IMG/VR virus record: IMGVR_UViG_3300042554_001750
Length of the DNA: 64,000 nucleotides
Strand: one strand, 5' to 3'
From: a virus
Taxonomy: Duplodnaviria; Caudoviricetes
Of the stretch, positions 1-64,000 are shown piece after piece. The stretch's first letter is position 1, and every line of letters begins with the position of its first letter. The notes beneath the pieces are model-generated. The model made no database searches. It saw nothing but the letters and a program-made list of their open reading frames with translations, and was not told the DNA's origin. The position numbers were made by a program, and so were the translations under genes.

Positions 1-1787
1 CTAATTTTATAGCAGGTAGCGGCTCAGGTGGAAACTTAACTGGTGCTAATGTGATTAGTGCCAATACATTTATTGGTGCATTTGCCAATGGTAATAGTAA
101 TGTTAACATTCCAGCAGCTAATGGCAACGTTACCGTAAGCGTAGCTGGTAATGCAAATATATTAACTGTTACTGGCACAGGCGCAAATATTTCTGGTACT
201 GGTAATTTTACTGGAAATTTATCAGCAGCAAATGCAAGTTTAGGTAATCTTGTTACTGCTAACTTCTACACCGGGGTATTAACAACAGCAGCACAACCCA
301 ATATTACCAGTCTTGGTACATTAGGCAGTTTGACGACAACCGGTAATGTAAGTGTTGGTGGAAATTTAAGTGTTACTGCCACTAGTAACTTAGGGGCGGT
401 AGCCAACGTAGTCATCACTGGTGGAAGCAATGGACAAGTACTAACAACAAATGGTAGTGGCGGTCTTAGCTGGACGACTGTAAGCGGGGGTGGAGGTGGC
501 GGTGGCGCCAGTATAAGCAATGGCAACAGTAACATCAATATTGCCACTGCTAACGGTAATCCCACAGTAAGCGTAAACAACACAGCTAACGTGGCAACAT
601 TCTTGAGCACTGGTTTGCAAATAGGCAATGCCACTGGCGGTAACGTCACTGGTGCCAATGTGATTAGTGCTAATACACTGAGTATTGTGAACGAAACTGT
701 TACTGGTAACAGTAACATAGGCACATTAAGTGTTACAAGCAACGTCACAGTGGGTGGTAATATTACCACTGGCGCTAGTGGTAACGGTGGTAATATCACC
801 GGAGCAAACCTAATCAGTGCCAACAGTTTGATTACCACTGGTAATGCCAATGTGGGTAATTTGACTGTGGGTTCAGGCACTGGCGGTAACATAACTGGTG
901 CAAACGTAATAAGTCTTGTTACATTACTAGCTAGTGGAAATATAACTGGCGCCAACATTACAAGCAATGGTAATGTGCAAGTGGGCAATGCCAGCGGTGG
1001 AAACATCACTGGGGCTAATGTAATATCTGCTAATACCTTATTAGTAGCCACAGCCAACATTTCAGGAAACACCACAACAGGAAATATCACAGTGGCCAGT
1101 AATGTGAGTGTGGCTGGCAATATTTTGACTGGAGGAGGAAACGGCGGTAATATTACGGGTGCTAATTTAATTACTGCTAATAGCATAGTATTAGCAGGCA
1201 ATGCCAACGTTGGCAACTTGACGATAGGAGCTGGTACTGGTGGCAATATCACTGGCGCCAACGTGATTAGTGCTACTACATTCACTATGGCTAGTGTGGA
1301 TAATGTGTACCCAATTGTAAGAGCCACAGTACAAAACACAACTTCTGGTACAAATGTAGATTTTACTGGTATTCCAACTTGGGTTAAAAGAATTACATTG
1401 ATGTTAAGTGGAGTAAGTACAAGCGGAACAAACAATTGGTTAATCCAAATCGGAACTTCCAGTGGTGTTGAGAGCAGTGGTTATTTGGGTGTAGGTGCGT
1501 ATCTAGGGGCTACCCCCAGTGGCACAAACTATACTACAGGCTTTGGTCTTTTTATCACTGGTGCGACTCATGTGATGCATGGAACTATTGTTCTTACTTT
1601 GCTTTCTGCAACAGCTAATACATGGACTTGTTCAGGTAGTTTAGGCGGCACTGGCGCTGCTGCTGGGTACATATACTCAACTGCTGGAGCAAAATCTTTG
1701 ACTGGGACTCTAGACCGAGTAAGGTTAACAACAGTCGGCGGCACTGACACATTTGACGCAGGTTCAGTCAACATAATGTATGAATAA
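1..1787 (+). CDS. Tail-fibre-like virion protein, 5'-partial (frame open from window start)
   Basis: Frame is open from position 3; many GGNITGAN(V/L)ISAN repeats; G/N/T/V-rich; distinct globular C-terminus. Confidence 0.7.
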   Translation, partial: NFIAGSGSGGNLTGANVISANTFIGAFANGNSNVNIPAANGNVTVSVAGNANILTVTGTGANISGTGNFTGNLSAANASLGNLVTANFYTGVLTTAAQPNITSLGTLGSLTTTGNVSVGGNLSVTATSNLGAVANVVITGGSNGQVLTTNGSGGLSWTTVSGGGGGGGASISNGNSNINIATANGNPTVSVNNTANVATFLSTGLQIGNATGGNVTGANVISANTLSIVNETVTGNSNIGTLSVTSNVTVGGNITTGASGNGGNITGANLISANSLITTGNANVGNLTVGSGTGGNITGANVISLVTLLASGNITGANITSNGNVQVGNASGGNITGANVISANTLLVATANISGNTTTGNITVASNVSVAGNILTGGGNGGNITGANLITANSIVLAGNANVGNLTIGAGTGGNITGANVISATTFTMASVDNVYPIVRATVQNTTSGTNVDFTGIPTWVKRITLMLSGVSTSGTNNWLIQIGTSSGVESSGYLGVGAYLGATPSGTNYTTGFGLFITGATHVMHGTIVLTLLSATANTWTCSGSLGGTGAAAGYIYSTAGAKSLTGTLDRVRLTTVGGTDTFDAGSVNIMYE

Positions 1788-1795
1788 GGTCAAAC

Positions 1796-3820
1796 ATGAT
1801 ATTAGGTAATGTAGCAATCACAGCAGGCACAGGATTCGGAAATTTAAATGATCCTAACTACAACAATGTGGGATTGTTATTGACTGGGGCTGGCGGTACT
1901 AACGGCGCCACCAATAATACATTTCTAGACAGTAGTCCATATGGTCAGACTGTAACTCGCAACGGTGATGTAACGCAGGGTAGTTTTACACCTTATCTTG
2001 GATATTACGGTGCTTATTTTGATGGTAGTGGTGATTATTTAAGTATCAACTATTCATCGGGATCAACTATAGCAGGTGACTTTACTTGGGAAACCTGGGC
2101 ATGGGATACCGGTGCAACTGCATTTGGAACCTTATTGGGTTGGAGAACTGGGTCGCCTTGGCAGGGATTTTTAATCCAAAGAAACAATAACAACAATTTA
2201 TCTGTCTACATCAATCAGTCTGGCGGCCTGACTATAACACAAACTAGCAACACATATTTAACAAATCAGTGGAACCATGTGGCACTGGTCCGTTCAGGAT
2301 CAACAGTTACATTATATGTAAACGGTACAAGTGCAGGTTCAGGTACATATTCAGGCAGTTTCAACCCAGGAACTAGTTATTGGATAGGTTCCGACCCCTT
2401 AAACAACATTGCAACAGTTCAGTTACAAGGTTACATAAGTAATCAAAGATTTGTAAATGGCACAGCAGTTTACACCAGCAATTTTACCCCTAGCACTACG
2501 CCACTAACTGCTGTTACAAATACAACTTTACTAACCTGTCAAAGCAATCGTTTCGTTGATAACAGCCCCAATAACTTTGCTATCACCCGCAACGGTAACG
2601 TTACAGTAACACATTTTAACCCATTCACTTGGAACGGTGGGCCATACAGTACCGCATTCAACGGCGGCAGTATGTATTTTGATGGTAGTGGGGATTTTCT
2701 TACAACACCCAGTTCAGGAATAATTAATTTTAGTAGTAATTCATTCACAATTGAAACTTGGTTTTACACAACTTCAACGGCACACCAAACAATTATTGAA
2801 AGACGAACAACTGGGTTTGTAACTGGGGATTGGTTGTTATTTATCAACGAATCGGCCGGCAACATGACTTTTTATGTTGCTGACGTAGGCGGTGCAGCCG
2901 TGCTAACAGCAGCCAGTGTAGTAGTGACCAATACTTGGACCCATGTGGCAATAGTTAGGAATGGCTCAAATTTTAGAATGTATGTAAACGGAACTTCAGT
3001 TGCCACAGCTACGAGTTCAGCGACCATTGGTAATAACTCAGAATCAATTACAGTTGGTAGAGATAATGTCAGTGGCGGGCGATTTTTCTTTACGGGATAT
3101 TTGAGTGGTCTTAGAATTATCAATGGCACGGAAGTTTATACATCTAACTTCACCCCACCCACACAACCCTTGCAACCCGTTTTAAACACTGTATTATTAT
3201 TAAACGGCACCAACGCTGGCATAGTTGACCGTTCAGAAAACAATAATTTAGTAACAGTGGGCAACACTAGTTTAAGCACTGCACAAACAAGATTTAACCC
3301 CACTAGTATATTTTTTGATGGCACAGGAGATTACTTAACTACCATTGACAACCCAGCTTGGTCTCTATTAACAAGTAATTTTACTATTGAATTTTGGTAT
3401 AACCCCACATCTATAGCAGCAAATCACATACTAGTACAGCAAGGTGCCGATGTCAATAACAGATGGATTTTGTATTGGTCAACCACTACTGGCATGAGTT
3501 TTGACGTAGCATCAGCCAGTTCAACTATAATTGCTTGTAGACAAGGTGCAACCACAGGGTGGACGGCAGGCACTTGGTATTATGTTACTTTGGTTAGAAA
3601 TGGCAACGTCTTTACTATATACCGTAATGGTGTTTCTATAGCCACCCTAACAGACACCGATAGTATACCTGATTTTAGTGGATTGTTATACGTGGGCGGC
3701 GGAAACTTGTCAGGTGATACTTCTCTGAACGGTTACATTGACGATCTTAGAATTACACCCGGTGTGGCCCGCTATACATCCAACTTCACACCACCAACCT
3801 ATTCACCATTGGGATTCTAA
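1796..3820 (+). CDS. Concanavalin A-like lectin/LamG domain virion protein
   Basis: Three repeats of the YFDGSGDYL...FTIE.W...W.HVA.VR.G...YVNG...GYI..LR pattern. Confidence 0.85.
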   Translation: MILGNVAITAGTGFGNLNDPNYNNVGLLLTGAGGTNGATNNTFLDSSPYGQTVTRNGDVTQGSFTPYLGYYGAYFDGSGDYLSINYSSGSTIAGDFTWETWAWDTGATAFGTLLGWRTGSPWQGFLIQRNNNNNLSVYINQSGGLTITQTSNTYLTNQWNHVALVRSGSTVTLYVNGTSAGSGTYSGSFNPGTSYWIGSDPLNNIATVQLQGYISNQRFVNGTAVYTSNFTPSTTPLTAVTNTTLLTCQSNRFVDNSPNNFAITRNGNVTVTHFNPFTWNGGPYSTAFNGGSMYFDGSGDFLTTPSSGIINFSSNSFTIETWFYTTSTAHQTIIERRTTGFVTGDWLLFINESAGNMTFYVADVGGAAVLTAASVVVTNTWTHVAIVRNGSNFRMYVNGTSVATATSSATIGNNSESITVGRDNVSGGRFFFTGYLSGLRIINGTEVYTSNFTPPTQPLQPVLNTVLLLNGTNAGIVDRSENNNLVTVGNTSLSTAQTRFNPTSIFFDGTGDYLTTIDNPAWSLLTSNFTIEFWYNPTSIAANHILVQQGADVNNRWILYWSTTTGMSFDVASASSTIIACRQGATTGWTAGTWYYVTLVRNGNVFTIYRNGVSIATLTDTDSIPDFSGLLYVGGGNLSGDTSLNGYIDDLRITPGVARYTSNFTPPTYSPLGF

Positions 3821-3823
3821 CAC

Positions 3824-5839
3824 ATGTTTTTAACATCTGGACTTACAATCACAGGCGGACTTACTATAGGCACACCCAGCGATAGTACCAGTCCCAGAAA
3901 CGCATTATTATTGAGTGGCAACTACGGCGTCAACAATGGAACCAACAATACATTCCTAGATAGCAGCTCCTATGCTCAAACTGTTACTAGAAACGGTGAT
4001 GCCACACAGGGCAGTTTTACGCCCTATGATTTTAACTACAGTGTGTTTTTTAACGGTAGTAGTGATTTCTTACAATTACCCAGTAATACTGCGTTTGTGT
4101 TGGGCACTGGTAATTTTACTATTGAATGCTGGGTCTATTTTAATTCTTTATCTACAACTCAGCATATTATTGACATGCGTGGTGGTGCCGCTGCTGCGGT
4201 CGGTGTAGCCATTTATATGACTTCTAGTACAATTAGATTCTACACAGCAAACGCAGACCGAATTACCAGTTCAAGTATATCTGCTGGCACCTGGTATCAT
4301 GTGGCTGTAGTGAGAAATTTTGGCACAACTACAATGTACCTGAATGGCACAGCCACTGGCAGTACATATGCCGATACCAATAGTTATATTATTAACGGTC
4401 CTTTTATTGGCAGATTCAGTGGCAGCGCAGCAGATTTTATGAACGGTTATATCAGTAACCTACGCATCACACGTGGTCAAGCATTGTATACGGCCACGTT
4501 TACACCACCCACTGCCACACTCACAACTACCAGTCAGGCTGCAACCGCTAGTAACGTGGCTGCACTGGTATGTCAGAGTAACAGATTTATGGATAACAGT
4601 CCCAACAACTTCACTGTAACTGTAAATAGCGCGCCACGAATTGCAGCGTTTAGTCCGTTTGTGTTGCCCTACAGTTACAATCCAGATGCTGTCAATAGAT
4701 TTTATGTAGGTAGTGGATATTTTGATGGTACTGGGGACCAGTTGTCAGTAGCTTATAGTACTTTACTTAATCCTTCTAGCGGCGTTGATTTTACTATAGA
4801 ATGTTGGGCGTATTGTACGGCACGAACTGACTCCCACAATGTGGTAAGTATGAATAGTACCACTTTAAGTAACTGGAGAATAATAGATGATAGTGGCTCA
4901 TGGGTATGTACTTTGGGTAGTGCTACTGTAACTGGCAGTACTGTAAGACTACATACCTGGACGCATTTGGCCATGGTTCAATCATCAAACAATTTACTAT
5001 TTTTTGTAAATGGAGTACAGCAAGGCAGCACTACTGCCATTACCTCATGGAATACTAATAGCATTCCACTAACTGTTAGTGGCAGAAATGGCGGTGACAG
5101 AATTTTTACTGGGTACATAGCTAACGTTCGTGTTATTAGAGGTACAGCAGTTTACACCACAGCATTTACACCACCCACACTACCATTGTCCACAGTAAAC
5201 AACACTGTACTATTACTTAATTTCACTAATAGTAATATACCCGATTATACCATGAACAACAATTTGGTCACAGTGGGTGACGCAAAACTATCAAGCACAG
5301 TAACCAAATACAATCCCTACAGTATTGCGTTTGATGGTACTGGTGACTATTGCCAATTTAGAATGACGGATGTTAATAAATTTGGATCAATGGATTTTAC
5401 TATTGAAGGCTGGATTTACAGAAATAACTCGTCCGACGGCGGATTTTACACGGATAGAGCTACTTCGCCGGATTACTCAGGTTTATCTATTACTATCAGA
5501 ACGAATCAAATCGCAATCCTTGCTTCTGTGAACGGTAGTACCTGGGGAATTAATACAGTGGCTACACCAACAGGCAACACAGTGTCAGTGACTGCATGGG
5601 CGCATATAGCAATTACCAGAAGTGGCAGTACTTGGTATGTGTTTATTAACGGCGTATTAAGTTATTCTCAAACATTGGCTGGTACTCTAGTACAATCACA
5701 AAATACAGCGTACATAGGTGCAGACATTCCTGATTCAAAGTATCTGAATGGATACATAGATGATTTACGTATCACAAAAGGATTAGCCAGATACACAGCC
5801 AACTTCACTCCACCACAAGGACCATTGCCACTGGCCTAA
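3824..5839 (+). CDS. LamG domain virion protein, paralog of the previous gene
   Basis: Same three-LamG layout; near-identical N-terminal NNTFLDSS.Y.QTVTRNGD.TQGSFTPY block. Confidence 0.85.
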   Translation: MFLTSGLTITGGLTIGTPSDSTSPRNALLLSGNYGVNNGTNNTFLDSSSYAQTVTRNGDATQGSFTPYDFNYSVFFNGSSDFLQLPSNTAFVLGTGNFTIECWVYFNSLSTTQHIIDMRGGAAAAVGVAIYMTSSTIRFYTANADRITSSSISAGTWYHVAVVRNFGTTTMYLNGTATGSTYADTNSYIINGPFIGRFSGSAADFMNGYISNLRITRGQALYTATFTPPTATLTTTSQAATASNVAALVCQSNRFMDNSPNNFTVTVNSAPRIAAFSPFVLPYSYNPDAVNRFYVGSGYFDGTGDQLSVAYSTLLNPSSGVDFTIECWAYCTARTDSHNVVSMNSTTLSNWRIIDDSGSWVCTLGSATVTGSTVRLHTWTHLAMVQSSNNLLFFVNGVQQGSTTAITSWNTNSIPLTVSGRNGGDRIFTGYIANVRVIRGTAVYTTAFTPPTLPLSTVNNTVLLLNFTNSNIPDYTMNNNLVTVGDAKLSSTVTKYNPYSIAFDGTGDYCQFRMTDVNKFGSMDFTIEGWIYRNNSSDGGFYTDRATSPDYSGLSITIRTNQIAILASVNGSTWGINTVATPTGNTVSVTAWAHIAITRSGSTWYVFINGVLSYSQTLAGTLVQSQNTAYIGADIPDSKYLNGYIDDLRITKGLARYTANFTPPQGPLPLA

Positions 5840-5872
5840 CACACAATAAATACATACTGTACAGGAACAAAC

Positions 5873-8800
5873 ATGATTATAGGACCCGGTGTAAACATTC
5901 AAAGTGGCGTGAACATGGTAGTGCCACAGGACCAATTCTTTGCCAACGAAACACTATTGTTGAGCTATGGACCCAATGTTGCCCCGGCTGGTGATGCACA
6001 GAGTTTTACACAAGATGCCAGCACTAACAATTTCGCAGTCACAATCAATGGTGACGCCAAAAACGAAACATTCAGCCCATTCTGGCCTGATGGGTATTGG
6101 AGTAATTATTTTGATGGTGCCGGGGATTGTTTAACAGTTCCTTCAAACGCAACTTTTGCTTTTGGCACAGGCAATTTTACGATAGAATGTTGGGTGTATC
6201 TATCTGCTTATAATGGCACTTACGGTAGTCAAATTTTTGGAGGCCATAATTATGGTGTTGGTGCAGATTTAATTTTCATGGTAAATACAACAGGAAAATT
6301 ATATTTTCAGATATCTGGAAGTTCTACTGGCGCGATAACATCAACATCATCAGTATCTCTTAATACATGGACACATGTTGCTGTAGTCAGAAGTGGAGGA
6401 ACGGTCACACCTTACATAAACGGCACCAACGCAGGAGGAGGTGCATCATATACTACCTCAATATCAAGCACTATAAATCCAGGTATTGGATCTAGCTCTA
6501 ATAATAATAATGCTGCCGCTCTGACTGGATACATTTCAAATTTGCGTGTAGTAAACGGCACCGCAGTTTACACTTCAGCATTTACTACACCCACTGCCCC
6601 ACTAACTGCCATCACAAACACCAGCTTGCTAACATGTCAGAGCAATCGGTTTATTGACAATAGTACTAATAATTTCGCTATTACTGTCAATGGTAATACC
6701 TCAGTCACAGTCACAGAACCCTTTGGATTCAGACTGGGTACTGTTACTGCCACAGTACCCAACTCTAGCGCTGTCACTAGTGGATACAGTAGTACAGCGT
6801 TTAATGGTACTAGTGATTATCTTGTAAATACCACCATCTCAAACCCCCTGTATAACTTATCTTCTGGCAGTTGGACCGTTGAAGCCTGGATATATAAAAC
6901 TGCAAGTGGTGCGGCATCAATTTTGACTTTGGTTAATGCCGCCGGAAACAATAGCGGGTTGAGTTTTTATGTAAATGCCTCTAATCAGTTAGCACAGGAT
7001 AACGGTGTTACTGGAACCACTGCTGCTGGAACGATCCCCTTGAACACTTGGACTCATGTGGCTGCTGTGTGCAATGGCACAAACACAACATTATACATTA
7101 ATGGTGCGAGTGTGGGTAGTGCCATTACTCAACTCCCTAACACAGCGCAATTTATTTATTTGGGTTCTACAGCCACTCCTAACCAATTTTTTCCTGGATA
7201 CATTAGTAATCTCAGAATTACCCGGGGAGTAGCAGTTTACACCGGTAACTTCACTGTACCCACAGCACCATTAGGTTTGACACAAAGCGCCGGTACAAAT
7301 ATAAGTGCGATCACCACTGGTCAAACTGTATTCCTGCTTAACGGCACAACTTACGGGAATAACAAAAACTATATTGACAGTAGTACTAATAATTTTTCTG
7401 TCACATTGAACGGTAATCCCTCACAAATTCCACTCACGCCGTTCTATGGCACTAACTACGGCATGCAGGTCACCACAAGTGATAGCATTGCTGTTCCCAA
7501 CATAAACTTTGCTAGTAACAATTTTACAATTGAAGGCTGGTACTATTTTACTGGTACGACTTTTGCTGTAGGAAGTCCCGCATTAACTAATTTCTGGGGA
7601 ACAACGAACGGCACTGGCGCAGTCCCTAAATTAATATTGAGTGCAGACGCTACCAATTTGACTCTTTTACAAACTAGCACAAACATTGTTCAAAATGCTC
7701 ATGGCATGGTACCTAATCGTTGGTATCATGTGGCAGTGGTAAGAACAGGTACAGGAGCCAATCAGGTATTTATATATATTAACGGCACTGCCATAAACAC
7801 TACTTCAACAGCACTGGGATCATTATCAGGTATAACCGGGGTTTTTAACATAGGTTTTGCCGGTGAAGCGTACGGAACCAGATTTCAGGGCTACATCAGT
7901 AATTTCCGAATGGTAAACGGCACCGCACTTTATACCAGTGCTTTCACACCATCTACTACACCCCTGACTAATATCAGTAATACATTCTTATTAACCTGTC
8001 AAAGTAGTAGATTCGTTGACAATAGTAATTTTGGCGCCACAATCACGCGCACTGGCAATCCCGCAATATCTCAATTTATACCATTCAATGTCACATATAG
8101 TGCGGCTCTTTATGGTGGCAGTATGTACTGTGCAGCAACAAGTGACTTTGTGAGTTTCGCACCAGCCGGCACCGACTCATTTGGTACCGGTAATTTTACA
8201 GTTGAATGCTGGTTAAATCCACTGGCTGCTACAGCAGTAAACTTGAGTTTGCCCAGCGCCAACACAAACACTTGGGGATTTCTTACATTCAGTGGTCAAT
8301 TGTATTGGCAAGAAAACGGAAGCAATCTAGGAGGTGGCGGATTTGGCTCAGTAATTCAACAGGCCTGGAATCATTTAGCAGTATGTCGTTCAGGCACAAC
8401 CATCAGATGGTTTGTAAATGGCATACAAGTCAACAGTGCCACAAACAGTTTCAACTACAGCGGAGCACCGGCCACCAGAAACATTGGTCCAGGATCAGGT
8501 GGCAGTGCACCGGCAATAATATCTAACTTTAGAATTGTAAGAGGCACTGCGTTATATACCGCATCGTTCACACCACCCTCAATACCATTAACAGCGGTAA
8601 CCAACACCAGCTTGTTATTAAATACCAACAATGTGAACACTTACGACTTGACATTGAGCAATCCTGTTACCAATGTGAGTGGCGCCAGTCAGAGCACACG
8701 CCAGCCATTTACTGTTCCTACTACTGGAATTACATACTCGGGCGTATCTACATTCGGCAGTGCTTACTTTGATGGTACTGGTGATTATCTAAATAATATT

Positions 8801-11299
8801 GGTACGGCAAGTAGTTTTAATTTTTTACACAATAGTAGTGCGTTATTTACCGTAGAAGCCTGGGTATATACTACTGCAGGTGGAGTTCAAAGAACTCTAA
8901 TTGACACCAATGGAGCAGGTTCAGCAGGTATTGGAACTCTGGTTTTAATTGATACTGACAACACATTGCGAGTATTTATAACCAAAGGATCATCCGGTAA
9001 TCCTGTTTGTGATAGCAGATCAAATTCCACTGTGCCACTAAATCAGTGGGTGCACCTTGCCGTCACATATGATCAATCTCTTGGATCAACAAATGCTAAG
9101 TTTTACATAAATGGTGTTGCTTCAGGCACAGGAAATAAAACTGCAAATGCTCCTACAAATTCTAATGCATCATATTCAATGGCGATAGGTTCTTACAATG
9201 GACCAGGATCATATTTTACAGGATTTATTAGTAATTTACGAATAAACAATAGTATTGTGTATACGTCAGCCTTTACACCATCTACATTTCCATTATCAGC
9301 TATACCCACAACCAGTCTGCTCACAGTTCAGCAAGACGGTCCAGCCAACAACAGTGGTTTCATTGACAGTGGCCCCAACAACCTATTAGTCACTCGCAAT
9401 GGCAACACCACACAGGGCAGTTTCACACCCTACTGGCCCAATGGGTACTGGAGTAATTATTTTAATGGCAGTTCTGGACTACAACTGCCCTCAAGCAGTG
9501 CATTCAGTATAGCAACATCTACTACTCCATTTACTATAGAAGCCTGGATCTACCCCACTGCCAGCGGCGGTGCCATTTTTTCAGAACAATGGCCTCAAAC
9601 GGGAGCAGTAAATATAGCTTTCACGCTATCAGATGGAACAAATGTTTACGGATCTGGTTTATTTCCGGCCTTAGGCTATTATAATGGTACTAGCTGGGTC
9701 ACAGCAGCGGAATCAAATACTGCTGTTGTTTTAAACACATGGTCACATCTGGCTGTGGTTTTTACAGGATCAACAACTAGAATTTATATAAACGGCATTG
9801 ATAGAACAGCCTCCAGCCCGACACCAGCAACCACTTGGGGTGTAACAGGAAACAACGGTGAAGGTTGGTACATCGGTCGCAATTGGGACACAGTTTCTAC
9901 TATCTATTTTACTGGATACATAAGTAATTTAAGATTTACAAATGGCACTGCTGTGTATACTACAGCCTTCACACCTTCTATTACTCCACTGACAGTGACA
10001 GCAAATACTACATTATTGGCATGCCAGAGTAATAGATACCGAGATAATAGTATAAACAATCTTTCTTTTACTGTATCTAACGGTACTCCCAGTGTCCAAC
10101 GATTCCAACCCTTTAGTCCTCCGGCGGCATACACTCCGGCTCTATACGGTGCCAGTGCGTATTTTGATGGTACTGGAGATTCATTACAAACAACCAATAA
10201 TCCGTTATTAAATCTGCCTGGAGATTTTACGATTGAATTGTGGGCTTATTTCACGGTACTAAGTGGCAACCGCATATTATTAGAGCGTTGGGCATCCACA
10301 ATTAGTGGCACCTGGCAATTTTATTGGAGAGGCACCGGTACATCAATAGTCTGGTATGTAGTGGATACTATTATAATTCAAGATCCGTCAGCCACTACAA
10401 TTGCCGTAAACACATGGAATCACATTGCAGTTTCACGTTCAGGTACTACAGTTAGAATGTTTATTAATGGTGTTCAGGTAGGTTCAGCTACAAACAGCAA
10501 CACTCTTACAAATACACAAACATTGAGTGTGGGACGACAAGCATCAACCGGTACAAATGATTTTATTGGTTATATGTGTGATGTCCGTATTACAGCATCG
10601 GCGTTATATACCAGTAACTTTACACCACCTACCCAACCATTGCAACCAGTTGCTAATACACAGTACTTGTTGAATGTCAACAATGCAGCAATTTATGATC
10701 GCACCGGTAATAATGACTTAGAAACATTGGGCGGTGCACAAACAGTCACTAGCGTTCGCAGACTGGGCGCGGGGTCTATGTATTTTGATGGAAATGGAGA
10801 TTATCTGAATATTCCTTCAGGGCCCATTAATAATCTGACTCAATCTAATTTTACTATAGAATTTTGGATGTATCCCACTGCTACTCCCGCAACCGCAGGA
10901 TGGCTGTATGCCAACGTTGTTTCTGGCGCTACTTATGCAGTATCTTTGTCCTATCGCTCAACAAATAGATTTGAAATCTATTTCAAAACCACAGGTGGTA
11001 CAACATTCGGTCTGACAACTTCTACGGGCACTGCTCCGTTAAATACATGGAGTTACATCACACTCACAGTTTCAGGTTCAACTGCATATTTCTTTATAAA
11101 CGGAGTACTAGATAGCACTATTGCATTATCCTCTAACATTGTTGGTGCCGGTACTCAATCATATATAGGATTTGAATCTCCAGCAGGCGCCAGTTCTTTC
11201 TTTTATACCGGATATTTAGATAATTTTCAAATTACTCGTGGTGTAGCCCGTTACACCGCAAACTTCACTACACCAGTAAATAATCCTATCTATCAATAA
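5873..11299 (+). CDS. Large multi-LamG virion protein (1808 aa)
   Basis: About seven LamG-type repeats joined by LL.CQSNRF.DNS.NN linkers. Confidence 0.85.
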   Translation: MIIGPGVNIQSGVNMVVPQDQFFANETLLLSYGPNVAPAGDAQSFTQDASTNNFAVTINGDAKNETFSPFWPDGYWSNYFDGAGDCLTVPSNATFAFGTGNFTIECWVYLSAYNGTYGSQIFGGHNYGVGADLIFMVNTTGKLYFQISGSSTGAITSTSSVSLNTWTHVAVVRSGGTVTPYINGTNAGGGASYTTSISSTINPGIGSSSNNNNAAALTGYISNLRVVNGTAVYTSAFTTPTAPLTAITNTSLLTCQSNRFIDNSTNNFAITVNGNTSVTVTEPFGFRLGTVTATVPNSSAVTSGYSSTAFNGTSDYLVNTTISNPLYNLSSGSWTVEAWIYKTASGAASILTLVNAAGNNSGLSFYVNASNQLAQDNGVTGTTAAGTIPLNTWTHVAAVCNGTNTTLYINGASVGSAITQLPNTAQFIYLGSTATPNQFFPGYISNLRITRGVAVYTGNFTVPTAPLGLTQSAGTNISAITTGQTVFLLNGTTYGNNKNYIDSSTNNFSVTLNGNPSQIPLTPFYGTNYGMQVTTSDSIAVPNINFASNNFTIEGWYYFTGTTFAVGSPALTNFWGTTNGTGAVPKLILSADATNLTLLQTSTNIVQNAHGMVPNRWYHVAVVRTGTGANQVFIYINGTAINTTSTALGSLSGITGVFNIGFAGEAYGTRFQGYISNFRMVNGTALYTSAFTPSTTPLTNISNTFLLTCQSSRFVDNSNFGATITRTGNPAISQFIPFNVTYSAALYGGSMYCAATSDFVSFAPAGTDSFGTGNFTVECWLNPLAATAVNLSLPSANTNTWGFLTFSGQLYWQENGSNLGGGGFGSVIQQAWNHLAVCRSGTTIRWFVNGIQVNSATNSFNYSGAPATRNIGPGSGGSAPAIISNFRIVRGTALYTASFTPPSIPLTAVTNTSLLLNTNNVNTYDLTLSNPVTNVSGASQSTRQPFTVPTTGITYSGVSTFGSAYFDGTGDYLNNIGTASSFNFLHNSSALFTVEAWVYTTAGGVQRTLIDTNGAGSAGIGTLVLIDTDNTLRVFITKGSSGNPVCDSRSNSTVPLNQWVHLAVTYDQSLGSTNAKFYINGVASGTGNKTANAPTNSNASYSMAIGSYNGPGSYFTGFISNLRINNSIVYTSAFTPSTFPLSAIPTTSLLTVQQDGPANNSGFIDSGPNNLLVTRNGNTTQGSFTPYWPNGYWSNYFNGSSGLQLPSSSAFSIATSTTPFTIEAWIYPTASGGAIFSEQWPQTGAVNIAFTLSDGTNVYGSGLFPALGYYNGTSWVTAAESNTAVVLNTWSHLAVVFTGSTTRIYINGIDRTASSPTPATTWGVTGNNGEGWYIGRNWDTVSTIYFTGYISNLRFTNGTAVYTTAFTPSITPLTVTANTTLLACQSNRYRDNSINNLSFTVSNGTPSVQRFQPFSPPAAYTPALYGASAYFDGTGDSLQTTNNPLLNLPGDFTIELWAYFTVLSGNRILLERWASTISGTWQFYWRGTGTSIVWYVVDTIIIQDPSATTIAVNTWNHIAVSRSGTTVRMFINGVQVGSATNSNTLTNTQTLSVGRQASTGTNDFIGYMCDVRITASALYTSNFTPPTQPLQPVANTQYLLNVNNAAIYDRTGNNDLETLGGAQTVTSVRRLGAGSMYFDGNGDYLNIPSGPINNLTQSNFTIEFWMYPTATPATAGWLYANVVSGATYAVSLSYRSTNRFEIYFKTTGGTTFGLTTSTGTAPLNTWSYITLTVSGSTAYFFINGVLDSTIALSSNIVGAGTQSYIGFESPAGASSFFYTGYLDNFQITRGVARYTANFTTPVNNPIYQ

Positions 11300-11337
11300 T
11301 TAAAACTTGATCGTAATACTATATTAGTAAATACACA

Positions 11338-11781
11338 GTGAATATATTTCAATTAAATTACGAACAAAGATTAAAACATTGGCATCAACTTAGAATAGAT
11401 TTAGAAAATTCTGACACTAAAACAAAGTGTATAGAAATAGATAAATTTTGGCAAGCCGTACCCCTAGTAAATCATTACTTGCATACTGACTACATCCATG
11501 AATGGCCTGACCCATGGGAATTAATTAGTGACAATGAATATTGTGTCTATTCAAGAAGTTTGGGCATGATTTATACACTAATGCTATTGGGCATTAATGA
11601 TATTGACTTTGTTGACGCAAAAGACGATAATAATGAAGATGTGATATTAGTCATGGTAGACCACGCAAAATATATAATGAATTACTGGCCCAATACGGTA
11701 GTAAATAACTGTCTACAAGATTTCAAAATCACCAAGCGTCACAACTTAACACCCATAATTAAAAAAATAGGTCAAATATGA
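11338..11781 (+). CDS. Hypothetical protein
   Basis: GTG start 4 nt after TAAATA; overlaps the nrdA start. Confidence 0.75.
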   Translation: MNIFQLNYEQRLKHWHQLRIDLENSDTKTKCIEIDKFWQAVPLVNHYLHTDYIHEWPDPWELISDNEYCVYSRSLGMIYTLMLLGINDIDFVDAKDDNNEDVILVMVDHAKYIMNYWPNTVVNNCLQDFKITKRHNLTPIIKKIGQI

Positions 11782-14090
11782 AAATATACGTTACCAAACG
11801 ATCTGGACAAAAAGAACCTTTAACCTTAGAAAAATGGCAAAATCAAATACAAAAAATATGTAGTGGAATAGCTGATATAAGTCAGTCTATGATAGAAATC
11901 AAAGCACAGCCACACTTTTATGATGGAATTACAACACGCGAAATTGATGAAATCACACTTCGCGCCGTAGTTGATTTAATTGATGTAGAAAGCAATCCTG
12001 ATGTTGGTCATACCAATTATCAATATGCTGCGGGCAAACAACGCCTTAGTATGCTACGCAAAGATGTATACGGTGATTACAATCCTCCGAAACTATATGA
12101 AATTGTCAAAAGAAATATTGAAGTAGGATTGTACACTCCTGAATTGTTGTCCTGGTATTCTGAAGATGACTGGGATAAAATGGATTCGTTCATTGATCAT
12201 AGCAAAGATGAACTTTACAGTTACGCCGCCATTGAACAATTGATTGAAAAATATCTAGTAAGAAACCGTAGTACTAAACAAACATATGAGACACCTCAGG
12301 TTCGTTATATGGTTGCTGCCGCTACAGTCTTTCATAAAGAAGAACCTAATAACGCAAGAATGCGCTACATTAAGGAGTATTATAATGCTGCTTCGGATGG
12401 TTTGTTTACTCTTGCTACTCCTGTCCTCGCTGGCCTTGGCACACCGACCAAGCAGTTTAGTTCATGTGTCCTTATTCGTAGTGACGATGATTTGGATAGT
12501 ATATTTGCTTCGGGTGAAATGATGGCTAAGTATGCTAGCAAGCGTGCCGGCATCGGTTTAGAAATTGGTCGTTTGAGGCCTCTTGGTTCTCCTATTCGTG
12601 GTGGCGAGATTATGCACACAGGCATGATCCCTTTCTTGAAGAAATGGTTTGGTGACCTGCGTAGTTGCAGTCAAGGAGGTATTCGCAATGCAAGTGCTAC
12701 AGTTTTTTATCCTATTTGGCATCATCAGTTTGATGATCTTATTGTCCTTAAGAACAACCAAGGAACAGAAGAAACCCGAGTCCGTCATATGGATTATGGG
12801 GTTGTGTTGTCAGCTTTCTTCTGGAGACGATTTAAGAACAAAGAAAACATAACATTCTTTGATCCTAATGAAGTACCTGATTTATATGAAGCATTCTATT
12901 CAAACACAGAAAAGTTTGAAGAACTATATGTAAAGTATGAAAAACAAAAGGGCTTGCGTAAGAAAACTATGTCAGCCGAAGAAGTTTTTAAGAGTGGTAT
13001 ACTAAAGGAGAGAACTGATACAGGTAGAATTTATCTTGTGTTCATTGACAATGTAATGAATCAAGGTCCATTTGACCCTGAGTACCACACAATTTATCAG
13101 TCAAACTTATGCTGTGAAATACTTTTACCTACTAAGCCTTTTAAGCGTCTTGACGATGATAGTGGTCGGATCGCTTTATGTACTCTGGGAAGCATTAACT
13201 GGGGAGCTTTCCGTAATCCAGAAGATATGCGTAGGGCTTGCCGCATCTTGCAGCGTAGCCTTTGCAATATATTGGATTACCAAGATTTTCTTAGCATACA
13301 GTCCAAACTAAGCAACGACGAAATTCAGCCATTAGGCATTGGTGTAACCAATCTTGCTTATTGGCATGCAAAGCGTAGTCTTAAGTATGGCGAGAAAGAT
13401 GCATTACAAGAAGTTAAATCTTGGATGGAACATCAGGCATTCTACTTAACAGAAGCTACAGTTGAACTTGCCAAAGAAAGAGGCAAGTGTTTAGATAGTG
13501 ATAAGACACGATATGGTCAAGGTGTGTTCCCTTGGGAGCTTAGAGCGAAGGGTGTAAATGAATTGGCTAACTTTACTCCTGAATTAGACTGGGAACCGTT
13601 ACGCGAACAAATGAAACAGTACGGTGTTCGTAATGCAACACTGATGGCTATTGCTCCCGTAGAGTCTAGTTCTGTTGTTATTAATAGCACAAATGGTATT
13701 GAAATGCCAATGTCATTGATTTCAGTAAAAGAAAGTAAGGCAGGGTCATTCACTCAAGTAGTACCAGAATATCATAAACTAAAGAACAAATATCAATTAA
13801 TGTGGGAACAAAAAGACTGTGCAGGATATCTTAAGACTAGTGCTGTATTGGCAGCATATGTTGATCAAAGTATTAGTACCAATACTTTCTACAACCCTGC
13901 GCATTTCCCAGACCGTAAAGTACCAACTACATTGATTGCTAAAAACTTAATGAACTTCTACTACTGGGGCGGAAAGACACTATATTACTCACTTATCAAC
14001 AAGCAAGGTGCTAAAGTACAAGAAGAATCACATACGCCGTTAATAGAAGAAACATATGAAGAGGAAGACTGCGAGGCTTGCAAACTATGA
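11778..14090 (+). CDS. nrdA: Class Ia ribonucleotide reductase alpha subunit with ATP cone
   Basis: N-terminal VTKRSG ATP cone; TPVLAG, FSSC, QSNLCCEI, ALCTLG motifs; C-terminal CEAC; no intron or intein. Confidence 0.97.
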   Translation: MKIYVTKRSGQKEPLTLEKWQNQIQKICSGIADISQSMIEIKAQPHFYDGITTREIDEITLRAVVDLIDVESNPDVGHTNYQYAAGKQRLSMLRKDVYGDYNPPKLYEIVKRNIEVGLYTPELLSWYSEDDWDKMDSFIDHSKDELYSYAAIEQLIEKYLVRNRSTKQTYETPQVRYMVAAATVFHKEEPNNARMRYIKEYYNAASDGLFTLATPVLAGLGTPTKQFSSCVLIRSDDDLDSIFASGEMMAKYASKRAGIGLEIGRLRPLGSPIRGGEIMHTGMIPFLKKWFGDLRSCSQGGIRNASATVFYPIWHHQFDDLIVLKNNQGTEETRVRHMDYGVVLSAFFWRRFKNKENITFFDPNEVPDLYEAFYSNTEKFEELYVKYEKQKGLRKKTMSAEEVFKSGILKERTDTGRIYLVFIDNVMNQGPFDPEYHTIYQSNLCCEILLPTKPFKRLDDDSGRIALCTLGSINWGAFRNPEDMRRACRILQRSLCNILDYQDFLSIQSKLSNDEIQPLGIGVTNLAYWHAKRSLKYGEKDALQEVKSWMEHQAFYLTEATVELAKERGKCLDSDKTRYGQGVFPWELRAKGVNELANFTPELDWEPLREQMKQYGVRNATLMAIAPVESSSVVINSTNGIEMPMSLISVKESKAGSFTQVVPEYHKLKNKYQLMWEQKDCAGYLKTSAVLAAYVDQSISTNTFYNPAHFPDRKVPTTLIAKNLMNFYYWGGKTLYYSLINKQGAKVQEESHTPLIEETYEEEDCEACKL

Positions 14091-15187
14091 GCAAACAACA
14101 ATATAACTTACACACAAAGACAGATTATTTGAATAGAAAAATGTTTTTGGATCCACAGGGTCCAGTTACTATTCAACGGTTTGAGGAAGTCAAATATAAC
14201 AAAATTGCAGATTTTGAAAAAACAGCAAGAGGTTTCTTTTGGGTTCCAGAAGAAATTAGTTTAACTAAAGACGCAAATGATTTCAAAGATTCTAGTGATG
14301 CAGTTAAGCATATCTTTACTAGCAACCTATTACGACAAACAGCACTAGACAGTTTGCAAGGTCGTGGTCCTAGTCAAATCTTTACCCCAGTAATCAGCTT
14401 ACCTGAATTAGAGGCACTAGTTTATAACTGGACATTCTTTGAAACAAATATTCACAGTCGCAGTTATAGTCACATCATTCGCAACATTTATAATGTGCCA
14501 AAAGATGTTTTCAATAGTATCCATGACACTAAAGAAATCATAGACATGGCAAGTAGTGTTGGCAAGTACTATGATAAGTTGCATGAGGCAAATTGTAATA
14601 AAGAAGCCGGCATGTATGTTGAAGAAGATTATCATATCAAAGCAATCTATCTTGCATTGCATGCCAGTTACGCACTAGAAGCATTTAGATTTATGGTATC
14701 ATTTGCTACAAGTTTGGCGATGGTAGAAAACAAAATCTTTATTGGTAATGGCAACATTATCAGTTTGATTTTACAAGACGAATTGCTGCATAAGGGCTGG
14801 ACAGCATATCTTATCAATCAAGTGGTTAAAGAAGATAGCCGTTTTGCTAAGATTGCAGAAGAATGTAAATCAGAAGTAATTCAAATTTATACTGATGTAA
14901 TCAACGAAGAAAAAGCATGGGCCGATTATTTGTTTAAGAAAGGCCCTGTGATTGGTCTGAATGCAAATATTCTTAAAGACTTTGTAGACTATACAGCAGT
15001 AAACGCACTTAAAGATATTGGCATAAAGTATTGGGAGCATGCTCCTAAAACTACTCCGATACCTTGGTTTAACAAACATTCTGACACCAGTAAAAAGCAG
15101 GTTGCACTTCAAGAAAATGAATCAACAAACTATGTCATAGGTGTAATGGATTCAACTATAAATTATGATGAATTGCCTACTCTATAA
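14087..15187 (+). CDS. nrdB: Ribonucleotide reductase beta subunit
   Basis: [29 protein letters not shown]; ATGA overlap with the nrdA stop places the start at 14087. Confidence 0.96.
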
Positions 15188-15720
15188 CGACAATTATCAA
15201 AATGATAGCGTTTCATTGCATTGAACCCTCCTTCTAAACTGCAATGGGGGCAAATTATTTTGTATTTTTCACCTAATTTTTTGCCCTTCATTTTATTAGG
15301 AATACCCTTGTTCCATGCTGTGTAGCCTCTTGCTTTAGGACTTATCTTTCTTGCTGCAACCACATTTGCTATATGTTCTGTGGTTTTCTTTTTTCCGATC
15401 AACTTAGCACTAGCATTTTTTCTAAAATTCTCAGTCCTAACTGCACCCGCCGCACCTTCCCCTCCGTCTGTTTTGTTATGAAGAATTCCTGTACCTAAAT
15501 CTTTTCTACCATGCCATCTGATCATCCTTCTTTCTATCGCAAATGCCCCCACTTCCGATAAGTTGGATTCCATAAATATTATTTTAGATTTATCTTTTGG
15601 AGTATGAACGCCTCCCGTCTTTGTCCGGTGAGACTGAAAGGCGCGATTTCCTGAGCCTTTGCCAATATAATAAGGGGTGCCATCTTTTCTTAGATAGGCA
15701 TAAACATAATAAATACACAT
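15163..15720 (-). mobile_element. Free-standing GIY-YIG homing endonuclease with NUMOD3-like C-terminus
   Basis: [35 protein letters not shown]; inverted relative to neighbours; overlaps the nrdB 3' end by 25 bp. Confidence 0.88.
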
Positions 15721-15787
15721 GCTGATTGCTCCTATAAGCGTTAGAGTAGTTGGGAATCCCCATTCCGCGAACTACACTTTTATTTAT
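15721..15787 (-). promoter_or_regulatory. Late promoter and structured leader of the GIY-YIG gene
   Basis: Minus strand reads ATAAATA, then a GTAGTT/AACTAC stem enclosing GGAAT-GGGG-ATTCC, then AGGAG SD and ATG. Confidence 0.6.
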
Positions 15788-15845
15788 GCCGGATAAGTTG
15801 CTTTTGTCAGGCATTAGTATTATAATTATAATAAAGGAGAAAATT

Positions 15846-16079
15846 ATGAAAAAAGCAATTATCTGGAGCCGATACCACTGCCCTTTTTGCGACCAAGCTA
15901 AAGCATTATTAACACAAAACGGATATGAAATTGAAGAACGAAAAATTGGTGACGGATATACAAAAGAAGAATTGTTAGAAGCAATCCCAACAGCTAGAAC
16001 AGTACCGCAAATTTTAATCAATGATCAATATATTGGTGGATTTCAGGAACTAAAACAACACTTTGCAAAGGCAGCATAA
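15846..16079 (+). CDS. Glutaredoxin
   Basis: CPFC active site, TVPQI, IGGF; AAGGAG SD before ATG 15846. Confidence 0.93.
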   Translation: MKKAIIWSRYHCPFCDQAKALLTQNGYEIEERKIGDGYTKEELLEAIPTARTVPQILINDQYIGGFQELKQHFAKAA

Positions 16080-16381
16080 TGAAATTTGAAATAGGAAAAA
16101 TATACACACTAAAGTTTAACAGTGGCGAAGAAATGGTCGCCAAAGTACAATCAGAAAATACAGATAATACAATTACAGTGTCAAACCCTGTTAGTATTGC
16201 GCCAAGCGCACAGGGCATGGGATTAGTGCCCAGTATGTTCACCGCAGATCCCGACCAAATTATAACGATAAATACTAACAGTATTGCTATGTACGGAGTT
16301 ACCGAAGATAATGTTCAAACTAAGTACATTCAAGCAACAACTGGTATTCAAATACCAGAAAAGAAAATCGTAATGGGATAA
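16079..16381 (+). CDS. Hypothetical protein (Sm-like fold by eye)
   Basis: TLKFNSGEEMVAKV pattern; coupled to the glutaredoxin stop. Confidence 0.75.
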   Translation: MKFEIGKIYTLKFNSGEEMVAKVQSENTDNTITVSNPVSIAPSAQGMGLVPSMFTADPDQIITINTNSIAMYGVTEDNVQTKYIQATTGIQIPEKKIVMG

Positions 16382-16382
16382 T

Positions 16383-16664
16383 ATGCCACAATTAAGTCGT
16401 AAGGGTGATCAAAATACAACAGGAGGTAGAATAATTAGAGGGGCAGGAACTGTCTTCGCTAATGGTATCCCTGTTGGATTGCATGTAAGTGATATCACAC
16501 CTCATGCCCCTTTCGGCAGACCCCATCCACCGCATAAAGCTGCAAAAACAACAGAAGGTAGCCCAACTGTGTTTTGTGAAAATGTGCCTGTGTTAAGAGT
16601 TGGATCTGGTAATACATGTGGGCATAAAATAGTCCAAGGCAGTCAAAATATCTATTGTCCCTAA
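16383..16664 (+). CDS. PAAR-repeat spike tip protein
   Basis: RKGDQNTTGG, TVFANGIPV, GSPTVF, TCGH.IVQGS. Confidence 0.88.
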   Translation: MPQLSRKGDQNTTGGRIIRGAGTVFANGIPVGLHVSDITPHAPFGRPHPPHKAAKTTEGSPTVFCENVPVLRVGSGNTCGHKIVQGSQNIYCP

Positions 16665-16667
16665 ATC

Positions 16668-18107
16668 ATGGCATCTACTGGAAAACAAACACCGTTAGGC
16701 GTTAATGTCAACAGTTCTGTATTACAAAATATAGGATTTCACATTAATCCAGTAGCCGCCGGCTATATGGGTGCAAGCCGTGTTAATACTGAATATAGTT
16801 TTGGTAGTTTAGTTCAAGGTACTGTACTGAGATTATTGACATGGGCTATTCACGATGGATACAATAGAGGTCCCGGTGGATCAGCCGCAACACTAACAAC
16901 AAGCACATACAATAATTTAATTACTATTGGTCAAGGCGTACTTGAATCAATGGGTAATAGTAAGCCACCTACATATCAAGCTGTTGATCCTTCAGGCAGA
17001 TGGACAGCAGCAGGCACACCAGCAACAACGACTTACCCTATATCAGGTAATACAGGACAAGGACAATCTGCATCTTGGATCCCATACTTAATGACTAACC
17101 CTAATCATTCAGTAACACAATGGGGATTTATTAGATGTTGGGCATTGCAAGCTTGGAATGAATTTAACTACAATGGTGTACCTACAGGTTCAGGAATGCC
17201 AGAGTATAAAGACTTTACATCCTCATTTTTATCTAGCGATAGCTTTGTAAATTTTTCAAATGTTTCTATCAATGCTATGCAAAATAGCAAAACATTTTTA
17301 AAAGGTACATTCAGTAACGCAGATGATTTGATGACGGGTGATATAGCTGGTGTAACGCTAGCTACAAAAATATTTGGTCAAGATTGTATTGCGTTAGGCA
17401 AAGCAATTGATTTATCTTCTATACAAACATTTGGCATGCCAAGTGGATTATTAATAAATTTAAAAAAGAATAATGTATTAACGCAATCACTAAGTCTTGC
17501 TTTATTGTCCGCTGGATTAACTGTTGAAGATATTGATAATATTACGAATAGTGTTGTAGCACCGACTAAAACACAAGAACAACAAATATATGGCGCGTTT
17601 TTAATAATTATGGGCCAAGACTTGCAAGATATATTGGTTGTATTAAATTGCAAAACACAGAATTTAGAAACATTAGCTGATTTATTAAATATTAAAAAAT
17701 TATTTCCTAATAGTTATAAATCTTTAACTGTACCTGTTTACAACACTAATCCAGGACCTACTAATAGTAAAACATATTACCCAATATACGAAGGTAATAA
17801 TACTAATGTAAGACTTGAAAGCCCTGTTATTGCTGAACAAATAGGCACAGTAGTTCCTCCAATTGATCCGCCGATTGTTGAACCTGCTACACCGGCATTA
17901 TCTGTGACAACTGTTATAGAAAATAAACCTATAGAAGTTACTACTGCGCAAGTTATAGCAAGCGTATCAACAGAAGAAGTGCGACAAATAATTGAAGCAA
18001 TTGCTCCGATTATACCCGTTACTGACGTTGCACCTCAAGATGTACCTGGCAGGAGTGGCGGTAGCGCAAGTATATTAGAAAGAAATGATCAACTGGTGCA
18101 AAAATAA
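16668..18107 (+). CDS. Hypothetical protein, probably structural (baseplate/hub region)
   Basis: Long ORF co-oriented after PAAR; no catalytic motif recognised. Confidence 0.6.
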   Translation: MASTGKQTPLGVNVNSSVLQNIGFHINPVAAGYMGASRVNTEYSFGSLVQGTVLRLLTWAIHDGYNRGPGGSAATLTTSTYNNLITIGQGVLESMGNSKPPTYQAVDPSGRWTAAGTPATTTYPISGNTGQGQSASWIPYLMTNPNHSVTQWGFIRCWALQAWNEFNYNGVPTGSGMPEYKDFTSSFLSSDSFVNFSNVSINAMQNSKTFLKGTFSNADDLMTGDIAGVTLATKIFGQDCIALGKAIDLSSIQTFGMPSGLLINLKKNNVLTQSLSLALLSAGLTVEDIDNITNSVVAPTKTQEQQIYGAFLIIMGQDLQDILVVLNCKTQNLETLADLLNIKKLFPNSYKSLTVPVYNTNPGPTNSKTYYPIYEGNNTNVRLESPVIAEQIGTVVPPIDPPIVEPATPALSVTTVIENKPIEVTTAQVIASVSTEEVRQIIEAIAPIIPVTDVAPQDVPGRSGGSASILERNDQLVQK

Positions 18108-20035
18108 TGGCAGATGAATTTAATTATCAAGTAGCAGCCGTAGGATTCGGTTCATATTTAGATGGCATCGTACCAAAAGATGTAGCTATTGCTGCTGGCG
18201 CCTTTGCCGCAACCATGCAGCAAGTTAAAAATATTGAAAATGCAGAGTTTGAAAAGTTTGCACAGATCGTTACTAATATTGAAACTGCTAAGGGTTTAGA
18301 TTTAATAGGCGGCACAGATGTTCCAGTTAACTTACCATTGGCTAATCAAGGGCAAACATTAACAGCCTTAGGGTCCGGACCATACGGCACATTCACTATG
18401 AGTGATTTCTTTGGATGTATGTCAGGACTTCCTTATCCTTGGAAAGATTTGCAAAATAGTATTAATGAATTAACTACTACAAAATTATCAAATATCTACC
18501 ACGAATTGTTTTTAGCAGTAACATGGGAAAGAGCAGAAGTTTCTATTACACAAACAATATATAATGTAGAAATACAACCTTATATTCCACCTGACCCATC
18601 AGCAATCCCTCCAGTTGCAGGACAGCCACGAATTGACGATTGGTATTATACTGTATCATCTTCGCTCACACAAGACGGTGGTGGATATGGTCGCGGAAAT
18701 GCTCCTGCACCTTTAATAAGTTTTTCTCCTAACAACTGCGGCGCGTCTGCAACATGCACAATTGGTACTAATAATCAAAGTGCCGCTTCATTGGGCGGAG
18801 GAACATTTGGTAGAGTAACTTCATATAGTTTTAATGCCGGCACTGCATTTAAATATACAACAACTTCTGTCAATCAACCCGGACCACCTGCTACCCCGGC
18901 TGCACCAGTAGAATATGTTACCATTCAATCAGCACCTACCGCAGCTTTACCAGTGCAATCCAATGGTCAACGAGCCACCGGAGGCACAAACAGTGCCGGC
19001 ACCACAAAAGGTTCAGATGGCAGCACAACTATCTTAGAAGCCGGATGGGCATCACCAATGAATGGTGTTGTTCAAGGATACATTGATCAAGCAAATCAAG
19101 AAATTGCATTTATTAAAACTCGCTCCCCATTAAGAGCGAAAAATAATAATGTACTTTATGATGCATGTGGATTGCAACTTACTAGAGAACAAAGAGCTAG
19201 ATATACTGGTTTGCCTCCTGTACCTATTCCAAGAGATACATGGTTAAACTTATTCCCTACTGCACTATATGTTTTTACAGATTCAGTTCCTACATTAGGC
19301 TTGAACACAAATCCCCATATGAGTGCTCAAACTTTAGAAGCCATTAGTAATTTAAGTACAGTTGGTGGACAAAGTGTTATTGGAATGATGCGTGAAAGCA
19401 GAAATGAAAATAGATTAGTAGAAATAGGTGTTGAATTAGATAATCAGATCCCGGGTGACTTTGATCCCGATATCGGAAATCTATTACTTATAAATGGTAC
19501 TGTTCCTGTAGCCCTTGAAGGTATACCCGTTATTGGTATTAACGGCAATCCAACAGATCCTGTTGTTTCGTATACCTTGCCCAGTACGCTGGTACAAACT
19601 GACAATGACGGTAATTTAATAACCCCGCAAACATTGGGTTACTTAGATCCTAATATTAATAAATTTGTTGTAACACCTGACATTATAGATTACAATAATA
19701 ACAATCCTATAGAAAATATTTTAAATACAACTAACTTAGCTCCGAACGGTGAAAGCGTTTTAGGGCCGTATGGAGATGGCACAGGACCTGCTCTACCAAA
19801 CTCACCCGTTGCTATAGTTACTGCAGGAACTACTGCGCCCACTGGTTTGGGTAGCAACTTAGATACTGGGCAAGCTATAGCTCCCGGCAGCTTCGCAGGC
19901 TCTAGGTTCTCAAATCTATTGCCCAATACATTAAATACTACATATGCGGGAGGAAATATGCTTCCCGGTTCATATTCCGTACAAGAAGCAATTGATCAAG
20001 TTATTGCATGTAACTGTGATTGCTGGGTAGATTAA
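18107..20035 (+). CDS. Hypothetical protein, probably structural
   Basis: TAATG overlap with the previous gene; P/T/G-rich; ends in CNCDCW. Confidence 0.6.
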   Translation: MADEFNYQVAAVGFGSYLDGIVPKDVAIAAGAFAATMQQVKNIENAEFEKFAQIVTNIETAKGLDLIGGTDVPVNLPLANQGQTLTALGSGPYGTFTMSDFFGCMSGLPYPWKDLQNSINELTTTKLSNIYHELFLAVTWERAEVSITQTIYNVEIQPYIPPDPSAIPPVAGQPRIDDWYYTVSSSLTQDGGGYGRGNAPAPLISFSPNNCGASATCTIGTNNQSAASLGGGTFGRVTSYSFNAGTAFKYTTTSVNQPGPPATPAAPVEYVTIQSAPTAALPVQSNGQRATGGTNSAGTTKGSDGSTTILEAGWASPMNGVVQGYIDQANQEIAFIKTRSPLRAKNNNVLYDACGLQLTREQRARYTGLPPVPIPRDTWLNLFPTALYVFTDSVPTLGLNTNPHMSAQTLEAISNLSTVGGQSVIGMMRESRNENRLVEIGVELDNQIPGDFDPDIGNLLLINGTVPVALEGIPVIGINGNPTDPVVSYTLPSTLVQTDNDGNLITPQTLGYLDPNINKFVVTPDIIDYNNNNPIENILNTTNLAPNGESVLGPYGDGTGPALPNSPVAIVTAGTTAPTGLGSNLDTGQAIAPGSFAGSRFSNLLPNTLNTTYAGGNMLPGSYSVQEAIDQVIACNCDCWVD

Positions 20036-20114
20036 TACCCAAAATTTTTGCTTTAAAATATAAATTCTGTTATAGTACAGAATTACCAGCAAATTAAGAG
20101 AAAGGAAAAGTTAA

Positions 20115-20654
20115 ATGGAGTTTTCATTTAAGACTATCAATAGCCTTATTGGACTGGTGTTGGTTGCATTTCTAATCAATGCGGTAATGTCTTTTAAGTT
20201 CGGTGATCCCAAAGAAGTTATTATAACAAAACCAAAGTCATATGTTTCGGTTGAGAATGTAGACCGCCAACTTGATTGTTTGGCAATGAATATCTACAAA
20301 GAAGCAGGTCATGAACCATTTGAAGGTAAAGTGGCTGTAGCACAAGTTACACTAAACCGTGTAGACAATCCTAAGTTTCCTAAGGATATTTGTGCTGTTG
20401 TCTATCAGAAAAATGTAGTAATGGAAAAAGTAGTTTGCCAGTTTAGTTGGCATTGCGAAGGCTCGGCAACTAAAAAGCCAAAAGATAAAGCTTATCAAGA
20501 AAGCTATGCTGTAGCGAAGAAAGTTTTACTTGAAGGTTTTAGATTGGACAGTTTATCAGATGCGTTGTACTTTCATGCGGTATATGTTAATCCTGCCTGG
20601 CCCCATGAAAAAATTGGCAGAATCGGTAACCATGTATTTTATAAAGGTCGTTAA
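20115..20654 (+). CDS. Cell wall hydrolase, SleB/Hydrolase_2 family
   Basis: CLAMNIYKEAG.EP.EGKVAVAQVTLNR, CQFSW, LYFHA, IGNHVFY; N-terminal TM segment. Confidence 0.92.
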   Translation: MEFSFKTINSLIGLVLVAFLINAVMSFKFGDPKEVIITKPKSYVSVENVDRQLDCLAMNIYKEAGHEPFEGKVAVAQVTLNRVDNPKFPKDICAVVYQKNVVMEKVVCQFSWHCEGSATKKPKDKAYQESYAVAKKVLLEGFRLDSLSDALYFHAVYVNPAWPHEKIGRIGNHVFYKGR

Positions 20655-20656
20655 TT

Positions 20657-20980
20657 ATGAATAAACTTATTTTAATTTATCAGTATGTTTACAACAGTAT
20701 CCATGACTTCTTAACCAATAAGTTGAGTAAAGTCAGTGCTGATACCCTTGGATGGTTGGGAAATATTACACTACATGCCGCAACAATTCCCTCATTGCTA
20801 GCAATGATGACTGGTGTAACTGATAAACCACCTTCAGTTGATGTAGTATTGATGTTGTGGGCGGCTCTAGCACTATTGTTCTTCCGTAGTGTGTTGATGC
20901 GAGACTTGTTGAATATCATTACAATTGGTGTTGGCTTTATGATTCAGGCTATGTTGCTTGTTTTAATTTTCTTTAAGTGA
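20657..20980 (+). CDS. Small multi-pass membrane protein
   Basis: Three hydrophobic segments; lies next to the hydrolase. Confidence 0.7.
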   Translation: MNKLILIYQYVYNSIHDFLTNKLSKVSADTLGWLGNITLHAATIPSLLAMMTGVTDKPPSVDVVLMLWAALALLFFRSVLMRDLLNIITIGVGFMIQAMLLVLIFFK

Positions 20981-21447
20981 CTAAATCTAATTCAGCAAAG
21001 GGAAGAGAGAGTTATGACAGTACGGCTGGTGACTCTCTAATCCACTTTTTCAATCGCAATGTAACTCCCTATCCTACGGAAAGTTCGGGCCCTAAGTTTG
21101 ATTTGATTCCAGTAGAGAAACAAAAAGACATAATGGTAAATGTAGCTAGACTACATGCCCAACAAGAATATGATAGGATCATGGAACTTGTAAGTGTCTT
21201 GCAAAAGCAAGCTGAACAAATAAAAAGAAGGTTAGAGATTACTGATATGGTTCATCAAGCCAAATATGATTTTCAAATAGCACATGGAAATATATATTGG
21301 TTAGTTTATGATAACAATAAAAATTGTACGAGATTGTCCATAACAGGACCGAACGATTGGTTTACTGGTAAGCCTGTGACATACGAGTATATTTGTAAAG
21401 TTAAGTGGATGGGTGACTATACTTGGTTAGAGGTCAATGATGAGTAA
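20977..21447 (+). CDS. DUF2452-like protein
   Basis: RLHAQQEYDRIMELV.VLQKQA..IKRRL, A.Y.FQ...G..Y.LY, LSI.GP..W. Confidence 0.6.
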   Translation: MTKSNSAKGRESYDSTAGDSLIHFFNRNVTPYPTESSGPKFDLIPVEKQKDIMVNVARLHAQQEYDRIMELVSVLQKQAEQIKRRLEITDMVHQAKYDFQIAHGNIYWLVYDNNKNCTRLSITGPNDWFTGKPVTYEYICKVKWMGDYTWLEVNDE

Positions 21448-21979
21448 TTTGCGTAAAAGCCCACAGCGCGGTAGCTTCCAACTTGACAACTTGTTAAAGA
21501 GAGTTGAAAGTGGAGATACCTCTGTTGAACAGGCCGATGAACTGAAAGAACTTTATCAGTCTTGGGATCAACAAACATTAGAAAAAGAACAAACTAAAGA
21601 ATGGCGTATTAATAATATGGAATATGATTTGCGCACTAGTGAATATATTGCTGAGAAATGCAAGAAAGATAGTTACGCACAAAATCTATATGCCGCAATG
21701 TGTAATAACGACTTTGTAAAAAATGATGTTTGGCCTCTTTTAAAAGGAGAAACATGGAGTTGCAGTTGGCGTTATGCTGGCGGAATTATTGCCAACATTA
21801 GAGAAGAAGGTGATTATATTGATTGGTATTGTTCAGGTATCCGCGGCGGATATGACATGGGTGGCGGCCCTGAAGAAGATAACCGTGGGTATGTTGGTGA
21901 AGGTTTTGTAACGGATGAGATCCGCGATGACCTACTTAAAGTGGGTTGGGTAGTTGTAGACGATGCAAATACAGAATGA
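21437..21979 (+). CDS. Hypothetical protein
   Basis: YAQNLYAAMCNN, WSCSWRYAGGIIA, YIDWYCSG. Confidence 0.75.
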   Translation: MMSNLRKSPQRGSFQLDNLLKRVESGDTSVEQADELKELYQSWDQQTLEKEQTKEWRINNMEYDLRTSEYIAEKCKKDSYAQNLYAAMCNNDFVKNDVWPLLKGETWSCSWRYAGGIIANIREEGDYIDWYCSGIRGGYDMGGGPEEDNRGYVGEGFVTDEIRDDLLKVGWVVVDDANTE

Positions 21980-22006
21980 TAAATATCTTTGACTCAAGGA
22001 AATATT

Positions 22007-22162
22007 ATGCTAAGTTTAAACCGTCTACATGCTGGAAAACAATTACTTCAGCAAATCTGGGCGCAAGGAAAACAACCATCAAACACATTGTCTAAGCAGG
22101 GAATATTAGGCTCAACTCAATTACCAAAAAATTCTTTACCCCCGAAGAACTTTCAAAAATAA
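22007..22162 (+). CDS. Small hypothetical protein (51 aa), not in ORF track
   Basis: AAGGA SD, ATG 22007, TAA 22160; follows GATAAATA. Confidence 0.5.
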   Translation: MLSLNRLHAGKQLLQQIWAQGKQPSNTLSKQGILGSTQLPKNSLPPKNFQK

Positions 22163-22180
22163 TTAATAAGTGAGGCGTTT

Positions 22181-22483
22181 ATAAGTAATCCAAATGAAAA
22201 AATCAAAAATTCTAAACGTCGGCACAAAGATGAAACAGCAATAAACAAACAAGTAAAGATTGCTAAATCGCATGGATTTAATAGCAAAGATAAAGTTGTA
22301 AAAGAACCACATAGGTTAGCTAAACATCATGCAATGGATTGTGGAAATCCAGATTGCTATATATGCGGAAATCCTAGAAAAACGCATAAAGATAAATTAA
22401 CTAAACAAGAGCAGAGTTTTTACCAAGATTTAGATTCTGTTAGAGATAAACATAGTAACGGATCCCCTCCAGTTGATGATTAA
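22181..22483 (+). CDS. Hypothetical protein (100 aa) with probable ATA start, not in ORF track
   Basis: GAGG SD 5 nt before ATA; open frame containing HRLAKHHAMDCGNPDCYICGNPRK; stop overlaps the next ATG. Confidence 0.6.
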   Translation: MSNPNEKIKNSKRRHKDETAINKQVKIAKSHGFNSKDKVVKEPHRLAKHHAMDCGNPDCYICGNPRKTHKDKLTKQEQSFYQDLDSVRDKHSNGSPPVDD

Positions 22484-22934
22484 ATTAATTGATTTCGCAA
22501 CCATACTTCAAGTATGGCAAAAAAACCTTTGGCCCAATCGTGTATCAGCTATTGAATCTAATAGTGCCATGATTTATTTAGGTGGTATAGAAGGTAAAAA
22601 CATGTTAACAACTCCTACCTTCTTTGGTTACTTCCACGACAATAATTTAGCCGGTGTGAACAGCGGGCATTTATGTGCAGACAATTCATACAGATCACGG
22701 GGACTATATGTATTTCCCGAATATCGTGGTATGGGCATTGGCAGTAAGTTATTAACTGCTACTATACAACAAGCTGAAGTAGAAGAAGCAACATTAGTGT
22801 GGAGCTTGCCTAGACGAACTAGCTGGAACACCTATAGGCGCGCCGGCTTTACTCAAACTAGTGATTGGTTTAAAACTGAAACATCTGATGAAAATGCCTA
22901 CTGCGCATTTGATTTAATGGGCAAACAAATCTAA
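22476..22934 (+). CDS. GNAT-family acetyltransferase
   Basis: RSRGLYVFPEYRGMGIGSKLL motif A; YRRAGF. Confidence 0.88.
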   Translation: MIKLIDFATILQVWQKNLWPNRVSAIESNSAMIYLGGIEGKNMLTTPTFFGYFHDNNLAGVNSGHLCADNSYRSRGLYVFPEYRGMGIGSKLLTATIQQAEVEEATLVWSLPRRTSWNTYRRAGFTQTSDWFKTETSDENAYCAFDLMGKQI

Positions 22935-22998
22935 ATAGTAGCATATTAAGAGGTAGGGCAAGTTATAAGTACATTGTGCTCTACTACATGGTTTTGTT

Positions 22999-23337
22999 AT
23001 GAATGGTTGTTTTACTTGTTTAAATTGTGGCAAAATTAATTCAATTAAAGGTCATAGTTATACCAACAAATATTGCAATAACAGTTGTCAACAACAGCAC
23101 CGTTCTCGCTTATTAATAAAAGAATGGAAAGAACATCCAGAACAAAAATCCTGGAGACAAGTTCCCGAATGGATCAAAAAATATCTAATTCAGGCACGAG
23201 GACACAAATGTGAAGTGTGCGGTATTACTGAATGGTTAGGCGAACCCGCACCATTAGTAGTTTATTACAAAAATAACGTTAGCCATGCAGAAGAAAACTT
23301 ACAGTTAATTTGTCCCAACTGTAAGAGTCAAAAATAA
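22999..23337 (+). CDS. Zn-finger/HNH-like protein with degenerate catalytic His
   Basis: CLNC, YCNNSC, CEVC and NLQLICPNC, but LVVYYKNN stands where LE.HH.DG is expected. Confidence 0.65.
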   Translation: MNGCFTCLNCGKINSIKGHSYTNKYCNNSCQQQHRSRLLIKEWKEHPEQKSWRQVPEWIKKYLIQARGHKCEVCGITEWLGEPAPLVVYYKNNVSHAEENLQLICPNCKSQK

Positions 23338-23363
23338 TTTCATTACACACAAGGAGAAACACA

Positions 23364-23909
23364 ATGAAAACAATCGGTGATAAGGTAACAGAATTTGCAA
23401 TTACAGGTGTTAAGCCTGGTGCACTAACACCAGACAATGCTTTTGAAACTATTACGGAAAAGAGTTTTGAAGGCAAGTGGAAAGTAATCGTTTACTATCC
23501 TAAGGATTTTACTTTCGTATGTCCTACAGAAATCGTGGCATATGACAAGTTGGCAAAGGACTTTGCTGACCGTGATGCTATTCTATTGACAGGCAGTACC
23601 GACAATGAATTCTGTAAGTTGGCATGGCGTAATGCTCATGAGGATCTAAAGAAAACCAACAGTTGGATGTTTGCTGATGTTGCCCGTGGCGAGCTATCAT
23701 TAGCAGAACAACTAGGCATTTTCTATGCTCCTGCTGGTGCCGCACTTCGTGCTACATTCATTGTTGATCCTGACAATGTTATTCAGCATGTCACAGTAAA
23801 CAACTTAGATGTTGGTCGTAACCCAGACGAAACATTGCGTATTCTTGACGCATTGCAGACTGGCGAACTATGCCCATGCAGTCGCCCAATCGGTGGTGAG
23901 ACTCTATAA
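23364..23909 (+). CDS. ahpC: Alkyl hydroperoxide reductase C (2-Cys peroxiredoxin)
   Basis: YPKDFTFVCPTE, RATFIVDP, GELCPC. Confidence 0.95.
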   Translation: MKTIGDKVTEFAITGVKPGALTPDNAFETITEKSFEGKWKVIVYYPKDFTFVCPTEIVAYDKLAKDFADRDAILLTGSTDNEFCKLAWRNAHEDLKKTNSWMFADVARGELSLAEQLGIFYAPAGAALRATFIVDPDNVIQHVTVNNLDVGRNPDETLRILDALQTGELCPCSRPIGGETL

Positions 23910-24571
23910 TGTTAGAAACTGTTTCTGATTTATTTCAAGAAGCATACAAGCGGAACTGGATTACTGCCCGCGACGGCAACGCCAGTATCCGCTGGCATGA
24001 TAGAAATCATATGTACATCACGCCCAGTGGTATTAGAAAACAATATCTTCAACCAGAAATGTTTAAAAAGATTAAGTTTTCTACGGTTATGAGTGCAGTA
24101 CCTCCATTTCTTACTGATATTTGGGAAGAAATGGAATACACTGATATAAGTAAAAATCTAAAGCCTAGTGGTGAGTTACCAATGCATTTTGCATTGCAAG
24201 GTAAGATTGATACTGAAGTTAGGGTAGTATTGCATTTCCATCCAACATATACTGTAGCAGCCATGCATGCTGGTATACAACTGCCTGACTTGTTAAAAGA
24301 GTTTCCGGAACTAAGTAGGTATACCAGTGTTGCACCCAATGTTCCGTTGCTCCCACCTATTACACAGGATTTGGCTGATGCTTGTGTTAAAAATTTAGAA
24401 TTTGATAAAGCAACAGGTAAAGTTCCCTATAATATTGTGGGAATGGACAGGCATGGAGTGGTGGCAGTTGACACTAGCCCATGGCGTGCATTTGAGCACA
24501 TAGAAAGGCTAGAACATATTTGTAAAATAGTTTTATCAAGTAAAGGATATAAAAATGACAATAACACTTAA
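23909..24571 (+). CDS. Class II aldolase/adducin-family protein
   Basis: DGNAS, ITPSG, KPSGE..MH, VLHFHP, HGVVA metal ligands. Confidence 0.88.
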   Translation: MLETVSDLFQEAYKRNWITARDGNASIRWHDRNHMYITPSGIRKQYLQPEMFKKIKFSTVMSAVPPFLTDIWEEMEYTDISKNLKPSGELPMHFALQGKIDTEVRVVLHFHPTYTVAAMHAGIQLPDLLKEFPELSRYTSVAPNVPLLPPITQDLADACVKNLEFDKATGKVPYNIVGMDRHGVVAVDTSPWRAFEHIERLEHICKIVLSSKGYKNDNNT

Positions 24572-25091
24572 TGGTAATTGGATAGAGCAAGTCAAAGAAT
24601 CTATCCCTGATCATGCAAAAGATATTAGATTGAATTTAGATTCTGCAATCAATCGCAGTCCCCTAGATCCAGTAGATACTCATGCTGTAGCTTATGTGTC
24701 AGCATTGGCAGCAGGCAACGGTGGATTAGCATTTGAGATTGAACACAATAGCCCATTGTTTACCGCAGAAAAAGAGCGCGAAGCTGCAAAGACTGCGGCT
24801 GCATTAATGGGTATGAACAATGTGTATTATCCATTTGTTGAAATGACACAAGATCCTGAACTAAAAGGATTGCCACCTGGTTTAAGAATGCAAGCATACG
24901 CAACACACGGTGGTGTCACCAAGAAGCAATTTGAAATGTACGCATTGGCTGCTAGTATTGTGGGCAAATGCCACTTTTGTGTAAAGAATCATTATGATAC
25001 ACTAAAGAAAGAAGGCATGACTGTACAAGAATTACAACACGTGGGCAAGGTTGCAAGCATTGTTAACAGCATTGGCAAGATTGCAATTTAA
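24555..25091 (+). CDS. ahpD: Alkyl hydroperoxide reductase D
   Basis: PDHAKDIRLNL, MGMNNVYY, EMYALAASIVGKCHFCVKNH. Confidence 0.92.
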   Translation: MTITLNGNWIEQVKESIPDHAKDIRLNLDSAINRSPLDPVDTHAVAYVSALAAGNGGLAFEIEHNSPLFTAEKEREAAKTAAALMGMNNVYYPFVEMTQDPELKGLPPGLRMQAYATHGGVTKKQFEMYALAASIVGKCHFCVKNHYDTLKKEGMTVQELQHVGKVASIVNSIGKIAI

Positions 25092-25103
25092 TTACCCAAA
25101 AAG

Positions 25104-25132
25104 TTGACAACTATTCAAAATACAGTTACACT
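25104..25132 (+). promoter_or_regulatory. sigma70-type promoter at the entrance of the tRNA region
   Basis: TTGACA-17 nt-TACACT; followed by hairpin AAAACACGCA/TGCGTGTTTT and a TAAATA at 25183. Confidence 0.8.
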
Positions 25133-25196
25133 CATAAAAATTGAAAAAACACGCATTATTTGCGTGTTTTGTTAACCAGGAATAAATAAACTTACT

Positions 25197-25331
25197 ATGA
25201 ATAACTTTACTTGTAACATACTGAAACATCAGGCATCATGGTCTATAGCCATGATTACCTTTGCGCCAGTATATCCTACAAGTATCCGTGGCTCAGAGTA
25301 TAATCAAAGAGGGCTCCCGGGGACTAGGTAA
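25197..25331 (+). CDS. Putative attenuator leader peptide (44 aa)
   Basis: MNNFTCNILKHQASWSIAMITFAPVYPTSIRGSEYNQRGLPGTR; stop lies inside a hairpin that competes with the terminator. Confidence 0.6.
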   Translation: MNNFTCNILKHQASWSIAMITFAPVYPTSIRGSEYNQRGLPGTR

Positions 25332-25366
25332 AGTCTAAGTAGTAAAGATTTATCAAGCCCCTGGGA
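25315..25366 (+). promoter_or_regulatory. Putative antiterminator hairpin
   Basis: TCCCGGGG(A)CTAGGTAAAGTCT pairs with AGATTTATCAAG(C)CCCTGGGA, about 19 bp with two mismatches and one bulge. Confidence 0.6.
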
Positions 25367-25398
25367 AACTAAAAAGTCCCAGGGGTTCTTACTTTATT
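25356..25398 (+). terminator. Intrinsic terminator (attenuator)
   Basis: CCCCTGGGA/TCCCAGGGG stem with a 10-nt loop, followed by TTCTTACTTTATTT. Confidence 0.7.
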
Positions 25399-25407
25399 TG
25401 ACAGAAA

Positions 25408-25569
25408 ATGGAAAAACAGATACAGTACGAAAAATTGAAATTTACAGATTGGTCAAGGCATGTGACATTGACACCCGAACAACGAAATAAATTGATTCAG
25501 GAAAAGATTGAACGAGCCAAGATTCAATATCTGGCTACGCAGAAGTTACCTTTAAAAGTAACTCAGTAG
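25408..25569 (+). CDS. Small hypothetical protein (53 aa)
   Basis: MEKQIQYEKLKFTDWSRHVTLTPEQRNKLIQEKIERAKIQYLATQKLPLKVTQ. Confidence 0.5.
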   Translation: MEKQIQYEKLKFTDWSRHVTLTPEQRNKLIQEKIERAKIQYLATQKLPLKVTQ

Positions 25570-25571
25570 CA

Positions 25572-25700
25572 AAGTGTGTGTAGGAAACGTGGTCCTGAGG
25601 CGCACTTAAAACATGTCTTAAACGGGCGGACTGAAGGATGGAGCTTCTCTTGTGAAGCAAAAAATCTCAGGCTAGGGTATAGCTCTAGCATAGCGTAGAA
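25572..25700 (+). ncRNA. Candidate structured RNA of unknown class
   Basis: AAGTGTG/CGCACTT, TAGGA/TCCTG, GCTTC/GAAGC and GCTAGGG/CTCTAGC hairpins; non-coding and GC-richer than flanks. Confidence 0.4.
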
Positions 25701-25702
25701 AT

Positions 25703-25785
25703 ACGCTATTCTATAATACATTGAAGAACAAAGCCCTATACTTTTGATGTATAGAACAGGCATTCAGTGTATTATAGAATAGCGT
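25703..25785 (+). ncRNA. Long-stem structured RNA 1
   Basis: 23-bp stem ACGCTATTCTATAATACATTGAA/TTCAGTGTATTATAGAATAGCGT enclosing a CTATAC/GTATAG hairpin. Confidence 0.6.
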
Positions 25786-25791
25786 TTCAGT

Positions 25792-25866
25792 TGGAGGTTC
25801 GCCAAGTGGTAAGGCCCCGGATTTTGATTCCGGTATGCATAGGTTCGAATCCTATACCTCCTGCCA
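25792..25866 (+). tRNA. tRNA-Gln(TTG)
   Basis: CCGGA-TTTTGAT-TCCGG; TTCGAAT T-loop; CCA encoded; U1:U72 mismatch. Confidence 0.92.
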
Positions 25867-25872
25867 AACATT

Positions 25873-25947
25873 GCCTCATTAGCTCAGTGGTAGAGCAATC
25901 GCTTGATAAGCGATAGGTCCGTGGATCGTTCCCACGATGAGGCACCA
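25873..25947 (+). tRNA. tRNA-Ile(GAT)
   Basis: ATCGC-TTGATAA-GCGAT; CCA. Confidence 0.92.
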
Positions 25948-25952
25948 GTTTT

Positions 25953-26016
25953 AGGATACTAACAGCAAATTTTATACATTAGACTTTTAATCTAAACCGT
26001 AAAAATGTATCCTGTT
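25953..26016 (+). ncRNA. ACAGCAA-family RNA 1 (Lys-UUU anticodon-arm mimic)
   Basis: AGGATAC/GTATCCT stem, TA-ACAGCAA, TTAGA-CTTTTAA-TCTAA hairpin, no T-arm, GTT tail. Confidence 0.65.
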
Positions 26017-26025
26017 ATTTTCAAT

Positions 26026-26101
26026 GGTGCTCTTAGTGTAGTGGTCTGCACACCATGTTGTGACCTTGGTAGTATGAGTTCAATCCTCATAGAGTACCCC
26101 A
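26026..26101 (+). tRNA. tRNA-His(GTG)
   Basis: G-1 encoded, C73; CCATG-TTGTGAC-CTTGG; CCA. Confidence 0.9.
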
Positions 26102-26119
26102 ATTATTAAGGAGATTAAA

Positions 26120-26215
26120 ATGAATTGGGAACAAATGTGCGAGACACACAAAGAAAGTATTCAAGCATGGGATAATCTTTGTGAGGTCTATAGGGGGTGC
26201 CTTTACGCACTCTGA
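26120..26215 (+). CDS. Small hypothetical protein (31 aa)
   Basis: AAGGAG SD; MNWEQMCETHKESIQAWDNLCEVYRGCLYAL. Confidence 0.45.
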   Translation: MNWEQMCETHKESIQAWDNLCEVYRGCLYAL

Positions 26216-26223
26216 GATTATAA

Positions 26224-26300
26224 GCATCCGTAACTCAGTGGATAAGAGTACTGTGCTACGAACGCAGGAGTCGGAGGTTCGAATCCTTCCGGATGCGCCA
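26224..26300 (+). tRNA. tRNA-Arg(ACG)
   Basis: CTGTG-CTACGAA-CGCAG; CCA. Confidence 0.93.
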
Positions 26301-26306
26301 GTTATG

Positions 26307-26381
26307 GCTGATGTAGCGTAGTGGTAGCGCACTATCTTGGTAAGATAGGGGTCATGAGTTCAATCCTCATCATCAGCACCA
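26307..26381 (+). tRNA. tRNA-Thr(GGT)
   Basis: CTATC-TTGGTAA-GATAG; CCA. Confidence 0.93.
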
Positions 26382-26392
26382 ATAAATAAAAC

Positions 26393-27022
26393 ATGCAATC
26401 AGTTCCTAGAATTTCTTTAGCATGTGGACCTGCTGATGATGTTAGAACATTTAATTTGAAATTACCTTTCTTACAAAGAAGAATTGGTGTTCTAGTCAGC
26501 GGCGGATTAGATAGTGCGTTGTTGTATTATTGTTTACGATTAATAGAAAATGAAAACTATACAGTAACGCCTTATACTATCACTAGAAATGATGGTTCTA
26601 GTACACATGCACAACAGGTAATTGATTGTGTGAATAATATTCTTAATAAAAAAACACAGACTACTACAATAGTTACTATATCTGAACAGAATAGCGAATT
26701 ACAAGTTTCTGCAGGTATGAGAGTATTATTCAATACTAATCATAATATATTTTATATTGGATTAATAGAAACATTATCAGAACATGCAATTGGAGTTCCG
26801 AAACCATGGACTCCCGTAGATAGTTTAAGGGTTAATTTTCCCTTTAAGAATTTAAATAAATCACATATTGTTGATTTAATTTATAAATTTGATATTACTG
26901 AATTATTAAACATTACACATAGTTGTGTTTATCCAACAGGTAGATGCAATGTGTGTAATAGATGCAACGAAAGACAATGGGCATTCACTAAATTAGGTTT
27001 AGTGGATCCCGGCACCAGTTAG
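26393..27022 (+). CDS. QueC-like PP-loop ATPase
   Basis: VLVSGGLDS PP-loop; P..NLNKSHIV; THSC...CNVCNRC zinc site. Confidence 0.78.
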   Translation: MQSVPRISLACGPADDVRTFNLKLPFLQRRIGVLVSGGLDSALLYYCLRLIENENYTVTPYTITRNDGSSTHAQQVIDCVNNILNKKTQTTTIVTISEQNSELQVSAGMRVLFNTNHNIFYIGLIETLSEHAIGVPKPWTPVDSLRVNFPFKNLNKSHIVDLIYKFDITELLNITHSCVYPTGRCNVCNRCNERQWAFTKLGLVDPGTS

Positions 27023-27086
27023 GGATACTTACAGAAAATACTAACCAAACGATAGGTCGTTGGGTCAATCCCACTACTGGACACCA
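27021..27086 (+). pseudogene. Chimeric remnant: 5' end of an ACAGCAA-type RNA fused to a tRNA 3' half
   Basis: GGATAC-TT-ACAGAAA, then a T-arm-like hairpin and ACTGGAC-ACCA with no matching 5' acceptor strand. Confidence 0.5.
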
Positions 27087-27102
27087 ACAGAAAGGAAATA
27101 TC

Positions 27103-27351
<249 letters not shown>

Positions 27352-27353
27352 AT

Positions 27354-27382
27354 TTGACATAAATTATATTTTGTGTTACACT
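27354..27382 (+). promoter_or_regulatory. sigma70-type promoter
   Basis: TTGACA-17-TACACT immediately before tRNA-Arg(TCG). Confidence 0.75.
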
Positions 27383-27383
27383 A

Positions 27384-27459
27384 GGGACATTAACTCAGTG
27401 GACAGAGTGCTTGGCTTCGAACCAAGTGGTCAGGGGTTCGAATCCTCTATGTCCCTCCA
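27384..27459 (+). tRNA. tRNA-Arg(TCG)
   Basis: CTTGG-CTTCGAA-CCAAG; CCA. Confidence 0.93.
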
Positions 27460-27508
27460 GTAAGGCTCTAAATAAATGTAGACAGGCATAAAGAAAGCGA
27501 GGTTTATA

Positions 27509-28069
27509 ATGGCTGTTCTAGCACTAGATATAAGTGGAGTTCCCCGGCAATGGATCTCTTACGATGATGCAATTACTTACCAAGCTAAAAATGCTGTGGC
27601 ATGGTCTATGGGAGAAGTTGTTGCAAGATATCGCGGTGGAATCCAGAATGACGGCACATTGAGTTATCTGGAAACGCCTAGTATCATTGCCATTAAGGGT
27701 CATGGATTTGATCCGTATAAGCATGCACAAGTCGCATTAAGTAACAGAACATTGTTTGGTCGTGACCGACATGTATGTGCATATTGCGGTGGGCATTTTG
27801 CTAACTATCATTATCTAAGCCGTGATCACATTCTGCCTAAGAGCCGTGGTGGTGAAAACACTTGGATGAATGTTGTTACCGCATGTAAAGAATGTAATGG
27901 AAAGAAAGGTAATAAGACGCTTAAGGAAGCCCGTATGGAACTTCTATACGCACCTTATGTGCCTAATCACTTTGAAAACATGATTCTACAGAATCGCAAT
28001 ATTATTGCAGATCAGATGGAGTATCTATTGACAGGTGTTCCTAAGCATAGTAGAATTTTGAAAAATTAG
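27509..28069 (+). CDS. HNH endonuclease
   Basis: RDRHVCAYCG, RDHILPKSRGG.NTW.NVVTACKECNGKK. Confidence 0.92.
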   Translation: MAVLALDISGVPRQWISYDDAITYQAKNAVAWSMGEVVARYRGGIQNDGTLSYLETPSIIAIKGHGFDPYKHAQVALSNRTLFGRDRHVCAYCGGHFANYHYLSRDHILPKSRGGENTWMNVVTACKECNGKKGNKTLKEARMELLYAPYVPNHFENMILQNRNIIADQMEYLLTGVPKHSRILKN

Positions 28070-28081
28070 GATAACATGGGG

Positions 28082-28111
28082 TTGACAAAAAAATCAACTC
28101 TATGTTATACT
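28082..28111 (+). promoter_or_regulatory. sigma70-type promoter
   Basis: TTGACA-18-TATACT. Confidence 0.6.
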
Positions 28112-28127
28112 TAATAAATATTGAGAA

Positions 28128-28201
28128 GCCCTTGTAGTATATTGGTATTACAATTGCCTTGTAAGCATTAGAAGATGGTTCGATTCCATACTGGGGCACC
28201 A
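28128..28201 (+). tRNA. tRNA-Thr(TGT), several stem mismatches
   Basis: ATTGC-CTTGTAA-GCATT; CCA. Confidence 0.82.
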
Positions 28202-28207
28202 AACAAT

Positions 28208-28282
28208 TCCAGATTAGCTCAGAGGTAGAGCAGTTGACTGTTAATCAATTGGTCCCTGGTTCGATCCCAGGATCTGGAGCCA
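28208..28282 (+). tRNA. tRNA-Asn(GTT)
   Basis: GTTGA-CTGTTAA-TCAAT; CCA. Confidence 0.94.
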
Positions 28283-28296
28283 AATAATTTAATTGT

Positions 28297-28503
28297 ATGC
28301 TATTCAACGAACACGAAACATTTCAGTACCATTGCGATATAAACAAATATTGTATTAGTGGTATTGATTATTATGATGTACATTTTTACACAGTATATTT
28401 GGATGCTAAAAATCCAAATGAAAAGCATACAAAATTAAGAATGAATTTAACTCAATCTGAATTTAGTTCATTCTGTAAAATTTTTAAAAATTATCAGGAG
28501 TAG
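28297..28503 (+). CDS. Hypothetical protein
   Basis: 68-aa ORF directly before the SpeD-like gene. Confidence 0.6.
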   Translation: MLFNEHETFQYHCDINKYCISGIDYYDVHFYTVYLDAKNPNEKHTKLRMNLTQSEFSSFCKIFKNYQE

Positions 28504-28504
28504 T

Positions 28505-28867
28505 ATGTCACATTGGGGTTATCATTTAATGCTTGATTGCAGTGGATGCAATACAGGTATCGCTAGTAAAGACACAATCTATAATTTTGTCAAAGATTTA
28601 GTTAAGCGTATAGATATGGTTTCACACGGTGAACCTATTATTGAATATTTGTTACCCGGAGATCCTAAACAAGGATATAGTCTATTACAATTGATTACTA
28701 CTTCCAACATTAGTGCTCATTTTATGGAATTGGATGGCACTGCATATTTTGATATTTTTAGTTGTAAACCTTTTGACATTGAAACTGCAAAAAATATAGT
28801 TTCAGAATATTTTAGTCCAAAAAAAATGAGAGTAAACTTTATTACTCGCCACGCCGATATAGATTGA
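28505..28867 (+). CDS. speD: S-adenosylmethionine decarboxylase-like proenzyme (pyruvoyl)
   Basis: WGYHLMLDCSGC, GYS..QLITTSNISAHF, YFDIFSCKPFD. Confidence 0.85.
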   Translation: MSHWGYHLMLDCSGCNTGIASKDTIYNFVKDLVKRIDMVSHGEPIIEYLLPGDPKQGYSLLQLITTSNISAHFMELDGTAYFDIFSCKPFDIETAKNIVSEYFSPKKMRVNFITRHADID

Positions 28868-28901
28868 CTAATAATCACTAGTGTAGTAAAGTACACACTT
28901 A

Positions 28902-28979
28902 CTGGCGTTAGCTCAGTTGGATAGTAGCAACAGCCTTCTAAGCTGTAGGTCAGGGGTTCGAATCCCTTACGCCAGGCCA
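28902..28979 (+). tRNA. tRNA-Arg(TCT)
   Basis: ACAGC-CTTCTAA-GCTGT; CCA. Confidence 0.93.
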
Positions 28980-28985
28980 AATAAT

Positions 28986-29059
28986 ATCTCCTTAGTGTAA
29001 CGGCAGCATACGGGTCTCCAAAACCCTTGGTGGGAGTTCGAATCTCTCAGGGGATGCCA
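28986..29059 (+). tRNA. tRNA-Trp(CCA)
   Basis: CGGGT-CTCCAAA-ACCCT; CCA. Confidence 0.9.
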
Positions 29060-29090
29060 AGAAAAGGTAAACAAAATTTTTAAAAAATGT

Positions 29091-29151
29091 TTGACAATAA
29101 ATCAGAACTGTTATATACTAGCATCTGTTGATTGATTAATGTTCTTTAAAA
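29091..29151 (+). promoter_or_regulatory. sigma70 promoter with boxA-like site
   Basis: TTGACA-17-TATACT (29091-29119); TGTTCTTTAAAA (29140-29151). Confidence 0.75.
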
Positions 29152-29167
29152 GTTAAGTAAGTTTTTT

Positions 29168-29193
29168 GCCCGGGTGGTGAAATAGGTAGACAC
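29168..29193 (+). pseudogene. 5' fragment of a tRNA-Leu gene
   Basis: GCCCGGG-TG-GTGAAATAGGTAGACAC (acceptor 5' strand and D-arm) stops abruptly before the HNH gene. Confidence 0.7.
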
Positions 29194-29244
29194 TATAATA
29201 ATTACTTTCTTTGTGTTTAGTATAAATACATTAAGGAGATTATT

Positions 29245-29703
29245 ATGATTGTTTTGACTGAATACATCAAACGGGACAGAAGTGTGCGTAGGGCACATTT
29301 GGATTTGTCTGAGTCATGCCTTGAAAGAGGCGGAAATTCTACTAATCATAAAGGTGTTCTCGCACAATTTTTAAATACAGATATTCCTTCTGGTAGAATT
29401 TTGCTTTGCCATGCTTGTCATAATGGAAAATGCTCAAACCCCAAACATTTGTATTGGGGAACGGACCGTGATAATCTTGAAGATGCTAAAGAAAATGGGA
29501 CTCATAAAAGTCCTTGGGATAACCTTGTTGAAAAACATGGTTATGAAAAAGCATGTCAGATAAACAGTATCAAAATGCAAAATAACACTAATGGCTCAGG
29601 AAATGCAGGTAAATCTAAATCAGAGGAACACAAGAAAAATATTTCACTAAACCGCAAGGGTGGTAAACCTAAAGGTTGGCGAAAAAACAAATCTAGTGTA
29701 TAA
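29245..29703 (+). mobile_element. His-Me finger (HNH-type) homing endonuclease with NUMOD3-like tail
   Basis: CHACHNGKCSNPKHLYWGT..DN; KSEEHKKNIS; late promoter TATAAATA at 29221. Confidence 0.82.
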
Positions 29704-29714
29704 TAAAGTTTGTT

Positions 29715-29799
29715 GCGAGTGTGACGTAAGTGGTAGCCGTAGGAGACTTAAAATCTCCCGCCGTTAGGCGTGCCGGTTCGAGTCCGGCCACTCGCACCA
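29715..29799 (+). tRNA. tRNA-Leu(TAA)
   Basis: GGAGA-CTTAAAA-TCTCC; long variable arm; CCA. Confidence 0.94.
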
Positions 29800-29919
29800 T
29801 ATTGAAGCACATTGTAAGCCATTGCCGATGATCAAGGCAGCGTAGGGTGGCAGAAAGTAGATAATCGGCCGATACAGCTACTGAACCGCCTAGATAGTAT
29901 AGTGTGTTTCAATATGGTG
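29795..29919 (+). ncRNA. Long-stem structured RNA 2 (overlaps the tRNA-Leu ACCA)
   Basis: 19-bp CACCATATTGAAGCACATT/AGTGTGTTTCAATATGGTG enclosing TGCC/GGCA and a multi-segment TAGGGTGG...CCGCCTA arm. Confidence 0.65.
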
Positions 29920-29924
29920 ATTTA

Positions 29925-30001
29925 GGGCCTATAGCACAATTGGTTAGTGCAAACGACTCATAATCGTTAGGTTACAGGTTCGAGTCCTGTTGGGCCCACC
30001 A
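29925..30001 (+). tRNA. tRNA(CAT), probably Ile2
   Basis: AACGA-CTCATAA-TCGTT; GGGCCTA acceptor typical of Ile2; CCA. Confidence 0.85.
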
Positions 30002-30010
30002 TTTAATTTT

Positions 30011-30102
30011 GGAGCGTTGACCGAGAGGCTGAAGGTAGCGGTTTGCTAAACCGTCCACGTACTAAAATACGTGCATAGGTTCGAATCCTATACGCTCCGC
30101 CA
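30011..30102 (+). tRNA. tRNA-Ser(GCT)
   Basis: GCGGT-TTGCTAA-ACCGT; long variable arm; G73; CCA. Confidence 0.94.
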
Positions 30103-30113
30103 AAGGACATAAT

Positions 30114-30476
30114 ATGCACTTTACTATTCCTGAAGAATATATTACTGATGTTACAGTTAGGCATGAATACGATTATGTTAAAGATCGTAACAATCCTACA
30201 CATGAAGACCTTATCAAAATCCTTAAGGGATATGATAAAGGATATAGTATCAGTAGCAAAGACCACGATGAGTTTACTAAATTGCGTAACCAACTTGAAA
30301 GTGAAGGTTACATTAAGTGTGAGCGTGGTTGGTGGAATGGTGATCGTGTATTAAAGCCGTTCTATTTGAATGAATGGAAGTTTAAAAAGAATCATAAGTT
30401 TCCTTGCGCGGCAGCAATGCGTACAGGTATTGACTGTGCTAGGAAATTTGGATGGAAAAGTATTTCAAGTTTATAA
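30114..30476 (+). CDS. Hypothetical protein
   Basis: AAGGA SD; 120-aa ORF. Confidence 0.72.
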   Translation: MHFTIPEEYITDVTVRHEYDYVKDRNNPTHEDLIKILKGYDKGYSISSKDHDEFTKLRNQLESEGYIKCERGWWNGDRVLKPFYLNEWKFKKNHKFPCAAAMRTGIDCARKFGWKSISSL

Positions 30477-30489
30477 CAGAAAGGTAAAA

Positions 30490-30663
30490 ATGAAACCTAC
30501 TTCAACTTTTAAATTGCCCAAGTCTACTAAGATGTTACTAGATAATATCTTGGATCCGCATCTCCGCGGATCAATGCGTAGAGATTATATTAAGGCAATT
30601 TTAGAAAATCAAGTAAAAGCGAAATCTAATAAAAAGGATCGCAATCAAACTAACGATGAATAA
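30490..30663 (+). CDS. Small basic hypothetical protein
   Basis: AAGG SD before ATG 30490; MKPTSTFKLPKSTK. Confidence 0.6.
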   Translation: MKPTSTFKLPKSTKMLLDNILDPHLRGSMRRDYIKAILENQVKAKSNKKDRNQTNDE

Positions 30664-30668
30664 TTAAT

Positions 30669-30753
30669 GTATCGGTGGCAGAGTGGTTGAATGCAACGGA
30701 TTGCAAATCCGTACCGTATAGGCGCGTCGGTTCGAATCCGACCCGATACTCCA
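30669..30753 (+). tRNA. tRNA-Cys(GCA) with class II (long variable arm) scaffold
   Basis: ACGGA-TTGCAAA-TCCGT; 13-nt variable region ACCGTATAGGCGC; U73; CCA. Confidence 0.85.
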
Positions 30754-30758
30754 TTAAT

Positions 30759-30848
30759 GGAAGCGTGGTAGAGCGGTTGAATACACTGGTCTTGAAAACC
30801 AGCGAACATGAAAGTGTTCCGTGAGTTCGAATCTCACCGCTTCCGCCA
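30759..30848 (+). tRNA. tRNA-Ser(TGA)
   Basis: CTGGT-CTTGAAA-ACCAG; long variable arm; CCA. Confidence 0.94.
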
Positions 30849-30863
30849 ACAAAGGAGTCTAAT

Positions 30864-31442
30864 ATGCCCAGCGTGTTTTTAGTAAGTGATACTCACTTCG
30901 GTCACGCCGGAGTGTGTAGATTTTTGCGTGATGATGGAACCAAACTGCGTCCCTGGGATGACCCCAATGAAATGGACGAAGAAATGGTCAAGCGTTGGAA
31001 CGAAAGAGTAAAGCCTAACGATAAAGTTTATCATTTAGGTGATGTAGTAATTAATCGTAAAGCACTGAACATCCTTCGTAGATTGAACGGGGATAAGGTG
31101 CTTATCAAAGGTAACCACGATATTTTTAAGTTGGAAGATTATACTGACCACTTTAGAGATATTCGTGGCTATCATGTTATGAACGGTATGATTTTAAGTC
31201 ATATCCCTGTCCATGAAGAAAGTTTGGGCCGTTTTGGTGTAAACATTCACGGACATCTTCATGCAAACCGCGTTGTCAAAATCAAGCACAAGGGTGCTAC
31301 ACCTGAAGTTGATCACAGATATCATTGTGTTTGTGTGGAACAAACTGATTTTGCACCTATCTTATTTGAGGATGTGTTAAAGCGAATCAAAGAAGAAGGT
31401 GGCGAAGTTGGCTTTAAAAATGGTAATGGTGTTGTTATGTAA
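30864..31442 (+). CDS. Calcineurin-like metallophosphoesterase
   Basis: SDTHFGH, HLGD, GNHD, SHIP, HGHLH. Confidence 0.92.
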   Translation: MPSVFLVSDTHFGHAGVCRFLRDDGTKLRPWDDPNEMDEEMVKRWNERVKPNDKVYHLGDVVINRKALNILRRLNGDKVLIKGNHDIFKLEDYTDHFRDIRGYHVMNGMILSHIPVHEESLGRFGVNIHGHLHANRVVKIKHKGATPEVDHRYHCVCVEQTDFAPILFEDVLKRIKEEGGEVGFKNGNGVVM

Positions 31443-31458
31443 CTTTACCCAAAATTAC

Positions 31459-31487
31459 TTGTCAACAAGTGACTTTGGTGACATAAT
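31459..31487 (+). promoter_or_regulatory. sigma70-type promoter of the ACAGCAA-RNA/DUF2828 unit
   Basis: TTGTCA-17-CATAAT. Confidence 0.6.
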
Positions 31488-31511
31488 AACATCATTGAGT
31501 TAGAGATTATA

Positions 31512-31668
31512 AGGATCGGTACAGCAACATTTACTTTATAGTGAATGGTCTGGGCATAGTATGGTACATGCTGGAGGGACAACCCGTTGAAGGTGTGTAT
31601 TGAAATACTCCGGACGAACTCAGAGTGATGGCCTGAGTATAATAAAAGCAGTCAACAACGATCCTGTT
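31512..31668 (+). ncRNA. ACAGCAA-family RNA 2
   Basis: AGGATCG/CGATCCT stem, GT-ACAGCAA, CATTTAC/GTGAATG, GTCTGG/CCGGAC and ACTCAG/CTGAGT helices, GTT tail. Confidence 0.7.
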
Positions 31669-31676
31669 ATTTTGTT

Positions 31677-31872
31677 AGGATGATGACAGCAATCTAAAAC
31701 AATACTGCCTTGTTTTAGGGAAACCTAAACAGCCTGTTGGGGTTAGCCAACTTTGTGTCTAGTCAAGATACTAGGATCGGTCATGTACGATACATGATAG
31801 GCTTGTGGTACAAACTCCCTTAGTGGTAGGGGGCAAGCAGAAATATAAAATACCCGTATCGGTCATCCTGTT
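31677..31872 (+). ncRNA. ACAGCAA-family RNA 3
   Basis: AGGATGA/TCATCCT stem, TG-ACAGCAA, 10-bp TCTAAAACAA/TTGTTTTAGG, GTTGG/CCAAC, CTAGT/ACTAG, TCATGTA/TACATGA and CTCCCT/AGGGGG hairpins, GTT tail. Confidence 0.7.
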
Positions 31873-31880
31873 AGAATTAG

Positions 31881-31936
31881 TGAATGCTAACAGCAACTTT
31901 TTATTCAAACTTGAAAATTGAAATAAAACGCATTCA
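31881..31936 (+). ncRNA. ACAGCAA-family RNA 4 (abuts the DUF2828 RBS)
   Basis: TGAATGC/GCATTCA stem, TA-ACAGCAA, TTCAA/TTGAA hairpin around CTTGAAA. Confidence 0.65.
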
Positions 31937-31950
31937 GAAAGGAAAATGAA

Positions 31951-33366
31951 ATGAACGCATTTGTAAACGCAGTAGCGAACCAAGAAGCCCGTACCCAAAA
32001 TGGTATGAAGGCTCGTAAGTCTAGTGCTAACGCACTGGTTGATCTGTTCTATAACATCGGTGCAAGCCGTGGTAAGAACATTGTACCTGCTTTTACCTCT
32101 GCCTATGTCCAAGATAAGGACTTGGCATTGCGTATCGCATTGTGGGCCCGCGATGCCCGTAGTGGAGCAGGCGAACGTCAATTGTTCCGTGATATCTTGA
32201 CTCATTTGGAAAAGACTGATCCCGATGCGGCAGTCCGTCTGTTGAACAAGGTACCTGAACTTGGTCGTTTTGATGACTTGTTTGTTTTCAAGTCAAAGGA
32301 CATGAAGGCTAAGGCTTACACTCTGTTGGGTGATAACCTTCGTGTTAAGAATGGTCTTGCGGCTAAGTGGACTCCTCGTAAGGGCCCTGTTGCCCGCGAA
32401 ATCCGTGAGTTCTTCGGCATGAGTCCTAAGAACTACCGTAAGACTTTGGTCTCTATGACCAATGTCGTTGAATCACAAATGTGTGCCAACGACTGGGACA
32501 ACATCAACTTCAGCCATGTTCCCTCACAGGCTGCACGAATCTACAAGAAGGCGTTCAACCGTCATTCTGTTAAGTTCGCAGAGTATGTACAGAAGTTGGT
32601 TAGTGGAGATAAGACTGTCAAGGTTAACGCCGGCGCGATCTATCCTCATGATGTCCTGAAGGGTGTGATCAATGCATATGGTCGTGCGTCTTATGACAAG
32701 ACCGAGTTGGATCACATTGTTGCGCAATGGGATGCATTGCCTAACTATGTTGGTGATGCTAACATCATGCCGCTTGTTGACGTTAGTGGTTCTATGACTT
32801 GCCCTGCAGGTAAGAACACTAACGTTCGTTGCTTGGATGTTTCAGTCTCATTGGGATTGTACTTGGCTGATAAGAACAAGGGTGCGTTCCACGGAACCTT
32901 CTTGACTTTCAGCGAAAAGCCTGAATTGATGACCCTAAAGGGTAACATCGTTCAAAAGGCTGATCAAATGATCAAGTCAACTTGGGGCATGAGTACCAAT
33001 CTACATGCGGCTTTTGACAAGATCCTTAGCACCGCAGTTAAGAATTCTGTTCCTAACAGCGATATGCCAAAGATGTTGTTGATCCTTAGCGATATGCAGT
33101 TCAACCAATGCGTCCGTCATGATGACTCAGCAATGGAAATGATTGAACGCAAGTATCGTGACGCAGGCTACGAAATGCCAGCAGTGGTTTTTTGGAACTT
33201 GAACAGTAGCGACAACGTTCCTGTCAAGTCAGACAAGAGTGGTGCGGCACTTGTGTCAGGGTTCAGCCCAAGCATCATGACTAGTCTGTTGTCAGCAGAC
33301 CCGCTGGAATTCACTCCAGAAGGTATGATGATGAAGACCATCATGGCAGATCGTTACGATTGCTAA
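31951..33366 (+). CDS. DUF2828-type protein (helical TROVE-like N-terminus and vWA C-terminus; Ro60-like layout)
   Basis: DLFY, RDARSGAGER..FR, PELGRFDDL, AAKWTPR, VPS.A, DVSGSM MIDAS, GMSTNL, SDMQF, VFWNL. Confidence 0.82.
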   Translation: MNAFVNAVANQEARTQNGMKARKSSANALVDLFYNIGASRGKNIVPAFTSAYVQDKDLALRIALWARDARSGAGERQLFRDILTHLEKTDPDAAVRLLNKVPELGRFDDLFVFKSKDMKAKAYTLLGDNLRVKNGLAAKWTPRKGPVAREIREFFGMSPKNYRKTLVSMTNVVESQMCANDWDNINFSHVPSQAARIYKKAFNRHSVKFAEYVQKLVSGDKTVKVNAGAIYPHDVLKGVINAYGRASYDKTELDHIVAQWDALPNYVGDANIMPLVDVSGSMTCPAGKNTNVRCLDVSVSLGLYLADKNKGAFHGTFLTFSEKPELMTLKGNIVQKADQMIKSTWGMSTNLHAAFDKILSTAVKNSVPNSDMPKMLLILSDMQFNQCVRHDDSAMEMIERKYRDAGYEMPAVVFWNLNSSDNVPVKSDKSGAALVSGFSPSIMTSLLSADPLEFTPEGMMMKTIMADRYDC

Positions 33367-33375
33367 TGGACTATA

Positions 33376-33409
33376 AAGTTATATCGGATTAATCCGATAT
33401 AACTTTTCT
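33376..33409 (+). terminator. Terminator after DUF2828
   Basis: Perfect 13-bp AAGTTATATCGGA/TCCGATATAACTT followed by TTCT. Confidence 0.7.
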
Positions 33410-33426
33410 AGGAGTTATAATTTAAA

Positions 33427-34032
33427 ATGTTTGAAAAATTACAATTAATAAATCCTCATCCTAGCACAGAGTCTATATATGTAGGTGATATTCCTGCTGA
33501 AATTTTTTCAGAAATACAAACTAAGGTCAGTAAACTTCAAAAAAATTTTTTTGCAGTGTCTAAACTAACTTCTATGAATAAAAGTTTAGTTGGTCAAATA
33601 GAAAACTCGGTAAGAATGACTCCTCTACCTAGTTTAGAATCTTTCTTAAAAAACTTCTTTAAAGAAAATATATCAACTAAAGACATTGAAATTCATAGTA
33701 ATTGGGTAAACTTTCAAAAGAAAACAGAATACAATCCCAATCATACTCATACCGGTGACTGGGCATATGTGATATGGGTTAAAATACCCTTTTCATTTAA
33801 TGAAGAGGACATAGCACCCAATTCTATTCATTCAAGCACGAAAACTAATGGAAGATTTGAATTATCCTACATAAATGAAAATCTAGAAGTTACTTCAAAA
33901 AAGCTTGAAGTTGATTCAAAATTTGAAGGAAAATTTATTTTATTCAGATCCAATACACGGCATTGTGTATATCCATTCTATACCTCAGATGACTATAGAA
34001 TTTCTATGGCAGGAAATATTATATTTGTATAA
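33427..34032 (+). CDS. Putative 2OG-Fe(II) oxygenase
   Basis: WVNFQ...YNPNHTH, YVIW, ILFRS...HCVYPF, RISMAGNI. Confidence 0.78.
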   Translation: MFEKLQLINPHPSTESIYVGDIPAEIFSEIQTKVSKLQKNFFAVSKLTSMNKSLVGQIENSVRMTPLPSLESFLKNFFKENISTKDIEIHSNWVNFQKKTEYNPNHTHTGDWAYVIWVKIPFSFNEEDIAPNSIHSSTKTNGRFELSYINENLEVTSKKLEVDSKFEGKFILFRSNTRHCVYPFYTSDDYRISMAGNIIFV

Positions 34033-34040
34033 ATAAAATT

Positions 34041-34315
34041 GCAACTAGGTAAGTGTATAACGACACTTTAAACAAGATTGTGGACGCACATGATTCGGCC
34101 TAGTTCAACGATCACTCGGCTTACACTTTGCCGTAATCAAAAGTGGGTAGGCAGTTACCATATCTGCCGGGTACGCACGAACTTGACCTTAAGGCCCGCG
34201 ATGTATGGGCGACTTAAAAATATCGTGGGGCAGAACTTGACTGTCCATATGGAGACAAGTAGGACGGAACCTTACACCCATGTCGGGGCTTGGTAGTGCG
34301 AGTAGCCGACATTCT
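34041..34315 (+). ncRNA. Candidate structured RNA (~270 nt) after a late promoter
   Basis: TATAAATA at 34028; AACTAGG/CCTAGTT, AAGTGT/ACACTT, CACTTT/AAAGTG, GGCAG/CTGCC, CCGCGATGT/ATATCGTGG, GGGCAG/CTGTCC and ATGTCGG/CCGACAT helices. Confidence 0.55.
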
Positions 34316-34317
34316 TC

Positions 34318-34384
34318 TTGACAATAATTCCTACTTAGTATATAATAAGTGCATACGCTGAGAAATCGGCAATGCTCTTTAACA
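34318..34384 (+). promoter_or_regulatory. sigma70 promoter with boxB-like hairpin and rrn-consensus boxA
   Basis: TTGACA-17-TATAAT; GCTGA-GAAA-TCGGC (34357-34370); TGCTCTTTAACA (34373-34384). Confidence 0.85.
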
Positions 34385-34401
34385 GTTTATTGGTTTTATT
34401 T

Positions 34402-34478
34402 GGGACGTTAGCTCAGTTGGTAGCAGCACTCGGCTTTTAACCGATAGGTCATTGGTTCGAACCCAATACGTCCTACCA
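34402..34478 (+). tRNA. tRNA-Lys(TTT)
   Basis: CTCGG-CTTTTAA-CCGAT; CCA. Confidence 0.92.
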
Positions 34479-34587
34479 TATTAAAACACATTCAAGGCAA
34501 AGTACAAGCCTGGCAGAAGGTGCAGCCTTGCCCCGTATGGAGCAATGGTGGACGGTGCTACTCCGTCGAGTGTGTTTTAATATGGTA
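34474..34587 (+). ncRNA. Long-stem structured RNA 3 (overlaps the tRNA-Lys ACCA)
   Basis: TACCATATTAAAACACATTC/GAGTGTGTTTTAATATGGTA enclosing CAAGGC/GCCTTG and GACGG/CCGTC. Confidence 0.65.
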
Positions 34588-34592
34588 TCTTT

Positions 34593-34668
34593 GCTCGGTT
34601 CGTCTATCGGTTTAGGACGCTAGCCTTTCACGCTGGAAAGACGGGTTCGATTCCCGTACCGAGTACCA
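34593..34668 (+). tRNA. tRNA-Glu(TTC)
   Basis: CTAGC-CTTTCAC-GCTGG; CCA. Confidence 0.93.
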
Positions 34669-34682
34669 GTATTAAATACAGT

Positions 34683-34877
34683 ATGATTGTTGAAACCGTT
34701 AAAACTTATACTCATTGGGCCCGTGATAATATTGTTACCAAACAATATGTCACCGAAGTGGACAATAGCAATAAAAGAGTTTTAACAGTTATTGAAAATT
34801 CTTACATGCCCTACAGTATCAGAGGTGAGTTGCAAAAAGAAGATACTAAAGGTAAACATATTGATGTAAAAGTTTAA
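34683..34877 (+). CDS. Small hypothetical protein
   Basis: ATG 4 nt after TAAATA; no SD. Confidence 0.6.
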   Translation: MIVETVKTYTHWARDNIVTKQYVTEVDNSNKRVLTVIENSYMPYSIRGELQKEDTKGKHIDVKV

Positions 34878-34880
34878 AAC

Positions 34881-34965
34881 GGAGATGAAGCATCAATGGT
34901 GATGCAGTGGACTGTAAATCCGCCGCCTTATGGCACGACTGGTTCGATCCCAGTAATCTCCACCA
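34881..34965 (+). tRNA. tRNA-Tyr(GTA)
   Basis: GTGGA-CTGTAAA-TCCGC; variable arm; CCA. Confidence 0.93.
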
Positions 34966-34972
34966 AGATATT

Positions 34973-35049
34973 GCACCGTTAGATCAGTTGGTTAGATCGC
35001 ATGCCTGTCACGCATGAGGCCAGGGGTTCAAGTCCCCTACGGTGCGCCA
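34973..35049 (+). tRNA. tRNA-Asp(GTC)
   Basis: CATGC-CTGTCAC-GCATG; G73; CCA. Confidence 0.94.
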
Positions 35050-35053
35050 AATT

Positions 35054-35130
35054 GGTCGGGTATCTTAAGAGGAAGTAGAGCCTCCCTCATAAGGAGGAAT
35101 GTGGGATTTCGAGCGTCCCCCTGACCACCA
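35054..35130 (+). tRNA. tRNA(CAT), probably elongator Met, atypical D-arm
   Basis: CCTCC-CTCATAA-GGAGG; GGGAT-TTCGAGC-GTCCC; CCA. Confidence 0.8.
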
Positions 35131-35145
35131 GATAAATAATTTTGT

Positions 35146-35222
35146 GCGGGTATAGTGTTTAACGGTAGCACGGCAGCCTTCCAAGCTTTAAGAGAGGAGT
35201 TCGAATCTCCCTACCCGCTCCA
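35146..35222 (+). tRNA. tRNA-Gly(TCC)
   Basis: CTTCCAA loop; U73; CCA. Confidence 0.9.
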
Positions 35223-35223
35223 G

Positions 35224-35271
35224 TTGACAATATGTATGAAATCAAATATACTTCATACTTGTTCTTTAAGA
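35224..35271 (+). promoter_or_regulatory. sigma70 promoter with boxA-like site
   Basis: TTGACA-17-TATACT; TGTTCTTTAAGA (35260-35271). Confidence 0.7.
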
Positions 35272-35284
35272 TAAATAGTTTTTT

Positions 35285-35369
35285 GCCCTGGTGGTGTAAT
35301 TGGTAGCCACGCTGGTCTTAGAAGCCAGTGCTTAATCGCGTGTCGGTTCGAGTCCGACCTAGGGCACCA
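35285..35369 (+). tRNA. tRNA-Leu(TAG)
   Basis: CTGGT-CTTAGAA-GCCAG; variable arm; CCA. Confidence 0.94.
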
Positions 35370-35412
35370 CAATTTATTGGGAAATCACTTGCCTAGAGGA
35401 ATAAATACTTAT

Positions 35413-35967
35413 ATGAAAAGAGTTTATATAAGTGATATGCCCTGGGAAGAAATACAAAGGCACTACAACGAAGGAATGTCTTTGCGTGATTTACAGAAAA
35501 AGTTCAGAATTAGTTTTAAAACTTTTCAAAAAGCAAAAAAATTGAACTTATTTGTGCCTAGAGATTTATCATCAGCAATGAAAATAACTTTGATGATTAA
35601 CCCTAGAAATTACTCACATATAAGAAAGAACAGGTCAGCACTTAAAAATTATAGGGCTGATTGTACTTTTAAGTTTAACTTGTCAGATTATCCTGACGAA
35701 TTCAATTTTGAATTGATTGAAAGCTATGGTTGGTATAAACCCAAAAATAGGGGCGATAATATCAATGGTGTTAGCAGAGACCATGCAGTAAGTGTAAAAT
35801 ACGGGTTCGACAACAATTTACCTGCTGAACATTTGGCTCACCCTGCTAATTGTGTTTTAATGAGACACGGTGATAATGTGTCTAAATATAGCAAGATATC
35901 AATGTCTTATGAAGAATTGCTCAAACGCATTGAAGCATGGGACCAGAAATATGGGGGATTGGTATAG
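35413..35967 (+). mobile_element. HNH-type endonuclease with N-terminal HTH
   Basis: GMSLRDLQKKF HTH; SRDHAVS...HPANCVLM.H.DN; ATG 5 nt after TAAATA; stop inside tRNA-Ala. Confidence 0.75.
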
Positions 35968-36027
35968 TTGGGAACACGATGCCCTTGCAAGGCATAGTCA
36001 GCGGTTCGACCCCGCTATCCTCCACCA
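35953..36027 (+). tRNA. tRNA-Ala(TGC)
   Basis: ATGCC-CTTGCAA-GGCAT; G3:U70; CCA. Confidence 0.93.
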
Positions 36028-36033
36028 ATCAAT

Positions 36034-36109
36034 TGCGGCCGAGGGAGACAGTAACCCGCCAGTCTCATAAGCTGGAGATACCTGGTGCGACTCCAGGGGT
36101 TCGCAACCA
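36034..36109 (+). tRNA. tRNA(CAT), initiator-like but atypical
   Basis: TGCGGCC acceptor with one bulged nt on the 3' strand; CCAGT-CTCATAA-GCTGG; TGCGACT T-loop; CCA. Confidence 0.7.
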
Positions 36110-36152
36110 ATTAATATTTTTATTCTATATCTTATAGATAAGTAAGTTTACT

Positions 36153-36228
36153 CTCGGATTAGTATAGCCTGGTAGTATCCGTGCTTTGGGAGCATGTGGC
36201 GGGGGTTCAAATCCCTCATCCGAGACCA
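36153..36228 (+). tRNA. tRNA-Pro(TGG)
   Basis: CGTGC-TTTGGGA-GCATG; CCA. Confidence 0.93.
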
Positions 36229-36245
36229 TTTAAATTGAGGAAAAT

Positions 36246-36377
36246 ATGGCAGCAAAAAGTGAACAAAGAAAGAGTGTTGTAAAGCGTACTAGTCAAGGCG
36301 GTAGTAGCCCCAAGACCAGTTCAATGAATAAAACTGAAAAGCGTAGTTTCAAAAAGAATAGAGGACAAGGCAAATGA
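36246..36377 (+). CDS. Small basic protein (43 aa)
   Basis: GAGGA SD; MAAKSEQRKSVVKRTSQGG...KKNRGQGK. Confidence 0.6.
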   Translation: MAAKSEQRKSVVKRTSQGGSSPKTSSMNKTEKRSFKKNRGQGK

Positions 36378-36550
36378 GTGGCAAAGGTAGTAGTCCAAGA
36401 CCTTTTAGTGTGTCTCAAGAAGAATACGCAAATCGCTGGGACGCTATCTTTGGACGAGATTTAACTGATGATCTTAAAGTTAAGGAAGATGAACAAGCAT
36501 TGGACGAAGCTTTTGATCAAATAGAAACAGAGCAAGAAATTCGTAAATGA
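36374..36550 (+). CDS. Small acidic protein (58 aa)
   Basis: ATGA overlap; MSGKGSSPRPFSVSQEEYANRWDAIFG. Confidence 0.65.
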   Translation: MSGKGSSPRPFSVSQEEYANRWDAIFGRDLTDDLKVKEDEQALDEAFDQIETEQEIRK

Positions 36551-36556
36551 AATATT

Positions 36557-36632
36557 GGATCGTTAGCTCAGTTGGTAGAGCGGCGCCCTTACAAGGCGTA
36601 GGTCGGCGGTTCGAACCCGTCACGATCCACCA
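36557..36632 (+). tRNA. tRNA-Val(TAC)
   Basis: GCGCC-CTTACAA-GGCGT; CCA. Confidence 0.94.
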
Positions 36633-36647
36633 ATAATAAATAATGTT

Positions 36648-36797
36648 ATGAAATTGTTTGAGGCAACAATAAGAGTTAATGGTAAAGAGTTTAAAGATAG
36701 AGTCGGCGCAAACAACGCTGAAGAAGCTAAACTCTTACTGCAACAACGACATGGTCCAAGAGCCGTTCCTTATTTGCCAAAAATGATTCCAAGTTAA
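36648..36797 (+). CDS. Small hypothetical protein (49 aa)
   Basis: ATG 5 nt after TAAATA; MKLFEATIRVNGKEFKDRVG. Confidence 0.55.
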   Translation: MKLFEATIRVNGKEFKDRVGANNAEEAKLLLQQRHGPRAVPYLPKMIPS

Positions 36798-36798
36798 T

Positions 36799-36872
36799 GC
36801 GGGTATGATGTAAAGGTAACCTGAATCCTTGCCAAGGATTATTTGCGAGTTCGATTCTCGCTACCCGCTCCA
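36799..36872 (+). tRNA. tRNA-Gly(GCC)
   Basis: AATCC-TTGCCAA-GGATT; U73; CCA. Confidence 0.93.
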
Positions 36873-36874
36873 AA

Positions 36875-37456
36875 TTATTTTATCCCAATTACCATAAATC
36901 TTTTATACTCAAAGTGTGAGTAAACAATGGGTAACTCATCCTTAAACAAGATTTGTTCTAATGGGTATTTGTCTATAATAGAATCAATAGTGGGTGTATA
37001 GTCTTTTATATACCATGGATGATCTGTGATATCAATGTCGGTAGCTTGTAAACACACAATGCTACCTTTTTTTATGTTTGGAAACCAATCTCTGTTTTCA
37101 AGGTGTTCAATTGAACAGTTGATGTAAATCAAATCACCCTCATGATTGGTATAATCAATATGATTGATATCAACTAAATGATTTTGTATTTTAGGTTCTT
37201 CATAGTTCCAAGCATCAGTAATTTGATTCGCAATAGTTATAGATGAAGTATCAATGTCGTAAGAATGAATTTCTTGATACTGATGACCTTTACGGACACT
37301 AAGCATAAAGCCCAAAATATTAGTCCAGCCGGCTAGAATATGCACATTGTACTTTACATCATTTTGTATAATATTTTCTAATTCATTGCATAGCCAAAGT
37401 TTGCTTTTAATCAAACCATGCTTGAACGATTCAAAAGTTTCAAACTCTTTTCCCAT
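36875..37456 (-). CDS. SAM-dependent methyltransferase-like protein
   Basis: VHILAGW, IHSYDID, IYINCSIEHL resemble class I MTase motifs. Confidence 0.5.
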   Translation of the reverse strand: MGKEFETFESFKHGLIKSKLWLCNELENIIQNDVKYNVHILAGWTNILGFMLSVRKGHQYQEIHSYDIDTSSITIANQITDAWNYEEPKIQNHLVDINHIDYTNHEGDLIYINCSIEHLENRDWFPNIKKGSIVCLQATDIDITDHPWYIKDYTPTIDSIIDKYPLEQILFKDELPIVYSHFEYKRFMVIGIK

Positions 37457-37525
37457 AATCTTACTTAGTCATAATTTTGTAACAATTTTTTTATATACTC
37501 TGTATAAATAATCGTAGAGGATATC

Positions 37526-37966
37526 ATGCTTCAATTCATCAAAGACCTAACTGACAAACTACTAGAATTCATTAAAGATGATCCCGTTAGACCCGAAATT
37601 TCAAAAGATTTTCGTGTCAGTGACGGACGAATGGTTGCGGCATTAGTTGATGAAGAACGGAACCCCGAAGCTATGGTATGCGTTAGCTTTCATGACTTTG
37701 TTCCTGAAACTGTAGAAGGATTGAACAAGACTACTCAAGTGCCCACAACTGCGGTATTCTATACAATTTGGAGTTATAAGTCAGGCGCCGGTGCTGAATT
37801 GTTGGCTGCGGCTGTACATGGCATCAAAGAACAATACCCCAGTGTAACAAGGTTTGTTACTTTAAGCCCAAAAACAAACATGGCTAGACGATTTCATTTA
37901 AAGAATGGTGCTATTGTTTTTCGTGAGAACGATGACACAGTAAATTATGAGTACATTACCAGATAA
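37526..37966 (+). CDS. GNAT-fold protein resembling the malonyl-CoA decarboxylase catalytic domain
   Basis: TAVFYTIWSY..GAG..LL....I...YPSVTRFVTLSP. Confidence 0.5.
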   Translation: MLQFIKDLTDKLLEFIKDDPVRPEISKDFRVSDGRMVAALVDEERNPEAMVCVSFHDFVPETVEGLNKTTQVPTTAVFYTIWSYKSGAGAELLAAAVHGIKEQYPSVTRFVTLSPKTNMARRFHLKNGAIVFRENDDTVNYEYITR

Positions 37967-38396
37967 TGGTAAGATACAATTTATTTACAACACGGATACT
38001 TTTGATGGTGTCCGTGAAACTGTAATTACTAATCTTACAATCAAGGCTAGGAAATTTTTAGAACTTCCACCTAGCTTGGAAGTTGAATTTAAAAAATTAC
38101 CTATGCATATGCATGCTGAAACATTATTGAATCCTAGATTCAATAACAGAATAAGACTGCAGGATATGCTAAACAGCAAAGAAGTTATTGTTCCCTACTT
38201 GCATGAACTTATACACATAAATCAAGTTTACAAAAAAATACTGATTCCTAGAAATAACTCCTATGTGTCATGGAAAAATAGGTTGTATGTTATACAAGCA
38301 AACCAATCTGATCCTGACGAGTGGGCCAAACTTCCATGGGAAATAGACGTTGCCAATCGGCTGCCTACTTTAGTTCAAAATATCCTATCGGCTTGA
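37947..38396 (+). CDS. HExxH metallopeptidase-like protein
   Basis: LHELIHINQ ... LPWEIDV. Confidence 0.6.
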   Translation: MSTLPDNGKIQFIYNTDTFDGVRETVITNLTIKARKFLELPPSLEVEFKKLPMHMHAETLLNPRFNNRIRLQDMLNSKEVIVPYLHELIHINQVYKKILIPRNNSYVSWKNRLYVIQANQSDPDEWAKLPWEIDVANRLPTLVQNILSA

Positions 38397-38452
38397 CAAT
38401 AATTATTTGTTAGTAAGCACTCACTTACCAATATTGTAAGGAATCTGTAAGG

Positions 38453-38481
38453 TTGACAATAAATCAAATTGGGTATACAAT
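38453..38481 (+). promoter_or_regulatory. Early sigma70-type promoter
   Basis: TTGACA-ATAAAT..-17-TACAAT. Confidence 0.8.
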
Positions 38482-38488
38482 ATGAATT

Positions 38489-38824
38489 ATGTTGAAAGTT
38501 ACCCGTAAGCGCAGATCCGATCGTAATCAGGTCATCTACTTCATTGAGGATGTAGTGACCCGTGAGGTCTATATCGGTCTGACCGCACTCTCATTCAAAG
38601 GCAATGTGTTTCGTACCCTTCGCCGTCGTATGCAAAAGCATATGCAACGGGCCCTTGCTGAAAACAAGGATTGGGGTCTGAGCCGTGCATTGCGTGAGCG
38701 TGGTGCCGAGCGTTTTGTGTTCGGTGTTGTAGAGGTTGTGCGTGGTAAGAAAGCCGCTCATGCACGTGAGACCGAACTTATTAACACTATGCAACCCGCC
38801 CTTAACACTTTTGGAATCAAGTAA
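38489..38824 (+). CDS. GIY-YIG-like nuclease domain protein
   Basis: VIYFIE...VYIGLT, R..KH, AHARETELI. Confidence 0.7.
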   Translation: MLKVTRKRRSDRNQVIYFIEDVVTREVYIGLTALSFKGNVFRTLRRRMQKHMQRALAENKDWGLSRALRERGAERFVFGVVEVVRGKKAAHARETELINTMQPALNTFGIK

Positions 38825-38841
38825 ATAGCCTTCTTAGCCTT

Positions 38842-38867
38842 ATAGGGACTTCGGTCCCTATTTTTTT
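38842..38867 (+). terminator. Intrinsic terminator
   Basis: ATAGGGAC-TTCG-GTCCCTAT followed by a T-tract. Confidence 0.9.
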
Positions 38868-39013
38868 GGCTACCCAACCTACCTATAAATAATGTAGGAG
38901 CAGTAGCATGATTCGGGCAAAAACACTATTGCGGGTTTTTAAGTACCTTGCTATAATAATAAGTGTCATAGGATTTTTTATTCTGTGGACAAGTGTACCT
39001 GAAGATAATCTAA

Positions 39014-39547
39014 ATGAAACAGAGGTTAATCATGCATCTGAGCAAAGTAAATGAAGCACTAGACCATCGTATTACTGGTGGTAGCGAATATCAATGGGAC
39101 TGTTACGGTCTTGATGTGAGGTTTCTTGACTACGAAAGTGATTACGCACATGCCAGTGTAGTTTTTGATACTACCACACAGACTGTATACGAGGCTACGG
39201 TAAATAGCAAGGACGAGTCAGTTAGGCCATATCGTTGGTTGAATCCTAATACCAAACAAGAATATTTGGATGAATGTAAGGATAGAAACATTGACCCTAA
39301 TGAAGCATGGGACGATGTAAAGTGGGTAGACCTTGAAACTATGGAAGACTTCCTTGACAAGGCTAGTGCTATCTTTAATGGTGAATCATTTGATGAGCGT
39401 GTTCAAGTCCCTCTTGATTTGAGTCGTGATGAGTTGTTCCAACTTATGCAAATGGCGCATGAGCGTGATATGACATTGAATGAATTGGTTGAGGACATTC
39501 TTTGGGATGTAATAAATCGTGAGAAAAAGGTCGGGGTTTTTGAATAA
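39014..39547 (+). CDS. Hypothetical protein (possible C-terminal ribbon-helix-helix)
   Basis: ITGGSEYQW.CYG; AHERDMTLNELVE. Confidence 0.7.
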   Translation: MKQRLIMHLSKVNEALDHRITGGSEYQWDCYGLDVRFLDYESDYAHASVVFDTTTQTVYEATVNSKDESVRPYRWLNPNTKQEYLDECKDRNIDPNEAWDDVKWVDLETMEDFLDKASAIFNGESFDERVQVPLDLSRDELFQLMQMAHERDMTLNELVEDILWDVINREKKVGVFE

Positions 39548-39603
39548 ATAATTTGTCAACTATATAATGCTCAAATGCGTTATATAGTATATAGGAGCAA
39601 GTT

Positions 39604-40005
39604 ATGAAGAAAATCATTCTAGCATCATTGGTATTGATAACACTTACCGGCTGTGCTACCAATCGTCAAAATGGTGAATTACTAGGGGCGATGACCGGTG
39701 CCGCAGTAGGAAAAACATTTGGCGGTACAGGGGGTGCAGTTATTGGAGCTGCTGTGGGAGCCGCGGCCGGAGGGCAAGTTGGTCAGTCTATTGACAATCA
39801 AACACCAATGGCTCCGCCCATTGTAACACATGTTGATCCTAAAGACATACCATATGTAGCACCTCCTTCAGTAGTATATGTTCAACCATATTGGCCAGCA
39901 CCATATGTAGGAATGCGTTGGATCTATGTTCCTAGATATGGATGGGGTTGGCATCATCATAGACATGGTTTTTACTATCGCCATCCACATCGCCACTGGC
40001 GTTAA
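39604..40005 (+). CDS. Glycine-zipper lipoprotein
   Basis: Lipobox LTGC; GAMTGAAVG..GAVIGAAVGAAAGG; His-rich C-terminus. Confidence 0.8.
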   Translation: MKKIILASLVLITLTGCATNRQNGELLGAMTGAAVGKTFGGTGGAVIGAAVGAAAGGQVGQSIDNQTPMAPPIVTHVDPKDIPYVAPPSVVYVQPYWPAPYVGMRWIYVPRYGWGWHHHRHGFYYRHPHRHWR

Positions 40006-40022
40006 TTTTTTAAAGGAAAAAA

Positions 40023-40328
40023 GTGAACGATATTATTGTACCGGCACCTACCGCTGAATGGACTGATAAAGATTGGAATAAATTCCGTGATTGGTTGAAG
40101 GGTATGTTGAAAGTAGGTGAAATGACAATCACCTTCACAAAGAAAGATGGAACCGAGCGTGTTATGAATTGCACCTTGAATCCTGACCAGTTGCCTCCTG
40201 CACCAGTTACTGAAAATAAAAAAGAACGCAAGGTCAATGATGATGTTTTGGCAGTGTATGATATTGAGGCAAAAGGATGGCGTAGTTTTACACTTAAGAC
40301 CGTTATCCGTGTTCAACTAACCATTTGA
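40023..40328 (+). CDS. WYL-like/SH3-fold protein
   Basis: TITFTKKDGTER.MNCTL; VYDIE.KGWRSF. Confidence 0.72.
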   Translation: MNDIIVPAPTAEWTDKDWNKFRDWLKGMLKVGEMTITFTKKDGTERVMNCTLNPDQLPPAPVTENKKERKVNDDVLAVYDIEAKGWRSFTLKTVIRVQLTI

Positions 40329-40353
40329 CAATAAATGCCATATCTGCTAGAAT
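40325..40353 (+). promoter_or_regulatory. Early promoter
   Basis: TTGACA-ATAAAT..-17-TAGAAT. Confidence 0.8.
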
Positions 40354-40379
40354 ATGGGTTATGTCGTTAGAGATTCATT

Positions 40380-40550
40380 ATGAACAAGCAACACCTTTCT
40401 TTTAAGATTCCACGAATCAAGCCTCGTTCACACAAGGCGCTTTTTGACAATGATCTTCCTTTCCAACCCAAGATTGAGAAGGCCAAAAAGTCTCAGTACA
40501 ATCGGCGTCCCAAGCATAGAAACACCCCAGATTGGGATTCCGAATATTGA
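40380..40550 (+). CDS. ArfA-like small basic protein (56 aa), not in ORF track
   Basis: KALFDNDLPFQPKIEKAKKSQYNRRPKHRNTPDW aligns by eye with the ArfA core. Confidence 0.6.
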   Translation: MNKQHLSFKIPRIKPRSHKALFDNDLPFQPKIEKAKKSQYNRRPKHRNTPDWDSEY

Positions 40551-40575
40551 CAATAAATGGATATCCTGTTACACT
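40547..40575 (+). promoter_or_regulatory. Early promoter
   Basis: TTGACA-ATAAAT..-17-TACACT. Confidence 0.8.
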
Positions 40576-40581
40576 TAAAAC

Positions 40582-40992
40582 ATGGAAATCAAAGTAGAAG
40601 GTAGTCGCAGGAACCGTAAATTCGTAGAGGCATTATTGCCTTCTATGATTACTCAACTGAACCTGGACAACTGCCGTAAAGGTCTGCTCATTCGCATTTA
40701 TGATGAATGTGAGGACAATCAAGGGATAACACTAGACCTGACCAATCTTACTGGTTGCTATCTTGTTGTTATCAAGCCCGACCGTAACTTGAAAGAAATG
40801 GGACTTACCCTTGCCCATGAATTAGTACATGTAAAGCAAATGGCTAAAGGTACACTAAAGACCACAAAAAATGGAAACCATCTTTGGGCCGGCAAAAAGT
40901 ATAGTAAGAAAATGGCATACTTAAATATGCCTTGGGAAGTTGAAGCCTTCAGTCGCCAAGAACTCATCCTCCGTCGTGCATTTGAGGAATAA
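40582..40992 (+). CDS. HExxH metallopeptidase-like protein
   Basis: LAHELVHVKQ ... YLNMPWEVEAF. Confidence 0.7.
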   Translation: MEIKVEGSRRNRKFVEALLPSMITQLNLDNCRKGLLIRIYDECEDNQGITLDLTNLTGCYLVVIKPDRNLKEMGLTLAHELVHVKQMAKGTLKTTKNGNHLWAGKKYSKKMAYLNMPWEVEAFSRQELILRRAFEE

Positions 40993-40995
40993 AAA

Positions 40996-41063
40996 GGTTG
41001 ACAATAAATCAATTTGGGCATATAATAGTCTCATAGACAGTTGATTAACGGAGCAACAAATGG
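40996..41063 (+). repeat. 68-bp promoter-leader-RBS direct repeat, copy 1
   Basis: 57/68 identical to 41345-41412; contains TTGACA-17-TATAAT and ACGGAGCAA. Confidence 0.85.
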
Positions 41064-41344
41064 AACGATTGACGGAAATTCAGCAAATCAATTCTAGCAT
41101 CATGTTCGGTTCGTTTAGTAACGACCAACTGGACTCCATTATCATGGCAGTAAAGTTCGCTAGGAATCAGATTGCCAAACAAACCAAATATACCCTTGTC
41201 AAAGGTGCTAAGGTCAAGTTCACTTCTAGCCGTACAGGGCAGACCGTCGTCGGCGAAGTGACCGAGGTCAAGCGTAAGTTCGCACATGTCCGTAGCGGCA
41301 TGACCAACTGGCGTGTTCCCATGAATATGTTGTCGGCCGCATAA
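41060..41344 (+). CDS. Hypothetical protein (SH3-like C-terminus)
   Basis: GGAG SD; own promoter. Confidence 0.75.
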   Translation: MERLTEIQQINSSIMFGSFSNDQLDSIIMAVKFARNQIAKQTKYTLVKGAKVKFTSSRTGQTVVGEVTEVKRKFAHVRSGMTNWRVPMNMLSAA

Positions 41345-41412
41345 GGTTGACAATAAATCGGTTTGGGTATATAATACATACATAGACAGTTAGATAACGG
41401 AGCAATAAATGG
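41345..41412 (+). repeat. 68-bp promoter-leader-RBS direct repeat, copy 2
   Basis: See copy 1. Confidence 0.85.
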
Positions 41413-41840
41413 CTTACATGAATCCGGAACGCAAAGCAAAGATCGCAACTGCTATCAAGCCGATCCTTAGTAAGTACGGTGTCAAGGGTTCCTTGAGTGT
41501 TAGGAATCATTCTAGTATCGTGTTGACCCTCAAGTCCGGTAAGATTGATTTCATTGAGAATTTTATCAAGACCGACACCGATAGTATTGTTGGTCGGAAA
41601 ATGGATCAAAGTCAGATTGATTACATCCGCAAGAATCAGAGTTTGGATGTAAATCCCTACTGGTTTCAGGAGCATTTCAGTGGTGATGCTAAGGCTTTCT
41701 TGGCCGAGGCTTTCAAGGCACTGAAGTCGGCTGACTGGTATGATGAGTCCGATCCAATGACGGATTATTTCAACATCGCCTACTATGTTGATGTTAATGT
41801 TGGTAAATGGGATCGTCCTTACGAGGTGACCAATGCTTGA
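41409..41840 (+). CDS. Hypothetical protein
   Basis: GGAG SD; WYDESDPMTDYFNIAYY. Confidence 0.78.
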   Translation: MAYMNPERKAKIATAIKPILSKYGVKGSLSVRNHSSIVLTLKSGKIDFIENFIKTDTDSIVGRKMDQSQIDYIRKNQSLDVNPYWFQEHFSGDAKAFLAEAFKALKSADWYDESDPMTDYFNIAYYVDVNVGKWDRPYEVTNA

Positions 41841-41948
41841 CAAAATTAAAGAATGGCTGTATACTTATTTTTGGTGGCTAGAGCCTGCTGTATGGTTGGC
41901 TATAGTTTTGTGTAGTGTGTATTTTCTAGCATGGAATGCGAGGTTAAT

Positions 41949-42107
41949 ATGAATCAATATTGGGTACTTGTGAAGTTTAAAGATGAGCCTGGATCAGCTT
42001 TTCAACGGATGTATATTTTTGCTGGTGATCCTTATCAGGCAATTCAAATGGCCAAGGCACAGTACGGTCGTTTGCTGATTTCAGAATCAGCAACCCCGGT
42101 TTATTGA
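41949..42107 (+). CDS. Small hypothetical protein (52 aa)
   Basis: GAGG SD; MNQYWVLVKFKDEPG; promoter TTGACA-17-TATACT at 41837-41865. Confidence 0.6.
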   Translation: MNQYWVLVKFKDEPGSAFQRMYIFAGDPYQAIQMAKAQYGRLLISESATPVY

Positions 42108-42206
42108 ATTCGGGCAAATTAATGGTTGACATTTACTACGCCCGGTACTATAATAGTAAATGTCGCAATGACTTTTTTATCAACTCTAGACAACAAAGGA
42201 AACACA

Positions 42207-42605
42207 ATGTCTAATCAAACTTTCAAAGTCGCTGGTATTACTGTTCACAATGGCAACGCTAAGGTCCGTTTTACGGATGACATGGTCCGTCGCATTAAGC
42301 AATTTACGAAAGGTGGCGCAACCCGTGCTGACTTCGTAGAGTTGCCGAGTGAGATGACCAAGGTTGAAGCACTTACTTATATGCTTACTCTTCCCGAGTT
42401 CGCAAGTGCAGGAGATCAGGCAACCATCAATGATGCACTGGCTGACCGTGCTAAGGATGCAAGCAAGGGTACGGTCAAGGTCAAAGTGTCCAAGGCAAAG
42501 GCTAAGCCTAGCATTGACAGCATCAAGGCACGTGCCAAGAAGTCTGCTACTGTTGAGACTCCCGCCGAGACTCCTGTTGAAGCCCTTCCCGAAGCTCCTT
42601 TCTAA
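42207..42605 (+). CDS. Hypothetical protein with K/A-rich tail
   Basis: AAGGA SD before ATG 42207; promoter TTGACA-17-TATAAT at 42126-42154. Confidence 0.75.
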   Translation: MSNQTFKVAGITVHNGNAKVRFTDDMVRRIKQFTKGGATRADFVELPSEMTKVEALTYMLTLPEFASAGDQATINDALADRAKDASKGTVKVKVSKAKAKPSIDSIKARAKKSATVETPAETPVEALPEAPF

Positions 42606-42640
42606 TAGGCAGGTGATAGGCAACTATCACCTTTATCCTT

Positions 42641-42874
42641 ATGCGATACTCTGTACTAAACAATTTTCATCAACGCCGCAGATTTGATCCTACGAATACT
42701 GAGGATCTTGCTGAACTGAAATTCTTTTTAGAACACAATCATTGGCGTAATGCTTGTCCGTTCTATGCTGAGTATCCTTGGGAAGATATTCCGGCAATGT
42801 GTTATTACAAATACACTGAACGCATGTTGTCACATTTAAAAGTGACTACACAAAAACAAAAAAGCCCCGAGTAA
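42641..42874 (+). CDS. Hypothetical protein
   Basis: 77-aa ORF ending in the terminator loop. Confidence 0.65.
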   Translation: MRYSVLNNFHQRRRFDPTNTEDLAELKFFLEHNHWRNACPFYAEYPWEDIPAMCYYKYTERMLSHLKVTTQKQKSPE

Positions 42875-42885
42875 GGGGCTTTTTT
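42858..42885. terminator. Bidirectional terminator
   Basis: AAAAAAGCCCC-GAGTAA-GGGGCTTTTTT between convergent genes. Confidence 0.9.
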
Positions 42886-42902
42886 ATGGCTACCTAATTC
42901 AA

Positions 42903-45900
42903 TTAAGCGTTAGGTGCTTTTATAACCATAAATCTTATTGTTACTGCTTCATTGGCTGTACTAAATGTATCTATATTTTTTAAGTATAAATAAAATCCAT
43001 TACCCACAAGGCTTGTAGGCAATGGAGTAACTAAATAACACCCATTGTGATAACTTACTACTTGAGCATATACAATATCAGTTGCAGGATCTACTTGATT
43101 GTTATTGACCACAATAGCATCTACTTGATTTGGAACCATAACAGCACTTGTGGTGATGATAGTACCAGCTAAACTATTGATAGTTACACCTTGACTTCTG
43201 TTAGTAGTTTGAGTAACAGTAGAACCTGATGCATAACCAATTTTACCAGTTGAAGTTAATGTACCAGTTACATTAGCACCAGTACCAGTAACTGTCATAG
43301 TTGTGTTACCAACTGCGGAAATAGTTACATTACCGTTTGCTGTTGCGATAGAAACATTACTATTACCGTTAGCGATGATAGATGATGATGGAATAGCAGC
43401 GAATGCACCGTTGCCTAACAGGACCTGACTTGTGTTTCCATTCAAGTTGATAGTGGCGATATTACCAAATGCTGCCGAACCATTAGCAAATTTAATTGCC
43501 ACTGCATTACCCGGTAGTGTCAAGTTACCTGTGCTATCAAATGCCCAAGTGTTGATTGTACCAGTAGCATTGGTTTGAATAGTAGCGTTAGTAGCGTATG
43601 CTGATACGATACTAGTTGCAGCTCCTGCATTAGTCATTGACAACAATTGTGCTGGGTTGTTTGTACCATTATCAACTGCCGCAATACCGATAGAAGCATT
43701 TGCTACTGTTTTAATGAATCCACCTGATGAACCTGGAATAATCAAGTTACCAGTGCTATCAAATGTCCAAGTGTTTGAGTTGGCGTTGATAGTTACATTT
43801 GAGTTACCATTTGTGAATTGTAGTGCGCTTACGCTGCTAAATCCTCTGATGACTGGAGCAGGGCTTGCGCTTATTGCAACTAAGTCACCGGGTAATGTTA
43901 AGTTACCATCTACGCCAAAGGCCCATGTATTAGTATTGGCTGTGATATTAACACTAGTATTAGCAGTTTCACTTATTTGGCTACCTTGAGGCAATGTTAA
44001 TACACCGTCATTACCAAATGTCCAACTGTATTCAGTATTGCCGCCCGAGTTAGCCCAAATCTGAAGATTTGCTGTTGAACTAATTTCACCATCATCAGGA
44101 TAAATCTTAATTGCGTCACCAGTGAAACCAGTGAATATAGTATTAAGAGCCGAAATACCAAGATTAGCAGGACCTGCTAAACTAGCGTCAGTTGAAGTGA
44201 TTGTAGGATTTGCACCACCGATAATATTTAAGATAGGATCAGTAGTATTAGGACCAGTATCACGCGGGAATACTAGAGTACCAGCAGTGTCAAATGTCCA
44301 AGTGTTGTTATTACTGTGAATGTATAAGTTAGGAACATTACCGTTATAATAACCTACTTCAAAACTTGATGCTTCACCACCTAAGAAGATATTAGCATCT
44401 GGTTCGTCAATATTTGCACCTGGTGCTCGTAAGTGAATATGACTTGGACCAGTTGGGTCAAGTACTAGTGACTGTGAACTAAGGAGAGCATCAGGTGTAA
44501 AGACCATTGTGCTGACATTTGGATATAATGGCTCCGATGAACTGTTAGCGATACTTTGAATCACACTGTTGCCACCTGCTAATATTAAATTACCAGTTGT
44601 GTCAAGTGTCCAGGTATATGATGTGTTACCATCATACGAACTCATAATGATATTGCCAGTGCTGCTTACTTGAACAAACTTATCATCATTACCTACAATC
44701 AAATCATATGCTTCACTATTACCCGTATCAAAGTGAATATGACTTGCTACATCGCCCGCACGAACTTGCAAATATGCTAAGTTAGCAGTATAGTCTGGGC
44801 CGGCACTCAAGTTCAATTCATTGTCGCCCTGAACTGTTACGTCATCAAATGTCACATTGCCGAGTTGAGCAGCGCCAAGTGGTACTTGAGTACCGTTAGC
44901 ATAGTTAACTGCGAAAGTATTGTCTGGTAAGGTTAGGTTGCCAGTACCGTCAAATGTCCAAGTGCCACCGTTACCATTAGCACTGCTAGGTATGTTTATT
45001 TGCACTCGGCCCGCTAATGCGTTTGCACCAGCAAGACCGGTATTTAGAATGATTTCGCCACCACTATCACCATTGCCAGTACTATCACCGGCATTTATGG
45101 TTACATCACCGCCGCTAGCACCTAGGGCAATATTGCCACCGTTACCACCAGCATCGCCTGCACTAAATGTAAGAGAACCGCCACTTAACGCCTCGTAATT
45201 AGCAGAGGCTGCACCACCATCACCGGCTTCAATCCGAATAAATCCACCCGAACCACCAAAGTCAATATTAGATGCTCCGCCATTACCGGCTTCAATGATA
45301 ACATCACCTCCTGATGTGTCACTATCTTCAGCAGAATCACCGGCAAAGATATTAATGTCACCACCTTCTGAGGTAGATCCTGTAGCACGATCACGGGCTT
45401 GTAGTGTGATATCGTCGGCTGAATATAGATTAATATCTGCACTATTACCAGAAGCACGGTTGTCAATTTCTATTGTGCTTGATCCAATAATGTTCCCACT
45501 TAAATTAACATTACCTGCACCTATATTGCCTGTATATGTTGGAAGATATGCTGCAACATTACTATTTCCATAGTCTCCGTTTCCGCCGCCACCTGTTGCA
45601 TTAATAGTGACAACACCGGTACCACTAGCACCAGTAGAAGTAATAGTTACACCAGTGCCTGCAAGAATTTGACTGACTCCGGAATCTATAGAGGTATACT
45701 GATTGATGACTTGATTGATAGGATTTACAGTAATACGACCAGCAGTTGTATAAACAGTTGTAATATCTCCGGTATCATTATTAACTGATGAGTTAATTGT
45801 GACTGAGTTGCTACTTGTTGTTGTAGTGGACTGTGGGAAAATAACATCTTCACCTGATACTACAGGTGCTACGGCTCGGATTCCACTTGAAGTTACAGTG

Positions 45901-46031
45901 GGAGTTGTAGTTCCGCCCACTACCGTTGGATTAGAAGCGGGTTTAACAAGTGCCGTATCTGTTTGACGCTGAATTTGTCTTAAAATAGATGGGTCACTTC
46001 CGTTGACATTAGGTGCTGTATTTGCTGCCAT
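42903..46031 (-). CDS. Tail-fibre-like virion protein
   Basis: Repeated WTFD..GNL.LP modules; GNSNVAAYLPTYTGN; G/N/T/S-rich. Confidence 0.7.
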   Translation of the reverse strand: MAANTAPNVNGSDPSILRQIQRQTDTALVKPASNPTVVGGTTTPTVTSSGIRAVAPVVSGEDVIFPQSTTTTSSNSVTINSSVNNDTGDITTVYTTAGRITVNPINQVINQYTSIDSGVSQILAGTGVTITSTGASGTGVVTINATGGGGNGDYGNSNVAAYLPTYTGNIGAGNVNLSGNIIGSSTIEIDNRASGNSADINLYSADDITLQARDRATGSTSEGGDINIFAGDSAEDSDTSGGDVIIEAGNGGASNIDFGGSGGFIRIEAGDGGAASANYEALSGGSLTFSAGDAGGNGGNIALGASGGDVTINAGDSTGNGDSGGEIILNTGLAGANALAGRVQINIPSSANGNGGTWTFDGTGNLTLPDNTFAVNYANGTQVPLGAAQLGNVTFDDVTVQGDNELNLSAGPDYTANLAYLQVRAGDVASHIHFDTGNSEAYDLIVGNDDKFVQVSSTGNIIMSSYDGNTSYTWTLDTTGNLILAGGNSVIQSIANSSSEPLYPNVSTMVFTPDALLSSQSLVLDPTGPSHIHLRAPGANIDEPDANIFLGGEASSFEVGYYNGNVPNLYIHSNNNTWTFDTAGTLVFPRDTGPNTTDPILNIIGGANPTITSTDASLAGPANLGISALNTIFTGFTGDAIKIYPDDGEISSTANLQIWANSGGNTEYSWTFGNDGVLTLPQGSQISETANTSVNITANTNTWAFGVDGNLTLPGDLVAISASPAPVIRGFSSVSALQFTNGNSNVTINANSNTWTFDSTGNLIIPGSSGGFIKTVANASIGIAAVDNGTNNPAQLLSMTNAGAATSIVSAYATNATIQTNATGTINTWAFDSTGNLTLPGNAVAIKFANGSAAFGNIATINLNGNTSQVLLGNGAFAAIPSSSIIANGNSNVSIATANGNVTISAVGNTTMTVTGTGANVTGTLTSTGKIGYASGSTVTQTTNRSQGVTINSLAGTIITTSAVMVPNQVDAIVVNNNQVDPATDIVYAQVVSYHNGCYLVTPLPTSLVGNGFYLYLKNIDTFSTANEAVTIRFMVIKAPNA

Positions 46032-46072
46032 GAGCTAGTTTCCTTATTATAATTATAATGTATTTATCGTGG

Positions 46073-46105
46073 AAATGGAAAAAGCCCTAAGGGCTTTTTC
46101 CATTT
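46073..46105. terminator. Bidirectional terminator
   Basis: AAATGGAAAAAGCCC-TAA-GGGCTTTTTCCATTT. Confidence 0.85.
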
Positions 46106-46123
46106 TGAGCAATCTAAATCAGA

Positions 46124-47521
46124 TTACCAACTTGTTGTACCTGTGAACTTAGCCCAAGTATTTGTTGACACACATACATACAAGTTACCGCCCGTATCAT
46201 ATGCAGCCTGTCCTGCTGTTCCTGCACTTGTGTTTGCTACAGGAGCAGTAGTCCAAACTACAGTGTTTGCGTTGATAACTGGAAGAGCAACGAATGTACC
46301 ATTGCCGGTTAGGACATTTGAAACGTTGCCGTCTAAGTTAGTAGCAACAATGTTTCCAAATGCGGCTGAACCATTAGCAAAGTTAATTGCTACAGTATTT
46401 CCGGGCAATTGTAAGTTACCATCATTGCCGAATGTCCATGTTGTAGTTCCGTTTGCAGTAATTGTGACATTACCGTTAGCGGTAGCAATATTAAGATTGC
46501 TATTACCATTTGATAGTGGTAAACCACCTCCACCGGCTTGTGCTACCCAAGCACCATTGCCTCCTAGTACTTGATTACCATTACCGTTTAGGTTGATACC
46601 AGCAATATTACCTAAACCAGTGACATTACCTGCAGGTAAACCATGTGCAAACGCTAAATCACCTACAAAATAAGTCGCATCTACTCTTGATACTGTTAAT
46701 ATTCCGTCTGCTGGATTATATTGAAAATCATCATCAATATCATTGTGTAATGTATAGTCATTAGGACCGGTTGTTAAAACCACATGATAACTAAAATTAT
46801 TACTTACAGCTTCTACATAAACACTATTTGCAAATTCTGCATTTTGAACTGTGCCACTTACATTTGCCCCATTAATGTTAGATAAATTTCCACCGTCCCC
46901 GGTTAAACTAACTGATGGGCTAGCAGCAAACACGCCGTTACCATATAGTATATTGCTTGTATTGCCGTCTAAATTTAACTCAGCTATGTTTCCGATATTA
47001 TTTGCAGAAATATTACCAGTAACGCTGATGTTTCCTGCTGTTAAATTTCCTGTATATGTTGGTAAATAACTAGCAACATTACTGTTACCATAAGACGTAC
47101 CATCTGCTACCCAACTTAAATTACCTGTACCGTCGGTTCTTAAAATTTGTCCTACTGATCCGCCTAGTATTCTAACATTTGCAACACTACCTAAATTTAC
47201 AGTGCCGCCTACAGTTAAGCTTGTTAAAGTACCAACACTTGTAATGTTTGGTTGTGCTGCATTGGTTACAGATTGAGAATAGATTGATGAATTTGCGCTA
47301 GGGAAACCGTTGCCTGCGTTGTTCAAAATTAAGTTACCAACAATCTGCAAGTTTGCTTTTTGCGTTGTTGGAGTCCCTGCCATGTTAACTACTGGCACTA
47401 GTGTATTTTGATTTAAACTATTGCCGATGTTTGTTAACTCAGTAATTTTTATTTGCGTTGTCATTTTTATTATCCTATTTATTATGCAAATGCTACACCG
47501 TTCTGTCCTATGCAATACCAT
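46124..47521 (-). CDS. Tail-fibre-like virion protein
   Basis: Shares modules with 42903-46031 and 1-1787; C-terminal LYVCVSTNTW. Confidence 0.7.
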   Translation of the reverse strand: MVLHRTERCSICIINRIIKMTTQIKITELTNIGNSLNQNTLVPVVNMAGTPTTQKANLQIVGNLILNNAGNGFPSANSSIYSQSVTNAAQPNITSVGTLTSLTVGGTVNLGSVANVRILGGSVGQILRTDGTGNLSWVADGTSYGNSNVASYLPTYTGNLTAGNISVTGNISANNIGNIAELNLDGNTSNILYGNGVFAASPSVSLTGDGGNLSNINGANVSGTVQNAEFANSVYVEAVSNNFSYHVVLTTGPNDYTLHNDIDDDFQYNPADGILTVSRVDATYFVGDLAFAHGLPAGNVTGLGNIAGINLNGNGNQVLGGNGAWVAQAGGGGLPLSNGNSNLNIATANGNVTITANGTTTWTFGNDGNLQLPGNTVAINFANGSAAFGNIVATNLDGNVSNVLTGNGTFVALPVINANTVVWTTAPVANTSAGTAGQAAYDTGGNLYVCVSTNTWAKFTGTTSW

Positions 47522-48582
47522 TTACTGTTTATATATTGCAAGGTGCATCCATCACCTATATCACCGAATGTGATTGTACCTGTTCCTGATGTTTTCCATC
47601 CAGCGTTTGTGACTGTGATTACCATGTCACCGCCGTCAGCTACCATCATAAATGTTTTGATTAATCCTGCGGTGCCAGCAGCTAATGTTGCTGTGCTAGC
47701 ACCAGTTGTTGTAAAATAACTAGCCGTTACTAATAAATTAGCAGCACTACCACTAGTTAAATTTTCACTACCACTTAAAGTAAGTTGACCAGTAACTGGA
47801 ACATTTGCTTTTAATTCTATACCGATCGTTCCTGATGTTACCACTGGGCTACTGGTTACATTCAATGTTGAACTAGAAACCCCTACACTGGTAACTGTGC
47901 CACCTGCTAGTGTAGTAGAAACTGTAACTTCTCCATTACTTCCACTTAGTAAAATACCAGTACCTGCACTTAACCGGGTTACACCGGTATTAGTAACTGT
48001 CATTGTTCCGCTGCTGGTTATTGGACTTCCTGTAACTTGTATTCCTGTGCCAGGAGTAATACCTACACTTGTAACTGTACCGACACTAGCACCATTGCTT
48101 GCCGCTGTTATTCTACCATACGAATCAACAGTAAAAGTAGGATATGTATATTGTCCTGCAACTACACCCGTGGTCGTCAAGTCTAATGTTATACTACCTG
48201 CTCCGACAATGGGGTTACCTGCGGCTGTAATTCTTGCATTGCCTGCAGCACCAAAAACACTAATGCTAGTAACTGTTCCGCCACCGTTACCACCGCCACC
48301 AGTACTACTAATCGTAACTTGGCCATTGCTTCCACTTAAAACAACACCAGATCCTGCAACTAAAGAAGTTACTCCTGTGTTGGTTATCGTTACAATACCG
48401 GTAGTAGAATTTGCAGATGCAGAAATTCCTGCACCACTGTTAAAAGTGTTATATGGACTGGCACAAGCAAATAAATTGTTAAAATTTTGCTTTGTTTTGT
48501 TGAAGGCATCGTATAAACTGTCGCTGCCTACGGATTCATTGGGTAATCCTACATTAATTACTTGTTGTCCGGAAATCGCCAT
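47482..48582 (-). CDS. Virion structural protein with GVTS/GTVTSV repeats
   Basis: N-terminal INVG.PN...GSD.L..AF.K...NF (gp9/gp10-like start); TVDSYGRITAA. Confidence 0.65.
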   Translation of the reverse strand: MAISGQQVINVGLPNESVGSDSLYDAFNKTKQNFNNLFACASPYNTFNSGAGISASANSTTGIVTITNTGVTSLVAGSGVVLSGSNGQVTISSTGGGGNGGGTVTSISVFGAAGNARITAAGNPIVGAGSITLDLTTTGVVAGQYTYPTFTVDSYGRITAASNGASVGTVTSVGITPGTGIQVTGSPITSSGTMTVTNTGVTRLSAGTGILLSGSNGEVTVSTTLAGGTVTSVGVSSSTLNVTSSPVVTSGTIGIELKANVPVTGQLTLSGSENLTSGSAANLLVTASYFTTTGASTATLAAGTAGLIKTFMMVADGGDMVITVTNAGWKTSGTGTITFGDIGDGCTLQYINSKWYCIGQNGVAFA

Positions 48583-48608
48583 AGAAAAAGTTCCTCATAG
48601 TGTATTTA

Positions 48609-48947
48609 TCACACACTAAAGGAACTTCCACATCCGCAAGTAGTAGTAGAATTAGGATTGTTAATTACAAAACTTGAACCTAACAGTTCTTCTTTATAAT
48701 GAACTTCGGCTCCCTCTAGATATTGCATGCTCATACTGTCAACCAGGACACTTGTGGATCCTGCAGGAATTACAAAATCATCGTCATTTTGCTCGGTATC
48801 AAGTGTAAATCCATAGCTAAATCCTGCGCATCCGCCTCCCTGTATAAACATTCTTAATTTGATGTTTGGATCGTTATTTTCTGCAATAATATCACTAATC
48901 TTTAGTGATGCCTCTTTTGTTAATGTAATCATAAATTCTTCCCCCAT
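48609..48947 (-). CDS. erpA: A-type Fe-S cluster carrier (ErpA/IscA)
   Basis: GGGCAGFSYGF, VDSMS..YL.GA, CGCGSSF. Confidence 0.92.
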   Translation of the reverse strand: MGEEFMITLTKEASLKISDIIAENNDPNIKLRMFIQGGGCAGFSYGFTLDTEQNDDDFVIPAGSTSVLVDSMSMQYLEGAEVHYKEELLGSSFVINNPNSTTTCGCGSSFSV

Positions 48948-49498
48948 CTAGTGTTTATATAAACCCAATTGATTATTTTCCAGGTATTTTCTAAATATTG
49001 CTTCTTGTCAGCTTGGTAGTCTAAGGACCAAGCGTGTTCCCACCAATCAACTAACAATAGTATATCGTCACGGACTTCGTGGTTTACGATAGTTTTTATG
49101 TCACCGTTGTAAGACAAGTAAATCCAACCTGACCCTTGAATTTTCATTGCTTCAGTTTTGAACTGTTCTTTGAAATCTCTCCAATAACCATACTTGCGTT
49201 TGATAAGATTCAATACAGGTCCGTTGGGACTATTATCATCTTGTGGTTTACGGAACTGGGCAAAATAGATATTATGAAGGAATACACCGGCATAATTGAA
49301 TTCACTATCACCTTCTCCGGCGTTATATCGTTTAGCATATCCTTTAGCTAAACTATCAAAATGGTAATCCAGTGTTGCTTTAGACAACACTGGATTTAAA
49401 TCCGTGAGGGAATATTTAAGTTTATCTAACTCTATTCTCTTTTTCTTGGATTCTTCTATGCGCTCTACAATGTCATACATTATAGAGTATTTAGTCAC
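48929..49498 (-). CDS. sod: Fe/Mn superoxide dismutase (Mn-type signature)
   Basis: Ligands DYH, FLHN and DWWEHA retained; QGSGW; start may be ATG 49480. Confidence 0.88.
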
Positions 49499-49707
49499 CT
49501 GCGGCGAGTGATTCTACCTTTTGTTAGGTCATATGGACTCAAGTCTAATTCAACTGTATCACCCAATAAGATTTTAATGTCATGCTGCCGCATCTTTCCG
49601 GATATGTATCCTAGAATTACTCCATTGCCCACTTTAACTTTAAATGTGGCATTAGGCAACACATCAACTACTTGACCTTCTACTTTAATTGCTTCTTCTT
49701 TAGCCAT
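49495..49707 (-). CDS. infA: Translation initiation factor IF-1
   Basis: AKEEAI.VEG.V...LPNA.FKV...[28 protein letters not shown]. Confidence 0.96.
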
Positions 49708-49729
49708 GATTTTTAGCTATATTCTCCCT

Positions 49730-50110
49730 TTAACCTCTACGCATGGTGCTAATGTCCTTGGCTTGCTGGTCACTGAAGATTGGAACAGCGTTGGACTTGT
49801 GCATGGTACCGATACCGATAATCTTATCTCCGGTATATTGTTGTGTTTGTTTGACATTAACGGCCCCAGTAACCCAAGAATTAAGACTGGGGATTTTTTT
49901 AGTATCAGCAGTCTTGGTTACTGTACCGATCTTTTTAACTGTAAATGATTTGGGTGCAGGCTTGCTCATAGATTTCCATTTAGCCTGATTTTCTTCCCAA
50001 AGAGCCTGAAGGTCACGGGCCTTACGGGCCTCCTCAGCATTACGGAACTTTTGTTTACCCTTACGCTTGCCTGACATAGACAACCATGGGCCTTCAAGAT
50101 GCATGGTCAT
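49730..50110 (-). CDS. Basic hypothetical protein
   Basis: YTGDKIIGIGTMHKSNAVPIF; early promoter TTGACA-17-TATACT on the minus strand at 50168-50140. Confidence 0.75.
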   Translation of the reverse strand: MTMHLEGPWLSMSGKRKGKQKFRNAEEARKARDLQALWEENQAKWKSMSKPAPKSFTVKKIGTVTKTADTKKIPSLNSWVTGAVNVKQTQQYTGDKIIGIGTMHKSNAVPIFSDQQAKDISTMRRG

Positions 50111-50170
50111 AACATTACCATATTAGTTATTACATGCATAGTATAGCAGAAAAGGCAATTATTGTCAAAT

Positions 50171-50608
50171 TCACTTCTTTAAAATATCCCATATCTTTTC
50201 TTTTTCAATAATCTCTTTTTCTAGTTCCATGTACTGTTTGCGTAAGTTACGCAATTCTTCCCATTTTTCTTCTAGTTGTTCGTTGGGGCGTAGTATCGCT
50301 AATTTTTCTTCAATCTTTTCTAAACTGTCAATAAGACTCTTGCCTTTGATTTTAATATCACCTTCAAAGTTTGCGTCACCGTTGACTTGTAGTGTATTTG
50401 ACAGATTGCCCCAATCTGCGATGGTGATAGTATCTGTGCCGGTTCCCGTTGATATAGTATTCCAATTATAACCCGGCGATGTATAAATTGGGGCTGTGTT
50501 ACTTGTTTGTGTTATAGTGTATATACCACTAGATCCACTGCCTAATGTATTAGTTCCACTGCCCAAAGTGATGGTCATGTCGTTAAAAGTATATGGATCA
50601 TTATTCAT
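50171..50608 (-). CDS. Hypothetical protein with C-terminal coiled coil
   Basis: LEKIEEKLAIL.PN..LEEKW. Confidence 0.7.
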   Translation of the reverse strand: MNNDPYTFNDMTITLGSGTNTLGSGSSGIYTITQTSNTAPIYTSPGYNWNTISTGTGTDTITIADWGNLSNTLQVNGDANFEGDIKIKGKSLIDSLEKIEEKLAILRPNEQLEEKWEELRNLRKQYMELEKEIIEKEKIWDILKK

Positions 50609-50796
50609 TTGTGTGCCTTTTTGATATACAATGTTCCATCTGAAGCTACTTCAAATTCAACATCATCTCCCTCTTGGAGCTTTAATGCGCGGAGTAGTTC
50701 TTCAGGAATAGGCAACAATAAATCACCAGTGGCGTCATCCTCTTGAATGATTACTTCATAACGAATTTGTGTTTTGGCAGGATCTTTTTTAGACAT
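50605..50796 (-). CDS. AbrB/MazE-like DNA-binding protein
   Basis: GDLLLPIPEELLRALKLQEGDDVEF. Confidence 0.78.
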   Translation of the reverse strand: MSKKDPAKTQIRYEVIIQEDDATGDLLLPIPEELLRALKLQEGDDVEFEVASDGTLYIKKAHK

Positions 50797-50844
50797 ACTG
50801 CATTCTATATAATTTTCGTTGAATATTATATATTATTGGGTAAA

Positions 50845-51405
50845 TTACCATGCGCGGCATGACCAATATCTTGCCTTCCAGCGTGGACCTGGATTATCGC
50901 AATTATGTCTAGCACGGAAGCTCTTGCGGCGTGCGGGATTTGATTTCTTTATTCGCATCTTTTTGTCACCAAAGTTCACTTTGACAACATTTCCCTTTGG
51001 ACCGCGAACATAAACTTTAGATTTCTTAACATCACCTGCCATTGGCTTGCCAAGTTGAACTTCTCTTCCCTGATACTTAGCCTCATCAATATCATTTACA
51101 GTATGCCAAAATTCTTTTATCCATTCTTCATCACCGTACTTGTCGCAGAATTCTTCTAATTCCATGCGCTCTGCATCATCATGCATTGCTTGTTTGGTCA
51201 TACCTTCGGTTAATTGCTTTTTAGCGTCAATTATTAAACTAAGTGCAGTTTCATCTATTTTTACAATTACGCCATCTTCTGTGATATCTTCAATGTATGT
51301 TTCTACTAATGTATCACCTAAATCAATTCCAACTATATCACCAACCTGTGGTTCGTGGTCAACTGAAATATCTTCTAATTTGTTAAGAAAGTCTCTGAAG
51401 TTCAT
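50845..51405 (-). CDS. Hypothetical protein: acidic N-terminus, basic Cys-containing C-terminal domain
   Basis: KVNFGD...RRKSFRARHNC...ARYWSC. Confidence 0.72.
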   Translation of the reverse strand: MNFRDFLNKLEDISVDHEPQVGDIVGIDLGDTLVETYIEDITEDGVIVKIDETALSLIIDAKKQLTEGMTKQAMHDDAERMELEEFCDKYGDEEWIKEFWHTVNDIDEAKYQGREVQLGKPMAGDVKKSKVYVRGPKGNVVKVNFGDKKMRIKKSNPARRKSFRARHNCDNPGPRWKARYWSCRAW

Positions 51406-51422
51406 AATTATTTCCTGATCTT

Positions 51423-51995
51423 TTATTTATTCAAAAATGGACGATAAATCTTTTCTAATTGTTTTATGGTTTCTGTAGCAGAGTTAGGATCCTCATGCTC
51501 ATCTTCATGCTTGACTGCGATGCCACCGGCGTTTCGCCAAGCTTGCAAATATTTGCCAAAGTCATCTACTAAGACTTGAGGTTGTCCGTCCTTCATAGCA
51601 TACTTGTACTTTTCACCAGTAAAAATAGCGTTACCTGAAGTTCCTGGATTGTATTGATCTAGCCAATCTTTTTTAGCTTCAATACTAGCATCGTTATATG
51701 GTCCTCTTAGAGGAGCACTTAAAACAGTAAATGGTATTTTATTTTGATGTAGCCAAGCTACAACTTTATTACCACCTTTTAAGGGCTTCAAATCTCTAAA
51801 AAAGTCATACACTTCTTTTGCTGAACTGTTTGCTAAAATCTCAATTTCTTTTTCTTTGTCATTGATTGCCTTCCAATGACCGACTTTATTTCTTTCAGCC
51901 CAGGCACCAAAGAAGTCAGCTTGCACCCCATCCATATCTAGATATAGATGTGGCATTTGTTTTAAATCTTCAAAAATAAAATCTTTAGCTCTCAT
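51423..51995 (-). CDS. 5'(3')-deoxyribonucleotidase, HAD family
   Basis: YLDMDGVQADF, LSAP, K..W, LVDD. Confidence 0.85.
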   Translation of the reverse strand: MRAKDFIFEDLKQMPHLYLDMDGVQADFFGAWAERNKVGHWKAINDKEKEIEILANSSAKEVYDFFRDLKPLKGGNKVVAWLHQNKIPFTVLSAPLRGPYNDASIEAKKDWLDQYNPGTSGNAIFTGEKYKYAMKDGQPQVLVDDFGKYLQAWRNAGGIAVKHEDEHEDPNSATETIKQLEKIYRPFLNK

Positions 51996-52399
51996 TAGTC
52001 ATCTCCGGCAGCATCTTTAACTTCTTGTGCTGTTGCCTTTCGTCCTTTAGGACCGCCTATAGGTTTGTTAGCTTCTTCGGCTGCCCGTTTAGCTGCCTCT
52101 TCTTCTTTGCGCTTTTTAAACGGATCTTGGTTAATATCCTGTTCGGCAATCATACGCTCTTTTTCAATAGTTTTACCACGCAATTGCATGACTGTTTCAA
52201 CTTTTTGATTGAGGCGTATCAAATCATTATCTAACATTCTGATGCGGTCAATCAATGCTATCAGGGTGCCATTGGCTTGACCAATCACGGGTTTAATTTC
52301 TGTAGTTACCCACTTCCAAACAAAGTATACGAAATACCCCATACCGACTGCTGCGATAATGGGGAATCCGTATTTGTTTACTAAATCAACTAGATCCAT
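51995..52399 (-). CDS. Single-TM membrane protein with coiled coil
   Basis: GFPIIAAVGMGYFVYFVW. Confidence 0.72.
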   Translation of the reverse strand: MDLVDLVNKYGFPIIAAVGMGYFVYFVWKWVTTEIKPVIGQANGTLIALIDRIRMLDNDLIRLNQKVETVMQLRGKTIEKERMIAEQDINQDPFKKRKEEEAAKRAAEEANKPIGGPKGRKATAQEVKDAAGDD

Positions 52400-52403
52400 A
52401 ATT

Positions 52404-52922
52404 TTATAGTATAAATGGTAACCACATCCATAGTGCCTGGCTTACGAATACAGACCCGACTGCTCCGACTACTACACTAATATAAAACATTGGCATACTA
52501 ACAGCAAGAATACTAGCAGTTAGCAGAACAATGGCGATCTGTAACACACTGCCGCCCCATGTAAACCAGGGTGACTTCTTGCGGGCTACCTCACGCTCGG
52601 CTTCGAGAGCCTTGGCCTTTTCCATAATTTCTTTCTTGTCTGCTTCCATACGGGCAGCTTCGGCTTCAAACTTGGCTTTGTTTTCAGGAATCTTGGCCTC
52701 CATTGCGGATGTTTCATATAGAACTTGACGCACATTTTTTGCTTGATACCAAGCCCACTGGTTATTAGCAGCAATTGTATTGTTCATAATTTTACTGCTA
52801 TTTTGACCACCTATCATAGTATTGATAGCCAATAATGCTGCAAAGAACACAATAACAAAGCCTGCTTTGTCTTTAATTTTAGCTTCTTTTTCACTTCTTG
52901 AAAGTGGTTTTACCTCTGACAT
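52404..52922 (-). CDS. DUF4337-like membrane protein
   Basis: AALLAI, NQWAWYQAK, LQIAIVL.TASIL. Confidence 0.72.
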   Translation of the reverse strand: MSEVKPLSRSEKEAKIKDKAGFVIVFFAALLAINTMIGGQNSSKIMNNTIAANNQWAWYQAKNVRQVLYETSAMEAKIPENKAKFEAEAARMEADKKEIMEKAKALEAEREVARKKSPWFTWGGSVLQIAIVLLTASILAVSMPMFYISVVVGAVGSVFVSQALWMWLPFIL

Positions 52923-52946
52923 TTTATTTCCTTTATGGTTATTATG

Positions 52947-53228
52947 TTAATCTTTTCTTTGGTCTGCTTGTTCTGCTCTTGACAAACGGTCATAATCAGG
53001 CTGTAATCCCAATGCATGACTGACTTTAACATCAATTCTTTGTAATTGATTAGTCATGGTATCCACCCGAGCGTCAAGGCCCTTAATAATTCCGCCCATG
53101 CCGTTAACACTAGAAGTTACCCCGGCAAGTATAAATTTTAGTGTTAAAAACACGAAATATCCAGCCCCTAAAGCAGCAGCGATAGGGAATCCCAATTCAG
53201 CGATAAGTTTTAGCATGTCCATACGCAT
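52947..53228 (-). CDS. Single-TM membrane protein, paralog of 51995-52399
   Basis: GFPIAAALGAGYFVFL. Confidence 0.72.
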   Translation of the reverse strand: MRMDMLKLIAELGFPIAAALGAGYFVFLTLKFILAGVTSSVNGMGGIIKGLDARVDTMTNQLQRIDVKVSHALGLQPDYDRLSRAEQADQRKD

Positions 53229-53274
53229 ATTTATCTAAAAAATAATATATGCGTACACATATACTAAATACCAT

Positions 53275-53646
53275 ATGGACGGTATTGTCATAATGCTATT
53301 GCTCCAAATAAAGCATTGGTATGCTGATTTTTGGATTCAAACATATCATCAAACGGTTTATAAAGGCGTTTATGGGAATCCTGTGGGTATCAGTCATACA
53401 TTAGAACATACCATTGGAACAGTTTTAGCATTGCTGATAGCTAACAGTTTTGTTCCTATATCAGTCTCCGTGATTATCTTACTATCGCTTTTGGATTTTA
53501 TAATCCACTATCATGTTGATTTTGTCAAAGTTAAATATGGCATTAAAGACAATAAAACCACAAGATACTGGCGAGAGTTTGGTCTAGACCAACTTGCACA
53601 CCAGCTTACATACATTTTAATAACCTACATTATAATTAGTCGTTGA
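53275..53646 (+). CDS. DUF3307-like membrane protein
   Basis: KHWYADFWIQT, H, HYHVD, GLDQLAHQ. Confidence 0.78.
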   Translation: MDGIVIMLLLQIKHWYADFWIQTYHQTVYKGVYGNPVGISHTLEHTIGTVLALLIANSFVPISVSVIILLSLLDFIIHYHVDFVKVKYGIKDNKTTRYWREFGLDQLAHQLTYILITYIIISR

Positions 53647-53706
53647 GATTACTCCCCAGTTTTATATAAATACAAGTATACTAAAAACTAAATTTGGGAG
53701 TAATTT

Positions 53707-54177
53707 ATGAAAAGAATCCTATTAGGATTGTTGTTCATGCCGGTTGTAGCATCTGCACAACTTGTACAACAGTTTAAAAATCCGGCTTTCAATAGCCAGG
53801 GTTGGAGCAGCCATGCACTTACGATTGATAGTATAGAAAAAAGTCGCAAGGATGCTATAGCTGCCGAGAAAAAGGCTGAGTTAGCAGCATTAGAAGCAGC
53901 AGCACAAAATACACCTTTAGCTAGATTTATGAATTTGTTCAGCAGCCAAGTGTATGCGCAACTTGCTACTCAATTAAGTAATAATTTATTTCAGAACAAA
54001 TGTGCTGGAGTAGCCGGGCCTATTCCGGGTTGTGTCAATCCAACTACCGGACAGTTTCAATTAGACGGCAATACGGTTACATGGGTTAAAACAGATAAAG
54101 AAGTAACATTAACTGTTGTTGATGCCAAAGGTACAATCACAATTGTTAAAGTACCTATAGCAAGTTTTGGATTCTAA
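53707..54177 (+). CDS. csgF: CsgF-like curli assembly component
   Basis: Signal peptide; LVQQFKNPAFN; SQVYAQL..QL; IVKVP. Confidence 0.72.
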   Translation: MKRILLGLLFMPVVASAQLVQQFKNPAFNSQGWSSHALTIDSIEKSRKDAIAAEKKAELAALEAAAQNTPLARFMNLFSSQVYAQLATQLSNNLFQNKCAGVAGPIPGCVNPTTGQFQLDGNTVTWVKTDKEVTLTVVDAKGTITIVKVPIASFGF

Positions 54178-54178
54178 T

Positions 54179-54991
54179 ATGAAATATACTAAAATATTAA
54201 TTGCGTGTTTATCAGCCTTAGCATTTACTGGATGTAGTACTATAAGACCTATGCAGGATTTAGAAAGAACTACGGAACCTAGAATTGCTGAAAATATTAA
54301 TGAAAGTTTTAAGGATGTTGCAGCGCCTGCAGGCCCACCAGTTGTAGTGGCTGTGTATGGCTTCAAGGATCTGACAGGACAGCGTAAGCCTAGCACTACA
54401 CTAAGCAGTTTCAGCAGTGCAGTTACACAAGGCGCTGAAAGTTATCTAATTAAGAGTTTACAGGAAGTTGGCAACCGTCAGTGGTTTACTGTAGTTGAGC
54501 GTGTTGGTCTAGACAATCTGTTAAAAGAGCGTCAAATGATCAAACAAACCCGTGAAATCTATGATGGTGCCAATGCTAAGATGTTACCTCCTCTTGCACT
54601 AGCCGGAGTTATACTAGAAGGTGGAATCATTGATTACAATAGTCATACATTAACAGGCGGTACTGGTGCTCGTTGGTTAGGTATTGGACCATATACACAG
54701 TATACCCAAGATTTAGTTGTTATCAGTATGCGTTTAGTAAGTGTTCAAACCGGTGAAGTACTAACCACCGTAACCGTTGAAAGAGACCTACTAAGCACCG
54801 GAGAAGGTATAACAGCTTTAAGATTTTTCAATCAAGCAACTAAAGCTTTTGAATTTGACAGTAGCCAAACATACAACGAACCCGGCAACTATGCATTGCG
54901 TAGTGCCATAGAAACTGGGGTTGTTGAATTGATTCGCAAAGGAGAACGTCAGGGCCTTTGGAAGTACAAAACACCTGACACTAAAAAATAA
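54179..54991 (+). CDS. csgG: CsgG curli secretion lipoprotein
   Basis: Lipobox AFTGC; VAVYGFKDLTGQRKP, SSAVTQGA, WF.VVER.GL.NLL.ERQ, EGGII.Y. Confidence 0.92.
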   Translation: MKYTKILIACLSALAFTGCSTIRPMQDLERTTEPRIAENINESFKDVAAPAGPPVVVAVYGFKDLTGQRKPSTTLSSFSSAVTQGAESYLIKSLQEVGNRQWFTVVERVGLDNLLKERQMIKQTREIYDGANAKMLPPLALAGVILEGGIIDYNSHTLTGGTGARWLGIGPYTQYTQDLVVISMRLVSVQTGEVLTTVTVERDLLSTGEGITALRFFNQATKAFEFDSSQTYNEPGNYALRSAIETGVVELIRKGERQGLWKYKTPDTKK

Positions 54992-55015
54992 TAATAACAA
55001 GGGAGTATTCCTCAT

Positions 55016-55810
55016 ATGAAATTTAATAAAATATTTGCAGCAGCAATATTATCTTTAAGTGGGTTATCTGCATTTGCGCAAACTGCCGTGACACCACCCA
55101 CTGCACCCACTGTTCCCAACACAGTAACAGTTAGTCCCAATGCTACCACAGCATTGGGTAACAGCACAACCAACCGCATCTTTATTGATCAAAGTGGTTC
55201 CAATCCTGATGTGAACATGACACAAGATGGCAGTGGCAACAAGCAAGGAAGCGCACAAAGACCCATTTACTTGCGTGGTGCTGATCAGGTGATCATCACT
55301 CGTCAGATTGGCAACAACAATGAGATAGACTTAGAAGTTTCCAATCCCACAACAGGAGCCAGTGTGGGTGCCAAAGTTACCATTCAACAGATTGGCAACA
55401 GCAACAAAGTTGATGCAGCTTGCGGATATGGTAACAGCAGCACTGGCACAGCTCTAACAGGTTGCAAGAATGCTGACTTGAACTGGAAGTTCACTGGCAA
55501 CAGCAATGAGTTTCAGTTCCGTGCCAGTGGTGACGACATTCGCAGTGCTGTCACAGTAGCAGGCAATGGCAACAAGTTCTGGATTGACGCTGTGGGCAAC
55601 AAGCACAGTCAGACTCTAATGGTAACTGGTGACAACAATGAATTCAATCTAAGTCAAACCAGTACTGGCAGTGCTGGCAGCAGCATCTGGATTGATCAGA
55701 CTGGCACTGGCACCAAGTTCTTTGTGGCTCAAAGTGGAACTGTTGACAACGTTCTGAACATCAAGAGTGTTGCAACAGGAGGAACCTTTAATATAGTTCA
55801 GAAGAACTAA
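55016..55810 (+). CDS. Secreted curlin-like repeat protein
   Basis: Signal peptide; repeated (I/V).Q.G..N units. Confidence 0.7.
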   Translation: MKFNKIFAAAILSLSGLSAFAQTAVTPPTAPTVPNTVTVSPNATTALGNSTTNRIFIDQSGSNPDVNMTQDGSGNKQGSAQRPIYLRGADQVIITRQIGNNNEIDLEVSNPTTGASVGAKVTIQQIGNSNKVDAACGYGNSSTGTALTGCKNADLNWKFTGNSNEFQFRASGDDIRSAVTVAGNGNKFWIDAVGNKHSQTLMVTGDNNEFNLSQTSTGSAGSSIWIDQTGTGTKFFVAQSGTVDNVLNIKSVATGGTFNIVQKN

Positions 55811-55818
55811 GGATCATT

Positions 55819-57069
55819 GTGAAGCGACTACTTGTGGCCTTGTGTGGGCTAGTACTAAGCACAAGTGTACTAGCCAATGTGGGTTCTGTAGCAGAACTCA
55901 CGGGCACAGCCGTGATCAAGCGAGGCAAAACCACTGTACCAGTGACAAATGGCACAGTGGTTGAAATGAATGACCGAGTAGAAACTAAAAACGGTAAACT
56001 GAAAATTGTTTTCCGTGATAAAACCACTGTTAGTGTCACTGAAAGTAGTGCATTAGACATAGATGAGTTTGTGTATGATCCGAAAAATGCTGGTGCAGGC
56101 AAACTAGGTATAAAAGCTGCGGCGGGCACAGTACGATATGTCAGTGGTGCTATTGCTGGCGCTAATCCCAACGCTGTAAACATCAAAACACCCACAGCAG
56201 CCATCGCAGTTCGTGGTACAGATTTTGTCATGAGTGTGAATGAGATCGGTGGTAGCATGATTATCTTGATGCCACAGTGTGAGGAGCATGGTATAAATGT
56301 TCGTGGCATGATATGTGGTAGTGGCCGGATAGATGTTGAAAGTGGCGGAACAGTGGTGAACATGTCCAGACCCTATCAAGCCACACTAGTAGAAAAAACA
56401 GGCTCACCACCTAGTCCGCCCATTACAGTAAATCTATTCAATACACCAATTAGTAATAACTTGCAAATAGCTCCACCCAGAACCATGAGTGGTGGCAGTG
56501 TGGTAGCAGCAGCCCGGGCAGCAGTAGCACAAACTAGCAGTGGTGTTCGCAGTGCTGCAAGATCAAGTAGTGGCAGTGGTAGTTCAAGTGGCAGTAGTGG
56601 TTCAAGTGGCGGCGGAGCAGAACCTGCAGCAGCAAGCGATGCACCTCCAGCAGAGGCTGTTGTAGCCAGCGAATCAAATAAACCTGAAACGGTCGCCAGT
56701 AAAAGCGAAGAAACAACGACAGCAGTAGAAGCACCCAGTAATATCGTGTCTCTTGAACCAGTGCTTGAGCTAGTTACTAAAACAACAGAATCTGCCAAAG
56801 ATGAAAAAGCTGAACCCGCACCAACTGTGACAACCACTGAAACTAAAAGCGATGAAGATGCCAATCTCAGAAAGATTTATAGTGGAGCTTCACAATCAGG
56901 ATGGGGCTACGAAAGTTTGAGTAAAACCAGTCGTAACTATGCCAACATTGTGTTGCCTATCAATACTGCCATACAAATTTACATAGTTCAAGATAACATG
57001 GTTGCTGCTAAAAACTTTAGCAGTGGTCGCCCACAAGGGCAAATAGTAATCAATCAGACATTCAGATGA
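55819..57069 (+). CDS. FecR-domain protein
   Basis: Signal peptide; D.VET..G, IDEFVYDP, GTVRYVSG, IKTPTAAIAVRGTDF; S/A/E-rich linker. Confidence 0.85.
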   Translation: MKRLLVALCGLVLSTSVLANVGSVAELTGTAVIKRGKTTVPVTNGTVVEMNDRVETKNGKLKIVFRDKTTVSVTESSALDIDEFVYDPKNAGAGKLGIKAAAGTVRYVSGAIAGANPNAVNIKTPTAAIAVRGTDFVMSVNEIGGSMIILMPQCEEHGINVRGMICGSGRIDVESGGTVVNMSRPYQATLVEKTGSPPSPPITVNLFNTPISNNLQIAPPRTMSGGSVVAAARAAVAQTSSGVRSAARSSSGSGSSSGSSGSSGGGAEPAAASDAPPAEAVVASESNKPETVASKSEETTTAVEAPSNIVSLEPVLELVTKTTESAKDEKAEPAPTVTTTETKSDEDANLRKIYSGASQSGWGYESLSKTSRNYANIVLPINTAIQIYIVQDNMVAAKNFSSGRPQGQIVINQTFR

Positions 57070-58889
57070 AACTCTTACTAGCATTCATATTACTGTTGTT
57101 TTCAAATTTCAGTCAGGCAGCTTTTACTGACATAAAGTTTGGCCGCTATCAAGTAGCCGACAGTCAGTGGAATGTGAGTGCCTGCTTGAATACAACCACT
57201 TGCCAGATATACAGCAAGAATCCAGGAACTATGTACAAGATACCCTGGACCAGTGGCCAGTGGAGTTGGCAAACTGGGCAGTATGTTCAGTTCAGCCTAA
57301 GTGGTAACGCCAGCTTTCCCTATGAAGGCAAAGTGTATAATAGTAACGGCACCTTAGCAGGTACTATAGGCATTGGCAAGATAGTAAACATGGGCCCTGA
57401 CTATTTCTTCTTTGTGGGCAGTGACAATAACACAGGTCAATTGTTCAGCGGTAGTAGTGGCATGAGTAACACCAGTGGTGTTAGTTGGACAGGAACATTG
57501 AATCCTACAACAGCACAAGCAGATGCTTATGCTGATGCAAGTTATAGCACAGTGCCTTTAGCGGCAGGACAAACTGCTACAGTAACTCCCAGTTCATCTA
57601 ATACACCTGCACCCAACCCCAGACCAGTTTGGCCTGTGATCAATCGTGCCGCCAATCAAGTTCAGTTTGGCAGTGGTCGCACTGGTGGCTGGAGTACATA
57701 CTGGCAAGATTGTTGTGGCAGTGGAGGCGGAACATGGGGGTCAATAAATTATGGTGGCAATGGAAACAGTTCAGCACAATTTTGGGCTACAACATATATG
57801 CGTTGGCCAGGAGCAGACAATGGGGTAAGCAGAACCATATGGTTTAGAACGGGTCTGGATGACGCCCATCAATTACGAATAAATGGTCAACTGGTCACTA
57901 GTGGTGGTTGCTGTAGTTGGGCATATGGGTCATATACTGCCAAGCCTGGCGAAATTGTAAAACTTGAGTTCTACAGTAATAACTCTGGCGGCAATGACTG
58001 GGTATTTCAGGTTGCCTGGGATCCGCAAGGTGATGGTAGTTATGAATTACTAGACAGCAACACAGTCGCACTACAAAGTGCCACAGATGGTGGTGGCGGT
58101 TTCTGGTACGGCAGCGGTATAACCACAGATCAAACTAATATCATGAACAGTGCCAGAACACGCACAGGAGCTGTAGCACTGGGCAATCGCATTGACCTAG
58201 AACAAAAAATAGGCACTAGTGGCAGTGTAGTTACAATAGAACAGACTGGTAACTATAATTTGATTCAGGGGTTAGGTGGCGGCAATGCCATCATTGATGG
58301 TCAGAACAACACACTAAACATCAAGCAAGGTGACACATTGGGTCGTAACTTGATTGAATTGGGTGTATACGGAAATACCAATACTGTTACAGTAAATCAA
58401 GCCCGTAATACTACCACTGGGTTGCAAGATGGCAGCGAAAGCGGCGGACATTATGCTGGCTTAGGCGTCAATGGTAATAGTAACACAGTCACAATTAGAC
58501 AGGGCAATGATGGTGGTATCAGTAGCGGACATTTCGGTTTAATGTACATCAAGGGTGATACCAACAACATGTCACTTACACAAGCCAACAACAATGACAA
58601 GAGAGCATTTATTAGTGTTGATGGTAACAATAATAATAGCATATTATCGCAATCAGGTTTGGGCAACCACTATATTGACTTAATGATGACTGGCAACGGT
58701 CACACAGCCAACATCACACAGTCAGGAAATGCCACACATAGAGCCACAATCAACTTGACCAATGCCGGCGGTTCAAGCATTCTAAACTTGATTCAGCAAG
58801 GTAGTACAGCACAACAATACAGTATTGTGCAGCAATGTGCTAACTTACAGGGCTGTAGTGTTACTGTAACACAAGGCAATGGACCGTAA
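57066..58889 (+). CDS. Secreted protein: PA14-like domain and C-terminal curlin repeats
   Basis: LDDAHQLRINGQ (PA14-like DD); C-terminal EQTGNYN, KQGD, RQGN, SQSG.GN, TQSGN repeats. Confidence 0.68.
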   Translation: MKLLLAFILLLFSNFSQAAFTDIKFGRYQVADSQWNVSACLNTTTCQIYSKNPGTMYKIPWTSGQWSWQTGQYVQFSLSGNASFPYEGKVYNSNGTLAGTIGIGKIVNMGPDYFFFVGSDNNTGQLFSGSSGMSNTSGVSWTGTLNPTTAQADAYADASYSTVPLAAGQTATVTPSSSNTPAPNPRPVWPVINRAANQVQFGSGRTGGWSTYWQDCCGSGGGTWGSINYGGNGNSSAQFWATTYMRWPGADNGVSRTIWFRTGLDDAHQLRINGQLVTSGGCCSWAYGSYTAKPGEIVKLEFYSNNSGGNDWVFQVAWDPQGDGSYELLDSNTVALQSATDGGGGFWYGSGITTDQTNIMNSARTRTGAVALGNRIDLEQKIGTSGSVVTIEQTGNYNLIQGLGGGNAIIDGQNNTLNIKQGDTLGRNLIELGVYGNTNTVTVNQARNTTTGLQDGSESGGHYAGLGVNGNSNTVTIRQGNDGGISSGHFGLMYIKGDTNNMSLTQANNNDKRAFISVDGNNNNSILSQSGLGNHYIDLMMTGNGHTANITQSGNATHRATINLTNAGGSSILNLIQQGSTAQQYSIVQQCANLQGCSVTVTQGNGP

Positions 58890-58902
58890 TAAATAAAAGA
58901 CT

Positions 58903-60960
58903 ATGAAAAAAATCTTATTAAATCCCTGGACAGCACTTGCCACCCTCGTAATTGTGTTATTCGTCCGTATGTTAGATCCTACATTTGTAGAAAGTGTAAG
59001 GTTACGCTATTTTGATACACTAATTACTAGCCAACCGGATAAACCTGTCAGTGTTAGTGTTGTCAACATAGATGAAGCTAGTTTAGACAAGTATGGACAG
59101 TTTCCATTTCCAAGAGATGTATATGCTCAAATAATACAGGACATTTATAAACGAAACGCAGGATTAGTTGTATTCAATGTATTGATGCCTGAAAAGGACA
59201 GATTTAACAAAGATACCGTTTTAGCTCAAACATTAGAAAAAAATCCAGTTGTATTACCTGCATTAGGTAGCACTAAGAGTAAAAATACTGATGTTGGTAG
59301 CGCAGTTCAAATTGTTGGAAAAAATGTAGAAGGCAGTCTAGTACAGTACCCTGGATACATTACATCAGTTAATGAAATATCTGATAAGGCTGCAGGAGTT
59401 GGTATCGTTAATACTTTTCCAGAAGTTGACGGTGTTGTTCGTCGCATGCCATTAGTTATTATTGCAGGAGAAAATGTTCACCCTGCACTATCATTAGAAG
59501 CATTGAGAGTTATAGCACAAGATACAAAAATTCAAGTTAAAATTTCAGAGTTGGGCGTTGAAGCATTGCGTATTCCAAATTTTGCAAAAATCAAAACAGA
59601 CAATTTAAGTCGTATATGGATAGATTATAGTGGTAAACCCGAGCAGTATAGTTTAGTTGATATGCCAAAAGATTTTGAAGGCAAAGTTGTTGTGGTTGGT
59701 TTAAGTGCAGCTGGATTAGTAAATCCTGTGCCAACAAGTCGCGGAGAAATATGGCCACAAGAACTACAAGCCAGTGTAATGGGAACCATCTTAAATGATA
59801 CAGTAATCAGTCGTCCTAATTATGCCAATGAGTTAGAAATACTTGCAATATTAGTTGCAGGTATATTATTGATATTCTTAATGAGGTGGACATATGTTGG
59901 TATTGCGGCAACAGTTGTTACGGTTGGTGGTGTTATTGTTGGTAGCATCTATGCTTACAGTAACTTTTTATTCTTATTTGATAGTACTGCCTTCGCAGTT
60001 GGCGTTGGATTGGTCGCTCTGCACGCCTACATGGTCAAGTTCGTATCAGAATTCTTACAGAAACAGCAAATAAGAAAACAGTTCCAAAGTTATCTAAGCC
60101 CTGACTTAGTTGCTAAGTTAATCAAAGATCCTAGTTTATTAAAACTAGGCGGTGAGGAAAAAGAACTGTCTATTATGTTTACTGATGTTCGCGGATTTAC
60201 ATCAATCTCTGAACATTATGGTCGTGATGTACAAGGACTTACTAGCATCATGAACCGTTATATGACTGCCATGACTAGAACTATTCTAGAAACAGGTGGC
60301 ACATTAGACAAGTACATCGGTGACGCACAAATGGCATTCTGGAATGCACCATTAGATGAAACTAAGCACTGCAAAGATGCTGTTAAAGCCGCGTTAGAAA
60401 TGTTAGGAAGTTTAGATGGGTTTAATGCAGGTATTAAAGAAGAAGGGGTTCCTCCATTCGGTATGGGCATTGGTATTAACACTGGTGTTGTTGTGGTTGG
60501 CAATATGGGTAGTGAGCAACGCTTTGACTATACTTGCCTTGGCGACGCTGTTAATTTGGCTAGTCGTTTAGAAGGTCAATCTAAGAACTATGGCGTACTA
60601 ATTGTTCTTGGTCCTGTGACTGCTGAACGGTTAGGTGATGAATACTTTACATTAGAATTAGATTGTATTGCTGTTAAGGGTAAAAAAGAAGGTGTTAATA
60701 TCTATACAGTATTCTACAATCCTTCAACAAATGTTGAAATGGTAAAATGGAAAACAGCAAAAGAGTTACATGAATTAATGTTAGCTTATTATCGCAAACA
60801 ACAGTGGGATAAGGCAATAGAATTGATACACAGCCTTAAGGGAGAATTTAGTGGCGGCATGGATAATTATTATGATCTATGGCTTGAAAGAGTTGAAGAA
60901 ATGCGCAATGCTAATTTACCAACTGATTGGGACGGAGTGTTCCGGGCTACAAGTAAATAA
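58903..60960 (+). CDS. CHASE2-domain class III adenylate cyclase
   Basis: VVNIDEASL..YGQFPFPR, DGVVRR (CHASE2); 3 TM; FTDVRGFT, DKYIGD, DYT.LGDAVNLASRLE. Confidence 0.93.
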   Translation: MKKILLNPWTALATLVIVLFVRMLDPTFVESVRLRYFDTLITSQPDKPVSVSVVNIDEASLDKYGQFPFPRDVYAQIIQDIYKRNAGLVVFNVLMPEKDRFNKDTVLAQTLEKNPVVLPALGSTKSKNTDVGSAVQIVGKNVEGSLVQYPGYITSVNEISDKAAGVGIVNTFPEVDGVVRRMPLVIIAGENVHPALSLEALRVIAQDTKIQVKISELGVEALRIPNFAKIKTDNLSRIWIDYSGKPEQYSLVDMPKDFEGKVVVVGLSAAGLVNPVPTSRGEIWPQELQASVMGTILNDTVISRPNYANELEILAILVAGILLIFLMRWTYVGIAATVVTVGGVIVGSIYAYSNFLFLFDSTAFAVGVGLVALHAYMVKFVSEFLQKQQIRKQFQSYLSPDLVAKLIKDPSLLKLGGEEKELSIMFTDVRGFTSISEHYGRDVQGLTSIMNRYMTAMTRTILETGGTLDKYIGDAQMAFWNAPLDETKHCKDAVKAALEMLGSLDGFNAGIKEEGVPPFGMGIGINTGVVVVGNMGSEQRFDYTCLGDAVNLASRLEGQSKNYGVLIVLGPVTAERLGDEYFTLELDCIAVKGKKEGVNIYTVFYNPSTNVEMVKWKTAKELHELMLAYYRKQQWDKAIELIHSLKGEFSGGMDNYYDLWLERVEEMRNANLPTDWDGVFRATSK

Positions 60961-61011
60961 CCTTTGACTCATTGGTAAAAATATGTTATACTATAAAGAA
61001 TGGATTAATTT

Positions 61012-61770
61012 ATGCTACGATCATTATACAAAATATTTTTTATTGGTATACTACTTTCCTTATTTCCTAGCTGGGGCAGAGCCGATCCTCTGCCCAACAT
61101 CACCGCGCAAGCCTGGTTAATTGCTGATGTAAATGGTAATATTTTACAAGGTTCTAACACAACTGATGTCCGTAGTATAGCAAGTATTACAAAATTAATG
61201 ACTGTGATGGTTGTTATTGATGCACAACAAGACCTCAATGAAGTTGTCACCAAGAAGTTATTCAATAAAAATCTAACTAGAATGGATCTTATTGATTTAG
61301 CAATCGTTAAATCAGATAATGAAGCTTCAAAAATATTATGTGACAAGTACCCGGGTGGGTACAAAAGTTGCGTTCAGGCTATGAATGATAAGGCGCGTGG
61401 ATTGCAAATGTACAATACCAGCTTTACTGATCCAACTGGAAGAATGCATGACAATGTAAGCACTGCTCAAGACTTAATAAAATTAGTTATAGCCTCTAGC
61501 TCTTATCAAGTAATTGTTGATGCTAGCAAAAAGGATCATTTAAGTTACTCAACAGGAAAAAGAAATTCTATAGTATTCAACAATACTAATAATTTAGTCG
61601 GAAAAGGTTACGATTTTATTGTCACTAAAACCGGCTTCATAAACAAAGCAGGTGGCTGCATTGTGTTTATGATAGACACTGTTCGTGGAGTAAGAACTGT
61701 GATTGTATTGGGAAGTAAAAATACTAGAACTAGAATCCCCGAAGCTTTCTTGTTATCTACATTATACTGA
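61012..61770 (+). CDS. D-alanyl-D-alanine carboxypeptidase (peptidase S11)
   Basis: SITK, SDN and KTG catalytic motifs. Confidence 0.9.
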   Translation: MLRSLYKIFFIGILLSLFPSWGRADPLPNITAQAWLIADVNGNILQGSNTTDVRSIASITKLMTVMVVIDAQQDLNEVVTKKLFNKNLTRMDLIDLAIVKSDNEASKILCDKYPGGYKSCVQAMNDKARGLQMYNTSFTDPTGRMHDNVSTAQDLIKLVIASSSYQVIVDASKKDHLSYSTGKRNSIVFNNTNNLVGKGYDFIVTKTGFINKAGGCIVFMIDTVRGVRTVIVLGSKNTRTRIPEAFLLSTLY

Positions 61771-62064
61771 CTTTAAAGAATCCAAATACTTTTTGTATTT
61801 TAAATTACCTTCAGGTATGTAGTCAATATTCATAACAGGGCTGTAATCAGTTTCAACTAGATTGACAATTTCATCCCCGAACTTAATGGTCAAGTATGAT
61901 AATGTTTTATCACTATTTTCTTGACCTTCACTGAATGCCAACAATAAATGATGTAGCCACTTGATTTTTCTTTTACAATATTTTTTAACTTGGGAATCTG
62001 ATAAGATATCAGTAAAGTTATTTGACTCGCGGTAAAATACTAGATATTTCATTATTTCTTCCAA
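61762..62064 (-). CDS. Hypothetical protein
   Basis: Part of a contiguous minus-strand cluster. Confidence 0.6.
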   Translation of the reverse strand: MEEIMKYLVFYRESNNFTDILSDSQVKKYCKRKIKWLHHLLLAFSEGQENSDKTLSYLTIKFGDEIVNLVETDYSPVMNIDYIPEGNLKYKKYLDSLKSV

Positions 62065-62255
62065 ATTGTAAAAGCGATGTAGTCTCTTTCTGATTCAAAA
62101 AAGAATATCCAGCTATTATACATTTCTTCATGCGGATCTTCCATGTACCTCCACTCACTAGTACAATTACGATCACACCATTCAACAACGGGTCGTAGTT
62201 CGCCGTATGGTAATTTTATCTCAACTTTATACGCTGTCGGTATACTGATGGACAT
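62052..62255 (-). CDS. Hypothetical protein
   Basis: WCDRNC..EW; FFFESERDY..F. Confidence 0.65.
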   Translation of the reverse strand: MSISIPTAYKVEIKLPYGELRPVVEWCDRNCTSEWRYMEDPHEEMYNSWIFFFESERDYIAFTIWKK

Positions 62256-62757
62256 TGACCCCGCCTTGTTTTAAAAAGGTTACTCCTGAGTCATCGCGGT
62301 ATTGCTCACGGTAGTATAGTGTATTGATTCCTGATTGGTATATCAGTTTAGCGCACTCAATACATGGCGCATGTGTACAAAACATAGTTGCCCCGTCACT
62401 GCTTTCAGTGGACCTGGACACTTTAGCGATGGAGTTACTTTCGGCGTGAAGTACCTCTGGTTTGGTTCGTAAGCGATAGCGTCCCTCTACCTCGTTCCCG
62501 TTGGCATCTACATATGTGCCTTCATGGGGCCAACGTTCCTCAATTTCATCAGGGTTTAGCCAACCACCTGCGTCACCGCTCATCCATTCCCGATCTTCAC
62601 AATTGTTTTCCCAACCAGTGGGCATACCATTGTAGCCTGTGCCAATGATTTGATTACCTTTAACGATTACTGCACCTACTTGTAATCGTTTCGCATAGCT
62701 TAACTTACTCGTCAAGTTTGCTATACTCATAAAGTAATCAATAAATTTCTTTTTCAC
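62227..62757 (-). CDS. dCMP deaminase
   Basis: QVGAVIV, GYNG, HAESN, THAPCIEC. Confidence 0.94.
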   Translation of the reverse strand: MKKKFIDYFMSIANLTSKLSYAKRLQVGAVIVKGNQIIGTGYNGMPTGWENNCEDREWMSGDAGGWLNPDEIEERWPHEGTYVDANGNEVEGRYRLRTKPEVLHAESNSIAKVSRSTESSDGATMFCTHAPCIECAKLIYQSGINTLYYREQYRDDSGVTFLKQGGVNVHQYTDSV

Positions 62758-63083
62758 TTAATATAACCTAGTTTTTCAATATGAAGTTTGGCAGTTGAAT
62801 CACTTAATGCTTTTAGAAAAAAATTGTTAAATCCAAATCTTTCGCAGAATGCTTCTCCGAATGTCTTACCTTTTAATTTATCAAAAATAAATTCCTCACA
62901 GAATATTTCATAGTCAACAGTACTTATTGTTTTTTCACTGTTGGTTGTTAAACTTTCTAATGCACCCAACGAATACATAAAACTGTCGTTCATATTAATC
63001 CCAAAGATTCCTATAATACTTACCAAACAATTCAAGACCTTCTTGAATTCGTTCTTCGTGTAATTGGTGACCAACATGATCAT
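62754..63083 (-). CDS. Hypothetical protein (true start probably near 62994)
   Basis: FIFDKLKG..FG.AFCERF. Confidence 0.55.
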   Translation of the reverse strand: MIMLVTNYTKNEFKKVLNCLVSIIGIFGINMNDSFMYSLGALESLTTNSEKTISTVDYEIFCEEFIFDKLKGKTFGEAFCERFGFNNFFLKALSDSTAKLHIEKLGYIK

Positions 63084-63534
63084 ACCAATGTTGATTGGGA
63101 TTTTTATCTACCATGCGAAATGTATCTTCCATCTTACCTGAAATGGGATTAGGATATTGTTTATCAGACTTTACAAAATCATACTCACTTTTTCCATGCC
63201 GATATTTATCTTCGTATGATTCTAGTGCTATCTGTTGGAAACTCCAAATCATCTTGTCAAGAACTTCGTCCCAAAGTTTACACTTTTCATCAAATGCTTC
63301 TTTGTGTGTTTCTTTGTAAAAGTCAAAACTGTCTTGATCAACATAATCTTCTCCCCCTATATCAGCAATAAAATCACCAGGAACACCGTGTTTTGTTGCC
63401 TTCAATTGTAAAAGTGCAGGAAGGATAATTAATGCAAGTGTGTAATCTAAACTGAATGTGTCGTGTCTTTCAATATCAATATCAAATCTTTGTCCAATTT
63501 CTGATTTGAGATACTTACCAATCTTTACCTTCAT
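62995..63534 (-). CDS. Hypothetical protein
   Basis: TLALIILPAL.QLK...HGVP; W..VLDKMIWSF; GLELFGKYY..LWD. Confidence 0.78.
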   Translation of the reverse strand: MKVKIGKYLKSEIGQRFDIDIERHDTFSLDYTLALIILPALLQLKATKHGVPGDFIADIGGEDYVDQDSFDFYKETHKEAFDEKCKLWDEVLDKMIWSFQQIALESYEDKYRHGKSEYDFVKSDKQYPNPISGKMEDTFRMVDKNPNQHWYDHVGHQLHEERIQEGLELFGKYYRNLWD

Positions 63535-63872
63535 TGTATTTTACCATTAATAATTTTAATAATTTTATTATCCGGCGCCGCAAGTAAAGCAAAGTTCACA
63601 TTTTTATTTTTAAATAGATTTTCTGCAACTTCGTCTAATGATGATCCTTGCGCCATAAAATCATTTGATTTAATGTCGTATGTATAAAAAACATTGTTAT
63701 GAGTTTCTACTTTTAACATTCTAATATCAGGTGTCACAACTTTATTTTCTTCTAGGTTTATGCCTTCCTTTTCTGCTAACTTTATAAGTTGACGATATAC
63801 TTTGAATGCAAAATAATTATAGCCCAAAAAACAGCCTATAACAAATCCTATGAGGTAATTTAGAAGTTCCAT
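63531..63872 (-). CDS. Hypothetical membrane-anchored protein
   Basis: N-terminal TM; FYTYD...NDFMAQG. Confidence 0.7.
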   Translation of the reverse strand: MELLNYLIGFVIGCFLGYNYFAFKVYRQLIKLAEKEGINLEENKVVTPDIRMLKVETHNNVFYTYDIKSNDFMAQGSSLDEVAENLFKNKNVNFALLAAPDNKIIKIINGKIQ

Positions 63873-64000
63873 GATGTGTATTTATTTGATTTTAATGTTA
63901 GAATAGACTTTCAATTTCTCAAACTTTTTATTTTTGGCAGTGTTAATACCATCTTGTGAAACACCTACCTTTTGTTTCACAAGAAGTTGAATCATAGCCT

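Follow-up and report, generated by a model that had tools for sequence, protein, structure and literature searches.

The 56-codon open reading frame (ORF) described here, from a large, uncultured freshwater phage, is a protein-coding gene under purifying selection, and sequence comparison supports placing its family as a distant, remodelled relative of ArfA, homologous to it over the central and C-terminal half. We lean towards the view that the peptide acts early as an RF2 adaptor on non-stop ribosomes, independently of tmRNA. Positions refer to the window, i.e., the whole stretch of 64,000 nucleotides that was analysed, and the features of the locus are collected in Table 1.

Selection and distribution of the gene

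The first-pass annotation had described a basic 56-aa ORF with a stop codon and no hydrophobic tail, and both descriptions held. The frame at 40380-40550 closes with TGA, its product contains 14 Lys and Arg residues vs. 6 Asp and Glu (pI 10.2), and its final 10 residues form a polar stretch (GRAVY -2.4) with an acidic end. A polar C-terminal end was also found in 97% of family members. Searches returned homologues at 65 viral loci, in 115 clusters at 50% and in 327 clusters at 90%, with ORFs at the family loci being 47-60 aa long. Over 16 disjoint pairs dN/dS was 0.15, and comparison of the query with five relatives gave pS values of 0.66-0.98 vs. pN values of 0.21-0.33. The frame is identical in a second strain, and across a clade the gene holds its position, with the WYL_2 gene on one side and two further early genes on the other. 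An AAA ATPase gene follows 18 of 76 family loci.

The distribution is patchy: among phages picked by a neighbouring gene, the family was present at 3 of 36 loci and in 1 of 14 records. In our searches its members were found in phages only, and a single pattern scan of GTDB genomes returned no cellular relative, an absence that is suggestive at most since one pattern was used. A tblastn search of 50,697 GenBank phage records with the query and two relatives found no cultured member; the sole match of one relative was the ArfA of Pseudoalteromonas phage J2-1 (E 1). In the ESM Atlas, unnamed viral clusters were obtained at 0.90, and DUF7230 occurs in 17% of the members of one of them, which we regard as a lead only.

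The window also carries 26-28 tRNA genes and genes for translation initiation factor IF-1 and ribonucleotide reductase. Since the closest cultured reductases (55-61%) belong to phages of Xanthomonas, Ralstonia, and Stenotrophomonas, sequence similarity suggests a proteobacterial host. The IF-1 gene (PF01176; 49495-49707, minus strand) adjoins genes for superoxide dismutase and Fe-S assembly, and a 339,748-bp contig also carries the IF-1 of the window. ARAGORN placed 26 tRNA genes within 25792-36872, where two weak Rfam matches (34881-34962 and 36035-36105) were obtained as well; two more tiny ORFs, of 43 aa (very basic, PHROG 17967) and 58 aa, lie in the tRNA cluster at 36246-36550, and a DUF2828/DUF7788 protein is encoded in the tRNA region at 31951-33366. 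A CsgF-CsgG-FecR-CHASE2 cyclase cluster occupies 53707-57069. No tmRNA was detected in the window, nor was one above cut-off in five family carriers.

Table 1. Features of the locus, in window coordinates
Feature	Position	Strand	Basis or remark
WYL_2 gene (PF10902), upstream neighbour	40023-40328	+	Pfam match; near 30 of 76 family loci
Sigma70-type early promoter, TTGACA-17-TAGAAT, TG-extended	40325-40353	+	11/12 consensus; overlaps WYL_2 stop
Putative out-of-frame uORF, 14 codons	40361-40405	+	Overlaps first codons of ArfA-like ORF
ArfA-like ORF, 56 aa, basic	40380-40550	+	ATG to TGA, stop at codon 57
Front motif R16-x-H18-x-x-L21-F22	40425-40445	+	93, 92, 99, and 93% conserved; replaces ArfA helix 15-24
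P27-F28 to E33, predicted RF2 patch/strand	40458-40478	+	Aligns with ArfA L24-F25 to E30 (PMC5378476, PMC8012679)
Y40-x-R42-x-x-K45-H46, predicted channel tail	40497-40517	+	Corresponds to ArfA Y39, R41, K44, H45; KH: PMC8012679
Possible stem-loop, 11 bp	40502-40543	+	Over last codons, ends 4 nt before stop
Next early promoter	40547-40575	+	-35 box holds TGA stop of ArfA-like ORF
Putative metallopeptidase gene, downstream neighbour	40582-40992	+	Leaderless, from own promoter

Relationship to ArfA

The ORF is not a member of ArfA in the strict sense: it misses the cut-off, the KGKGS stretch, and non-stop expression. The query had no match among Pfam, PHROG, or NCBIfam models, and on the ArfA model PF03889 it stayed below the Pfam cut-off of 25.5 bits. 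Relatives scored 21.6, 18.9, and 18.6 bits, those at 21.6 and 18.6 being 62-67% identical to the query. PF03889 singles out family ORFs in this way below its cut-off, which was reached by no family member among those scored. The HMM search that the first-pass annotation had proposed was therefore positive, at sub-cut-off scores, only through relatives, since the query matched none of the models.

When the query was compared by phmmer with the whole PDB (177,635 sequences), ArfA chains alone were returned at E <= 10 (best E 0.038), reproducing an alignment with E. coli ArfA that had been drawn by eye. A 133-row family profile likewise returned ArfA chains alone at E <= 10 (E 0.0045), and BrfA was absent from the matches of both searches at this threshold; other family profiles found ArfA at E 0.0011 (6 rows) and E 0.06 (a deeper profile). 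Profile-profile comparison of the family with nine ArfAs gave a probability of 89.9 and a P of 1.7e-6 over 24 columns, and only ~24-25 columns are alignable between the two. A profile of canonical, KGKGS-type ArfAs, built mostly from viral sequences, scored 44 of 278 family members above 10 bits, compared with 0.04% of shuffles and no reversed sequence. Reciprocally, the family profile scored 25 of 61 canonical ArfAs above 10 bits vs. 0.13% of shuffles, and in 7 of 20 records holding a canonical ArfA gene that gene was its sole match. Among 942 six-frame segments of the window, the ORF had the top score on the KGKGS-type profile (8.7 bits, with 4.1 for the runner-up), and 1 of 5000 shuffles scored as well. 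In the JGI annotation, the name ArfA is given to 8 of the 120 best matches and also to a protein with 67% identity to the query. Thus, the kinship claimed for the ORF is supported at the level of the family, by PDB matches and reciprocal profiles, while the query has no direct family match of its own.

Convergent or vestigial likeness is a quite improbable explanation, according to which the peptide would be a DUF7230-like early product, small and basic, that binds RNA or protein and has no rescue role. The missing direct match and the low-complexity, basic sequence of the query fit such a peptide, as do the brush of the 6-row profile with ribosomal protein L39 (E 0.037) and the larger number of members, among 133, that match DUF7230 (53) than ArfA (14). 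However, the signal vanishes in shuffled and reversed controls, deeper profiles lose L39 but retain ArfA, and the J2-1 ArfA passes the cut-offs of both ArfA and DUF7230, tying the latter to ArfA. The J2-1 protein scores 41.3 bits on PF03889 yet is without KGKGS and has the spacing of the family, so that loss of the loop is possible inside the ArfA lineage.

Genes of the KGKGS type and of the family seem to stand in for one another. Records holding both numbered 0 of 30 and 0 of 20, most of these records being fragments. One KGKGS-type gene directly precedes the same AAA ATPase gene that is found at family loci, a single case, and an adjacent gene was shared with canonical ArfA loci in 1 of 10 regions.

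Anatomy of the peptide

In E. coli ArfA, Leu19, Leu24, and Phe25 bind RF2 Trp319, residues 25-29 form a strand added to RF2 domain II, Pro23 stacks on the decoding bases, and residues 31-48 occupy the mRNA channel; ArfA truncated at Asn47 is active and ArfA truncated after Met40 is inactive (PMC5378476). The most conserved columns of the phage family include those with which ArfA binds RF2 and the channel. P27 is conserved in 96% of members and F28 in 95% (Tyr in 5%), K/R, V, and E columns follow F28, and the Pro at the position of Gln27 is also found in 17 of 61 canonical ArfAs. In the tail, Y40 is conserved in 86%, R42 in 98%, K45 in 98%, and H46 in 83%, and KH, the only motif common to ArfA and BrfA (PMC8012679), is present in 234 of 264 members. 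The query keeps 10 residues past this tail motif, and its length after KH exceeds that of the active minimum (Asn47; PMC5378476).

The KGKGS stretch is missing, as had been noted: KGKG occurs in 0 of 264 members, and the Phe-to-Tyr spacing is 12 in the query and 11-12 in the family vs. 14 in E. coli ArfA, so that the loop is shorter by 2 residues in the query and by 3 in most members. No single residue of KGKGS is essential (PMC6299226), and the ArfA loop sets a three-nucleotide limit (PMC8012679). The front half of the peptide is new. It carries RxHxxLFD, with R16, H18, L21, F22, and P27 each more than 90% conserved, and the equivalent of Pro23 is shifted to one position later.

The E. coli front half is needed to activate RF2, and ArfA(A18T) binds but is dead (PMC8012679). 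It is unlikely, though conceivable, that the phage peptide resembles this variant, docking in the channel and on RF2 as a decoy that cannot open RF2. Non-stop ribosomes would then be occupied, with tmRNA-SmpB or host ArfA kept out, and the phage would benefit because its products are spared tagging or because ribosomes are parked during takeover. The part that has been replaced is indeed the activating N-terminal part, an early, strong promoter is typical of takeover genes, and in the register chosen by the first-pass annotation, which sets A20 on Ala18, the family column is V in 43% and I in 9%. However, the query carries Ala even in that register, and the other register, which sets L21 on Leu20 with a two-residue insert and is favoured by P0091, P0042, P0070, and the RsoM2USA ArfA, yields a K/R column as in short KGKGS-type ArfAs. 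Moreover, blocked rescue would cost the phage its ribosomes, and the apparent substitution of KGKGS-type and family genes for each other speaks against a decoy.

An AlphaFold model of the peptide was extended with one short helix (residues 19-22; pTM 0.29), and Foldseek found no match with it. The predicted complex with E. coli RF2, used as a stand-in, scored 0.43 vs. 0.00 for the best control, with a contact agreement among runs of at least 67% and a partner pLDDT of at least 51. Of 80 solved pairs, 58 attained the mark set for such scores, as did 2 of 110 mismatched pairs, and scores reaching it at <= 0.60 came from just 7 of the 80 solved pairs and from both mismatches. The model lends weak support to RF2 binding, and memory of the solved ArfA-RF2 structures may contribute to it.

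Transcription, start site, and RNA structure

The ORF had been credited with its own promoter, and the site at 40325-40353 (11/12, with extended TG) bears this out. A regional promoter scan was by itself mildly above chance (36 sites vs. 26.8 +/- 5.1), and a promoter of at least 10/12 lay within 40 nt of the ATG at 45 of 48 distinct homologous loci vs. 6% at random positions. The overlap of the stop codon with the -35 box of the next promoter recurs at 25 of 48 family loci. Between 38453 and 42154 of the window, near-perfect sigma70 promoters stand in series, ~1 per small gene, mostly with TTGACAATAAAT in common, and the next -35 box often contains the stop codon of the preceding gene.

The ATG at 40380 lies 26 nt past the -10 box and has no Shine-Dalgarno sequence before it. 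In 32 of 45 family members the start lies 6-9 nt past the -10 box, and these are therefore leaderless or nearly so. In the query this leaderless position, 7 nt past the -10 box, is taken by the uORF ATG at 40361; the same 14-codon uORF is found in strain L001, and in relative L222 the peptide itself begins, in frame, at the equivalent ATG. Expression of the query copy may be reduced by the leaderless, out-of-frame uORF. That the family is functional while the query copy is silenced, or translated poorly, is very improbable, even with the in-frame start of L222, the start position of most members, and the absent Shine-Dalgarno sequence in its favour: the closest relatives (L002, L003, L153, and L156) have a similar leader without a Shine-Dalgarno sequence, and the frame of the query is intact, shows a synonymous excess vs. 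relatives, and recurs unchanged in the second strain.

Expression of E. coli arfA is kept low via a long hairpin and a hydrophobic tail. Neither a long RNase III hairpin nor a terminator was found at the ORF, and z-scores for the hairpin span were -4.1 for E. coli arfA, -2.0 for the ORF, and -1.1 for the family mean. The possible 3' stem-loop gave a z of -3.06, in a stretch chosen after the fact, and is without a U-run. Mean z for the 3' region was -1.6 in the closest subclade vs. -0.25, a modest signal from related sequences, and RNAalifold returned no consensus 3' structure. Considering the early stop, the polar tail, and the lack of an E. coli-like hairpin, the tmRNA-dependent (non-stop mRNA) switch is most likely absent. 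The anatomy thus agrees with the earlier proposal of constitutive rescue as far as loss of the non-stop switch is concerned, while the word "constitutive" goes further and is weakened by the uORF and the modest 3' stem-loop. One metatranscriptome contained a single 151-nt contig over 40437-40587 (depth 2.7, share 0.06), which is no evidence of expression since late genes were covered alike and DNA could be its source.

Proposed role

The RF2-adaptor function that we favour would proceed as follows. Host RNA polymerase would transcribe the gene at once on infection, and synthesis of the peptide should not hinge on failing tmRNA since the mRNA keeps its stop codon. The basic KH tail would insert into the mRNA channel left empty on a non-stop 70S ribosome, domain II/IV of host RF2 would gain a strand from F28 and residues 28-33, and RF2 would be opened by the RxHxxLFD helix in place of the N-terminal minidomain of E. 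coli ArfA. The peptidyl-tRNA would be hydrolysed without addition of an SsrA tag, and the ribosome would rejoin the pool available to phage mRNA. Nothing was found in support of the link to host mRNA/tRNA destruction that had been suggested.

A clearly less likely reading of the sequences is a phage-only ArfA branch that owes a new activity to the invariant RxHxxLFD helix and the shortened loop, be it as a dominant decoy protecting ribosomes against tmRNA tagging or as an adaptor that, with changed release-factor or mRNA-length specificity, takes ribosomes off host messages early in infection. Changed specificity, i.e., for RF1, for a phage mini release factor, or for ribosomes with some mRNA in the A site, is itself improbable. 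The new invariant residues would imply a new contact, ArfT works with either RF (PMC6299226), the loop that sets the mRNA limit in ArfA is shorter here, and two carriers encode GGQ proteins, one of them RF1-like. On the other hand, F28, the counterpart of the RF2-specific F25, is among the best conserved residues, and the 99% complete carrier G002 is without a release-factor gene, so that the partner would generally be a host factor. The RF1-like gene (L146, reverse strand ~1219-1887, in the complete 364-kb relative G001) encodes a short release factor without domain I and has an in-frame TGA after ~codon 35, where read-through autoregulation is possible. The other GGQ protein (L147, G006) is ArfB-like.

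If the peptide is an active adaptor, large phages use an unregulated factor to control ribosome rescue already in the first minutes after infection. Both KGKGS and the N-terminal minidomain of E. coli ArfA would be dispensable, the core being the KH motif together with Phe25 and the strand, and hundreds of natural variants would answer the point left open in a review, whether KH matters (PMC8012679). A function would also be provided for DUF7230 and several PHROGs. The surprise is limited by the fact that phage ArfA has already been annotated and that the JGI pipeline calls some family members ArfA.

Comparison with known systems

Phage ArfA genes are not new. GenBank annotates them in Pseudoalteromonas phage J2-1, in Brevundimonas phage Bambus, in Citromicrobium phage RXM (g10; PMC8953757), and in pelagiphage HTVC027P, whose gp30 shows high expression both early and late (PMC12753301), and KGKGS-type ArfA genes are common in viral contigs. 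Like the ORF, the annotated proteins are phage-encoded, mostly short, and stop-terminated, and that of J2-1 is also without KGKGS. Unlike the ORF, those scored pass PF03889 and have an ArfA-type front half, most have KGKGS, and they are known from annotation alone. A limited literature search found no paper testing a phage ArfA or describing a branch without KGKGS. Unannotated KGKGS-type ORFs are present in the cultured Ralstonia phage RsoM2USA (L073:2534-2656; 25.7 bits, above the Pfam cut-off), Pseudomonas phage pf16 (L076), and Caulobacter phage Cr30 (L078), two of them under a spurious opposite-strand CDS, and these are the phage ArfAs easiest for in vivo tests. KGKGS-type motifs also occur inside longer phage ORFs (L096, L100, L108, L142; L124-L144), of 112-119 aa, where the C-terminal domain is basic, or of 66-68 aa, where the N-terminus is extended.

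DUF7230 (PF23876) and PHROGs 6310, 2701, and 18092 are small, basic peptides that match the C-terminal half of the family over ~20 residues. The PHROGs match 49, 43, and 23 of the 133 members, respectively, and the best relative matches DUF7230 with an E of 4.4e-7; the query itself matches none of the four and lies below the 27-bit cut-off of DUF7230. BrfA (Bacillus) and ArfT (Francisella) are release-factor adaptors with basic channel tails, both cellular whereas the ORF is viral. Factors of this kind are adapted to their species (PMC8012679). arfT is without an RNase III site (PMC8874680), and BrfA shares the KH motif with the ORF and functions with another N-terminus (PMC8012679).

A close parallel is E. 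coli ArfA (YhdL; PF03889; PDB 5MDV, 5U4I, 5H5U, and 5MGP), which the ORF resembles in the length of the active form, in Phe25, strand 25-30, Tyr39, Arg41, and Lys44-His45, and in the basic C-terminal half and the short helix before Phe. It differs in the absence of KGKGS, in the RxHxxLFD front half, and in a Pro one position later; it is viral, and its frame stops at the active length, with neither the hydrophobic tail nor the long RNase III hairpin of the E. coli gene.
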